Positions 1 through 64,000 of a stretch of DNA of 64,000 nucleotides are shown in pieces (within the stretch, counting starts at the first letter, position 1; the number at the start of each line of letters is the position of its first letter). The translations under genes were made by a program, and so were the position numbers. This DNA is from Phoronis australis (taxonomy: Eukaryota; Animalia; Phoronida). The stretch is from NCBI GenBank assembly GCA_002633005.1, contig NMRA01000135.1:404183-468182 (forward strand). The letters run 5' to 3'. The notes below the pieces were generated by a model. That model did no database searches, was not told where the DNA came from, and saw nothing but the letters and a program-made list of their open reading frames with translations.

Positions 1-362
1 ACACAAGTAAAGGCAATCAAATGTCATGTTAACTGAACATCAGTCCATACCTCATATTTGAGTCTAAAAACTTATTCCCTTGAAAAGATTCTTGCAGCCG
101 TTTTCTTATAACACAAGTTTTACTAATAATACTGACACCTACAGTGTGAAGCGCTTTTGACACAAGTAAAGGCAATCAAATGTCATGTTAACTGAACATC
201 AGTCCATACCTCATATTTGAGTCTAAAAACTTATTCCCTTGAAAAGATTCTTGCAGCCGTTTTCTTATAACACAAGTTTTACAAATAATACTGACACCTA
301 CAGTGTGAAGCGCTTTTGACAGTGATATACAAATAATACTGACACCTACAGTGTGAAGCGCT
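1..362. repeat. Tandem duplication (~160-bp unit x2, then shorter partial copies)
   Basis: ACACAAGTAAAGGCAATCAAATGTCATG recurs at 1 and ~160; AATAATACTGACACCTACAGTGTGAAGCGCTTT occurs three times. Confidence 0.85.
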
Positions 363-810
363 TTAGACACACAGTGACAAACAAAAACAATGAATCAACT
401 GAACTCAAAATTTACGACACTAAGGACAAATGGAAGTTCCATCAGTAGAAACAAACACAAAGGATTTATCCTTTTATTTTGATACATACGTTTTGGATTC
501 ACGATAAAATCTCACCAATTTCGGACACAATGGCAGACAAGAAACGTTTTGTTTTCACTTCTTCATAAGATACAAGTAATATATACTTTGTCATTTTCAA
601 GTTCTATATCTTAGCAGTTCTATATCTTAGCTACAAGCAGACACTGTTTTGTGGGCATTCGCAACAATATTAGAAAAGTTTTTTAAAACGAAAAACAATC
701 CAACTGGTTAGACTTCAATATTGCATAATGTGCTGCGTTAACTAAATAAAGTGATCATGTGGACTGAAAACTCTTCAAAGCTCCAGTCAGTGATGACAAC
801 TTATAATAAC

Positions 811-3800
811 CTGTTCTTTTAGAGAGTCCTCTTTCTGCTTCAGTTCTTCTTCCAGAGCTATTTTCATTTTCTCCTCAAATTCTCGTCGCTCTTTATCTAA
901 CCGTTCCTGTAATAAAACGGAGTTGGTACAGTCAAACAGCCTAGGGGTCTGTTGCTATAGAAACTGACTTGTCTTAACTTCCAAACATTGAAACAAAACT
1001 TACATCAAAAACTTAAGTTAATAAGTATCAGTCCACGGATCCACCAACAACAGTATACAGCCCGATTGCCCGTGTACATGTAGATTTTGCGTCGGGCAAG
1101 TGGAATTTGAAAAGTACTTGCCCGATGGGCAAGTTAAAAAGCTAGCTGCATAGGCAAGTAGATCCTAAGATTGTCTGCTCGACATTTGCTCCAAAGTAAC
1201 GAACCCCGACACAAGCCTAAAAACCGTCGAAAAAGCCCCTGTGGCCGTCAAAGAAACTCCCGTCTTTGAATGAGCACCGAAAGGAAAATAGAACGAGTGT
1301 GATGCAATGTGCACAGATGACGCTCGCGGTCAAATCGTTTCGATTCTCTGAACGTGCCTGCAGTTTCTGTATAAGTTGTCACGTGATACTACTGATCGTC
1401 TGCACTCTGGCAAAACGTCTAAACATGGCCTGGACGGCATTGGTTTAGTTGCTAAAAAACGAGTTCAGGAAGAATCAAAGCAATATTAGGAAACGACAAG
1501 TGCGGGGATGGGTTCCGTCATGGGAAATTAGGTTTTCTGACCTGTGAGACAGTGAACAAGGGATGACGTTTGATTTTTGCCGGCGTTTACCTATGTACAG
1601 CTGGAAGCACCGCGTTCGTCAGCGGATGTAAGTCATGCAGATAAGCGCAAAAGCTAAAAAGTGAATGATTGACGACATATTTTCTACACTACACAGCAGT
1701 TCAAAAGGCCTGGTGTTTATTCAGGGGGAATTCCAAAGGACATTCTTATGAATTCCCGGCTCCCGGTGGCGACTCCCGAAAGAAGAGGAATACGGTCTTC
1801 GGGATTGCCGCTCTGAAGTCTGAAGGGTGACTTTTTCGCGGTCTATCTATTTTTCAAAAATGTAATTATTTATTCAAAATAAAAATATATGTGGCATTAT
1901 TATGTGTTAAAATTTTGATTTTAATTTAATACAAGCTACCGATGACCAAAAATGTGCAAGATTTTTACGGATAGCAAAAAATGAAATTCAGGTTAGCAAC
2001 AACTCAAGTTTAATGCATGAGGCCATGAGGGCGTATCAACTAATGAATACACAGAAGTGTCCAGAGTTCATGCCCTAGCTCATTTCGGCGCCTGTGAACG
2101 TGTGACAGTGGTTCAGATACCATAGTTACTCTTCTAATTTGTCTCTCTAGTGTTTTGACACAACTTATAAATAAATGTTCTATAAGAATCGTTAAAAAAA
2201 TAGTAACTCATGTATATAGCGTGCACAACACAAGCGGAGGCTCAGCACAGGCACCCCTACGGTAACACATTACCTAGGTGTGCACATGCACAGTGCTATT
2301 TGGGATTGTACTTGGGACAAGTGAATTCGTTGTTCGGGCAAGTAAAAATTTCAACTTAAAAAGTTAATGTTGAGCCCTGGTATACAGCCTACAAACGGCA
2401 AGGTGGGGGGTCAGCCATTCAGAACCAAGTTTAGTCTAATAAATCACATTAGGGATGAGAGAAATTTGGTGAAGTATGACACCACAAAGTTTGGTGGTTT
2501 AAGATATACTAGGGTAGTCTTCTAGGAGGCAAAATGAGGCAATTTCTTGATGCGGAATGGATCACTTTTGACTACATTTTCTACTACAGTTTCTGCTTCA
2601 AACAGAATCATTTCTGAATAATTTTGATATCACATGATAGGTTCATGACCAATGTAAGCAAAAATGGCACCGACACTAAAATATCGGTTACCATGGAAAC
2701 ACTGGAGCTGTTTCCGTGGAGATACATTTCATGCTTGCGAAAAACCAGCAGTATAATATACCCTTATAGTGAAGCTGTCCCCACGAGAAAACTGAAAATA
2801 ATGAGATGGGCATGTAGAAGACTCTATGCCCTTGAAATTAATACAAAAAACCTTTGTCAGCCCTTCATGCCGGCTTGATAATAGAAGCCTATTTTCAGCC
2901 CACACATCTGTGTATTTGTCATGTGAAACCAGTCACTAGTTGTGCGCCATTTGTACGCATTAAAATGCCGTGGTATAATACTACAATTAACAGAATTGGC
3001 TTGCTTAAATGTTTTTAATTTATTTTAAGGACGCAAGCAGTTCCCACTACAATATGGAATTATACTAGATTTGTTCATCTAACTCATTGAATACCAAATT
3101 AAAGCATACAATATGCGGTAGTTGAATGATGGCTGCAGGTTTTCGAATCTGAAAATTGAGTATTTTACAAATTGCCTAGAGAACAACTTTGAAAACTCTT
3201 GGGAAATGCACAAGGAACTTAGGGAGACATTTCAGAACCGTAGAAAAGTGACGGGAGATGATATGAAGGAGGTGGAACGTGTCCTCCCGAGTTGTCTATC
3301 TGCCTCGCAGAGGTGCAGCAGGAGCTAGACAATCTAACGTAGTAGATTAACTTGCATCGATAGGACCCTAGACATGTATTGGCGTTGCCAAAGACACTAA
3401 GCACATCCACTCCTCACAAAAGGTAAAATCCGACAGAGGTCTGAAAAATGACCAGACGTAAAATCAAGGTTCAACGTCCTGCTTCGCCTGTGTGAGCTCA
3501 AGTAGGAATCACCAAACTCCAGGGTCTGACCCTGAGGAATATTTTTAGGAGCACGTCAATCATGCATGAATACTTTTATTGACGCACCATAATAGCATAG
3601 AACTTGGGCCTGATTGCTTAATCATATCTTATTTCAAATGTCATGAAATATATGCAGTGTATTGTTACACAACGACTACATGACTGCAGAGGTGAACAAC
3701 TGAACAAAATGAATGGCATGCCAACAGTGTTAGCAATATCCTGGTTAATATGTTTGGTTAAGTTCATCACTTTTGTTACAGGCGTAGGACTGCAACAGGT

Positions 3801-6800
3801 ACCCGATATCACAGAACTGTTGTCTTGCGCTGTTATTCGCGGTTGTGGTCCTTGAATATTTCTCTTTGGTTCCAATAACTTTTAATGATAACCACCAAAT
3901 GTATTTAAACATTTTACATGACTTTAAGGTTATAAAAACCAGGATGGTAGTGAACTAGGGTGGGGACATCTTGTACGGTTGCATCGGGGATTTCAGACGG
4001 TCTTGCTAGAAATGGCTTAGCAAATACATAGTATCCAGTGGCTGCTACTCAAGCACACTAGAGTAACCACCTCTATTGAGGCTCTGTTGTTTTCATTTTG
4101 GTTGATCCCTATAGCCTATGACTGTGAACATGCTGCCCCCCTAAAATTCTCCCAGATACCATTTGGCAGTTTGGGGTGCGAATTGCTGACTATAGCATAT
4201 GCGCGCACCAAGGGTGGCTCAGGAGTGAATGCAAAAGGCATAGGCCTTGAACAAACTCTGTTTACTTTTTTTAGAAATAAGGTCAACAAACCCAAAAATT
4301 CAAGACCACTGGATCCTTACATTTTAGGCTGGGCGCGCGCATGTGGCGAAATTCTGGTTATTCCTGTGCCCTGGCCCCGCCTAATGCAAAATCCTGGATC
4401 CGCCCCTGGCTTCAGTCTGAACAAAATTCTTACCATTTGAGTCTGAAATATTTACGACGTAGATTAACTGTTGGCGATAGAAGAGCTGCACTCGGCTAGC
4501 TACGGGCATGGAACATTGGGCCTGAGGAACATCGAGGGGGGGAAATATCGGAACAGACAATTTTGGGAATATTGGAACGGAGGAATATCGTAAAGCACTG
4601 GGTCTTTTATAACAGCTTAAAAGAACACAGTTCCGCCGGTATATTCTTTAAGTTAGGACTGTCGCTGTTCTCTTTTGGTGTGCACGCACGTAAGTTCCCA
4701 CACTCTGGAGTACATGTTACATTGACATCAAGATATGTGACAGGTGACTACTACAGACATGCATACTGAATCTCGCCGCTGTCTTTTGTCATAAAAAACA
4801 AGACGCATATTGAAAGAGGCCGTTATATTACATGACGGCATTTCCAAGTCCCGATTGTCAGTAGGGGACATTGTGCATAAACAGCGGGACCGGCCAGTGC
4901 CGCTGTGCGATATTGCAGATGATAGTATAATAGTATACAGTGGCAAATTTGGGGAGGGCAAGGCATGCGCGCTCCCAGCCTTTAATATGGGGGAGCTCGA
5001 ATTTCTGGCGATGTGGACCTTTTGCTGACAAAAATGCGGAAGGACTAAAAAAAAAAAACGGGGTACCACCTTCACTGTGCATTTGAGCCTTTTCAGTGGA
5101 CTTTTGTCTCGTTTTCTCTGACTTTTTGTTTCTCAGAGGCGGGTCTTTTTGCCCACTTCGCCAAATGGGGGGGCTCGTTCGAGCTCCCAAGCCCCCCTGG
5201 GTGCGTGCATGCAAGGGGGCCATGCCCCCCCCCCCCTAAAATTCTCCCAGATAACATTTGGCTTTGAACAAACCCTGTTTACCGTTTTTCTTAGTAATAA
5301 GGTCTGCAAACCCAAAAATTCGAGACCCCTGCATCCCTACATTTTAGGCTGGACTGTCATGACATTTTTACCATCATTTGGCGACGTGACGATAAAGCTC
5401 TTTGAAAAGTGTTACGCATTCTGAGTATGTGTGTCGTGTGGAGACTCGGATCACGAGGTAAGATTAACCGCCCCGGGCGGTTGTCTGTCGTAATAAGTGC
5501 CCATGTTCGGTTAACCGCCCACCCACGATTTCTGGAAATTTCACGTTTAAGCGCCCATGTCTGGTTTACCGCCCATCCCCGAATTTTTGGGCTCCCCAAT
5601 TTAACCGCCCAGGGCGTTAACCCGAATGTTAACGTAAACGTGGATTTCGATTTAACCGCGCACTGCTCGGTTAACCACCCCTCTGTGATTTTTAAGATTT
5701 CCAGTTTAGCGCCCACCTCTCGGTTAAACGCCCATCCCCGACTTTTGAAGATTGGTAATAATGCGCCCAGTGCAAAGGAAACGCGAGATTACCCAATTTT
5801 AGATAAAAATCGGTGATAACAAAGAATGCAACGACAGCATCGGAGACGGTGGTTTGACAATGTGAATTATAATACAAGTAATAAATTATTGTCCCGGGTC
5901 ATGCATTTGCTTCAAAATGCAATACCTTGAACGCTTTGTCACTTTATTTTCTTCCCATGTTCGCAAAACTAAGAACACCGCTGGCTTCGATACCTAGGAT
6001 CATCGATGCCGTCTGCCAAGCTAAGTTTCCGTGTGCAGTGCACTAGATAACATATATTCGAAAAAATAAAGCCAGAGAAACGCGAGAGTGGTCTTGCCAA
6101 CACTCCTAATTCGCTTTCGGTGAGTTCTCGGATTTTGAAGAATTCCCTATACCGGTACTTTGTGAATATTGTTTCCACCTACCTTTTAAGCCCTCCCGAA
6201 TAATTTTGTTTCCTTATTGACTAGTTTCAGCCGGAACAAAATCCTTCCCATTCGAGTCTGAAATATCTATGACTGACTGAAAATTGGCAACAGTGGGGAG
6301 GGGGTAACCCCTGGGGCCTAAGGAACTTCGAGCCGCAAATTATCAGAACTGAGACATCGCGTCGCAGTTTTGGGGTTTTTTTAAATAGCAAGAGGCCCAA
6401 GTTCAGTGTCAAACAAACACCCGGTCAGCTTAAACCTACACTCAAGCCGCTATACTCTTATTCTTAGTACTGTCGCTGTTCTCTTTTGAAGTGTGACTTT
6501 GGTGTGCGTGCGAATTCTCCCACCCTCTGGAGTGCAAGTTACCTCGACTGCATATGTGAGAGACAGGTTACTCACATGCGCGTGCTCAATCCCGGAAAGA
6601 AGGTCTTAAGAATTCGTTTGCCACTATCTTGCCATAAAAAAACGAGACGCAAATTGAAACAGGCCGTTATATTACTTGCCGCCATTTCCAAGTCGCCATC
6701 GTTTGTGAGGACATTGCGCACAAACAGCGGGACCGAACAGTGTCGCAGTAGGATATTGTAGGTAATATTATAATAGGATAATCTGGATGTCTTGCATGTA

Positions 6801-9800
6801 AAATAAAAATGTGTTTTTCCACCACAAAATTTGGTAAGTTGATCGTTTAACAATAAATACAAGCATCGCTGTTTTGTGACATTTTATCACATATGTATGC
6901 CGTGGTCCATATATTGGAAATTCCAGGTTGCATGTTACGACTAAATACAAGATGACTAAAATCTCGGCTCACACTTTCAAAATTCAGGTCACCAATGCGA
7001 CCTGCAGCTCATTATGCCTAGCGCCGAGTCCCATTTGCAACAACACCGACTCAGTAAGGACGCTTTGCTCATTGTAACTCGCCAGTAATTTAGTCGTATA
7101 ACAAACCACTGGTGTCAGTTACCCGAATAATGGGAGCTTCGTCTTCGAATTATTTTTACCGACGCAGGTACTTGTATGAACTACTTCTTTCTCAGACTCC
7201 ACTGTGCGGGTTCATTAGACTCACCCCATTTATGGTGTTAGTATTTTTTAAAATTAAAATCTTAAGTACTTGTTTTTGAGTAATGCCTTTGCGGTAACTT
7301 TTGATTGACGACTGGCTTATGTCTGCCTACCTCTGCCGGGCGGTCAAAATAAAAGGGCCGCAGAGCCTTATGTGAAAATGTCATTGAATCACAGAGTCTC
7401 GAACATAGACATCCCAAACACACAAAAAAAAACACCTGAATTACTTTTTCAAATAATTTAAAACTGCTCTCTAACTCAGAACTTGACAACTATCATGTGA
7501 CTTTGCTGTGACCAATGCAGCACGTGAAGCTTGCACGCGCGCACTTTGCACTGTCATCACGTCAGTGAGGATAGGTGCAATCCAAGTGGAGCGCTGCATA
7601 GTCAGTGGTCGTCTGCACTCTCTACAGGTACAGCTCTAACAAGACTGCAGGACGGCACAGGCTATTACTCAGCAATTTTGTAAATTTAACTGAAATGATT
7701 AATCTGACGGCAACAGAACCTTTGTTGGAATCATCCGCTGTTATGACATTTTTACCGTCATTTGATTTGGCAACGTGGTGATAAAGCTCAGAAAAGAGCT
7801 ATGGGTTCCAACTACGTGTTGGACTGGGATCATGAGGTAAGATTAACCGCCCACCCCGGTTGTCTGTCATAATAAGCGCCCATGTTCGGTTAACCACCCA
7901 CCTGCGATTTCTTTAAATTTCATGTTTAAGCGCCCATATATGGTTAATCGGCCACCCCCAATTTTTGGGGTTCGCCAATTTAACCGCCCAGGGCGTTAAC
8001 TCGAACGTTTACGGTAGTATTCCATATGTAACATAGATTTATTTACTAGATACAAAATTACAGCATACGTTTATTTGCAGCAAAAACAAGATGACCATGA
8101 AATCACTCAACTGCAAAGTGTAACTGGGATGAAATCGCATCCTCTTATTAAGCTGCTTTTCGATGACCAACATATCAGTGGAGAAATTGTGCACAGCAAT
8201 GACCTACCACTAGACTTAACGGATAGCTTTCAGTCACTATTTATTGTCTCATTAAAATATCAGTGTTACAACTGCAACTACAAAGGTTACACACAACGCA
8301 GCGCAGCGAAGCTGGTAATAGCATCCTCATAAATTTGTACATGGATGGTTGTCTTGCATGACACGTCTATATTTGTACAATGCGGGGTCATTGTCTCACA
8401 CGATGCGTCTATTCGATTCCTTCACAGCAAATGCAGCTTGCTCACAGTCGACAATGTGTGACTGCTGACAGTCTGCGAGTGACGTCTGCGTACCACTGGG
8501 TCAGTGAACTCATGACATGGCGGTCGTGCATCAGGACATACCATGTCCATGTAATTTTGGCTTCTTGCAAGCACTTTACGACGATCAACCACGCAGTCGT
8601 AGTGACCACTGCTATGCCAGGCAATGACACAGGCTGGCCTTGAGATGTCAATGTTTCCATAGTAATGTACAGTTGTCGATACCGTAGGATTATCAGACGC
8701 TCCTCCCAGCGCAATAAAAATGTTGACGCGTAATAGTTTTGACAGCGCCATGATGCTTTCATAACCGCCCCATTCGCCGTCTTTCCTCAGTTGTCTCAGC
8801 TGCTGAACTATCCAATCATTTGTCTTCACATCGGCGCAATCCGATGGTACTTCAAAGAAAACACGAAAGTCTGAAAGATGGCGCTCTATGTAATCCATAG
8901 TTTGCTTTCGCAGGTTGAAATGTTCTTCTTGAGTTCCATATATGGAGTAGGACACAGCCCGAAATAAGCAGTTACCATCTGGGATGACTTGATAGCGACG
9001 TAAATTGAACTTTGCAAGATATGCATCCTGCACTTCATATTCATTCAGTCGTGGCTCACTTGATCCACTGGAGCTATTGGTGCCACCATGGTTGTTATTG
9101 TCGTTCTCTTCGATAAAATCGCTGTGGTAACTGCTGCTACGGTGAAGACTGTCTCCAGACCTGAACACATGTCTACTACACTTGCTACATACCCCTGGCT
9201 ATCCATAAAACAAAAAATGGAGTTTGTACAATGAACTTAGACTTGTCATACATTCCACCATCCCACAGGAAACTAGGGCACAAGCTCGTCGCATAGATAT
9301 CAGTAGATAGGCGTACCTATTGCTCACTTTGTTTTTCATCTTTTTTATAATAAAGATGATGGTAAGAATTTATCGGTAACCAGCTGATGGGCGCCCAAGG
9401 TAGGATATCCGTGCGACCTGTATTGTTATATCCAACAAAGACGCAACAAAGGAAAAGAATGGTAGCGTCTCAAAGGCGATAACCATGCGACGCGCTTACA
9501 CACGTCACATTAAACAATATTTTGCGAAACCCATACGATGCCATTTGGCATGGGATAGTTGGATTCTAATTAATGCAATATGAGATACAATCTCATTAAA
9601 AATTGTCTGTTATTGTAAGGTTAATAAGAATCAAGCTTTACATAATAATCTATGCGGAATGTTGTAAAATTGCTTTGTATTTGAACTGGATTTCTCCAAA
9701 AGTACTAAAGCATGCTTGGTGTTAGACGTTACTATGGATTTCTGATGAAAAGACAAGTCATATAATTCAATACTTATCTACATTGTCCATGGTATTTAAT

Positions 9801-12800
9801 TTTAATTGTTATGACACAAGAATAATTTCTATTCACTATGCACAGGATTACCATTTGGAATGACCAGTGACAAAAGAGGAAAATTTTCGAGGTGATGACT
9901 TGTTCCACAAATAGACTTGTTTTTTGTGTTGTAAATTTATCTAAAGTCAAAATAATGATAAAAAGAGATGAAAAAAGAGGAAAATGGGAATAAAATAAGA
10001 GGAAATCAAAACCAACAAGAGCAACGTGGAGTGTTGAAATGCACCCACGAATGCACCGCAAACAGAGTGCTTCTAGGGTTGTTTGTTTCATAAAATTAGC
10101 CACTAGATGGCGAAAAAACGTCCAATCCATCTGAACATGGGAACATGCCATAGCTTTTTTAATAGAAACCTATTTACCAAATTTCATAAAAATCTGTCAA
10201 GGAACTTCAGAGAAACAAAGGAAAACAAAAAAATTGAAATTGCCACTATGGGGCACAGCGTTCATTGGATCCGCCTGAAAGACTTTGTCATCTGTTGTTA
10301 GCTTCATATCAATTACCAAATTTAAAAAAGATCCTGCAGTGAGTTTAGGAGATGCAATTATGGGCACAAACCAAAACAAAACTACCACTAGGAGGCACCA
10401 CAGTAGTTGAATTCGTTATCGTCAACCGTCCTCTTCACACTGAGTGCATATACGCCAATTTTCAAAGTCATCCATAGAATGGTTTGGTTGATTGAGGGGA
10501 CACCAAAAAACAAGACTCGAAAACAGGAAAAATGTCCACTAGGTGGCGCAAAGTAAATCGATTCCATCCGAAAGTGGGAGGATAGCATCACTACATACCA
10601 CAACTTTGATAATCCATTGAGGACCTTTGAAGATACAGAGCTAAGCCTAAAAAATTAAAATTGCCACTAGGGGGCACACTGGTAGTCAGATCTGTCCGAA
10701 AGTTGTTGTCATCTGTTGTCAACATCATATAAATACACTTGCTAAGTTTAGCAAAGAAGCTGCAAACGGTTTAGGAGATACAGCCATGGGCGCAAAAACC
10801 AAAACTGCCACTAGGAGGCACCACAGTAGTCGAAGTCGTCAGAAAATCATCGTCAACTTCGTAGTAAGAACATACATACCAATTTTCANAACCAAAACAA
10901 AACTACCACTAGGAGGCACCACAGTAGTTGAATTCGTTATCGTCAACCGTCCTCTTCACACTGAGTGCATATACACCAATTTTCAAAGTCATCCTTAGAA
11001 TGGTTTGGTTGATAGAGGGGACACCAAAAAACAAGACTCGAAAACAGGAAAAATGTCCACTAGGTGGCGCAAAGTAAATCGATTCCATCCGAAAGTGGGA
11101 GGATAGCATCACTACATACCAAAACTTTGATAATCCATTGAGGACCTTTGAAGATACAGAGGTAAGCCTAAAAAATTAAAATTGCCACTAGGGGGCACAC
11201 TGGTAGTCAGATCTGTCCGAAAGTTGTCATCTGTTGTCAACATCATATAAATACACTTGCTAAGTTTAGCAAAGAAGCTACAAACGGTTTAGGAGATACA
11301 GCCATGGGCGCAAAAACCAAAACTGCCACTAGGAGGCACCACAGTAGTCGAAGTCGTCAGAAAATCATCGTCAACTTCGTAGTAAGAACATACATACCAA
11401 TTTTCACAATCATCCTTAGAGCAGTCTGGTTGATAGACGGGTGGACGTCAAAACACGTACTAAAAGACAGTAAAAATGGCCACTAGGTGGCGTAAAGTAT
11501 GTCACATCCATACGAAAATGAGAGGATAGCGTCATATCACTAATAGATGCCTATATTCCAAATTTCATGAAAATACGTTGAGGACCTTTGAAGATAGAGG
11601 TAAACGTAAAAAACTAAAATTGCCACTAGGGGGCACACCGGTAGTCAGATCCTTCCGAATGGCGTCGTCTATTGTCAACGTCATATAAATACATTTGTGA
11701 ATTTAGTAAAGATCCTGCCAACGGTTTAGGAGGTGCCACAGTCATCGAAATTGTCAGAAAATCATCGTCAGCCGTCCTCTTCATAGTAAGAACATACATG
11801 CCAATTTCCACAATCATGCTTGGAGCGGTTTGGTTGATACAGGGGTGGACGTCTAAAAACATACTCAAAAACGGAAAACATGGCCACTAGGTGGCGCCAA
11901 TTCTGTCGAATCTATCCGAAAATGGGCGGATAGCGTCATCTTATAATAGATGCCTATATGCCAAATAATATGAAAATATGCTGAAGACCTTTGAAGATAT
12001 AGAGGTAAGCATAAAAAACTAAAATTGCCACTAGGGGGCACACTGGCAGTCGGATCCGTCCGAAAGTTCGCTCAAGCCTTCCCATACATGATAGGATCAT
12101 ATGTGCAAAATTTCATGAACGTATGTCGAAGGGTTTTGAGATAGAGCAACGGATGCCGGACGGAGGGACAGAGATGATGGCAAAATGCGTCCACATACAA
12201 ATATGTGGGCGTGTAAAAAGAGGAAACCTCTCAAAAGTGGAAATTCCGAACCTTGTATACAATGGAGCACCCGATAATTCGAGTTAGTGTCATAAAATGT
12301 CAAACAAACAAATCATTTCACATTCAATCCATAAAAAATAAGTCAAATAATGGCACGATTTATTGTCATATTCTCGGATGTCATTAAAAACCTGCCATTA
12401 AATTGATTCTCATCTGCTTATTAGAATATGCACCTTCGCCTTTCTATCTAAAACCAAGTAGCTCACCTTAAATTCATTTGCCATCAGAACTCAGTGTCGG
12501 GTACAAAATCAGTCGTTTGCTTTTTAGCAATTTAATCTCCACTTAGCATGATCAGCTTAGAAGAGTAGTTACAATAGCAGCCAAGTCAGAACCAATTTAA
12601 TGGAATGTCCCGCTCATTATCATAATTTATGATGTAACCATGTTTAGGACATGAAGCCATCTCCACAATACTCACCTGCTGTTCAGCCAACTCTTTTCTC
12701 ATGATCTCTTCCTTTGTTTTCATTTCCTGTGAAATTTTTTCTTGCATTAGATCTCTCTGTTTCAACTGTTCCTCCATGGCTCGCAACTGTTCCTCTGCCT

Positions 12801-15800
12801 CTCTCACCATTGCCTGGGCAGCCTCTTCCTTCTCTCTCAGTTTTTGCCTCATGAGCGTTGACGGCGACCAAATATCAACGGCGTGCTTAAGATTGAGTCT
12901 GCAGCTGGGTGATACACGTTTTTCCGGGGGAACGTCCTGGTCATTAGAAGGCAAGTCAAGCTGCTTTCTCTTTCTGACTTTTGGAACATTTTGAACGCGC
13001 ACTTTTAAACATGTCCTGAACTCATAAACAAAGACTGCCGGTTTGTTGTTTTCTGGTGCAACGCCCAATCGTAGCAGATCTCTGTCATTCAGGGGGTGTG
13101 GTTTTAGTGGTTCCAATTTTTCATCATTGATGTAGCACCCATTTAAACTCTACAAATATTAAACCGTCTAATGTCACACATGTAGTTAGACAGTTTTGCT
13201 GATCTATGACAATGCAAAAGACAACCATGGCAAACATTTAGTACAGAATGACTGACAAATTTGATTTTAAAATGAATTTGATTTTAAAATGAAATCATAA
13301 GAGCTGCTAAATTTTACAAACATTGAGTAGGTGGCTTGGCAGAAGAATGAGAAAATTTAAAAAATCTTGACAAAAAACACAATGTTATTTATTTGTTAAG
13401 TGGATCACTGCAGTGAACATAAGCATTTAATGATGGCATACTTTAAATCACCTTCTATCAAACAATCAATTTTCAAATTGATTTAAAGCACTGGCAGTTA
13501 CAAAACGGGGAGAGATGTTCCCTAGATGCAGGACACTCACGAAGCACTTGCGGTGAGAAATCTTCGCTTTATGGAATGGAAACAGAGAACTCTATCCAAT
13601 AATTCAACATTCCGTCCTTATTGACCAATCACTTAATCAGTGGTCACTGCTTTTCTAGGGTATGCTAATACGTTCCCCTGCATACTACTTGCAAACGATT
13701 CGCCTTTCACTTGCCACACCATTTCACGTGGTCTTGAATGGTCTTGGTTTTTTGCAAGATTCGTGTGTACTACACAGTGCATCCCTGGTCTTAAACTTGT
13801 TCCTTCTCAGATGAGAAGTGAGTAAGGGCTTGGCAAGAACAGTCAGTTCATTACTGCCCAACCCTATGCTTATTTTAATATTATATTAAGAACACATATT
13901 CATTGCATAAAATGATTCGCAGGGTCAAGCCAACCAGTAAGTTAGCTAGGTCAATTCTTCCCCAACTCAAGTTTTTACTAACAAATGCAACATGGGTACA
14001 ACCCCAGTAGTACGTAGCAGCTTTAGTACATAGAAACATGACCACAACAGCCCCGTGAGGTGGCAAAACCAACTTAGCAATGATCTTGAGTTGGAAAGGG
14101 TGGGACAGTCATCAGCTTACTAACTCTCCAATTATCCACCACTGTGTTTACATGATATGGTGTTGTTCCAGAATGCCATCTGGTGGTGATTACAACCCAG
14201 AGAATGGCTGAGGTCCTAACTATGATCGCTGTGCTTTAAAAATTGCATCACACTGGTAGTAATAAAAGAGTGAGATAAGAACAGCCCTATCTTTTTCAAA
14301 AAGCTCTCATGGAATTTTGCATTAATGAAGGACAAAAGGGCAGATCCAGGATTTTTCAAAATGGGGGTCCAAGTCAACAATTTGAAAATTCTAGATTTCA
14401 TATCACTAAAATCAAGGATCGCTTATGCTTCAACAGTCAGGTATATTTACCTTATTATCTACAACTGTCCAAACTCCGTCACACTTTTGTAATACTGCGT
14501 GTTTTCTTGATATCATAGCATCAGGAATACACACTGTAGCTTCTTCTGATCTCCCAATAATGAGCTGCAAAGATGTGATATTGAATTGCATTCAACAACA
14601 TTAAGCTTTCAGTCAAAATGTAAATCCTTTATGAGGTGTTAGTCAAAGGAGTCCCTCTATGCTTGGCATGTTCATAGCAACTAATCTTTCATGACTCAGC
14701 AAGGGCAAGGTTTAATTTGACAAAAAAATGCAAATTCAGAGGTTTTAAAATGTGCCATCATCTCTGCTAGGACCAGCTGAAGACCAACCACCACAAGACA
14801 ACAGTTATCTCAATTCTAATATGAGCTAAACCTAAAAATACGGTTAAAAGTGTTAGAAAGGCCATTCATCCTCACCCAGTTGTAGGCAGTTCTACAAAGC
14901 GCTTTAAGGTTATGAAGGATCTAATCAGAAAGTCTGCGTTTAAAGACAAATATCTACAAAACTGCAGATTTTAACTCCGTGAAAGTATATATTTTTTAAA
15001 AGCAGAAAGCTGGTAGAATTAATTTTTATCTTTTTTACCAATCTCAGTGCCATTAATTAGGTCACATGGCCATGAATTTTAAATAAAATTTAGCAAAAAA
15101 ACAATCATGGTACAATAACTACACTGACAGGAGAACAGTGGTATCAATAATATTACCAAATTTCATTTAATATAAGAGTACAAGATGAAATCTCAAAAGA
15201 GTTTGTAAAGTTTTCTGTTTCATGGTTCTGCAAGTCAATGCTCCACAAACTTAGCAGTAGAAGAACTGTACAACAGTAACTTTCTTAACACCTGTAACCA
15301 ATTTGTTACTCAAAGAAGTTTTTAAACATTAATTTCATGTCAGGTTTTGCTTGGGCAGCTTGTTCTCATATCATTCCAAAGCTGTATATTTATACAGTTT
15401 TGCACCAAGTCTATCTAGCACACCAGACAGTACAACTGTCTGAACTGTGCTCACAAAGCTGACTCAGACACTTGCCATCTCACAGGCCCTCCACATGCCG
15501 CAAGCTTTTTGCAACGTTATGCTTTATACTGAATAAACCATCAGTTACATTGTTATAAGTACAATTCGAGCATAAGACAACTCTTGAGACTGCCAATGTT
15601 TTTGAATCCTTACACTTAAAACTTGAACAAAAACCTTGGTGATTAGGATTATTAAGATTTCTTTCTGAGACGTCTCTTCTTTCGTGAACGAACTCAGTGA
15701 CAAAAAAACAGTTTGCTCAGGTACAAGAATAGCGACCCTAGCTAACTCTGGTGGATCACCTGGTGATTTAATTGTTCAGTCCAGAGATTATAGAGTTCGA

Positions 15801-16486
15801 GCTAGATTTGACTAGAAATTTAATTTAAATGACAGGAGGATTTAAGATCAAACTGCCTACACACAATTGAAATGAAGAAAGGTACTTATTAGTACCTTTA
15901 GTCTGGGTTTAGCGAAATTTGTTGAAAAGTTTCCAGCTCACAGCAATGACTAGGAGGCACTGGTCAGATATTAAGCGGCCCCCGATTTAGAGAACCTGTT
16001 TCATCCACTAAGTAACGGGCCCGTTACTCAATGATTGTCTGGTTCTCTAAATCAGGGACAGCTATATCCGATCAGGGTTTGACTGGCGTGCGTTCAGTAA
16101 CGGTAGGACCTACGCTAGGACCTAGCTAAAATCTATCTAAAGTCACGTGTTCTCATTTAAAATACACAGCAATATCTCACATAATCTCCCGAAGTCTTGC
16201 TTTTTAGCGAGGTCATAGCGTTACTGAACAGGAGACTGGTATGTGCCACCGAATGTGTGCCTATCCGCTGCCCGCACGCCTGATCGTGCCTGCGAGCAGA
16301 AATGTTTTTTCGTCAGCACAGTGTGGCCATCTACCAGAAGGCCATTGTTGCGATTACTATTTGATCTCAATAAAACTTTAGCTTCACCACCTCTTGCTTC
16401 TTCTCCAAAGAAACAATTTGATCTTTCTTCCTAACTTTTGCAGTATAAGGGCCAACTTTTCTTAAACAACAGATCTCCGTTTCCAT
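811..16486 (-). CDS. RNF8: E3 ubiquitin ligase RNF8 homolog, 5' part (FHA domain + coiled coil); remaining exons including RING presumably beyond the window start
   Basis: Exons, all phase 0 with GT-AG ends: 16486-16391 (METEICCLRKVGP...KKQE), 14564-14451 (LIIGRSEEATVCIPDAMISRKHAVLQKCDGVWTVVDNK), 13149-12676 (SLNGCYINDEKLEPLKPHPLNDRDLLRLGVAPENNKPAVFVYEF...coiled coil), 906-811 (ERLDKERREFEEKMK...KEQ). The FHA hallmarks GR, SRxH and SLNG, plus CLRxVG and the LGVxxENxxxAxxxYE tail, match vertebrate RNF8 as I recall it. No RING is visible in the window. Confidence 0.88.
1053..2387. mobile_element. Non-autonomous hAT-like element remnant
   Basis: Right end ...ATGTTGAGCCCTG; subterminal CGGGCAAGT motifs near both ends; GTATACAG at 1053-1060 and 2380-2387 resembles an 8-bp TSD. 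The left TIR is not intact. Confidence 0.5.
4405..7017. mobile_element. Nested fragments of the non-autonomous DNA-transposon family seen at 17318-19513
   Basis: Shared blocks (TTCAG(C/T)C(G/T)GAACAA, ACTGTCGCTGTTCT, CCACCACAAnnTTTGGTAAGTTGATCG, AATGCGACCTGCAGCTC) at ~4410-4925 and ~6225-7010 also occur at ~18330-19500. Confidence 0.6.
5355..5780. mobile_element. MITE-like repeat with (TTAACCGCCCA)-type subrepeats, copy 1
   Basis: Closely similar to 7740-8016 (GGTAAGATTAACCGCCC...GGGCGTTAAC). Confidence 0.6.
7740..8016. mobile_element. MITE-like repeat copy 2, ending in TACGGTA (pogo/Tigger-like terminus)
   Basis: Similar to 5355-5640 and ends ...GTTTACGGTA. The superfamily assignment is an inference from that terminus. 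Confidence 0.55.
8038..8075 (-). terminator. Candidate polyadenylation signals for the OTU exon
   Basis: TTTATT (AATAAA on -) at 8038-8043 and 8070-8075, about 350-380 nt downstream of the OTU stop at 8422. Confidence 0.4.
8422..9198 (-). CDS. OTUD1: OTU-domain deubiquitinase, OTUD1-like; single long exon lacking its own usable ATG
   Basis: The frame is open from 9198 (after TAG at 9201-9199) to the stop at 8422. It contains QDAYL..YQVIPDGNCLFRAVS (catalytic D/C), DGEWGGY, LGGASDNPTVSTTVHYYG...SRP and WHSSGHYD (catalytic H), closely resembling OTUD1 (IPDGNCLYRAVS; GGRLESPTVSTMIHYLG; WLSNGHYD). The ORF-track start at 9168 is GTG, and the first in-frame ATG lies after the catalytic Cys. Confidence 0.85.
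   Translation of the reverse strand, partial: PGVCSKCSRHVFRSGDSLHRSSSYHSDFIEENDNNNHGGTNSSSGSSEPRLNEYEVQDAYLAKFNLRRYQVIPDGNCLFRAVSYSIYGTQEEHFNLRKQTMDYIERHLSDFRVFFEVPSDCADVKTNDWIVQQLRQLRKDGEWGGYESIMALSKLLRVNIFIALGGASDNPTVSTTVHYYGNIDISRPACVIAWHSSGHYDCVVDRRKVLARSQNYMDMVCPDARPPCHEFTDPVVRRRHSQTVSSHTLSTVSKLHLL
10014..12219 (+). mobile_element. Helentron-associated non-autonomous element (HINE/DINE-1/pearl-like) with internal ~140-bp tandem array
   Basis: Starts AACAAGAGCAACGTGGAGTGTTGAAATGCACCCAC, a terminus shared with copies at 29139, 39064 (-) and 39682 (-). It has internal tandem repeats, a GGAC-type short tract (~12158) and a terminal hairpin GCGTCCACATA-CAAA-TATGTGGGCGT followed by an A run. 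This architecture fits known HINE-type elements. Confidence 0.65.
15956..16075. mobile_element. Short palindromic MITE-like element (GGCACTGGTC-G/A-GAT end), copy in RNF8 intron 1
   Basis: Reverse-complement match to ~16850-16934; related fragments at ~33295-33356 and ~35071-35133. Confidence 0.55.
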
Positions 16487-16632
16487 TTTGAGAGCCCGCC
16501 TGTGAAATACGTCATAATATGTGTGTGTACACAGCTTTCCGTGACATGGTAGGAAAGAAATGTACATTGGGCATGCGCAAAAATCGTTCTCTTTGCAATC
16601 TGCCATTTTGCATTGCACAAGCACGTGTAAGT
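16487..16632. promoter_or_regulatory. Compact bidirectional promoter RNF8/FAU with FAU non-coding exon 1
   Basis: RNF8 ATG at 16486 (-). NRF1-like GCATGCGCA at 16571-16579. TCT/TOP-type initiator TCTCTTT at 16588-16594. YY1-like GCCATTTT at 16602-16609. GTAAGT donor at 16627, which would splice to the CCAG acceptor ending at 19724 just before the FAU ATG. Confidence 0.7.
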
Positions 16633-16799
16633 CCGCTTTTAAAATCACAGTTCTTATATCAATAAAACATTTTACACACGCCTTAGGATCGTTGAAGTTT
16701 ACCTTTGTTGTTTGTCTGTTACATGTATGTATTTTTATCCACGACGTGTAGGTGAAATGAAGTATTTTTGGTCCAAATTCTATGTTGATGTGATAGCTT

Positions 16800-16934
16800 C
16801 GGTCGGATGGCGCTGGTAAACCAAGTTGTAAATGTAAGGCCTAGTTTGGAGAACCAGGAACTCAATGAATAACGGACCCGTTATTTAATGGATGAAACTG
16901 TTTAAACCAGGGATCGCGCTATCCGACCAGTGCC
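16800..16934. mobile_element. Short palindromic MITE-like element, copy in FAU intron 1 (inverted relative to 15956-16075)
   Basis: GGTCGGAT...ATCCGACCAGTGCC ends, with internal TAACGGACCCGTTA. Confidence 0.55.
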
Positions 16935-17317
16935 GATAAGTTCACCAAGTCGAAGGTCAAGATCAGGATCAAGTCCTCGGCCTGGTTCTGTGTCTAGGTC
17001 ATTATGAATTAACTGTCTTGCTAGCCATTTACATTGATATTAAACATACACATTGTGATCTCAGGGGATCTTGCTTTTCTAGTGAGACAGTAGTGTTATT
17101 GCACTCTACCCGGAGCAACTGAGCAAAGTCAAAGATGGCATAGTGTCTAGTGTCAGTGGCAATCTAGTACAGCAGAGTTCATTAAGTGTGTGCTTGGCAG
17201 ACTTCGACACTTGGCATAGTTTTATAGTCAACCCGCCAAAAATTTCCCAGGCCACCAAATGAGAAGTGAGCTCACCTATAAACCAGGAAACCCATATCCA
17301 ACATTCAAAATAAAAAA

Positions 17318-19513
17318 CAGGGCTCGACGCTATTCAAATCGCCAGGTCGCATTTTGCGACCTAGCCAAAATCCCAGGTCGCATTTTCAAAATCCAGCTCG
17401 CATTCGTAAATGCCAGGTCGCAAAATTTTCCCGCCATTTTTACGCGCCAACATAGATTTTTTAGATCATCTAGAAAATGTTTAGATTATGCTCTTATCTG
17501 AAGCGTTAAATACTCACAAATTTCGGATCTCAAAATTGACTTCATTCATGCAGGTACGGCCTTACTGTTCTTCACGACCGCCATTGAAAGACTCTAGAGC
17601 GCAAGGCAAGTTGCCGGCGTGAAAGTTGAATCAGTGCTCTCTAACTGACTTGTGCATTGGAGTAGCTAAATTTGCGATGTGAAAAGGGAGAAAATGCCCG
17701 TTGAAAAAGTATCTGGGATTTTGTTAGATCTGGTCTGCTACTGGCCGTCATCAAAGTCGTTAACGATTCAAACTAACTCGGGTAATCGCGAGTTTGCTCT
17801 TCAATACTCTCCAAGTACGGGAAAAATAGGTCAGTCGCAAAACGACACGCACGTCACTAGTGTTAACTTTCTTTCCGAGGTATAAAATAAAGCCGGGATT
17901 TGGTTTTTACATATTGTGAAAAGACGTTTTTGAAAACTGAAGTTGTGTAAAATGAAAGTGACACACACCATATAAGCTGCGTGTCAATTTTAAACCACAC
18001 GCGGTCGTTTGTAGTGCGCAATGATGGGCGCTAGCTTGAACTGTGGGCGCTTAATTGGAAATTCTCAAAATTTAAGAGGGGACTTTTAATAGATCAGTGA
18101 GCGCTTATTATGAAACACTTTAAAGGTAGGGAGTAGGCTTGTGCGTGAGCATAGTCGTTAACCTCAGTGTTTGCGGTAATAAGATATTAAAACGCTGCAA
18201 TGGTAAGAAACGTTATAATAATACGATTTTGCGAGGCAAACTCCATCTGGTAGGGGTGACTTTCTGGATATCGTTACCATCTACATTGTACCCTTTTTAG
18301 CCACCCGGAATGATTTTTTTAACTGCCTGCTTCAGCCGGAACAAGGTTGTTTCTATAGGAGTCTGAACATTTTACGGCGACGGTGGTTCGGGGAGCGAAA
18401 AGTTGCCGGGGGGTGGGGGGGGGTTGTATAAAGAGAAGAATGAAGAGATCGCTAACTTCAACCACAATTTCGCATCTAGTGCCAGTTTAGTTGCAATAGC
18501 TGGCTACGGGCATAGAATACAGGGTTTACAGAACATCGACCTCGGGAAACATCGGAACAGGATAACCTTAGTTCTGGGTTATATCGGTCCCGGGACATCG
18601 GGTCTTTTATAACCGCTGGGAATCTGAGTTCATTTTCAAATAAACCAGAGCCAAGCCGGTATACTCTTTCATTTAGGACTGTCGCTGTTCTTTGAAGTGG
18701 TGCGCACGCGTGAGTTCACGTACTTGAATCGCTGGAGTAGGCCTACACTTTACGTTGGCAACAACGTGTGAAAGACAAATCATATTTCGCGCACGTAGCC
18801 CCAGAAACAAGTAAAGGGTTTGAGAATTTCTTGGCAACTGAAAGTAAAGACGTGACCGTCGTTTGGCGATTAATAAGGTTGTAATTTTCACTTTGGCTGT
18901 CTTAATACGATAAAAAGGAGAAGCACATCTCAGTCTAAGTCACGATTGTCTGCCGGGACCGCTTGCGCGCTAACGGTGCCGCAGTGCGATATCAGGGATA
19001 TTGTCGTGGATATTTGGTACATGTAATAAGGACATTTTATGTGAAAAATAAACATTTTTGTCCACCACAATGTTTGGTAAGTTGATCGCTTAAGAATTAA
19101 TAGAAACACCGTTGTTTTGTGAAGTTTTATCACGTGTTAAGCAGTGGCCCGAAACTTTCTTCCGCGAATCCGGGAATTTACAAAAGTGGCCGAAAGTGTT
19201 AGCCAATGAAACGCGTCAAAGATCGATTCTGTATATCCCATGTTCACGCGACATGCTTACAAGTCATCGGGAGGGCAGTTCTCGGTTAGTGTTCTTTTGA
19301 ACTTCTATTTGGCAACAACCAAATAACAGTCGGATTAACAAGACCTGATTCGTATTTGCCGGGTATCTGTTGAGAAGTGTAAAAACTCAGCTCGCATTCG
19401 TTGGAAATTCCAGGTCGCATTTTGCGACTTTATACGAGCTGACAAAAATCTCAGCTCGCATTTCCAAATTTCAGGTGGCAAATGCGACCTGCAGCTCGTT
19501 ATGTCGAGCCCTG
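17318..19513. mobile_element. ~2.2-kb non-autonomous hAT-like DNA transposon in FAU intron 1
   Basis: Perfect 11-bp TIRs CAGGGCTCGAC (17318) and GTCGAGCCCTG (ending 19513); subterminal CAGGTCGCATTTT/CAGCTCGCATT repeats at both ends; no transposase ORF; A-rich flanks without a clean 8-bp TSD. Confidence 0.75.
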
Positions 19514-19736
19514 AAAAAATGGGTCGTCTGGAACTATGCCCTGGTGGCAGTTTTTTAGTCTAATAGTAAAACGGAAATGTAGGGACTTCATGAGTTGTGC
19601 ACTGGATAGGCTGTTGGACTCCAATGGGGGAAATTGGTCGTTACTGAGCATGCCAGACCCAGTTTGACACCAAAGTATGGTCACTGCTGTTATGTTTCTC
19701 CATTTCTGTCTTGTACCATTCCAGGTAAAAGCCAAA

Positions 19737-22266
19737 ATGCAGCTATTTGTGTCTGGTCAACAGACCCACACCCTGGAGGTGACTGGTGAAGAAACTGTGT
19801 TTGATGTTAAGGTATGCGAAAATGTTGTTTTTGTCCATCACTTAGCCGAATCGTTTCCTTAATGTATGCAGTTGGGCCCACTTGTGCAAATTCAGAGTGT
19901 TCCATGTCTTGTGAAATTTTAGATTTCATCTATGGATCTTGGTAATCAAACTCCTCGGATAATTCAAAGGCTATTAAAGCCTGTTCAGACCTATGATCAG
20001 GTATTAATAATAATAACTTTACCATTGATCATTCTAAAGCAAAATAATGCTTTGTGACAGTCCTCAACCGTCAAAAAGGTTGGAGCAAAAGGTGAAACTC
20101 CTTTCAAAGTCTTCTTAATGGGCAAGCATGATCTATGTTTTTGGCGAGTTAAACGGTAACTGTGTGGGAAGACCACCCTCCAATAACCATAATATCTGTT
20201 TTGTAACACAGTGAGTGTTTTTAGTTAAATGCTGCTTTTAGTTATTACTCAAGTGAGATGCCAATAGTACAATGTTGAAATCGACAAAACGGTTTAATAT
20301 CCTATTAATGTATTCGTTAAGAGGCATTCAACTTTGTTGTAAGCACGTGGGTTGACTATTGTAATATAGGAAGACGAAGTTCTATGTATGTTGCACAAAT
20401 GGACTGGTTTGTGTTTGATGACATGTTTTGGTGCTGCAATTGCTTCTTTTGGTAAATGACAGGAGAATAGCTGAGTATAGTAATTGGCTGTAAGCTATTG
20501 TGAAACAGCCTAGCACTAAGTTATATTTAAAACTATTTCATGTATGAAACATCTTTTATGCGTCGTGACTAATTTTTTCTGTCTATGTCTCATTAGAACC
20601 ATTCACATGTTACTAGTGATAGGCCGATGGTCGATTATTGTTGAAAAATAATTTATAATATGATCAAAAGTCAAATGGATGAGCTTGATTTTGCTGTAAA
20701 AGTTGTTGCACAACTCAGCATAATTATAAATTGAATAGTCCTTATTACAAACTGTTTTTTGATATTTTCTGTTTCGTCGCTGTTTGTGTCCTTGTTGCAC
20801 AATCTGGCGTAATTATAGGCTCTATTGAATAGTTCTTACTACAAACTGTTTTTTGAGGTTTTCTGTTGTCACTATTTGTGTCCTTGTTTCACAATCTGAT
20901 GTAATTATAAGCTCTATTGTATAGTCCTTACTAAAAACTTTTCTATTTTTGTCACACAATTTATGCTGTTCATGTATAAGAATTGGTGATGTCACCTGAC
21001 CTAAACTCTCCTCCCCTGTCGTGTTGCTGTACACCTCCCCCTTCACTGAATATACAAGGTGGGAATGGTGGGATTCCTCGCAGTAATTGGTTATCTCTTT
21101 GGTTATTCTCACTTGTGAGTTGATACATGTCAATGCATGATGGTTGATATTGTGTATTTCAGAGCCGCCTAGCTGCCCTGGAGGGAATCCCAGTGAGTGA
21201 GCAAGTTCTTCTTCACTCTGGCCAACCCCTGGACAATGAGACGCTTCTGACTGGTGTGCCTGAGCTCTCTACTCTCAGCCTGACTGTCAAACTGCTCGGA
21301 GGTCAGTAGATATAGCAAGGGGAGCATGTCTGAGCTGTTGAGGCTGTGTTGTTGAGCTGTGCTTTTGCCCTGAACATTTGGAAGAATCAGTGATGTAGTC
21401 TTGCAAGTGACATGCTTAATACAGTTGATGTAAGAACGTTATGTCTTGTCAATACATTTACCGTCCTTGCAAATAAGTATTGTTATGTAGTTTTATTGAG
21501 AAGTGTTTTTAATTGTTTCATGGAACAAGGCACACTCCATTTTCAAGCCCTTAAAGGGCACAATCTCAGACCATCGTTTCATTTCTTAACTTTGTATGAT
21601 TTTGTGTCCTCTGTTCTTCTTTTGTGATTAAATTATGCTTTATCTTTGGCAGGCAAAGTCCACGGTTCTTTGGCCCGTGCTGGAAAAGTGAAGGGTCAGA
21701 CTCCCAAGGTGAGTATTAGTTGTAGTACTATTGTATGTTGAGATAAGGAGGTATTCTGAAAGGTAATGCAGATATGTTTTGGGTTTAATCTATACAGTAA
21801 GAGCAAGGCATTATTTTTAGGTATGCATTGCCCACCCACCTATATTTTTGTTTTGCTTCCCTAACCGAGCACCCATAATTTTTAACTACTTTGGATTCAT
21901 CCACACTCAATTTTTCCAATAGCCGGTAATATTTAATTTTGAACAAGAAAACAAGTGAGCATTTCTTTTTTGTTCTGATTATAACTACCCCCATTTTATT
22001 TCAAATGTATTTTATTTCAAATGTTCCCCGCTCTGTATTGATTCGATTGGATGGAACGGTCCAAATTTTGATTGAATTGTGTTATTGTCCCTTGCACTTT
22101 ATTGTTACATTTCGAAACATAAATTTTGTGTTCGTTCCAGGTTGAAAAACAAGAAAAGAAGAAAAAGAAGACTGGCCGTGCAAAGCGCAGAATCCAGTAC
22201 AACCGTCGCTTTGTCAACGTTGTGGCTACGTTTGGCAGGAGGAAGGGACCCAACTCCAACTCATAA
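19737..22266 (+). CDS. FAU: Ubiquitin-like FUBI - 40S ribosomal protein S30 fusion
   Basis: Exons 19737-19811 ([25 protein letters not shown]), 21163-21301 ([23 protein letters not shown]...KLLG), 21653-21708 ([19 protein letters not shown]), 22141-22266 ([41 protein letters not shown]). The LLGG|[12 protein letters not shown] cleavage junction is diagnostic. Confidence 0.98.
20700..20960. repeat. Degenerate ~90-bp tandem repeat (~2.5-3 copies) in FAU intron 2
   Basis: ATTGxATAGTxCTTAxTAxAAACT... recurs at ~20730, ~20824 and ~20916. Confidence 0.7.
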
Positions 22267-22312
22267 ATATATTTCTGTACAAACTGTCCTGTGGTGTATA
22301 ATTCATATTTAT

Positions 22313-22318
22313 AATAAA
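22313..22318 (+). terminator. FAU polyadenylation signal
   Basis: AATAAA about 47 nt after the stop codon, typical of short ribosomal-protein 3' UTRs. Confidence 0.75.
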
Positions 22319-23178
22319 TTGTGAAATTGTGCATCATTACACAGTGTTCAGTTTTGTTCGTAATACAAACGAATATTCCGGAATATAGTCCAGAGTACTA
22401 ACTGTTTACCATATCAGTTAAAAACATTTTTACTACAAGATGGCCTGTGCCTTTTTGTTAGCAATGGGTACTTTGTGTCCGTTTTCGTACTGACAATTTT
22501 CCTTTCAGGGAAGACCATCTTCCTTAAAACCTAATGAGGGTACACAAAATGAATTCCTTTTCTCATGAACTGCTGTGCTCGTCTTTAATTAATAATAGCA
22601 ACGATTCTGTACTCGTAAGATTTAAATGCAGAGTATTTTTTCTTTGTAAATTGCCCGTTCCCAGCTGTTGCATGTTTGAAATGTACCAAGCACTTGCAAC
22701 GTTTGCTTACTGTCCTATGTATAAGGAAAATAATGCTTTATAAAAAACTAGATATGGAAGATTAGATCCACTTGATAAAAGAATTGAAGTTTGGATTGGG
22801 AAAAAATAAATGGCATTGGAAAGGAAAGAGACCGCCATGCCATGCCATAACTGGGTCGTAAAGATTTTGTTGTGATGTTGATTACTTTTTAATACATTGC
22901 CTTAAGGCACTGTTGGATGTGAGGTTGGTCACCAAAAGAATTATGCTGCAACGGGTGATAAGTGGGAGCTGACTTAAGTTTGGAAACGCTGTTTACACTA
23001 CCGAGTAAGAGCTCCATGAAAAAAGTAGCAATCTGTAAAGTTTCTGCCCAAAGTTACAAAAGTGATGATTGTTGACAACGAGACACAAATCATTTTTTAA
23101 TAGAACTTTAAAATTCATGAAATTTACAACAAATATACAATCATAACTTAGGCTGTAGAACAACTGTTTGACTTGAGT

Positions 23179-26100
23179 TCATACTCCAAGCAATTCGGCT
23201 TCCTCTTTTTTCTGTTTCTGGAAAATACAAGTTGTTTATTTACACAAAATATTTATAATGAACATGAACTATATGAAAATATTCTTTTACAACTGCAGTT
23301 TATAAAGCGTGGATGGATTTTAGCATTTCATAACATTGAGGTTTGACTGTGTGTAATACTTTTATAACACAAAAGCAAATATACTATTAAAACTTATTTT
23401 GGGAAGTAAGAGAAATTTTGTATTTAAAAGAAAAAATGATTTTTTGGTTTCCCGCCACGTGATGTCATCAGTGGAAGACATTTATCTGTTGACAGCATAT
23501 ACGCAATGGGAGATAGAGATTTTGTATGTTACAAAGACTTAGAAAGCGAGCTTGACGAGTGTTATGAAGACATAAATGGAGATGACACTCAGGCCATAGA
23601 TGAAACTAGTTATGCCATATCGGAAGGCTGCGTTCTTGAGGCTGTACGAACTCGACCCTCCGGCGAGTGAAGCCGAGTCGGAACCAATTACTAGAACCAA
23701 ACCCACACACACTCAGTAATGTCAGCCCTCTTGCCTTGTCAGTGCTCCATGCACTCCAGAGATATTCTGATATGTTCAGGTCTAACTACATTATGTTATG
23801 CGCTTCATCCAAATAACAGATCACCGACATACAACTCCGGAGTCAGTTTCATGTAAAAGTCGGAAATTTAAGTTTTGCACTACCACTCGTCAATTACTGA
23901 ATGAAGGTTTAGCCATCCCATTATTGGCACACTAAAGCCTCTCAGTAACTAACAGTTATGAGGCTAGTATATTCTCATTACTTTTGCCAAAGTGAGTTTT
24001 AATTATTTTTCAGAAAGTTATGTGGAGCGCAAGACCAAATTTCAAGTTACTTTTCATGAACCAGAGCGGGGAAAGAGCTTTGATCAGTCGCACTCCTGTC
24101 CGTCCCTCACCTCACTTAACGTTACATGAGACAGACCCCAAGACGGAGTGTTGATCAGTCAGACTCATGCCCAAACACTCACCTCACTTAAAGTTACATG
24201 AGACAGGCCCCAGGACAGATTGTTGATCAGTCAGACTCATGCCCAAACACTCACCTCACTTAATGTTACATGAGACAGGCCCCAAGACAGAGTGTTGATA
24301 AGTCAGACTCATGCCCAACACTCACCTCACTGTTAAATGAAAGAGACCCTAGGACAGAGTGTTGATCAGTCAGACTCATACCCAAACACTCACCTCACTT
24401 AATGTTACATGAGACAGGCCCCAGGACAGAGTGTTGATAAGTCAGACTCATGCCCAACACTCACCTCACTGTTAAATGAAAGAGACCCTAGGACAGAGTG
24501 TTGATCAGTCACTCACCTCACTGAATGCTACTGACTTTGCTGTCTGATACTCTTCTTCTTCTTGCATCAATTCATACATACGCTGCTTATAGCTGAAAAT
24601 ACAACAGTAATATAATGTCTCATAGTGGACTAATTATGTCATTTCAAAATAGAAAAATCACGCAATGTGTGAACAATCTTAAACAAACACCATTCGCCAC
24701 TTGTGTCGAACATGAGAACTGAAATCAGAAGAAATTAGGAGTGGTTCAACTTAATGAAACTTAAGCAGTCCGGTGGAGTACAGTCAACATTTCCAAAACC
24801 ACCAATGACAACCTGTGGTGTGCCAGTTGCCTATTGAGACTGGGCATCCCTCACGAACTTTTAGTCAATGACTTTGCTATAATAGACCAAGCACAAACAA
24901 CAAAGGAGCTGAAAATTTGTGAGGCTCTAAACATTAATTGGTGCAAGCCCAGTCTCAAAAGGCAACTGTCTCACCAAGTTGTCATTAGTCTAGTCTGCTG
25001 TTACTCCCCTGTAACTGACTGTGTCTGTGTATCATTACTTGTTGTTGGGCCTTGCAAGGTGGCCACTGTTTTTTCTTCTGAGGATGGTGTTTTAATAAAT
25101 GCCAAAACAAGGTCAAGTTGGTTTAAATACATCATTGTTTTCCCCAGTTTTATTTTTAGCCTGGCTCAGTTCTTTTCAGTTTGTCAAACAAAATCATTAA
25201 GAAAACCACAAACATTATCTTCACAACTCCACTAAGACGTACTGTGTTAAATAAAATTTCATCTGCATAACTTTCAATTCAACATCCACATTAAATACTT
25301 CCATTTATTTCATGGTCAGAAGAAAATCTTCATTATTACCTCCAGCCTCGAATTTGCACACTGTGTATTGTTGAGGCAATAGTTTGTGAATTGAGCTCAT
25401 GACTCTAAGCAGCACTCAGTGGTTAAACTATCACACAAATATACAATCACATATAACTACCTCAAGTTCCTGTGCAGAGGACAATATGCCCTCATATGGA
25501 ATGTGTATACTTTATAGTAAAACATTTACCGTCTATCACATTGGCAAAAAGCCAAGCTCATTGCAGACCCTGTTTCTATTTGCCGATCTTAGCTCTGTAT
25601 AGTTCAAGCAGCAAAGATTGTTTTAGTGTCATGCGGCGAAAGTTATTTCATGGCCGTAGTACAAGTCATCAAACGTTCTGTTTCTGACCTTTAAGGAGAA
25701 GTCGTGGCTCAATAATATTTTGGATCAAGGTTGGATGTTTTGACTTCATTAAACAAGGCCCATATTAGAAGACAGCCTAGTGGTAAATTATTAGAAATAA
25801 GAATAGTATATCAGGTTACAGGTTAAACATGATCTCAATAGTTGTATATGTGTGGTTAAGACATTCAGATGCATTCAGTCCATACAAAAACTTACACATC
25901 ACTGTATGGGTTATTGGCTTGGTTACGACATTTGCTCAACTTTTTCTCAGCTTTTTTCACATCATCCTTATTGAGAGGCGGAATATTTTTTACCATATAT
26001 TTCATTCCTGAAAAAAATGAAGGTTATATTACATACAGTTGAATATTGAAAACGCTATTATAATGGATGCTATTTTTTATTTTTCGAATAAGTAAAACTT

Positions 26101-29100
26101 GAAGAAAATTTCAAACGTTTCAAAATTAGGCCTTTCAACTAAATAACTCTATAACATTTCAGAAACAAGCAGCGACTAAGTCGTTATTTTCAGTACTTTA
26201 GGGGTCATCTTTTGCTGACAAAAATTGTAAAAAAGTGGGTAAACTTAGTCATATCATCAAAAATTAAGTACTATGGCACACAACCTTTGGTATTTGGGTC
26301 TGGGGTCTCACAGTGGAAATGTGTTTATGGTCTTGCCATACATAACCCAGTCTTAGAACGTTCAAGCTCGTCTCAACACCATGATGATAGAAACAAGGAT
26401 GAATGGAAAACGACCAACTTTGGCTAAAAATGCCTGAAATGCGACACCATCTAGGGGGTTCTTGGACAGATTGTACAACACATGGTCAGTTCCTCCTCAG
26501 GTATTTCCCATTTTCAAGATCACACTGAGAACTACTTTGAAGTAACACCGTCTAATACGTCTGATACTGACATCAAGACCTATGTTTTCAATTTTTAATA
26601 AAGATCAACGGGGAATTCCTAGTATATATTTTATTCTTGGTACCGTAAGACAGGTCTAAACACTCTAGAACAATGACTGCTCTCAATTTCATGCACCACA
26701 ACAACTTACGTTTTACCATTTCTACCGTTTGAGACACTTGACTTTGATTGTCTTTACCAAGTAGACTATCTGTCACGTAACTGAAACAAATTCTAAGAAT
26801 GAACTTCAGCTGGTATCATCAGATTAATACTTATTAAGTCAATTTTAATCTACAATTAGTTAGATTTGTATTGCATAGGTTAATAAATGACATTGGGCAG
26901 CAAGGCGATCACCCAAAGCAGAAAAATGACATCAATCGTGTAAAATTAGTAGTAAGAATTAAGCCCTCCGTGCGACTGATTATTATGTGAGTGACTCAAA
27001 CAATGTTATTAGTAACCTGACAAAATGACTTTTTTTAAATATTCTAAAATCATAGGGTTTACAATGAAAATGAGAGCACCAGACAATGAGAAGTGAAAAT
27101 TTGAAATATTTTATGTACGTACCAACCAACACATCAGGATAGACGGAAGGGAAACAAAATAGTTTAAGGATGTCCTAACAAAGATTTATTTCTCAAGTCA
27201 ACATTTGCATAAAAAGCATGAGAAATAACAGCCAAGAACCAAAAGCCTATATTTTGGAAATCTAAGTCTCAGGGTAACAAATTGTTAGATTGTAATATGG
27301 TCAAAAAGAGATGAAGGTTACCATCCATGACACATTGCGCAACGTAAATTTTGCATGTTTGGCACAGAGAACATGTTTGTAGATTCTGGACGAGTGTTAC
27401 TTGTTTAACAAACATGGGTTTTAGCATTGGTATCTAGAAATGTAATACTAACAATGATGTTTAACTGGCAAACAAACCCTCTGCACATTGTTTGATTGGA
27501 AATGGACAAAGCTTGGAGTTTGTCGAATACCAAATATCCTGTGTGACACACAGTAATAATCAAAAAGAAGTTAGTAATGATTAAATACTAACAGCCACAA
27601 ATTTATAAAAAGTGCGTGCCCAACTAGGCTGAAACAAGAGCTAATATTAGTCGGGCATACCTGTCTAGGTTGATGTGTTGCCGAGTAGCACTGGACAAAA
27701 TGGCGGAAAGAGCAATCTGTGATGGGGCAAAGATGAGGCAAGCGTCTGTGTTCAGTGACTTGTCTAGAAAATCCTCCGCACCCTTCCTGAGAATTTCTGC
27801 GTTCTCCAACCAGCTACACTTGGTCTACAATGAAACAAAATTGTACACGTTCAAGTGTGTTAAGCTTATTTATCCAAAATTGTTCTTTTGAGTGAAACTA
27901 ATGGATTGAACATAAAGACTTCTTAAATCATATCCTTTACTTTTTACTGCAAGAATGTATCATGCTCATTACGCCATATATCAGATGTCAATTGTCACAT
28001 AGTGTTTGATTTTACTTTATTTCTGTTTCTGTTTCTGTTGAGGAAGGATGTTATTATATCCAAAAATTTCAGCGATCCACTATACGTATATCGTATATTT
28101 ATTCTAACTTTCCTGATAATGCCTCTTCATTCTCGGTTTGAGGAAAGTCTTCTTTGACGATGAATTCGGCTTTCGCACACTCGCGATGACGGGGGGAAAT
28201 CCTATCATTTTGTCTGAACGCATTTGTTGTGTACTGTACATACATGTGCCTAATATCTATGCCTAAATCAGGTTACCTTGATGTCTATAAACAACCCCTC
28301 TAGAGGCCTGAAGGGGTTGTGTATTGTAAGATGGTAATTCAGCTGCTGCATCAGTAGCAATTCAAAACTGAGTATGATGTCTGCTAGTACTTCAGGGTCT
28401 CCCTTGATGTTGGCCACAAACTGCATAATGGACACATTGAACTCTTCAACTTTACACGCCAGGTAAACACAAGTCAACCTAAAAGATAAGGTTAATAGTT
28501 GAACATTTAGTTTGATGATTTTAAGTTTAACTTATTAAACAATGCACAAACCATTACAAAGGAAATAACAATAAATTTGCTCACAACATTTTGTAATTCT
28601 AAATACCCACATCCTGACAGTCACTCATTACAGTAATCTTTTAAGGAATTGCACTTGATGTGACCCAGTAAGTTTTAATTTTGTTTCTAAATGGAAACAT
28701 TTAGATAATGCGTTCACACTACTTACATAGTAGATTACGTAATGAAACAATGAGCCAACATTTTGGTAAATTGTTAACTTTAGGACTCCTTCACCTCATC
28801 CAATAATAAACACAATAAACACTAATTAAAATTAGATTACAAGACTCAAACCGATTCTGTAAAATGTTTTGGATGCATAGGCAGCCATTAAATCAAATTT
28901 TTCGAATAATCATGATTAAGAACAGCCATGGTCACTTCCCCACTAATGAAGACTGTATATTTAGTATTACAGCTTTGTACCAAGGCTAGCTTGAAGAGCA
29001 CCTTTCTAATGACTGCACTGAGTGCAAAAGCAACTCTTACATTATTTCTCTAGGATGATAGTCCATAACTGAATTGTGAAGGTAGAATCTCTTCAAATAG

Positions 29101-31376
29101 GCCATCGCTGTTCCCTGAAAAAATCAAAAGCAGACTTTACAAGATCAACACTGAGCATTGGTATGCGCCCACCGTGTGCATCGTAAATGAATAGGGGGTG
29201 CTCACTTTTTCAAGCATTTCCAAATTCCAAGCACTAGAGTGAGCAATCCACAAGGAGCAGTGCTTGTCATTTGGAAATTCCCACATGCAATCTTGGATAA
29301 TATTGAGACTGCCATAGCAATGATTAAAATCGCCACCAGGGGCACTGCAGCCATTAAATCCATCTAATAACTGATGCTAGTAATGCAAACCATAATAACT
29401 CATTTGCCACGATTCCTGAATGGGAGAGGTGGATAACAAAGAGCCAACTAAACTAATAAAATTGCCTGTAGGTGGCACAGCATAAGTTACAAAAATGGGC
29501 AAGTGTACTCTGAGAACTGAAAACCTTCTAAAAATCAACACCAGTTAAGATTCTGTCAATAGAAATATCTGTGACAAATTTTTGTAAAAATTCTTCACAC
29601 CAGAAAGACAGGTATCAAAAATGGATAGCAAAAACTGCCATTAGGCGAAAGCAGAATCCAGACTCATTCAAAAACCAACGCCACCCTGCTCTTAAAAAAG
29701 GAGCATATCTCTCAAATCCCCTTCACCAAACTTAGTAGATATTGAGACAGGTACAAATTAAAACTAAAACTGCCACCTCAGCCATGTTCTCGCATCTCTC
29801 AAGTTTTATGAACATCTTTCTATCAGTTTGGCAGATACAGAAGTGGATGACAAAAACGGACACAAGAACACCAAAACTGTCACTTGGGGGTGCAGCAGTA
29901 GTTGGATCAGCCGGAAATTTATGGATAGTGCCATGTTCTTGATAAAAACACATCAGATTCAGTGAATTATCATGAAGTTCCAGTAAGTGACTTGGTAGAT
30001 ACACGCTAAGGGAAACGTAAAAACGTAAAATTGCCACTACATTTATCCGTCAAAGAGTCATAGTCGTCCATCGTCTGCTTCATAAGAATACACAAGAGTA
30101 GTGACTAATTTCAAGAAGATCTTGCAAGGACTTGAGATACTGCAGCAAACAACAAGACAAAAATAAAACAGTTTCAATTCTGATTTTCAAAAATGCTAAC
30201 TATGCAATAAATATGAAACGTCAAACAGGCGATTTTTTGAAAAACCACACATTAACTAATTGACTAAATTCATTCTCATGAGCAATTTTTGTGACTTACA
30301 ATGACGTTGCGTGGCATGGGAGGCTTGAAACGACAGCAAAATTCCTTGAGTGCATACTCATAATGCCTACATAATAACCACTCTTCTGCTGTAGTCAAGA
30401 ACTTGCTGCAATCTTTCTGAGTCTCTTCCTGCTGCAAATGAAGCAACCATAGAATATAAATGAGTGTTCTCACAACAATCAAACAAACAACACATTGATT
30501 ATGTCGACACTCACTTTGACAAACTGCTAGCAAAATCATTCTACAGTAACTTGTGGAAAACATGCTAAATAAGTTTTCTAATTTGTTTTCGCTCGGTTTT
30601 CTTTTGATTTTCAAGAGATGCAAAATGGGTGAAGACACAATGGTTAGAATTTGATCTTCAGACCGTCAGTTTTATAATCCTACCNNNNNNNNNNNNNNNN
30701 NNNNNNNNNNNNNNNNNNNNNNNNNNNNNNNNNNNNNNNNNNNAGGAAGGCAGGGAGACAGTAGGGGTCAAGTGGGCGGTAGTGTGACATAGCATAGTCA
30801 ATTTAAAGATACATTTATACAATTCACTAAACAGATGTTCATAAGTTTGTTTGTTCACAGTTGAGTGTTTTTATGTACCACAAGTAGATTTAATAGCAGT
30901 GATTAGTATAAAACAAGTTGTCCTGGAAAACCAAAGTCACTTGAGAATCTGATTCTGCAGTGCAAAACGAAAATGCTGTGAAGTACAATAGCATCCCAAC
31001 TGTTTTAGCCACAGTTAAAAATGAAGCACAATGTTTAAAATTCAACATTTCAGCAAGTGGATTACATTTCACTGAGTACTCACGACAGTTTATATCACAC
31101 GACAGGGAAAAGCGATACCTCAACTGACGTCTGTACTCTTCGAGTGCTATCTAGATATCTTCCTAGCGCCTTTTCTGCATGTTTGATCTGGTTTTGAAAG
31201 TGGTCTGCACTCTCCTAGTGGTTTCTAGATAAGTACGTTCTCAATATAATTACCCCTTCTTCTTCACTCTTGCTCTCAAGTTTTACATAGGATTCATTGG
31301 CCTCCTCTCTCAGTATGTGTAGTTCGGCTTCGCTAGGAAAAGTCCAGTGTTTCATCTGTGAACTACTGGAGAACAT
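23179..31376 (-). CDS. CCNH: Cyclin H (CAK/TFIIH subunit), 9 coding exons, ~329 aa
   Basis: Exons 31376-31254 ([13 protein letters not shown]...), 30428/30431-30300 (...[14 protein letters not shown]), 29114-29041 ([24 protein letters not shown]), 28478-28277 ([16 protein letters not shown]...[15 protein letters not shown]), 27824-27661 (...[17 protein letters not shown]...), 26780-26710, 26007-25896 (...[13 protein letters not shown]), 24592-24517, 23217-23179 ([12 protein letters not shown]). Phases are consistent throughout. An acceptor ~12 nt upstream of the ATG implies a non-coding first exon. Confidence 0.96.
24080..24522. repeat. ~70-bp minisatellite containing repeated copies of the CCNH exon-8 splice donor
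   Basis: CTCACCTCACT at 24106, 24178, 24250, 24321, 24389, 24460 and 24512 (spacings 72, 72, 71, 68, 71, 52). Confidence 0.9.
29139..30150 (+). mobile_element. Degenerate copy of the HINE-like element in the intron between CCNH coding exons 2 and 3
   Basis: ACAAGATCAACACTGAGCATTGGTATGCGCCCACCGTGTGCATC start, followed by diverged repeat units (CGCCACCAGGGGCAC, AAAATTGCCACTA). Confidence 0.55.
30685..30743. other. Assembly gap (N run)
   Basis: 59 consecutive n. Single n also occurs at 10889, 34671 and 55596. Confidence 0.99.
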
Positions 31377-32890
31377 GGTCACAAATATCTGTAAAATAAG
31401 CCTTACCAGTATAGCAATCGAACCGCATTGAAGATCACAGTAGACTCAAAGCAACATAGGCCCCATGACTCATTGTAACAAAGACAGTGTCTGCCCATGT
31501 AAAGCCAGTCTCATTACTTATAACTGTAATGAACTAGTCTCGAAAATTTCCTTTTTACTGGTTTCCATTCTCAAAATGGATTGAGAGACCACCTGCCATT
31601 GCCACAAAGCAATCCAGTCTTGAAAGAGATGGCCCACCCTGTCAAAAGTCTGACATCACTAAATTAACATTCTTCTTACTTGTCGAAGTCCTGAATGGTG
31701 CGTAATATGGTTTATTGACCTCATTTATAGTGAGCACTTTGGATGGTTAAATGTCAAGAATACTAAATGCCATATTAGCCTATGGACCATCGTTAGTTCA
31801 TAATCAGAGTTCTCTACAATCTGTTTTGACCCAACACTGCATCAAGTTTGAAATATTAAATGACAGGTGTGGCTTCCTTGTGTTGAGTTTGAAAACTGAT
31901 GCAATGAGTTTAAAGTTTTGGGAGATTAGGCCATTTTGGAACCAGTTCTATGCATTAGTCCAAGACATAACAAACAAACTCTCCACAGTATGGACATGGG
32001 TTTTCGATATGTACAGGAATTTCGTAATTTCAGTAGTGTTAGAATTTTCTGTTGTGTAGAACACTGATAATGTTCATTACACTAATCACTTTCAAAAGTT
32101 TGGAGTAAGATTCAAAGCTCTTTGAACATTTTGGGCAAAATCATCACTCTGTTTGCCAGATTTTTTAAATGTATAATTTCCTAGCAGTGTTGTGACATTA
32201 TAAGTGCTCATATACATCTACCTGGATACTGATACATGGGCCTGTGCTCAAAATCAGACTCAGCTGTCACTAGACTTGGACAGATCCACCACCTCAGCTA
32301 TCATACTGAGGTAGTGCCCATTCCCATCAAACCACGCATTTTGTAAGCTTTTTGGCAAATTTTGTCTCACTGATATGACATCACATCCCCTGGTGCAAGC
32401 AATGTAAAAATGGTCAGTTGCCAAAAAAGTTTGATTGCAGGAGTATCTCTTCGAGCTGGGAAGAGTTAAATACATCAACGGCCTCCTAAGGTGTCCCTGT
32501 ATATGCAAAAGTACTTACAGCAACAAGACATTTGTGGTTTAATCAGAGTGACTATAAATTTCATCTGTACTACGGCCAGTTGAGATGGCGGATCAGTAGT
32601 ACTATCTGTCTAGACAGTGACTTGCCCCAGTAGAGACAATGAAGCTCATGTAGGAGGGCGTGGTAAAAACAGGAGCATGCACAGTGTTAAAAGTGGCCAC
32701 TTGCCGATTTGGGTTACTGAACGAAGGACTGCTTGAAGAAAAAGTTTGATTATGAGAACATTTGTTCGAGTTGGAGGGATCTAAAGAAATCAACAGCCTG
32801 CTATTGGCCAGTTTCTTTATTCAATGATTCTTCAATCAATTGTTGTTCTTTCACGAGGTTGCGTGCACATCACAACAAATTATTGCAACT

Positions 32891-35800
32891 GGTTTCACTT
32901 CACTTCATTATAAGGTTTTAGAATTTCGACACCAGCAAACCGAATTTCAAAACAAATTATGCTGCTGCGAGAGATGTTGCAAAATTTTAGGAAATTGCAA
33001 GAGTGTACTGTTTTCAAATCAACGATATATACGTTTCTTTTTTACAAAAGGTGGAAATTTAAGCAAGAAAACGATGTTTAATAGATTGTTTTTCACGTTA
33101 ATAGCTGTAACAGGCAATGTGAGAGTCGGTTGACTCCCAGATTGTGAATGCACCCCCGCTTGTCTTTAGCTCTACATGTCGATACAAGTTTCTTAGCGAG
33201 ATGATGAGCAGAACTACTCGGGCTGCGGGCAATTTTGGGTTCTCTCAGAGCTTAACACACAGTGGTACCTGGCTGTATTTTGATGAAAGTCTTCATAATG
33301 GACCCGTTATTCAGTGGAGGAAACTGGTTCTCAAAATCTGGGATCCGACCAGTGCCAGGTAACACTGGTAGTGTCTACTGAGTACTGTCTATTTTGTAAG
33401 ATTCGCAACTCAATAACTGTACTAGCCTTGGTACAAAGCTGTATACTAAATATACAGCTTGGCGCCGATATGGGTAAAAAAGTAGTAAGATAAAATCTGA
33501 CACAATCAGTGTCATTAAAAACTACGTACACTCTTCCTTGAGTAAACTAAATTATTTAACGGTGTTGGAAAAAATGGCGTTCTACCATTATTCTGCTGCT
33601 AATTTTGTGGAGCGATCTTTAGCGATGGCTTTCGGTGCCACGAAATATTGCGTCACCTATTGGTTAGTTTCTTTTTTCGCCAATTTTTCAATCAACTGTT
33701 GTTCTTTCACGAGGTTGCGTACACGTCACAACAAATTATCGGAACTGGTTTCACTTCATTAAGAGTTTTTAGAATTTTGATACCGAAAAACAGAATTTTA
33801 TAAAGAAATTTTGCTGCTGCCAAGCTATCATTATCTCCCGACAGATGTCGAAAAAATTAGGAAATGGCATGTGTGCATGTCACGAGCGTACTGTTTTTAA
33901 AACGACGACATAACTTTTCTTTGTTAAAAAAGCGGAGGATTACGCAAGGAAATGATGTTTGTTGTATTGTTTTTCACTTAAACGGTTGTAACGGGCAAGG
34001 TGAGTGTCCGTTGACTACAAGATTTTGCATGCCTGTCGTCCGGTCGTTAGCTCTACAATCCCTACATGTTGATACAGGTTTCAGGGCAAGGTGACGAGCA
34101 GAACTACCATGGCTGTGAGCAATTTCTGGGCCAATAGAAGAAAAACAACACAGCTTTACCTAGCTGTATTTTGACGATAGTCTTCATACAGCAAGCTGGC
34201 TGGCTATTAATATTAATAACTGCCACTACTGCCACTACACTAGCCAGCCATTGAAGACTACACTCCGAAACCCTATAGTCGTCCGCCTAAGCATAAAACC
34301 GGCTTGTTGTCTTACTCACCCAATTATTCCACTTCAAAGTTATGATCTGAATAGGACTTGATTTAACTCTCACAAATATATAGTATTCGTTGATTCAAAC
34401 GTTTTCTTTTACTTAAGCCGAGTTGTTCAACTGTGCATTGCTTTTCGGCAGCCATTTTATAATGACACCTATGGTCGTCATGTGCTGCCGCCTTTTGAAA
34501 GGACAGAAAACCACACAGAAAAAGGCCAAGAAAATAGTGGAAAGTGGTTTACAGCAACTCTACTTCAACCACAAACTGTTTTACTGGTATGATATCGATT
34601 TTTAAATCGATTAAAATTGATTTAGAATTTCAGTTCTGGAAAATAAATCACAATTGTTTTATTCCAGGCANGGTTTCACTTCACTTCATTATAAGGTTTT
34701 AGAATTTCGACACCAGCAACCGAATTTCAGAACAAATTATGCTGCTGCGAAAGATGTCGCAAAATTTTAGGAAATTGCAAGAGCATACTGTTTTCAAATC
34801 AACGATATATGTTTCTTTTTTACAAAAGGTGGAAATTTAAGCAAGAAACGATGTTTAATAGATTGTTTTTCACGTTAATAGCTGTAACAGGCAATGTGAG
34901 AGTCGGTTGACTCCCAGATTGTGAATGCACCCCCGCTTGTCTTTAGCTCTACATGTCAATACAAGTTTCATAGCGAAATGATGAGCAGAACTACTCGGGC
35001 TCTGAGCAATTTTGGGTTCTCTCAGAGCTTAACACACAGTGGTACCTGGCTGTATTTTGATGAAAGTCTTCATAATGGACCCGTTATTCAGTGGAGGAAA
35101 CTGGTTCTCAAAATCTGGGATCCGACCAGTGCCAGCTAACACTGGTAGTGTCTACTGAGTACTGTTTATTTTGTAAGATTCGCAACTCAATAACTGTACT
35201 AGCCTTGGTACAAAGCTGTATACTAAATATACAGTATATTTAGTATACAGCTTGGTGCCGATATGGGTAAAAAAGTGGTAAGATAAAATCTGACACAATC
35301 AGTGTCATTAAAAACTACTTACACTCTTCCTTGAGTAAACTAAATTATTTAACGGTGTTGGAAAAAATGGCGTTCTACCATTATTCTGCTGCTAATGTTG
35401 TGGAGTCATCTTTAGCAATGGCTTTCGGTGCCACGAAATATTGCGTCACCTATTAGTCAGTTTCTTTTTTTGCCAATTTTTCAATCAACTGTTGTTCTTT
35501 CACGAGGTTGCGTACACGTCACAACAAATTATCGGAACTGGTTTCACTTCATTAAGAGTTTTTAGAATTTTGATACCCAAAAACCGAATTTCATAAAGAA
35601 ATTTTGCAGCTGCCAAGCTATCATTATCTCCCGAGAGATGTCGCAAAAAATTAGGAAATGGCGTGTGTGCATGTCACGAGCGTACTGTTTTCAAGACGAC
35701 ATAACTTTTTTTTGTTAAAAAAATTACGCAAGGAAATGATGTTTGTTGTATTGTTCTTCACTTAAACGGTTGTAACGGGCAAGGTGAGTGTCCGTTGACT

Positions 35801-36030
35801 CCCAGATTTTGCATGCCTGTCGTCCGGTCATTAGCTCTACATGTTGATAGTTTTCAGGGCAAGGTGACGAGCAGAACTACCCTGGCTGTGAGCAATTTCG
35901 GGGCCAATAGAAGAAAAACAACACAGTTTTACCTAGCTGTATTTTGACGATAGTCTTCATACAGATAGCTGGCTGGCTATTAAATTTAATAACTGTACTA
36001 GCCAGCCATTGATTTGAACTTGAAGACTGT
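32891..36030. repeat. ~1.35-kb near-identical direct duplication (32891-~34256 and 34672-~36030) built from MITE-like units
   Basis: Both copies start GGTTTCACTTCACTTCATTATAAGG and end near TAGCCAGCCATTGA; the second copy starts immediately after an n. Confidence 0.85.
34314..34460 (-). promoter_or_regulatory. Candidate CCNH non-coding exon 1 / promoter
   Basis: GTGAGT donor on - at 34319-34314 and a YY1-like AAAATGGCTGC at ~34448-34458 in unique sequence between the duplicated blocks. Confidence 0.35.
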
Positions 36031-36689
36031 ACCCATGCACTTTTAGAAAAGGGGAATGAATACTCAGTCGTGAGTCATCTGGTCATATTTCCTAGACCCC
36101 ACTTTCCACTCTGAATTTAGCAATTTAGTTTAGATATCAGTCATCCTTACCAGTTTTACTGTTCAGTGAGTGTTTTCAGTTTACACTCATTCAAGTGCTT
36201 CAACTTTTTTAGCGCCAGAAACAAGAGAACGGAAATTGCACTTGTACGACACCTGATGGTTAAATCGTTAACGAAAAAGGAAGTGTGAAGATGAATCGGA
36301 GTTTCTAAAATTTCCCACTTGTTCAAGCTTAGTTTCAGGTTAGAAATTTCTTTCTACTAAACTACAATCAAGCAAAATTACCTGATCATAATTGTGTTCA
36401 TGATTTTGCCTTTTTGGAATTGAGCTGGAAATCTTAGACATCGAAAATGACATTGACATCGATTAACTGTCGTGCACTGCTGCAAACCGTAAACTAATAA
36501 TGTAAACATCTCAATTTATTCTATTTCTATCTCATCAGTGGCTCGAGTCGTGGTCTCTCGTTTGCTTGTCTACACGAATGTATGCTAGCTACTGTTCTGT
36601 GCGTTATGTGGACTTGCACATTATGGAAATGGCGTAAGCAAATCCTCATAACGCGCAGCACATTGACACTGTCATACCCATTCCTCCAG

Positions 36690-39682
36690 TGTCAGATGCT
36701 GTAAAACCCCTTGGCTTGAGGTTGAGTGGAGTTGATGAAATTTTGCAGTGAATGTTCCTGTCGTGGATGAGATGCCATAGGTGAATTTTGGGTGGTCCAG
36801 ATACCACCTGCAGTGCCCCATAAATACTTCTGATTGTGGCAATTTTTTGTTTTTTGCATTTGCCGAGTTGTATCTTCAGAGCTCGGCAACATCTTTTAAT
36901 TTTCTGACAGATTAGACATATTTTGTACCACCTAGTGTCCTAGTGAACATTTTAATAATGTGCACGTCTGTGTTTGGCATCCACCTCTGTATCCGCCAAA
37001 CCAGTCAAGGGGTCATTGTGAAAATTGTCAGATTTATGATGAGGAGACCTCAGCTGATGTTATGTTTTGGAAGAGTTCCGACTACCTTGGTGTCCCTTAT
37101 TAGCGATTTGTGATTTTTGCGTCTATGGCTGTGTCTCCTTAATCTTTTACAAACAAAAGTTTGTGAACGTTTTTAGATGTGTTCCTATGGAGCTTACACA
37201 ACAGATGACGACAAATTTCAGACCAAAAATCTGACTATTTATACTGCTGTCCCCCCTAGTGGTAATTTTCATTATTTTCGTTTGCGTCTATATAGAGATC
37301 TTTGGAGTTCCGTGATCGATTTTCATTAAAATTGGCAAATAGGATTCTATTTATTTTCGGATGGATTCGTAATATTTTTGTACCACACCTAGTGGCCACT
37401 TTTTTTCAAGCCAGTACCTTTTAATCCGCCAAACCGCTCAAAGTATCATTTTGAAAATTTAACAAATGTGTTCTTCTTGAGAACACCATGGCTGACGTTG
37501 ATTTTTGGACAAGTCTGAGAACTGTGGTGCCCTCTATTGGCAATATTTTGTGTCCACGGCTGTATCTCATTAAATCCTTTGCAGGATTTTCTTGAAATTG
37601 TAACAAATCTAACCTTATAAATGAGTCATTGATGGCTATACCCACAACTTTGGATACCCTGATGATCTGCTGTGCACCCTATTGGCAATTTTAGTTTGTA
37701 TAAAGTTTACATCTGTATCTTAAGTGCTGTTTGATGGTTTTTCATGAAATTTGACAAACATTAGTTTCTGTTATGAGGAAGACAGCACCTTTTCATTTTG
37801 GGATGGATTCGACAAATTCTGCACTGCCTATTGGCCATTTTTATTACTTTCGAGTTGTCTACCACTGCATACGCCATATCCCTCATTTAATGCTTGTTAT
37901 TTATAGAGAAAACTGGTTCTCACAATGTGCTACCCTATAAGTTATTATTGCCATGTACAACACCAATAGCTCAGGCATATTGTTTTTTTGTGTAAAGATG
38001 GTACTGTTATAGGATTTTTTAAATTTTGCATAAAGGAACTCAAATTCAAAATTGGTTTGATGGATCATTCTGAAGTTTTGTATACTCGTCAACAGCTTTC
38101 GTGAGTGTCGTCCATTTTTGGCTATGACATACCATTCTCAAATTATTCCAGATTTTCTGATATCTTCTTTTATGCGCCCACATAGAAATATGTGGGCGCA
38201 CAATGCTGTCATCTCTGTCCATCTGTCTAACCGTCTGTCTGGCATCTGCTACTGTACATGTATCTCCAAATTTCCCGTAATGCATATTCATGAAATTTTT
38301 GCTGATATATGTTCCTTTTGAGGATGGGACAGCATGAGCGAATTTTCAGGGAAATACCTGTACAGGCCAATAATTCCCATGTAGGCACACCCGTTTTGAC
38401 TATCTGTGCCTCCTCATGGCAATATTTTTACGTTTGCCTAGAGCTGTATCTTTGGAGGTCCTTGGTGTGTTTTCAAGAAATTTGATTTTAATAGTTTTGT
38501 ATTATTGTATTGCCACGCTTTTTGTTCCATGGGCCTATATTTGAAATAATGCTTTTTTCGCAGCCTATTTTTACCCTAGTGGTTTGCATGATGCTGTGTT
38601 ATGCATGCTACTTTTGGGTGGATCCAACTACCACTGTGCCTTTAGAGGCAAGTTTATTTTTTCCCTTTTTCACTGTATTGGTTGAAATCCTGGATTCTTA
38701 TGAAATTTGGCAAATAGATTTCAATTAAAGAGGTGATGAATTGGTGAATTTGACATGTTGCATGCTACCTAGTGGCCATTTTTATTGTTTTTGAGTCTGG
38801 TTTCTAACATCCACTTTTCTGTTGACCAAACCACTCTTAGAATGATTATGAAAATTGACATTTATAAATTATGTTCTTCCTGGGAAGAGGACAGCTGATG
38901 GTGATTTTTGGACAGCACCGACTACTGTGTTGCCTAGAGGCTATTTTATGTTTAAAAGGATGTTCCATTTAGTGGGAATGTTTGAAATAGTAGTCCTCCC
39001 TTGTGTCTGCGGTATATAAGATGCACACGGTGGGTGCATATCAACGCTCCATGTTGCTCTTGTTTCTGTTTTCCTTTGAATCTTTTGAGTTCATTGATGA
39101 GTTTTTATGAAATTTGGCAGATAGGTGTCTTTTAATAAGGCAATTACTCCTTTTCATTTTCAGATCATTTGATGCAGTGCACACCTCTTAGTGGCCGTTT
39201 GAGTCTGTTTTAGGCATCTATCACTCTATCAGCCAAACCACTAAAATTTAGAATGATGAGCATGGTTGACAATTTTTGGACAGTTTGACTACCGTGGCGC
39301 TCCCTAGTGGCTCCCTGCTTTTTTCACATCTGCAGTTCTGCAGCTGTTTCTTCCTGCAGGATCTTTGTGCAATTTGGCAAATGTATTTCTATGAATGTGA
39401 CAACAGATGACGACTTATGGACGTATCTGGCTAGCACTGTACCCATAGTGCCAGATCCAGATTTAAATTTTTTAGTCTTGGCAGGTATAGTGTTCAGGAC
39501 AGTTGAGGAGAGCAATTGCTCACTTCAGTGTTATACACCCCCTAGTGGCTATATTTTATGTTTACTGGCATTGCTCAATTTAGTGGGGATGTTTAAAATT
39601 GATAGTAACCATGCATTGTTGTGTCTGTGCAATATGCGATGCACACAGTGGGCTCATATCAACGCTTCACATTGCTCTTGTT
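36690..39682 (-). mobile_element. Cluster of reverse-oriented HINE-like copies (e.g. ~38168-39064 complete, ~39070-39682, older copy ~36690-37860)
   Basis: Hairpin TGCGCCCACATAGAAATATGTGGGCGCA at ~38173 followed by a CTGT-type tract; conserved terminus ...TGCATATCAACGCTCCATGTTGCTCTTGTT ending 39064 and a variant ending 39682; many CCTAGTGG units. Confidence 0.6.
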
Positions 39683-40457
39683 CATTGATTAGAGCTTACC
39701 TAATATTGAAAAATCCCAGTGCAACTTGATGGATTTGGGTAATTCAACGTTTTCTGACTGACCATTCTTACATTGACTGAATCATTGCCTGCTTTTTAGT
39801 CAATTCCCCGTTGTTCAAGCCTCTCTTCTTTATCAATGTAATAAATATTTGATGGTGAAAATAATGATGTTATTTTCAACGTCTTCATTATTGTCAGTAA
39901 TCTTATTGCTCTTGGCCTTGTTGGTGTCGTACTGTCATTGTTGCCAGTGGCATTGCTGCTGGTGACATTCTTGGTTTTGACGGCAGTTTCATGTCAGTTA
40001 CGTCATCAATTTTTGTGGTTTCATGATCATTTTGAGCATGTCAGCATCATCCTCAGTGTTGGAAGTGGCTTAGGTCATCTTTGTTATCGTTGTTGTCAGT
40101 GTTGGAAGTGGCTTAGGTCATCTTTGTTATCGTTGTTGTCAGTGTTGGTGGCAACATTTTCACTAGCTTACAGTATCGTCAGCCATGTTGTATTCTTCAA
40201 AGTTGTTTTTGGTGTCACTGCCTTAATCATGACTCGATTTTTGAATCAATTTCACTAAAAGCCACTCTTCGGTTCTTTTATATTTAATTTTAATTTGCAG
40301 ATCGGTTTCTAAATTTGGCTGTTTGTGTACTTGGTTAGAGCTGATATGTTCCTGTTTTTCAGACTTGCAGTATAATTACTTCATCATGATTTACAATTAT
40401 AATCAAATGTTAACTTCGTTCGTAATTTATTGATTGTCTTTTATTGCAGCAATCACC

Positions 40458-43400
40458 ATGACGGATTCAAGTGTATTTCTGGAGGGTGACTATTCACGAG
40501 GTACTATTAAGTTGCTAAGCACCTAGTACTTGTATTTAGTAAATATTCATCATGACCATATTTGGTCACGGAAGCAGCCTTTTCCACTGATTGCACAGAC
40601 AGATTTTATCCTTCTGGTACTTAAAGATTACTTGTGAATTATGGCTATTCACGTTATCAGTCTTCATTCATTTTACCAGTTATAGTGTGTCAAATCACCA
40701 TATGATTTACCGTGATTGATTTACTCTGTCAACATCTTTAAACCTTCCTTTGATACAATGAGACTCTTTTTGTTTTCAGATCTCCCAAAACTTTAAAAAT
40801 AGATGATTCTCAGTTTTGGAATTATTAATAAGTTATGTGTTCTCTTACATAATTATTATGTTGTGTCACCACAGGTGCATGAAGTCCAGTACCTGGGTGA
40901 CTGGTTACTTGAGACGATGAAAAATCCAACCAGAGACAATCGCCAGCCTACACCAAACATGTTCATTCTACATAGCGCATATTCAATGCAAGAGCTAATT
41001 AATTGTGTTCAAATTGAATTCTACAATATGACATTTGCTTTCAAGATGACTTTTAGTACTAGAGAACACAAGGAAAGAAAACATAATCTGCCGGTAGTTG
41101 GTTACGGCTCATATTTCTAAGGGGCTTGGAGTGCCAATTTTCACTGGTTGTACTTTATAGAGAGGAAAATAACTGAAAATGGTGAATAATTTTTGGTGGT
41201 TTTAAAGTTAGAGTGGTTATAATACAGAGAGATTGTCGTATTCATGTTCCAACTTATCATTTCTGTATAATTTTGTCCAAATGTGTTCTCATGTATGTTG
41301 TAGTCATGCCAGGGTATTATCTCACCAACTTGGGACACATCATTATTTTTCTTTTTTTCATTAAACTTAATAGCACAGAATAAAATGCTTTTTGTAAGTT
41401 CTTTTTTGTTGAGAAACTTGTGTGTGTTTCCAACATTGTTTGAAGTCTTTGAAAAATGGAAAAAGTCAATTTTGATAATTATTTTTGTCTGAAATTGGTG
41501 AGATTTTACTGTATTTTAAAAGTAAAATTCTAAATGTCACAAGTACGTCAGTTTATTTTAATTTTTCTTTTTATCAGTTTCACCAGTTGTTTAGGACGTA
41601 CGTACTAAAAAGCATGCCTGTGTTTGGGTCTTTCAGACACTAACAGTAAGGGTTTGCACACTGCCGAGCCTCACATAACTACAAACGTCATGATAATGAC
41701 ATTTCTTCCAATGACATGTCTTACAATGGCATGTCTTACAATGACATGTCTTACAATTACTGCAAGGTGTTATTTCCTCATTGCAGATGTACCAAACGAG
41801 GTAAAGAAAGAACTATTTATTGCCGCGTGCTCCGGTCGTAAAGATAAAATCTTGCACCTTATTTCCATGGGCCTCGATCCCAACTTCATGTTTACGTGGA
41901 GAGCCTTACTCGTCAATTCAGGTGAGTAGCAAGGTGGAGCCTTCAACATTTCTGTTTTAAAACATCATGCTGTAAACTAACCAGCCTGCGAGCTGTATGA
42001 AGACAATCGTCAAAATATTGCTAGAAACCACTGTGTGTTAAGCTCAAATAGACCTCAAAATTTCACTCTGTCCATGTACTGAAACTTATATCAACGCGTA
42101 GAGCTAACGACCGGAGGTAGTGCATGCAAAATCTGGGAGTCAACCGACACTCACTTTGACTGTTGCAGTGGTTTAAGTGAAAAAATCTGATTTCCTTGCA
42201 AAATTCTACGCCTTTTGTAACAAAGAAAAGTCTATCATCATTTTGAAAACAGTACGCTCGTGACGAGCACTTGTGCTATTTCCTAAATTTTTTGTGATAT
42301 CTCTCAGCAGATAATGGCAGCTTCACAGCAGCAAAGTTTGTTTTAAAATTTGGTTTGCTGTTATTAAAATACTAAAAACTTATAATGAAATGAAACCAGT
42401 TCCTATAATTTGTTGCGACATGTACTTAACCTCATGGAAGAAGAACAGTTGATTGGAGAATTGGAGAAAAAAGAAACTGGCTAATAGGTGATGCTATATT
42501 TCGTGGTGCCAAAAACCGATGCATAAGATCGTTCCGCAACTTAAGCAGTAGGAAGAAAACTTCGTTGAAAACACGACTAGACTTTTTGTTTGCAAGCTTG
42601 ATACTGGTTCGCTCGTAGTGTCAGAACAATCTCCTTTCTTTAGGTCTCCTGCTTTGTAGTAGCACACCAAGAGACATAAAAAACAAACAAACAAATTAAA
42701 ACACTAGCTATATTTCAATACTGCATGTCTCATCATCAGGCAATAAGTGGAATGAACATATAGATAGTGAAATAAACAGTGAAATACACGCGACAGTGGG
42801 AAGAGAGGCATACAAGCAGAGAGTGTAGAATATCTGCTTCATAAAATGTGTCTGATAATATTTCGTATTGTGAGAGAATTCTATTTCCATAATCAATTCA
42901 AGTCACAGGCAGTGGTTACATATGCCACTTTGGAATTTGAAATTTTAAGGTTGGCCAACCCCAGTATACTCTGATTAGCATTTTCTTGAGTGCTAGTAGC
43001 TGATGTTTTATAATGTTCTTGTTGGTAATGGAAATGGAATCCTATAGATTCTATGAGAGCAGAAGGCTTATTTTGATTTTTAGCCAGTTAGGCAAGGTGA
43101 AATACAGTTTTGAGTGTTTGATCTGGTATTCTGTTTACTTTCTTATCCAAATCCCACATCCGAACACTGTGGTAGAATTAAGATTCCTTGCAATACATAA
43201 GGAATCTACCACATATTAAATAGTTGAGGAAGTTCAATCAATTGATTTTTTATGTGACTCGGACCATGTGACTTGTACCATGTGACTCAAACCAGTCCAT
43301 GCACGCCAAAACTATTGCTTACTCACTGACGCCCAAGTATGGAATTTTCTGTGTCATGTGGTTCATGGTTTCACAGAGATGATTTGTATGAGTGTATGGA

Positions 43401-46400
43401 TTAGTCTCATCAACTTCATACAAAAAATAATTGCCGAAATTCCCCCTTTTGAATTAAGACTCACAATATTCCAAAGTACTGCCAGGTGATATCTAACTAA
43501 ATTTAATTTCTTAATTTGAAATTGCTAAAGCACTGATTTGGTGCTACCCATCATTTGGTGCTACCCATCATTTGGTGCTACCCATCCATTTTGGGCTTGA
43601 AGGAGGTAACTAGTCTGTGGATTGGCTTTAACAGAATTTTGCAAATCGTTGTAAATCATAGGTGTCGCTCACACATAGTAGGTCATACGAGATTGACATG
43701 GAAGGTCAGTGAAAGCAGGTCTTTGCTCTTTAAAGTCATACAACTGACCCAGCTGGACTGTGTAACTAAACACACCTTAACAAAGGGTTTATGGCTGTGT
43801 CTGAGAAGATAATTGCTTGATTACCCTCTGTGGAAAAATGAATAAATAAGCCCAGAATGTCTTGGTGAGATTTGTCCCTAATGAGATGTGTAATATTCTG
43901 ACAGAGTTTATATGCTACTACTTCTTCCATCTTCAGGTACCAGTGATGGGGAAGCGTTTGTGGTCTGTAAACATGGTCTAGCCTTGGAATGGATATATTT
44001 CATGAATGACCTTTTATTCTATATGGGCCATCTCACGGATGTCACTGACCCAAAAGAACTGGAAGCCATTCTTTGTGTCTATGAGCCTATGAGTGCCGTC
44101 GTTGGTCAGTTTGATGGTAAAGACTGCAGCTGCTTATCTGAGGAGGATCTTCCTTCAGACAGAATTGTCATTGTTGGATTTCATTTATTGCACTTGTTTG
44201 CTTGTAGGTATTGTCATGTCTCTTGTTGCTTTTTTCTTGTCTTCTGAACCTATTAACAAGACTGTTTAGCCTATTATGAGATATTTACTGTGGCTCAACC
44301 AATTAAATCTTTCATCCAAAATGCTCTGTAAGCTCATCTTTCCTCTAATTGAAGTATTGCTGCTGTGGTGAAAACTTGGATACGTGCTGGTCAGGAATGT
44401 GTCAATAGTTGCTGACATCACAGCCTCTTTTTCAATCTGTGAGAAATAAATGAGTAACTAGTAAAGGTAAAATTGACCCTCTGATGGTGATCATGTAATG
44501 GTTGGAGTTTACTAATACAAAGTTAATACAATAGCCCATTGAATTCAGTTCTGTTGCTTGCATGGGTGCTTGGTCACCTATGTAATCCTTTATGAATGGC
44601 AAGGAATGAGGCAACTGAAACTTGCCCTTCAGATGACAAACTTATTTGGGGTTTGGCTTGTATTTTCATCTGTACTAGGTCCATCATGACAAATTCCTGA
44701 GAGATTACTTGCTCTGATGTTAATTTGTCTCATCACAATGTTTTCAGGCATGGGCAAAAATGATATGATAGAATGGTACCACAAAACGTTCAGCTGTGAC
44801 ATCAACATGACAACGCCTGCCTTAAAAAGCACTCCATTACACCACGCTGCCAACTCGGTGACTACTGGTTGTGATAAGACTGTCAGACTTCTTGTTGAAC
44901 TCGGGGCCAGTGTTAACACCAAGAACAACCTTAATGAGACTGCAATGGGTTATGCTGTGCACTCCAACAACACAAAAGTGGCAGAAGCACTTGTGGACTC
45001 GGGTTTGAGCATTTCTGATTACAAAGGCGAAAGCCTGTTATATTTTGCTGTGAGACGGAGAAGTACATCCCTGGTGTCTAAACTGATCAATGCTGGTGAC
45101 AAGGTGAATGTTATCTGTGAACGCCGTGACAGCCCTCTCCATAGAGCTGTGCAGCAACAGGACAATGATATTGTGCGACTTTTAGTGGATGCTGGAGCTG
45201 ATGTAAATTACTACGATCTGGAAAATGTGCAGAGTGCCCCTCTACAGGTTGCTGTTATTGTTGGTGAGTTCATGGTACAGTTTTCACATCCTGGATTGAT
45301 GCAGCACAGTATGCCATAAGGCAAAGGTTCAACACATTAAGCTGCATTGTCATGTGCCAGGAAGCCATGTGATGTGTTTATTTTCATCACCGGTCACAGA
45401 AAACACTGCTCAGTGACTAAATTCGCTCAAGATGGTCAGCTTGAATCACCACCAAGCTATTAAGGTTATCTCCAACCTTATTTAGTGGCCTCCATTCTAA
45501 CTCGTATATCAAAAAAACATAAGCTTTGTCAACTAGTAAAAGCATATATTTTCTGAAAAAACAAAGAACAGGGAATATAAATATACTTTTTGTATTTATG
45601 TTCCATTATTATTTTTACGTAAAAACCTTTTTTAAGTCAAAATTTCAGTTTCATAGCGAAATAACCCCTCAGTCAATTTTAATGAAACCTTTTTTAAAAG
45701 AAAACTTCACCAGTTACCTCAAAAACGCTTTTAGGAATTTTCGAATAATCTGTTCGTTTGGTTTCTATGACAAATCAACTTGCATAACGTAAGGTATTTT
45801 TGTAAAAAATTGAAGTCGCATTCGTCTTTGTCACATTACGCAAAACTAGGCCTTTATATCAAAAAATCGGTACAGCGTTTTTGAGATTGATGACTAAATA
45901 TTAAGTTTGGAAAGTTTCAGCGAAATCCATCTAGCTGTTTTAAGAACGAGTTTTCCTAAGTTCAAATAAAGTCAATTTGCCAAAGCCGAGAAAAAGCTGA
46001 GTAAACTGGGATAAGTGAAAGTCTTCGGTTTTATTCTGTGAAAACTTGTTTTCGGTACACATAACCTATACAATCCTTAAGTATGTTAGCTATTTCAACG
46101 TTCACTCGCAATGTCAACTGAGTTTGCAGTGCGTAACTAACTTAATTATCATTAAAACCTCAAATAGACGTATTGTTCCCAGCCAACTTTTACTGTTGTT
46201 TACGACCTACTTTCTAAGCAGTTCATAGCCTGTACACGTCACGTGCTGGGAGAGTGATACGAATCCAAGTAAGAAATGGATTATAAAAATGGAATCAATG
46301 GTTAAAGTATGTCGTAAGCATGAGATCGTAACATCCAAACGTCAACTTATTGAATTAAGGAATTAGGGTGAGGATTTATCTCTTTTCACAACTTTCTGCA

Positions 46401-48864
46401 TTCATGACCACAGAGGCCTGAGGCGACTCGTAGCATTAGTTTTCAATGCCAACAGTTGTATGCATGTAGACGCACAACTCCCTTAGGATCAAAACTACGT
46501 TTTGTCTTTGGGTTCCCCGGCGCCATTCTATTATAAGTACACCTCGTTGGCTCAATGTTATGGCGACTTTGTGAATGAAAGGACTGAGGTTATACGAAGC
46601 TTTTCTGTACCACATAGTGGCGGCAGATTTGATTTAATTAAAAGCCCTTTAACCCTTGACCTTGGATAAATAGTAAAAAAATATCCACACGGTTGTGCAG
46701 TTCCAAGGTGGTTCTGCTAAATCTTTTTTTCTCGCTACACAATATATATTTTGTATTTGAAGTTCCCTGAGAATGAAGAAAAAGTATTTTGCTAGACACA
46801 AATGAAATATTGTAAAAACGACCTATTTTTGTGAATAAGGTTGGAGATATATTTAAGCTTAGATAACTATGGTTACTAGTCGGCCACGTTTTTCCAGCCT
46901 GGAATTCAATATCGAAAAGATGATTGGTCCAACTAGCCAGCTGAAGGTTTTTTTTGTCAAGCATGATTTACCTTACTCTTTTACCTGCTTACCAAAAAAT
47001 GATACATAAGGGGGCAAGGAAATAGACCTTTTGCAAGCTGCGAAGCAAGGTTGATTTTTGCCCCACTTCCCTTGGGGGGTTACTTCACAATGGGAATACA
47101 GTTTGTAAGACTTTATGCTGGTTTTCCACGTGCGTTGTATAAACCTTATGCCAGGTTATGCAAGAAGATTACGATTTTGTCCTACTTTACGTTATGTTTG
47201 CAACTATCGAATGGTCTATTCAAGCTTAGGGAACGTTTAATGTGCCAAATAAGGTAATGACTGAATTTGGTCAATTTTAGTTGCTGATGCGTCCTTGACA
47301 AGCCGATTTGCAGTTTTTCTGAGAGGCAACTAATGGTTTTTTTAACGGATACGTGTCCAGAGTGATTGCTGTTCTTCTGATCAATGTTTACAGTGTCAGA
47401 GCACCTGACCCAAACCAGTGTCAGTAATTAAAACAACAACATTAGTGGGTCTGGCATATTGCGAAAATACAGAATCCTACTCTGGATTTATGTGTTTGGT
47501 TAAACTGAAATGCAGTTTATATTAATTTTGGCCAATCACTACTAGTACTCAACCTAGGACAGGAACTGTTGATATGATCCACAGGTCCTCCATATTAGTT
47601 CATAGTTTTGAGGCCCTGTTGATTAATTGGGCTAGTGTCATTTTTGCCACAAAATTGGATGTGTTGTGGAAATATTTAATGACTTACACCATGTGCATCA
47701 TAGCGTTTTAACAGTTTGTCACAAACATGCCTCAAACGTGTCCAAATTGAGTTCCGAAAAGGATTCTGAAAATTAAAGTTATGATAGAGCAGCTCATCTC
47801 ATTGTTTGTCTTGTCAGGTTATATTTCAATTCACAAAAAAGTTATTTTTTATAAAATTTGCCGTTTATTTTGATTCAAACTTTTTGGCAAGTTTGTTTTA
47901 ACATAATATCATTGCCTTACTGATCAAAGTTAACACTTTTACAGGAACTCTTGAAATTTGCAAAATATTACTACAAGGTGGTGCCAATCCTAATGCTACA
48001 GACAGTGACGGCATGTTCCCACTCTTCCACGCGTCTATGAGGGGCGATTTAGACATTTTCAACCTTCTGTTGAGTCAGCCCTCTATCGATCCATGCCAAA
48101 CGAGTCACACAGGTTACAGTGCTATTCATCAGGCTGCCTGGATGGACGGTCCGCAACAACTTTGCATGGTGAAGGCTCTCGTGGACAGAGGAGTGCCCCA
48201 TGATGTGTGCACAGGTGACAAGAACACGCCTTTGTCTCTCGCTGCTCACGGAAATCAATTAGATACCGTTAAGTACTTGTTGGCGCTCGGATGTAATGTG
48301 AATAACGAGGACAAGGACTTGGACACGCCACTCATCTATGCCTCATACAATGACAACTTGGAAATGATGCAGGAACTCATTAGATGCGGTGCTGACCCTC
48401 ATTTACAAAACGCGGTTGCCACAACTCCCATGTGGTATGCCGCTCTGAATGGAAATGTGAAAATGGTGCAGTTTCTCCTGCAACACAATGTAGATTTAAA
48501 CATTCCAAGTGTCGGTATTATGCAAGATTCCCAAACGCAGGACGTCGTTTACTTGTTTGAGCAGCCGTGTACTCCGCTGCTTGTTTCTCTCTCACAGGAG
48601 AATTTTGAAGTATCCAGGCTTCTCATAAGGGCAGGTTGTAGTCTATCTGACTGGTGGAATTACTCGGAGGAACTGGAAGAAACATGCAGTGACGACATTG
48701 AATTGTACCGCTGGATGAGCGAGAAGGCCACAAATCCGGACAGTCTTAAGATAATTTGTCGCAAATTTATTAGAAAAATCCAAGGAAAGCACTTGAATGA
48801 TAATGTTTTAAAATTCGAAATTCCACTGGCCTTAGTGGATTTTCTTCTACTGAAAACGACTTAA
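40458..48864 (+). CDS. Ankyrin repeat and SOCS box protein (ASB family), ~593 aa
   Basis: Exons 40458-40500, 41787-41921, 43937-44104, 44748-45263 and 47945-48864, all with phase-1 junctions. Multiple ankyrin repeats (TPLHHAA, SPLHRAV, TPLSLAA, TPLIYAS, TPMWYAA) and a C-terminal SOCS box NPDSLKIICRKFIRK...IPLALVDFLL. The first three exons are less certain. Confidence 0.88.
41980..42560 (-). mobile_element. Dispersed ~570-bp repeat, same family as ~33600-34200
   Basis: Reverse complement of blocks such as TTTTGACGATAGTCTTCATACAG, GTTGACTCCCAGATTTTGCATGC and GTCACGAGCGTACTGTTTT. Confidence 0.7.
45460..46856. mobile_element. Non-autonomous TTAA-flanked DNA transposon (Kolobok- or piggyBac-like)
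   Basis: TTAA-GGTTATCTCCAACCTTATT at the left end and AATAAGGTTGGAGATATAT-TTAA at the right end (inverted 16-bp core), with looser inverted subterminal similarity. Confidence 0.6.
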
Positions 48865-51800
48865 TTCACTTTGAAGCGACTCTGAACCAATCTTCTACCA
48901 ATTTAAGAGATTGAAGTTATAAGATGAAGACCACATACCATTGTGACTGGTCTCAGTTCGTGCAGTTCGCAAATTGGAAGTGGTTTCTGGGTTTGAGAAG
49001 ATTCAAGTTTGCTATTAGTTGAGGTCATGCTCAGCTTATAAAATGCACTGCTGGATCTGACCAAATTATTGAGCCTGGTCTCCCGCCATAATCAACTTAA
49101 ACCCCTTCTTGTCTAAGTACTAAGATAACTAACAAATTTAAGTCCATTTTTTTTTCTAAAATCAAAAGTTGTTTCTTGAAAGACAAAGGTTCATAGCAGC
49201 TTTAACATCCTGCTTCAAGTAATGGTCACTTATAGAAATCCCGCATTTTGAGAACCAGTTATTTCCACAGAATAATGGGCATCAAACTGGTTCACAAAAT
49301 TTAGGATCCCTCTATGTGACTATTGCATATTTTTACTGAAGTAGTGTACTGGAGATGACTAAGTTGGTGCCTATTTGAAAAATTATTATTACAAGCACCT
49401 ACTTTTCAATCTAACTGATTATTACGTTGTTATTACAGCCAGTGATCATATTATGGACATACCACAAAGTATAGGCCGGGGTTCTTTTCAACAAAAACAT
49501 ACTAGTAAGCTAGGATTCATTTTGAGCAAAATTACTATCTGCAAGGTAAACTAACACAAAACCTTTAGGGTCACAATTTAGAAAAATACATTGCTGTAGG
49601 GTCTATTTTAATTTTGCTTGTTAGGACTGTCTGCTTATAATAGCAATAATGCTCATTCTGCACTCAGGCCTGGTCAGTTTGATTGCAAAATTTGAGCTCC
49701 TCATTCGTTACGCACTCAGTATCAGAAACCCGTAAACAATTATGTGCTCAGCTTATATGGACAAGATAATTGGTTTTTGTTGATATGAATGTATAACAGG
49801 GACATAACTGGTGAAAAAAGGTGATTTTTCATAGATCAGGCTCAGCGCAGAATAGAATCTGGAACCCCCAAGATCATAGTTTAATGCTCTGCTGGCAGAG
49901 CTAAATACCATTCAAAAATGGCAGAGTACTTAATTTAACGTTAAGTCAATGCATACTTGATTTCAGTGATCGTCTGGCAGACACGGGGGAGTGTAGTGAA
50001 AGCACCAAAGCCACGGATTCTGTTGTTGCATGTCTCTGATCAAAGCTAACAACTTCAAGTGGTTTATCTTATCCAACAACAATCCCAAAAATGCATATTT
50101 TTATGGTAAAACAATTTATGATCTCCAAAGTTGTCTCTTTTGCGGGGAACTGTATCAGAAAAGTAACGCTTTTGCAGGGAGTTTGTCAGAATAGGCACCC
50201 ATTTAATTGGAAAATTCATGGAAGAAATTACCTGAACGGCACATCATGCGTACCTAATCTGTGTGAGTAACCATGGAATAAGGAAGAAGCAGAGTACACG
50301 TCACTGTGTGATGCCTATGGCTTCTTTAACATACTGACTTTCGTAACACTTTGTAAACAGACGACATCTAGATTTAAGTGGTACCATAAACTGTCTACAC
50401 TACAGGTATTCATCCTCATTCCATGTCTGACACTTGTTCATTCTTAGTTTAAAGGCCAGTCAAGTAAAATTGGAATATTTTAATGTTAAATTGGTAACTA
50501 AGACAGTGCTCGATTTGAAAGTGGTTTCCTATAATAAAGAAGTAATCGTCAATCACCTCATCTGTAATTTATTTAAATACATTTCTTAACTTAGCTAATT
50601 TTAAAATGTTTTTGAAATGAGTGCAGTGGCTAAAAGTGGTGCTTCATTCATATCAGCAGTAAAAATCTCACCAATTTAGTACACTATATGACGGGCAGGT
50701 GATACTTTACTTTTTCATTTTCTTCATAAATGACAAACGGTTACAGAATTATGCTTTGCCTGCAAGTTCTGTGCCATAGTTACCAAGAACTTGATATATT
50801 TTGAAAATCGTGGACATTCTTTACAATCTTTGAAGCACTTGAAAAATAAAAAGTGCAATTTTGAGTGTTACTTTTTCTGGAATCTGTGAGATTTTACTGT
50901 ACATGTTAACAATAATGTGGTTCGTGCCACATGCCTGCTAATATTCCATTGTACAAAACCAGAGTTAAGTGTACTGTGCATAGTTTTGCTCATTGTAATG
51001 TGGTTCCACTGTATGAGTTTACAAACAGCATGACTGTACTTCATTCGAAAATGAGTACCATGCTAGACTAATGAATTTTATTGTTCAAATAAATGACTCG
51101 AGGCTCGTATGAAACGCAACTTCAAAGCATTAATTTAATGTTTTTTATCCTATTTATTTAGCATCTATTAACCCACGTCCTGTTCAAGAAGCAAACTTCT
51201 ACCGTTACAGTAACAGTTATCAAATTGTGAGTGATTTCTTTGTTTGCAAATAACTGATGCTTTGGTACTGTCATGCATAACATGACATGCTAAGAGCCTG
51301 GTCTCGAGCCATAATGAACTGTCAACACTTTGGAAACCCTGAAATCATCACCACTGAATTTGATGAAAGAAAATTTGAGACCAATTTCATAACAGTAAGT
51401 GGTCTGAATCAAAACATGGTTTTTGTGATGGATGACAGGTTTATAACGTTCACTTGTCAACCAAATTGTGTCCTACATGTACATTGGTGAGATTATACTA
51501 TGGTCAACATCCCTATAATATAGAAATGAGAATAATGAAAAGGTAACTATTGAAAGTAAATTTTGAAAACTTTCCACTTAAAATAATTCATAGTTACATA
51601 GATTATATTAAATTACAATGATGCAAGATTTAACGTTACCAGGACTTTGCTGCCATACCACAGAAAATTTGAACATGATTAAGTGAACAACTAACGCAAG
51701 TGCAGTATAACAGCACTTGGTTTCACTGACAGCCTCAGATTGATACTAACTGTAAAACGCGTGACACTTGGCAAGGTCTTGGGACTCAACTTTAGAACTT

Positions 51801-51941
51801 CATTGCAAAAATAACCACCAGAAATACATGATTTGAAAGACTTGCAGGCTGAAAACTTATGGCCAGTGTAATACGACCTATGTCTCCTCTTTCTGGCCAC
51901 AGCCTTCTCAGTTGCATAATGAAATTGGTCCTCAAGTATGA

Positions 51942-54583
51942 TTAGGAACTTTGAGCTGCTCCAGTTAATGGTTTATGAAGAGTCCACACACATGTCTGTC
52001 CAATACCAGTGACAGACAAAACTCTGAATCCTAGTAACTCTAACTTGTCCAACACAATGCGTGGGGCCTCTTCACATTTGAACTCCTTGCTGAAAAAAAC
52101 ATGAGCATATGATTGAGAATCTGTTAAATTTAAAACCAGCTGGTATGCACAGCCTGAAATAGCTATTGTTAATGATACCTTTTACAGCTATTCTCAACTC
52201 AAATTGTCTGTACTTTTATGGAGCCATTCGTCAACATCTTGCATGTCTGTCTGTCAAAAATTTTGTAATACTTATTAAATAGCTCAAATGACGCTTCTTC
52301 ATAACAATCAAACGTAAGATAACGCAGTGATTAACTTAAGTTTCTCTTCATTCAGCCAATGTTGTGCGAGACTTAACTTAAGTTTCTCTTCATTCAGCCA
52401 ATGTTGTGCGAGACTTACTGCCGGCTCCAAGCATTTGTTATTGTCAATGGCAGCATTGTTAATGGTGGTGTTGGCTACATCACCGTTGTCAGTATTGGCG
52501 TAACAGTCATCGCGATTGCTGCCAGCAACATTGTCGGTTTGTCTGCAATGTCGATGTTGTTCAAGGAAAATTTCATTTCGCCAAATAAAGAGTTGGACTA
52601 CACAGTCACGCACAACAGATCTACTTACTAGTTGTTCCCAACCTGTTGTGTCAGAATTGCTCCTATAGCACTCATCAGTGCTGGATCACTTTGCTCATCT
52701 CCAACTATAGTTGGACCAGCTTCCTGGAGAAGAACCACCACTGATTTTAAGACTGAATTCATCCATAGCAGTGTTAAATTTATAGGGACCAATCCCTTCC
52801 AAGAAAGCTCCCCCTCTCCACCCTCATATCAGAGGAGAATCCCATAATATGAAAGGATATACAACAAGGCCATTCTCAGAGGCAACTAGACCGTGCCAGT
52901 AGAGTCCTATAGGCGCTTCATACGCCAGAAGCTTTTCAGCAAATTATGCCTCCCACTGACTAAAACAGTCACATTGCTATAAGCACCTTTTGCAAAAAAG
53001 AGGGACACCGTAGGAGTATGTGCGCAGTGAAAAAAAAACACGAACAGTTGGAAGGAATTAAAGACATTGACGGCCTCCTAAGGTGTCCCTCTATGTGTAA
53101 AAAGGTACTTATAAAGTGACTTTGATGTTTTAATCAGTGTGAGACATAATTCATCGAAAAGCTTCTGCCATAAGAAGCGCTTATAGGAGTTTCACCATCT
53201 CTACTGAGACCAGTCGAGACGATGGCACTGTCTAAGAGAAAACATGATTTATGAGGCTTTCTGCGATCCCTCATGAAAACATGCTGCATCAGCAGTATTG
53301 TTTATTGAGCTACAAGAACGATGAGAGTAAGAATCCAAATCAAGTGTCGCCTTTTTACACCGTCTCCTAAAGAAAGTTTGTGCATTGCCAAGACAGTGGA
53401 CTTTACTTGTTGACAACATAGAAGCTTTCGGGTATTTTTGAATGCAGTGATGCAACAGAACCGAATCTCGGACTTTGCCTGTTATACTGTGCAATTAATA
53501 CAGTGACTCCAGGAGGTGAGTCCATGTTTAATGCGATGATTTAATTATATCTGATATAGTGATATCCATATAGGGAGCTCCTAAATAATGATATGACCCT
53601 AGTAGCAACTATCCAGCAACTTTATGACCGTATCTCTGTGTGTACCGCTGAGAACCACAGACAATTGTTGGTGTGGTAAAATACGAGATACTGTTAAATC
53701 ATAAGAATAATTACACAATTTACACTAAATATGACAGAGTCTACTCACACCAAATGGCCTGAAAATTTGTGATTGAAAATTTGATCTAAAAACCAGTAAT
53801 CTAATCGGTTTCTTGTTTTTTATAAAAATATCAATTGTCTACCTTGATAACTTTGTTTGCAAAATGTCATCTTTGGCCTATAACACCCGACTGGATGATA
53901 GAACCATTTGAAAGGTCTGAAAGGCATCTTTCTGTGCACCGAAGCTGAAAAGTGTCATCTTTAAACAGATGAGGTAACAGCACAACTCGATCATGGGGTC
54001 CTACAAGTCAGCGTTTTTTCTACTTAGATTGAGTTGAGCTTGCGTACAGACAAGGTAGAGGGGGTTGTGGGTCTAGGGGGTTGTGGGTCTAGGTGGTTGT
54101 GGGTCTAGGGGGTTGTAGGTCAAGGGTCATGGGGTTTTGAGTCCAGGGGTGTAGGGGTCGAGGGGAGGTTTCAAACCAATCCTCTTTAAACTGCATGCAC
54201 TGCAAGGGAAATATAACTTTGAAAATTGTATGATTTTGCACGTCTAATTGAATCCATTGCATACACTATACAACATTGCAGTAATAGTGAATTATATCAA
54301 ACTATATATAATGCAGAGTAGAATGCTGAATAATGTTCAACTGTGTAGCTGTGCCAAAGCTCTTGGTAATGATGGGGGTGGGGACCTGTCTAGTTACCGA
54401 CTAGTCCTTCACGTTCTGTTTCGTTTGGTTGTTGAAACTCTCTAATGAAAAGTCTATCAACCCGGGACTAGATGCACAGACCGTAAAATTGCAGCATAGA
54501 TTACACTTTGTAGAAGAAGTATATTTCGTTGCAATAGTTATACTCACCAAAGTTATTTTTGTGCTTATAATAACGTGAGGCAT
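51942..54583 (-). CDS. GCHFR: GTP cyclohydrolase I feedback regulatory protein (GFRP), 92 aa
   Basis: Exons 54583-54548 (MPHVIISTKITL), 52723-52629 (EAGPTIVGDEQSDPALMSAIGAILTQQVGNN), 52089-51942 (KEFKCEEAPRIVLDKLELLGFRVLSVTGIGQTCVWTLHKPLTGAAQSS*). Matches GFRP motifs GPTxVGDEQSDP and PRIVLDKLExxGFRVLSxTGxGQTxVWxLHK. The ORF track does not show it as a single ORF. Confidence 0.96.
54058..54165. repeat. G-rich 16-bp minisatellite (GGGGGTTGTGGGTCTA)n
   Basis: About 4 near-perfect copies plus a degenerate tail, in GCHFR intron 1. Confidence 0.85.
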
Positions 54584-54909
54584 CCTCACCCACTTCAGCA
54601 ACCGCTATCAAATCCGTGCGCATTTCTGCTGCGCATATCAAGAAAGCAAAGTATAAATATTCCCGTTTTCTTATTTAATGTAAGTATATTTTAGTAGATT
54701 CTTTGTCACATGATTCAATTTATTTAAAAATACGTTATTCGAACGATTAAATTTTTTTCTCCAAGTTTTAAATAAAGAACTCCATTTGAAAAAGTGCATG
54801 ATATGTATTTTACTTGTTTGTAGCGGCTTGAAATTTGACCCCAAACTGGAGCAAAATGGGTTGAAATCAACTGGTTGTTTTCTTGTCCTTGCGTCGGAAA
54901 TAGTTACCT
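54584..54909. promoter_or_regulatory. Bidirectional promoter region GCHFR/RMDN
   Basis: Only 326 bp separate the two divergent ATGs (54583 on -, 54910 on +). Confidence 0.7.
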
Positions 54910-57900
54910 ATGGCCATCGAAAAGCGTGTATCGGTTAACACCTTGATGGCGTTTGGTGCCGGAGTGTGTGTAGGTGCAGGTACCATTGTGATAGTTCGAA
55001 TGCTTACCAAACGAACCTCTCTGAATCCAAATTTATCTGCAGACTTGACAAGTTTAAGAGACTCCATTGACCAACTGAGAGTTGAGATTGCCCAGCTCCG
55101 AGATGAACAACCCGAAGTTGTCCACAACCTGGTGCCTTCCATGTCCAGAAAGGGGTACTATTCTGTCTATCCAAGCAGTGGAGAAGACGATGATGAATTT
55201 GTTGAAGCACCATCTGAGTGAGTATACTTAAATCTTTGCGTACACCTATTTCAATCGGCTTTAGAACAAACCTGTATTAAATTTTAAGCAATTTGGTACC
55301 CAAATAATTAATATAGAAGGGGTTGTTGCGTATGCCATTGCATAGCTCCACTACCGTAAATGCTCCGAACGTTTCAGTGGCAGATCTACGATTTCAGTAA
55401 GGGGGGGGTTTAGGATTCGAAAGAATCCGAGGCGCGTAGCGCCGAGGAGAAGGAAGGTCGCGAGAGGGTTTCCCTCCTCCCGTGTAAGATTTTTTGGGAT
55501 TTTTAGTAGCTAATTTCGTTTTTCTGGCGATATTTTTTCCAGTTTTTATTTTTGATCCTGTCCCGAGGGGGGGGTTTAAACCCCCTGAACCCCCCNTGAT
55601 GGGGTTTGCAACATGACCACTTTTTGATGCATTTGATTACCTGCTGAGTTACCTTTGATTGTGGTCAGACTATAAATGACCCCAATCAAGGACAAGCAGC
55701 AGTCAATTGCACTGAATTACAGATATTGACACACATGTCATGCAGTGACCAGATTGCGTGTCTTGCCAGAATTCTGGCACATCTATGTAGCTAATGCTTT
55801 GTAGTGGTATACACAGTGATGTCTACACTATAGTGATGTTCTAAAAGATCTAAATAAGCTCCCATGATTCAGACCGGCAGTTGGATTCAGGCTTTACAGA
55901 AAGTTGAGTAGGTGCGCATCACGTCGTTGCAGTACAGCCCCACATGAAAAAATTCGATCATTTGGTCATTTCAAATCATTTCCTTAGTACTAATAATTTG
56001 TGAATAAAAATTGAGTTACATAACGTTGTTTATTTGCTTTACTTGCTTTCGGGTGTAAATAATGCACGGTAATAATTTGTTTGTATTAAAGGAGCTGTTA
56101 TTTGGTTGGCATATCTGCTACTAATATGACGCAATTTGAACTCCCAAATAGGAACAGATATACTCAATTACAACATTTCTAAAATTTTGCAGGGCTGAAT
56201 TTTTTAGGTTACCTTGGAGCAATTTTATTTCAATGTCCGTTAACTACCGAAGCCAGTATGAACGGTTCAGTTAACTTAACAGTTTACATCGACACTCCGC
56301 TCAGACCGGAGTTACATCGGTATAGATACTAGCAGACATGCAAATTAAAATCTATGCAAATAGGAAATAAGGGATGAATAAACTAAAATAAACTAAATGT
56401 TGACAATTGATGTATAGATGATATGAAAAACAATTTACACTAGTGCTTTTCCTGTGTATTTTAATTGATAGTCCAGAATTGATGTATAGATGATACGAAA
56501 AACAATTTACACTAGTGCTTTTCCTGTGTATTTTGAGAGTCCAGAAAATTTTCAGGAAGAAAATACACAGGATTGATTCTATAAACGGTCATGTCCCCAA
56601 TGAATGACAGAAAGTTAGTCACACTTCTTGGCATGGACACTGACACAACACAGTCAGTGCAGTACAACCCATACACTAGCAGCAGTGGTTCTGTTTGATA
56701 TACGGTAGATGGCAATCGGAATTTTAACTGTATCAACAAACCACGTGGGCCGTTAATAATTCTATTGGTATTAATTCAGTCAGATTTGATCGAATCAGAA
56801 TCCTATCAAATTCACGTCCCAATGCAAAAATATTTCCTAGTAGAATTTGAGTGAAAAGCATACAGGTTTATTTTCGCCAAAGACATAGAAACGACACTCT
56901 CATATCTATTTGTGTCCACTTACGGATGTCTTTGAGTTTGCCGATCATTTCTGTAACCAGATATCTCTTTTGCAATCTTGGCTCAGGATAAGACATGGCT
57001 TTAAATAACAAAATATTACGTTGATAAAGTATATGTTAGAAAACGTAATTTTTGCTTTTTTCCAAAATATGATGATTAAATCATTAGTAGGGAATAATCT
57101 GGCTGAAAATAGACGTGGAAAATAATTTGCTGTAGTTTTAGTCTCAGATCAACTTGTGATCACGTACTCTCATGCAGATTTTACTTGTCAATTTTCTTCA
57201 AGGACCTATTCGGAGAATTTTGGGAGGCCAGTTTCACCAGATTTAGTTTGTGAAGAGGAAGTGAATATCCTGTTTAGACAACTAGACGATTGCTTTGAAG
57301 AAAGTGATGAAGGAAGAGAAAGAGCCTACTTAATGTGTGAAGAAAATTACTCAAAGGTATAATAACAGCGCTAAATATTAATTAACCTGGTATAGTTGCT
57401 CTAAGTTTAATTGCATGGCCCTAATTAGGCCAAACTGTAATGACATACTTCAGACAAGAATGAAGCAAGTTAGCAATGATGAATCTTCCCACTGAAACAA
57501 TCATTGATCCCCATTTATCACCTTTGTTTTAGGCCAAATTGTGAGTACAAACTTCAAAATCATCACATATGTAAACAAGGACATTGTATTAATTGACGTT
57601 TTGGTACAGGTACAGGTACACGTCAAAATGCATTTTGGTGTGCACCTGTGCAGATTGTTCTCCACCTGCGTTACCTGACTGGAATATTATGAACATTTGT
57701 CGTCAGAATGGTTTAGTGACAATAAACTGAAACATTGATTAACACAGTGTATTACTATGTTTATACATGCGCTGATTTTGAAGTTCATGATCTTCATTTA
57801 TTTCATAGTTTTATCGTTGCGTAATTAGGAATGATTACTCACCGTATATGAAAATCGCAGGCTTTCGTTCAACTTTGAATATAAACCAAAATAATGATTG

Positions 57901-59388
57901 TCAATGATTGCACCACGTGTACTCAAAAACCTTGCCTTCCTTTCCCGAAGTTCAAAAAATTGCCGGGAAGAAAATTTTTGGAATTAAATGAATTTGTCAT
58001 AATTGATAATTTAGAATTTCAACTGATTTACCCAACACTCCAGTCCATTGTCTGGTGATATTGGTTCACATAATGTCCACATTAGAACTCTGTGCTAGTC
58101 TGCAGAAAACAGAGCAGTGAATGATTGGGATTTCAGTTCATTCACTTGGACAAAAGAATTGAAAAAAATCTTAGATCAGCGAGAATAAAACACTTGTGTA
58201 ATGGTCAAGTATTCATGTTTTACCGTACACTCAACCACTATGTTATTTTATGTTTTACATTGTAGCTCAAAGATAATGCAGACTTCTTGTGGCGATATGC
58301 TTACGCAACGTATTTAAAGGCACAAATGACTGGAGCAAATGAAAAGGAAAAGAAGAAAGAACTTTACTTTCAGGCCAAGCTCAGGGCACAAGAAGGGTTG
58401 GCGATAACAGATAACAATGCCAATGTTCATAAGTGGTAAGTTGAAAGTGCGCTAAGTTTTAATATACCTCCTAGACAACTGACAAGGCAGAGGTATTGAC
58501 GTCAAAACTAAATATCCCTAAGTGTTGTTTTGTTCACTTTAAAATTACACTTTGTTCAACAGGATATCATATTTCTTCACTACACTTCTATCATTTTTTT
58601 CAAAATTTATAAGTGAGCTGATAGTCTTTACAAACATATTTATCTCATGCAGTGCTCTTGACTGTGTAATAAATTGTTCATTCTTGAATATGTCAAACTG
58701 CATAAATCTTGGTGTATGTAAGTTATTACGTAGCACTGTTTACGATTACAGGTTTGCTATAGCAGCAGGTGGCACAACGGATTACCTCAGTACTCAGGAA
58801 AAAATTAAAGTTGGATTCCTTTTTAAAGTAAGAATTATTAAGAATTTTTTTGTCCATTGAAAATTTTGTTTTGGTGCTTGGACTATCTGTTGAATTGTGA
58901 AGACATTTAGAAATGTGACGAGATTAGTAACTGTGTGCTAAGTATTAGTAGTTCCTAAGTCAGTCTGCCTGTGGTGCTGACATTTCCATTTTGTCTGATG
59001 ACATTTAAAAAATTTAGACTATCCTGTGCAACAATAGTGGTGATTGTGGCCATGTGCATGATTGGATAAACCTAACTAGATGTATTACATTCTTAAGTTA
59101 AGTGCAATATGTATCTTTGTGGTACATTAAGAGAAAGATAGAAAGTTTTGTATTTCAGTCTCCAGTGCATTGATCTTCAATCTGACTCATGACCACCGAA
59201 ATTTGAGATAATTGTTTCTGACTAAAATACTGACATTTTGTTTTCACACTTACACAAGTGCAAACATGTATGATTGTGTATAATTTACCAACTCTAAAAT
59301 TTTCTTTCAGACACATGTTGAAAAGGCCATTAGTCTGAACCCAAGAGATCCTACACTGTACTACCTACTGGGTCGGTGGTGTCTTGAG
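54910..59388 (+). CDS. RMDN3: Regulator of microtubule dynamics RMDN2/3 (PTPIP51-like), 5' part; remaining exons not found in the window
   Basis: Exons 54910-55217 (N-terminal TM AFGAGVCVGAGTIVIV, coiled coil, acidic FFAT-like DDDEFVEAPSE), 57203-57356, 58266-58435 (DFLWRYAYA...NANVHKW), 58752-58827 (FAIAAG...EKIKVGFLFK), 59311-59388 (HVEKAISLNPRDPTLYYLLGRWC). The RMDN3 label rather than RMDN2 rests on the GCHFR neighbour; this may be a co-ortholog of both. Confidence 0.85.
55375..55596. mobile_element. Short GC-rich MITE (CAGTGGC-A/G-GATC-type), cut at an n
   Basis: CAGTGGCAGATCTACGATTT...GGGGGGGTTTAAACCCCC; similar GGATCCGCCCCTG-type ends at ~4396-4408 and ~14339. Confidence 0.45.
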
Positions 59389-61077
59389 GTGAGTAATATC
59401 ATGTTTTATACAAGATTTAGGGGAGGCAACATGTTCCAGTGAAGAGAGACCTGAATTTTTACAAAATCCAGTTTTTCATTTCAGGTTATAAGTTGTTCTG
59501 CTTTCAGTTACCTTTTACGTAAATGAGTGGTTGTTATGAGGAAGGTACGATGTCGAGACATACATTACTGTCTCGTACTCCTTACAAACTGGCTAACATT
59601 TTCATTAGCTTTTCCCGAAGTGGCAAAAATGCCAGCTAAAATATGAGCAAGTTCCAAGTGTCATTTTTGTTGGTGATTTGCTGGCATTTTTACTCGCACT
59701 TTTGTACTTACTTGGTATGACATCACTAGCTAGTTACTAAATCTGTCAAGCTTAGCTTGATAGGTTACCACTAGCAGTATTTTCAGACAAAAATGCGTGG
59801 CATTGTCTTGTGATGTCAAGCATCAAAAGCAATGCCAAGTGACCATTTCGGCGTCTGACAACCACATTTCGTTTCCTCTGCTTTCTATACTCGTAAATTG
59901 TCTCATAGCTGAACTACACTTGTAGTGGACTTGTGAAATGCCATCACTTCATATGACATGTTGTTTGGTAGTTGTTAGTGAACTGACTTGTGGTCGAGCC
60001 AGTCTCGCAACCTGATGACTGAGCACTTTTCCTGTCAGACCACTTTCTTCAAATGACAGATGTGTGTGGGACAGAAGGCTCTGTTTTTGTGGTGCGTTAA
60101 TCTATTTATTGCAGAGATTGAACAGGCTTTGACATAAATTTTTACTTCAAGAGCGATTTGTTTGATGAGGAAACAAAACTGGTGGCAAAAAATACCCCTT
60201 GGCGAGCAGCATGTCTGTCTGACTAAAACGATAGCATAAAAAACGTTTTCCCCACTCACGCAAACAATAGCCTTCGTAAGTGAAGCTAGGCTCTCTACCA
60301 ATTTACATAGTTTGACTCCAAGTGTGCATGTTTCACGTCTGCTGGACTACAGCGCAGCTAAATATGCAACACCCATTATGACCTTAATCCATAATTCTAG
60401 CTAAGTTTTGTCGAAATCGCTGATGATTTTATGCCTGGCTGATTACTGGCATTCTCCCAGTCTGTCTAAAAGAGTGTAGTACTTAATGTCTAATTAGACA
60501 AGTCATTTTCTTTACATCCATTGCCTAAACCATAACATCTAAACCATCTCATGTCTCAAATATTTCTGTACTACGTTAGTAAAGGATTTCCACTTCCAAA
60601 CAGATCAGTGAACAAGAGTGTCAAAAAACCAAGAGTTTTGACTGATGTGGTCAACCCCTTTCAAATTTGTCAGGGTTCATATCAAGTGCTGGTGATCTCT
60701 CAGTTACTTTTAGTGGTAGAAATCAGGTGCCGTTGTGGCTAGGAAAGTTTTTAGACCTCTTTGCTAGAATCATTTAACCTATTTTATGAATTAATGCTTA
60801 GATGCTTGAGTGGGAAGGAAGTACACTTTTAATCCTGATTAAGTTTGGCAATAACGGTTATTAACATGTTATTATTTCAACTGGCAATTATTTTTTCAAG
60901 TGGCATTCCACATTTTGAGTTTTTCATTAAATCGTGATTCAACGTTAGTCAAAATGCTTATGCAAAACTAGCTGAAACTGGTCAAACTAACTAATGCTAA
61001 ATGATTGAAAGCTTTTTTGCTTCGAACTAACGTCAGTTAGTCAGAATACTCCTTCTCTTTTGTAGATGAACACCATC

Positions 61078-61380
61078 GACTAACGCTATCCATGGGGAAC
61101 GTTAGTCAGGATTCATCACTGCACATTTATGCCATCGACTAACGCTATCCATGGGGAACGTTAGTCGATGGCATGACTGCACAGTGGAAAATTCTGACTA
61201 ACGCTATCCATGGGGAACGTTAGTCAGAATTCACCACTGTACATTCTTGCCATCGACTAACGCTATCCATGGGGAACGTTAGTCAGAATTCTCCACTGTA
61301 CATTCATGCAATCACATAATGCTATCCATGGGGAATGTTTGTCAAAATTCACCACCATGCGATCATGTCATCAACTAACG
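61078..61380. repeat. 59-bp-period array: 30-bp imperfect palindrome plus 29-bp spacer, one spacer inverted
   Basis: GACTAACGCTATCCATGGGGAACGTTAGTC is identical at 61078, 61137, 61196 and 61255, and degenerate at 61314. Confidence 0.9.
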
Positions 61381-64000
61381 TTTTCCAAACTACACACTAA
61401 TTATCATGCTGTTTAATAATGCATAATGAGAGGAACATGACAGTAGGGTAAGAATCCACAAATCTGAATTCAATTCCTTGTTTGATGCTTGCCATAGGAA
61501 TTTTAGTTGGTTTAGTTTCCTTAGCTAATACAGAATGCAAAGCCAATCTCAGTAAATTTCTATTAACAATTCTCGCTCTGAATTTGAATGGGCTGTATGA
61601 ATTCTGCTTTGCAAAGTATTTTTCCGTGGGTAAACTTGAACAATGAAACAATTGATTCTAATTTGTAAAATTCGATACCCCAAAAGCAACTCTTTAAATG
61701 AAAGGTTTATAATTATGTAACATAATATGGAAGAAATGCGTCTTTAATCTGAAAATGGAAATATGTAAAAGATTTAATTTTTTCCATGATTCTGTATTGG
61801 ACATGTTATTAGTATTATGGTAAGTGGAATATCAAACAAATAAAAATCACTCATGGAACATCAATACAATAACAATTTCAATGTTTCCAGGAAGAAAAAA
61901 ATAATTTTGTGTTACCATAAATTCTCTTCAATTTTACTGTAATTTCTGTTCAATTATGCAAAAAAAAAAATGTTTTCAAAATTGCATTTTTTATTTTCAA
62001 AGGCTGATTACATTTTATTTAATAAAAAAGAAATTTGACAAAACAAAACCCTTGTGTTCCTTATTGCTTGTTAAACCAAAGAAGCATTAACCACATATCA
62101 AGTTATGACAGCAATTCTCCCCTTATTTTAGACAAAAATTTCCAAATTGCCTCAAACTAAAGTTGATTACAGCAAATAATGGAAAATTCTCAAAAGTTAT
62201 TTTACGAAATCTGGATACAAATTTTATTAATACTTATATTTGTGAAGAAATTTAACAAAATAAATACCATTTGTCAGTCATAATGTTTGCTAAATAAGTG
62301 AAGAATTACTGTATGTTGTCATCTTGTCTTAAAGTCACACTCTTAACCATAACAGGAATAATTCAATTAGCTATCTCTTGCAAACAAATCATTAAAGAGG
62401 TCAAAACAAGCACATGTATTTTTCTTTCCTGAAAAAAGAACAGGCACTATAAGAAAACAGTATGCCCGTTTCCATGAGTAATCTGTCTGAAATTCTGATG
62501 GTAGTAATATAATGTTGAGTCCTATTTGAAAGAATACCGACGTAAGACAATAGGGACAGAAAGTGTGATGTCACATTACTTGGATAGTCTACAATATTCC
62601 TGCCGATCCTCAATATCAGAAGCTGTGACTAGAAAATCTAAAGAAAACCTCATTTTTGCTGTTGCCTGAGCTTCTGATTTTAAAAAGCTTCTTTTGTTGA
62701 ATGCTGTCTGTTAGAACAATTGTGATAGTGAAAGTGAATAAGCCACAGCCATATTGTTTGTCTCCAATGTGGAATAGGTCCTTGGGGTGTGACATGATCA
62801 CTTTCCATCCATACTTGCTGATATTAACAAGTTTAAATAACTGATTTTAAGGTAGAATCTCATCAATGTCATCAGTGCGAAAATGATTCCGTTACTGTGA
62901 GGAATTAGTGCACAACCTTCGTCAAACAATGTCAATTATCATCTCCACTTTCAAAGATTTTGACATGACTGCTTTAATCTGGCAATTTGTGTTCGTTAAC
63001 TCCCCACATGTCTGTAGTGTCGACACTTTCTCAGTCCATGGAACATGGTCTCCCTATAGTGACTTGCCAATGTGAACCTTGTGCAGTCAGAATGATAAGC
63101 TTAATAAGACCTCATCCAAAATAACATATTTTTCATTCTATTCCGATAATTCATGAACTGCTACACAGAAGCATTGATGTTCACACTTAGTGAATATATT
63201 CATTTTCTCTTAAAAGTAATTGCATGGTACAGACTACCTCTGTATTGAAGTCTATTTAATGGTATCAACAATGCATTTCTGCTTGAGGTGTGGTCAGTAT
63301 TTGACGCTTACCCATGGCTTTTATCCACTAAACTGCTGTATTACTTACATATATAGAATTGACCTAAATATCAAACTATGTATCAAATAATTTGACAAAA
63401 AATACTAGTTCATCATGTGAACTTTGATAAAAATTCACATGGCACATTACAAAATTACACTGTATGCAGCTCTTGAGCACACAACCTTTTTCTTGGCTTT
63501 TTCCATTAATTTCAGCAATTAAAAATTATTGAAGCTAATATCTGATGTTACATTTAAGAAGTGAAGTTGCTATACATACCATCTTCATTTTACTTTTTCC
63601 AAAGTGTTGCCAAATTTATCCACATTCCATGGTTTTAACTGTACATGTACGATTCCAGCAGCACAAAGGCCAATAGCCAGAAGGATTGGATCTTATCCGT
63701 TAAAGAGGTCTTGTTTATGAGATAGGGTTACATAGGACACCCATTTGTATACAGTGACAGCTCACTTTTAAGTTCTGCCAGCAACAGCTATTGACCTCAG
63801 CCATGTTAGAGCTGGAGAGTGTTATCAGCAAAATAGTTTAAAAGTCAGTTGAAATGTTTATTTCTAACATTGGGTTATAAATTAGTTGTCAAGGATACCA
63901 CTGAAAAGTAAAATAGGCTAGTGCCTTTCAAACCATTATCCTGGACTCTGAAGAACTGAAGAAGCTGATGGGTGAGATTTGACTTTGACATTACAATTAT

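Follow-up and report, generated by a model that had tools for sequence, protein, structure and literature searches.

An OTU-domain exon spliced in frame as a last exon of an RNF8-like gene in Phoronis australis

Introduction

Within an intron of an RNF8-like gene of Phoronis australis, and on the same strand, lies an open frame for an OTU-type deubiquitinase that has no start codon of its own. How is such a frame expressed, and what might its product do at the locus of a ubiquitin ligase? A preliminary description of this DNA had proposed that the OTU frame serves as an alternative last exon, exchanging RING for OTU behind one targeting module. We have examined this proposal across the whole stretch of DNA analysed (64 kb, referred to below as the window), together with three raw RNA runs picked by species label (X1, X2 and X3). 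In humans the FHA domain of RNF8 binds MDC1, and its RING domain builds K63 chains with Ubc13, as stated in the portions of PMC5325457 consulted.

The OTU frame is the last exon of a longer transcript

The OTU frame extends from 9198 to 8422 on the minus strand (777 nt including the stop codon) and is closed upstream by a TAG at 9201-9199, as had been described. Its coding part (8422..9198, minus strand, 258 aa) is recognised by Pfam, by a structure match and by stranded RNA in X1 and X2, and comprises a disordered linker of about 50 aa, the OTU domain at approximately codons 51-205, and a 53-aa tail. The first methionine is codon 101 and the catalytic cysteine codon 77, in agreement with the earlier statement that no ATG precedes the cysteine. 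The AG of the in-frame TAG belongs to the splice acceptor (9199..9223, minus strand; TTTTATGGATAG/CCA, the slash marking the cut), and RNA reads depart from the reference at 9200. Both this acceptor and the exon-3 donor (CAG/GTGAGT at 12676) are in phase 0, and joining exons of 96, 114, 474 and 777 nt gives the 486-aa product foreseen in the preliminary description, or 487 aa if an alternative exon-1 donor 3 nt further on is used. A further 56 codons of the OTU frame, upstream of the TAG, are also free of stops and include four ATGs, a feature that had been overlooked; the ATG at 9339 is followed by a phase-0 donor-like site, AAA/GTGAGC, at 9328.

The predicted junction from 12676 to 9198 was found in RNA: 42 X2 reads pass from exon 3 into the OTU exon, with an agreement of 1.0. 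The 30 letters at the loose end of these reads fit a single position in the 64-kb window, 12678-12707, apart from one synonymous difference, and letters 9199-9200 are compatible with either side of the junction. The junction reads among the loose read ends listed come from X2, so that use of the junction in X1 is deduced from depth. In two of the three raw runs (X1 and X2), reads of the correct strand cover the OTU exon about 33-71x, at an expression of roughly 25-32 reads per kb per million, and X3 gives zero cover; this lack could reflect tissue choice, low expression of the gene, or an individual without the exon. It is uncovered too in the X4 contigs (32 million letters), which are uninformative.

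The estimated depth at the upstream edge of the exon, about 57 (X2) and 42 (X1), compares with 0.6 and 2.2, respectively, in the next same-strand bin upstream; because cover drops in this way just above the acceptor, a local start is unsupported. As the reads do not extend upstream, read-through of the TAG was rejected, and so was initiation at the out-of-frame ATG immediately before the acceptor. Beyond the frame, AATAAA occurs at 8245, 8075 and 8043, as had been noted, and RNA depth is 35-49x at 8344-8417, 2-3x at 8196-8269 and 0 at 8122-8195. The transcript ends near position 8200-8270, within the host intron and beside the AATAAA at 8245; its 3' UTR occupies 8200..8421 (minus strand), with 8245-8240 as the likely polyadenylation signal. 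The OTU exon acts as a last exon, and we regard the chimeric FHA-coiled coil-OTU mRNA as almost certainly real. The preliminary description had staked itself on junction reads, on the lack of a local start and on expression of the exon, and on all three counts the RNA is in its favour.

The host exons encode an FHA domain of RNF8 type

Three minus-strand exons, the first two predicted from sequence, precede the OTU exon. Exon 1 (16391..16486; ATG at 16486, 32 codons) has no database match when searched alone and is assigned from its position, frame and phase; a second donor, at 16388, adds one residue. Exon 2 (14451..14564) carries the first half of an FHA domain with GR and SxxH motifs (Pfam FHA, E=1.2e-8) and aligns to residues 47-72 of the RNF8 structure 2pie, third in rank among 11 matches. 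Exon 3 (12676..13149) carries the end of the FHA domain with SLNG (Pfam, E=2e-4), a linker and a predicted coiled coil up to the donor CAG/GTGAGT, and its closest solved structure is RNF8 2pie, at residues 73-116 (E=8e-4). The two halves are thereby contiguous on 2pie, exon 2 ending at residue 72 and exon 3 beginning at 73. GR, SxxH and NG are phospho-threonine binding motifs, and IGRS, ISRKH and SLNG are found in the translations of the two exons. By the Pfam matches and the alignments to 2pie the N-terminal FHA domain is assigned to the RNF8 type. Homologue search found no longer homologue of exon 3, and the FHA clusters in the protein atlas search were under 0.9. One metagenome match to exon 3 proved to be a bacterial-type FHA gene of 69% GC with no OTU match and was dropped.

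A predicted exon 4 probably leads towards a RING

Downstream of the OTU exon, a predicted exon 4 (811..906, minus strand) contributes 32 coiled-coil-like codons and is the likely route to a RING beyond the window; no RING domain occurs within the 64 kb. It is called from sequence only, as the best of seven phase-0/0 candidate exons in 12675-1, with a charged-residue content of 0.66 against 0.20 for the next. Its frame is open in phase 0/0 and its acceptor good, its donor (CAG/GTTATT) is weak against consensus, and it has no specific database match. The coiled coil expected ahead of the RING is judged by residue composition, at the end of exon 3 and in exon 4, and the database matches of exon 4 are generic helical proteins. 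We consider it probable on this evidence that a RING form is also produced from the RNF8-like gene. The OTU exon had been placed inside a single RNF8 intron, 907-12675: its position and strand hold, and the single-intron status depends on exon 4 (906-811).

The OTU domain resembles OTUD1 but is placed beside its clade in trees

The OTU exon matches the Pfam OTU family (E=2.4e-19), and its best solved relative is human OTUD1 (E=7e-35, against 3e-7 for OTUD3). A structure model has pLDDT 86-98 across residues 51-210, and its top fold match is again human OTUD1 (E=5e-18, TM 0.91 by target). Aligned to OTUD1 4bop, the catalytic triad is intact, with DGNC (C77) and GHYD (H199, D201); identity to an OTUD1-type protein is 45% over 155 columns. 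The earlier label 'OTUD1-like' is apt as a statement of similarity in sequence and fold, but not of clade membership. In two trees the exon falls outside the 17-row OTUD1-type clade (support 98/94 and 99/94), and forcing it into that clade gives borderline p-AU values of 0.044 and 0.040. It has an 11-residue insert relative to OTUD1, groups with insert-bearing OTUs that include those of MULE transposases (support 95/84), and is sister to the MULE-type group in both trees (93/83-84). Its end branch is of ordinary length (0.52-0.58, against medians of 0.46-0.47).

In an alignment by eye, the OTU exon is without the C-terminal UIM tail of OTUD1; an NPEY..W..DEELA-type tail is present in eight of ten close OTUD1 rows and, loosely, in four of seven more distant ones. 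Pfam is uninformative here, as an OTUD1-type control likewise yields no UIM match. According to the part of PMC3705208 available to us, removal of the UIM leaves OTUD1 nonspecific and with lower activity. A K63 preference, on which the preliminary description had drawn, is not expected for the OTU exon because the UIM tail is missing, and that argument is not supported. Six of the seven coding variants listed for the exon are synonymous changes at the third position, against a neutral expectation of 0.27 (P = 0.002); these seven are the ones within 40 listed of 206 variants, so that the excess is that of a selected subset. We judge that the fusion is probably an active deubiquitinase.

Relatives and mobile-element context

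None of 149 scanned OTU homologues carries an FHA domain. Among 150 scanned relatives, four are OTU-MULE fusions (P0008, P0037, P0054 and P0087), and P0042, P0069 and P0119 combine a related OTU with Death, DED and DED-NACHT domains; the sister lineage of OTUD1 is found elsewhere joined to MULE transposases and to death-fold proteins. A word-index homologue search returned seven matches near the length of the OTU exon and two longer ones, both without FHA. Two metagenome scans yielded no OTU relative and no animal locus, and the protein atlas search with OTU gave generic OTU clusters. In the literature searched, which was thin in subscription journals, none of the papers listed described an FHA-OTU or RNF8-OTU fusion or a ligase gene that exchanges RING for OTU by splicing, and nothing was found on OTU capture by Mutator elements; what came up on RING-less RNF8 isoforms concerned BARD1.

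That transposon proteins such as those of Ginger1 and Helitron carry OTU domains is stated in the sections of PMC2836005 seen. Within the window, tblastn with 12 query proteins detected no transposase remnant, and no terminal repeats enclosing the OTU exon were found. Upstream of the acceptor lies a MITE-like element (9282..9497, unstranded, 216 nt) with 20-nt terminal inverted repeats, whose arms at 9282-9301 and 9478-9497 are 85% complementary; it is single copy within the window and holds the candidate local ATG and donor. Its reads are divergent and come from both strands in all three raw runs, including X3. A joint at 9294-9413 was rejected as a splice: its ends are non-canonical, its orientation is opposite, it is present in X3 and it lies inside the MITE-like element. 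The OTU exon is likely to have been acquired as a mobile module from the OTU lineage that is sister to OTUD1.

Proposed mechanism

We propose that the OTU frame is spliced as an in-frame last exon of the RNF8-like gene and that the mRNA, in which exons 1 and 2 would accompany the exon 3-OTU junction, encodes a predicted 486-residue FHA-coiled coil-OTU deubiquitinase. Its FHA domain would bind whichever phospho-threonine sites RNF8 binds (ATM-phosphorylated MDC1 in the human case), and the fusion, having little intrinsic linkage preference, would strip ubiquitin at these sites; since the OTU exon is without a UIM, selectivity would come from FHA placement. Choosing the OTU exon would also take the transcript out of the RING pool, and the deubiquitinase would likely oppose the RING ligase form suggested by exon 4. 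We favour this by a little as the best explanation, that is, an RNF8-like gene with an OTU last exon whose FHA-targeted deubiquitinase likely opposes the RING form, and consider the chances of antagonism at RNF8 sites to be even. The writer/eraser switch, whose RING form is predicted from genomic sequence, is a plausible hypothesis.

Alternative explanations

An independent nested OTU gene would have a local start (either ATG 9339, in a mini-exon with its donor at 9328, or TAG read-through), the RNF8 junction being leakage. The 56 open codons above the TAG, with their four ATGs and phase-0 donor-like site, would suit it; however, the joints listed include none from 9328 to 9198, same-strand depth is 0.6-2.2 above the acceptor against ~42-57 at the exon edge, and 42 X2 reads bear exon-3 letters. 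ATG 9339, moreover, lies inside the MITE-like element, whose divergent reads from both strands also occur in X3 without the OTU exon. For X1 and X2 this reading is largely refuted, and we hold it to be very improbable overall. A mobile-element exon trap, perhaps polymorphic, which truncates RNF8 transcripts and so cuts ligase output or makes a RING-less competitor, any activity being incidental, would accord with the grouping of the domain with MULE-transposase OTUs among insert-bearing ones (95/84), with the OTU-MULE fusions in 4 of 150 relatives, with the lack of cover in X3 and, from the sections of PMC2836005 seen, with OTU domains riding on transposons. It is unlikely nevertheless: frame and triad are intact, six of the seven listed variants are synonymous, the end branch is ordinary (0.52-0.58 against 0.46-0.47), and neither a transposase remnant (12 queries, window) nor enclosing terminal repeats were found.

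Equally unlikely is a takeover in which the FHA-coiled coil-OTU protein is the sole or dominant product, with exon 4 onward unused or the ligase supplied by another copy, and hence no switch. The good expression of the OTU exon (~25-32 per kb per million), the absence of a RING from the window and the weak donor of exon 4 agree with it, but decay would be the expected fate of an unused exon, whereas exon 4 keeps its phase-0/0 frame, its acceptor and a coiled-coil composition far above the other six candidates. The fusion might instead be an active FHA-targeted deubiquitinase working mainly outside DNA repair, for example in tissue-specific innate-immune ubiquitin signalling; related OTUs occur in fusions with Death, DED and DED-NACHT domains, expression is all-or-none between runs, and NF-kB links of RNF8 are reported in what we saw of PMC5325457 and PMC4540474. 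Against this, RNF8's own targets are the simplest ones because the FHA domain is of RNF8 type and common to the fusion and the presumed ligase form, and we rate such a role a shade lower still. Our preferred reading remains the FHA-targeted deubiquitinase likely opposing a RING form.

Comparison with known systems and significance

In A20/TNFAIP3 a single chain combines an OTU eraser with an E3-like writer function. The RNF8-like gene would share with it the presence of both functions in one gene, but here they would be divided between splice forms that exclude each other and share a targeting domain. Among solved structures the exon-3 FHA is closest to RNF8, and a predicted coiled coil follows it; the observed transcript then ends in OTU, whereas RNF8 ends in RING. 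OTUD1 (4bop) is the best sequence and fold match with the triad kept, and the OTU exon differs from it in its 11-residue insert, missing UIM tail, lack of an own start and sister-clade placement. With MULE-type transposon OTUs the exon shares the insert and its grouping in both trees, but it serves as a host exon with no transposase or terminal repeats around it.

The portion of the CSB-PGBD3 report used here (PMC2268245) describes a further parallel in human ERCC6 intron 5: an intronic, in-frame alternative last exon of a DNA-repair gene, through which the host N-terminus acquires a foreign domain instead of the catalytic half of the host. In the RNF8-like gene we found the in-frame host splice (42 X2 reads) and an own 3' end inside the host intron. 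CSB-PGBD3 has a whole domesticated transposase, both products seen as protein, and conservation for 43 Myr (same portion of PMC2268245), whereas the RNF8-like fusion adds a deubiquitinase, an activity opposite to that of its host, with a transposon origin suggested and the second product predicted.

In its fullest form the proposal is that one RNF8 locus is both writer and eraser of the DNA-damage ubiquitin mark: a last exon taken from an OTU lineage carried by transposons, and chosen according to tissue or state, would put OTU in place of RING after a shared phospho-reading FHA and coiled coil, thereby damping RNF8 signalling at its own sites. We put this forward tentatively, at somewhat less than an even chance. 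The FHA-OTU transcript is known so far from one animal species, in which the ligase form is predicted. The FHA-coiled coil-OTU protein would be a natural version of a targeted deubiquitinase, testable in human cells because RNF8 foci assays are standard, and the mobile OTU lineage that is sister to OTUD1 and borne on MULE transposases is pointed to as a source of new host enzymes. If the proposal is true, splicing would let an E3 ligase gene exchange its RING for a deubiquitinase, and the gene would thereby contain its own off switch, directed by one and the same phospho-reading module.

The OTU exon and its splice to exon 3

The window is animal DNA of ~38% GC in which genes are split. The RNF8-like gene lies on the minus strand, and its coding exons 1 (16486-16391), 2 (14564-14451) and 3 (13149-12676), all of phase 0, include two halves of an FHA domain recognised by Pfam, one in exon 2 and the other in exon 3. 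The alignment with human RNF8 (FHA structure 2pie) is contiguous, exon 2 matching residues 47-72 and exon 3 residues 73-116, and the motifs that we take to be phospho-threonine contacts are intact. An in-frame ATG at ~16607 (frame 16514-16617, minus strand) precedes the one at 16486 by 40 codons, so exon 1 could have a longer N-terminus.

Within the intron predicted to follow exon 3 (907-12675), the stop-to-stop frame 9198-8422 on the same strand encodes 258 amino acids, in which Pfam recognises an OTU domain (E = 2.4e-19). Its acceptor, the exon-3 donor, their phases, the joined length of 486 amino acids and the AATAAA sites all agree at sequence level with the preliminary description, as does the lack of an ATG before the catalytic Cys: the first Met is codon 101, the Cys codon 77.

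Reads of three raw RNA runs labelled with this species (X1, X2 and X3) and one small contig set (X4) were mapped to 7900-10100. The OTU exon is expressed: X1 and X2 cover bins 8344 to 9157 at 33-71x with every first mate plus-strand, the pattern given by minus-strand RNA in most stranded libraries, and cover across the same bins is zero in X3 and in X4. The listing of loose ends, which stops short of a further 214 rows, has one at 9200 from X2, in 42 reads (agreement 1.0). Its 30 letters match the 64-kb window once, at 12678-12707 in the last part of exon 3, and differ from it by a single synonymous change. As the letters at 9199-9200 are compatible with either side, the junction is 12676 to 9198, exactly that predicted. 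Thus the splice from exon 3 to the OTU exon is real, the junction reads reaching 30 bases of exon 3, with exons 1 and 2 outside their span. Read depth stops near 8200-8270, adjoining the AATAAA at 8245.

A point overlooked earlier raises the alternative of a local start, with the OTU frame an independent nested gene: above the TAG the frame stays open for 56 codons, containing four ATGs and, at 9328, a site resembling a donor. Depth estimates for the edge of the exon, however, are ~57 in X2 and ~42 in X1, versus 0.6 and 2.2 on the same strand in the next upstream bin, and no joint from 9328 to 9198 is present among those listed for 7900-10100. Moreover, the reads at 9232-9527 are divergent, fall on both strands, occur also in X3 and coincide with a MITE-like element (9282-9497; 216 nt, with inverted repeats of 20 nt at its termini) situated 84 nt upstream of the acceptor. 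We consider a nested gene very improbable.

Relationships of the OTU domain

The DGNC and GHYD motifs align to human OTUD1 (E = 7e-35, versus 3e-7 for OTUD3). A structure model from 21 sequences scores pLDDT 86-98 for residues 51-210, both ends being disordered; OTUD1 is its closest match in fold (E = 5e-18). Six of the seven coding read variants listed are third-position synonymous and the seventh is in the linker; against a neutral share of 0.27 this gives P = 0.002, which is indicative only, as the seven come from 40 listed of 206 variant rows. Judged by triad motifs, model and variants, the domain looks functional.

The label 'OTUD1-like' holds for best fold and sequence match and not for phylogeny. 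An exhaustive search returned 2675 relatives, of which the best 150 were listed, and the top matches are OTUD1-type proteins; the exon carries an 11-residue insert that is missing in the top OTUD1-type matches and common to a second group. For the trees (48 rows), 53 domains were hand-cut from 157 proteins and six near-redundant OTUD1-type rows removed. The exon falls inside a wide OTUD1-related clade (100/99), outside the 17-row OTUD1-type clade (98/94), and adjoins (93/83) a group in which MULE-transposase OTUs are found, although a MULE domain is present in only three of the 12 'MULE-type' rows, the others being grouped by resemblance. It keeps its place in the insert-bearing group (95/84) when gappy columns are left out. 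Forcing it into the OTUD1 clade is rejected at the borderline (p-AU 0.044 and 0.040), and on this test it is not OTUD1 proper. The UIM tail of OTUD1 is also missing. As PMC3705208 describes UIM-less OTUD1 as less active and nonspecific, the earlier argument from the K63 preference of OTUD1 does not transfer.

The MULE-type transposases P0008, P0037, P0054 and P0087 (relatives from the protein search) carry at the N-terminus an OTU domain that belongs to the OTUD1 superclade. Since the trees place insert-bearing OTUs as sister to OTUD1, OTUD1 may have a common origin with an OTU lineage of transposons. For the exon itself a transposon origin is suggested and put no higher, because neither a transposase remnant nor an enclosing repeat was found around it within the window. 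Ginger1 and Helitron are reported to carry OTU, and Mutator to carry Ulp1 (PMC2836005); the literature searched held no description of OTU capture by Mutator. OTUD1-related domains are also fused to Death, DED and DED-NACHT (P0042, P0069, P0119), suggesting repeated recruitment into immune-type proteins, and catalytic motifs are altered in P0042, P0051, P0053 and P0059.

Neighbouring elements

The MITE-like element attracts reads from other copies in all three raw runs. A near-identical (98%) duplicate at 10369-11412, of 521-nt spacing and flanking a single N at 10889 within a degenerate 400-520-nt repeat array, probably reflects overlap in the assembly; the true intron may therefore be ~0.5 kb shorter. 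Tandem duplications at 1-321 and 281-381 (periods 159 and 48) open the window, within the intron that would follow predicted exon 4. A ribosomal protein S30 (FAU) gene at ~21100-22266 (plus strand; Pfam S30 E = 3.6e-16, last exon) is divergent from the RNF8-like gene. The ankyrin-repeat gene at ~41600-48864 (plus strand), with a terminal SOCS-box match that is weak and under the cut-off (E = 0.009), likely encodes an ASB-type ligase adaptor. Exon-like frames at 54904-55221 (plus) and ~27600-30600 (minus) may resemble RMDN-family and cyclin-C proteins; the two frames scanned gave no Pfam support.

Two proposed endings of one gene

Of the seven phase-0/0 candidates that lie in 12675-1, predicted exon 4 (906-811) stands well ahead (charged-residue score 0.66 versus 0.20) and would extend the predicted coiled coil of exon 3. 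The homologue search found no longer homologue of exon 3. From predicted exon 4 we infer a RING (writer) form, whose RING would lie past the window end.

A20 offers a likeness in logic, with both activities on one chain. In architecture the likeness is to CSB-PGBD3, where the alternative last exon sits in an intron of a repair gene (PMC2268245). FHA was absent from the 149 OTU relatives scanned (from the best 150 of 2675; for four proteins, among the best five families listed), the remaining relative being OTU alone on record, and no FHA-OTU or RNF8-OTU protein is described in the literature searched, which lay mostly outside subscription journals.

Most likely the gene would follow exon 3 with one of two alternative ends: a splice to 9198, with polyadenylation around 8230, giving an FHA-coiled coil-OTU protein with RNA support at the junction, or a skip to 906 and onward to the putative RING. 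That the OTU exon has taken over the gene is unlikely, and an exon trap with incidental enzyme activity equally so; slightly less probable still is an OTU form acting outside DNA repair. We lean, somewhat better than evenly, towards two endings with an OTU form that opposes the ligase. Since the presumed phospho-threonine motifs of its FHA are intact, this form would reach the sites of RNF8. In human RNF8, FHA binds ATM-phosphorylated MDC1 and K63 chains are built with Ubc13 (PMC5325457). The OTU form would compete with the ligase at the shared sites and remove ubiquitin, possibly pairing with the RING form through the coiled coil, and its selectivity would come from location, not linkage.
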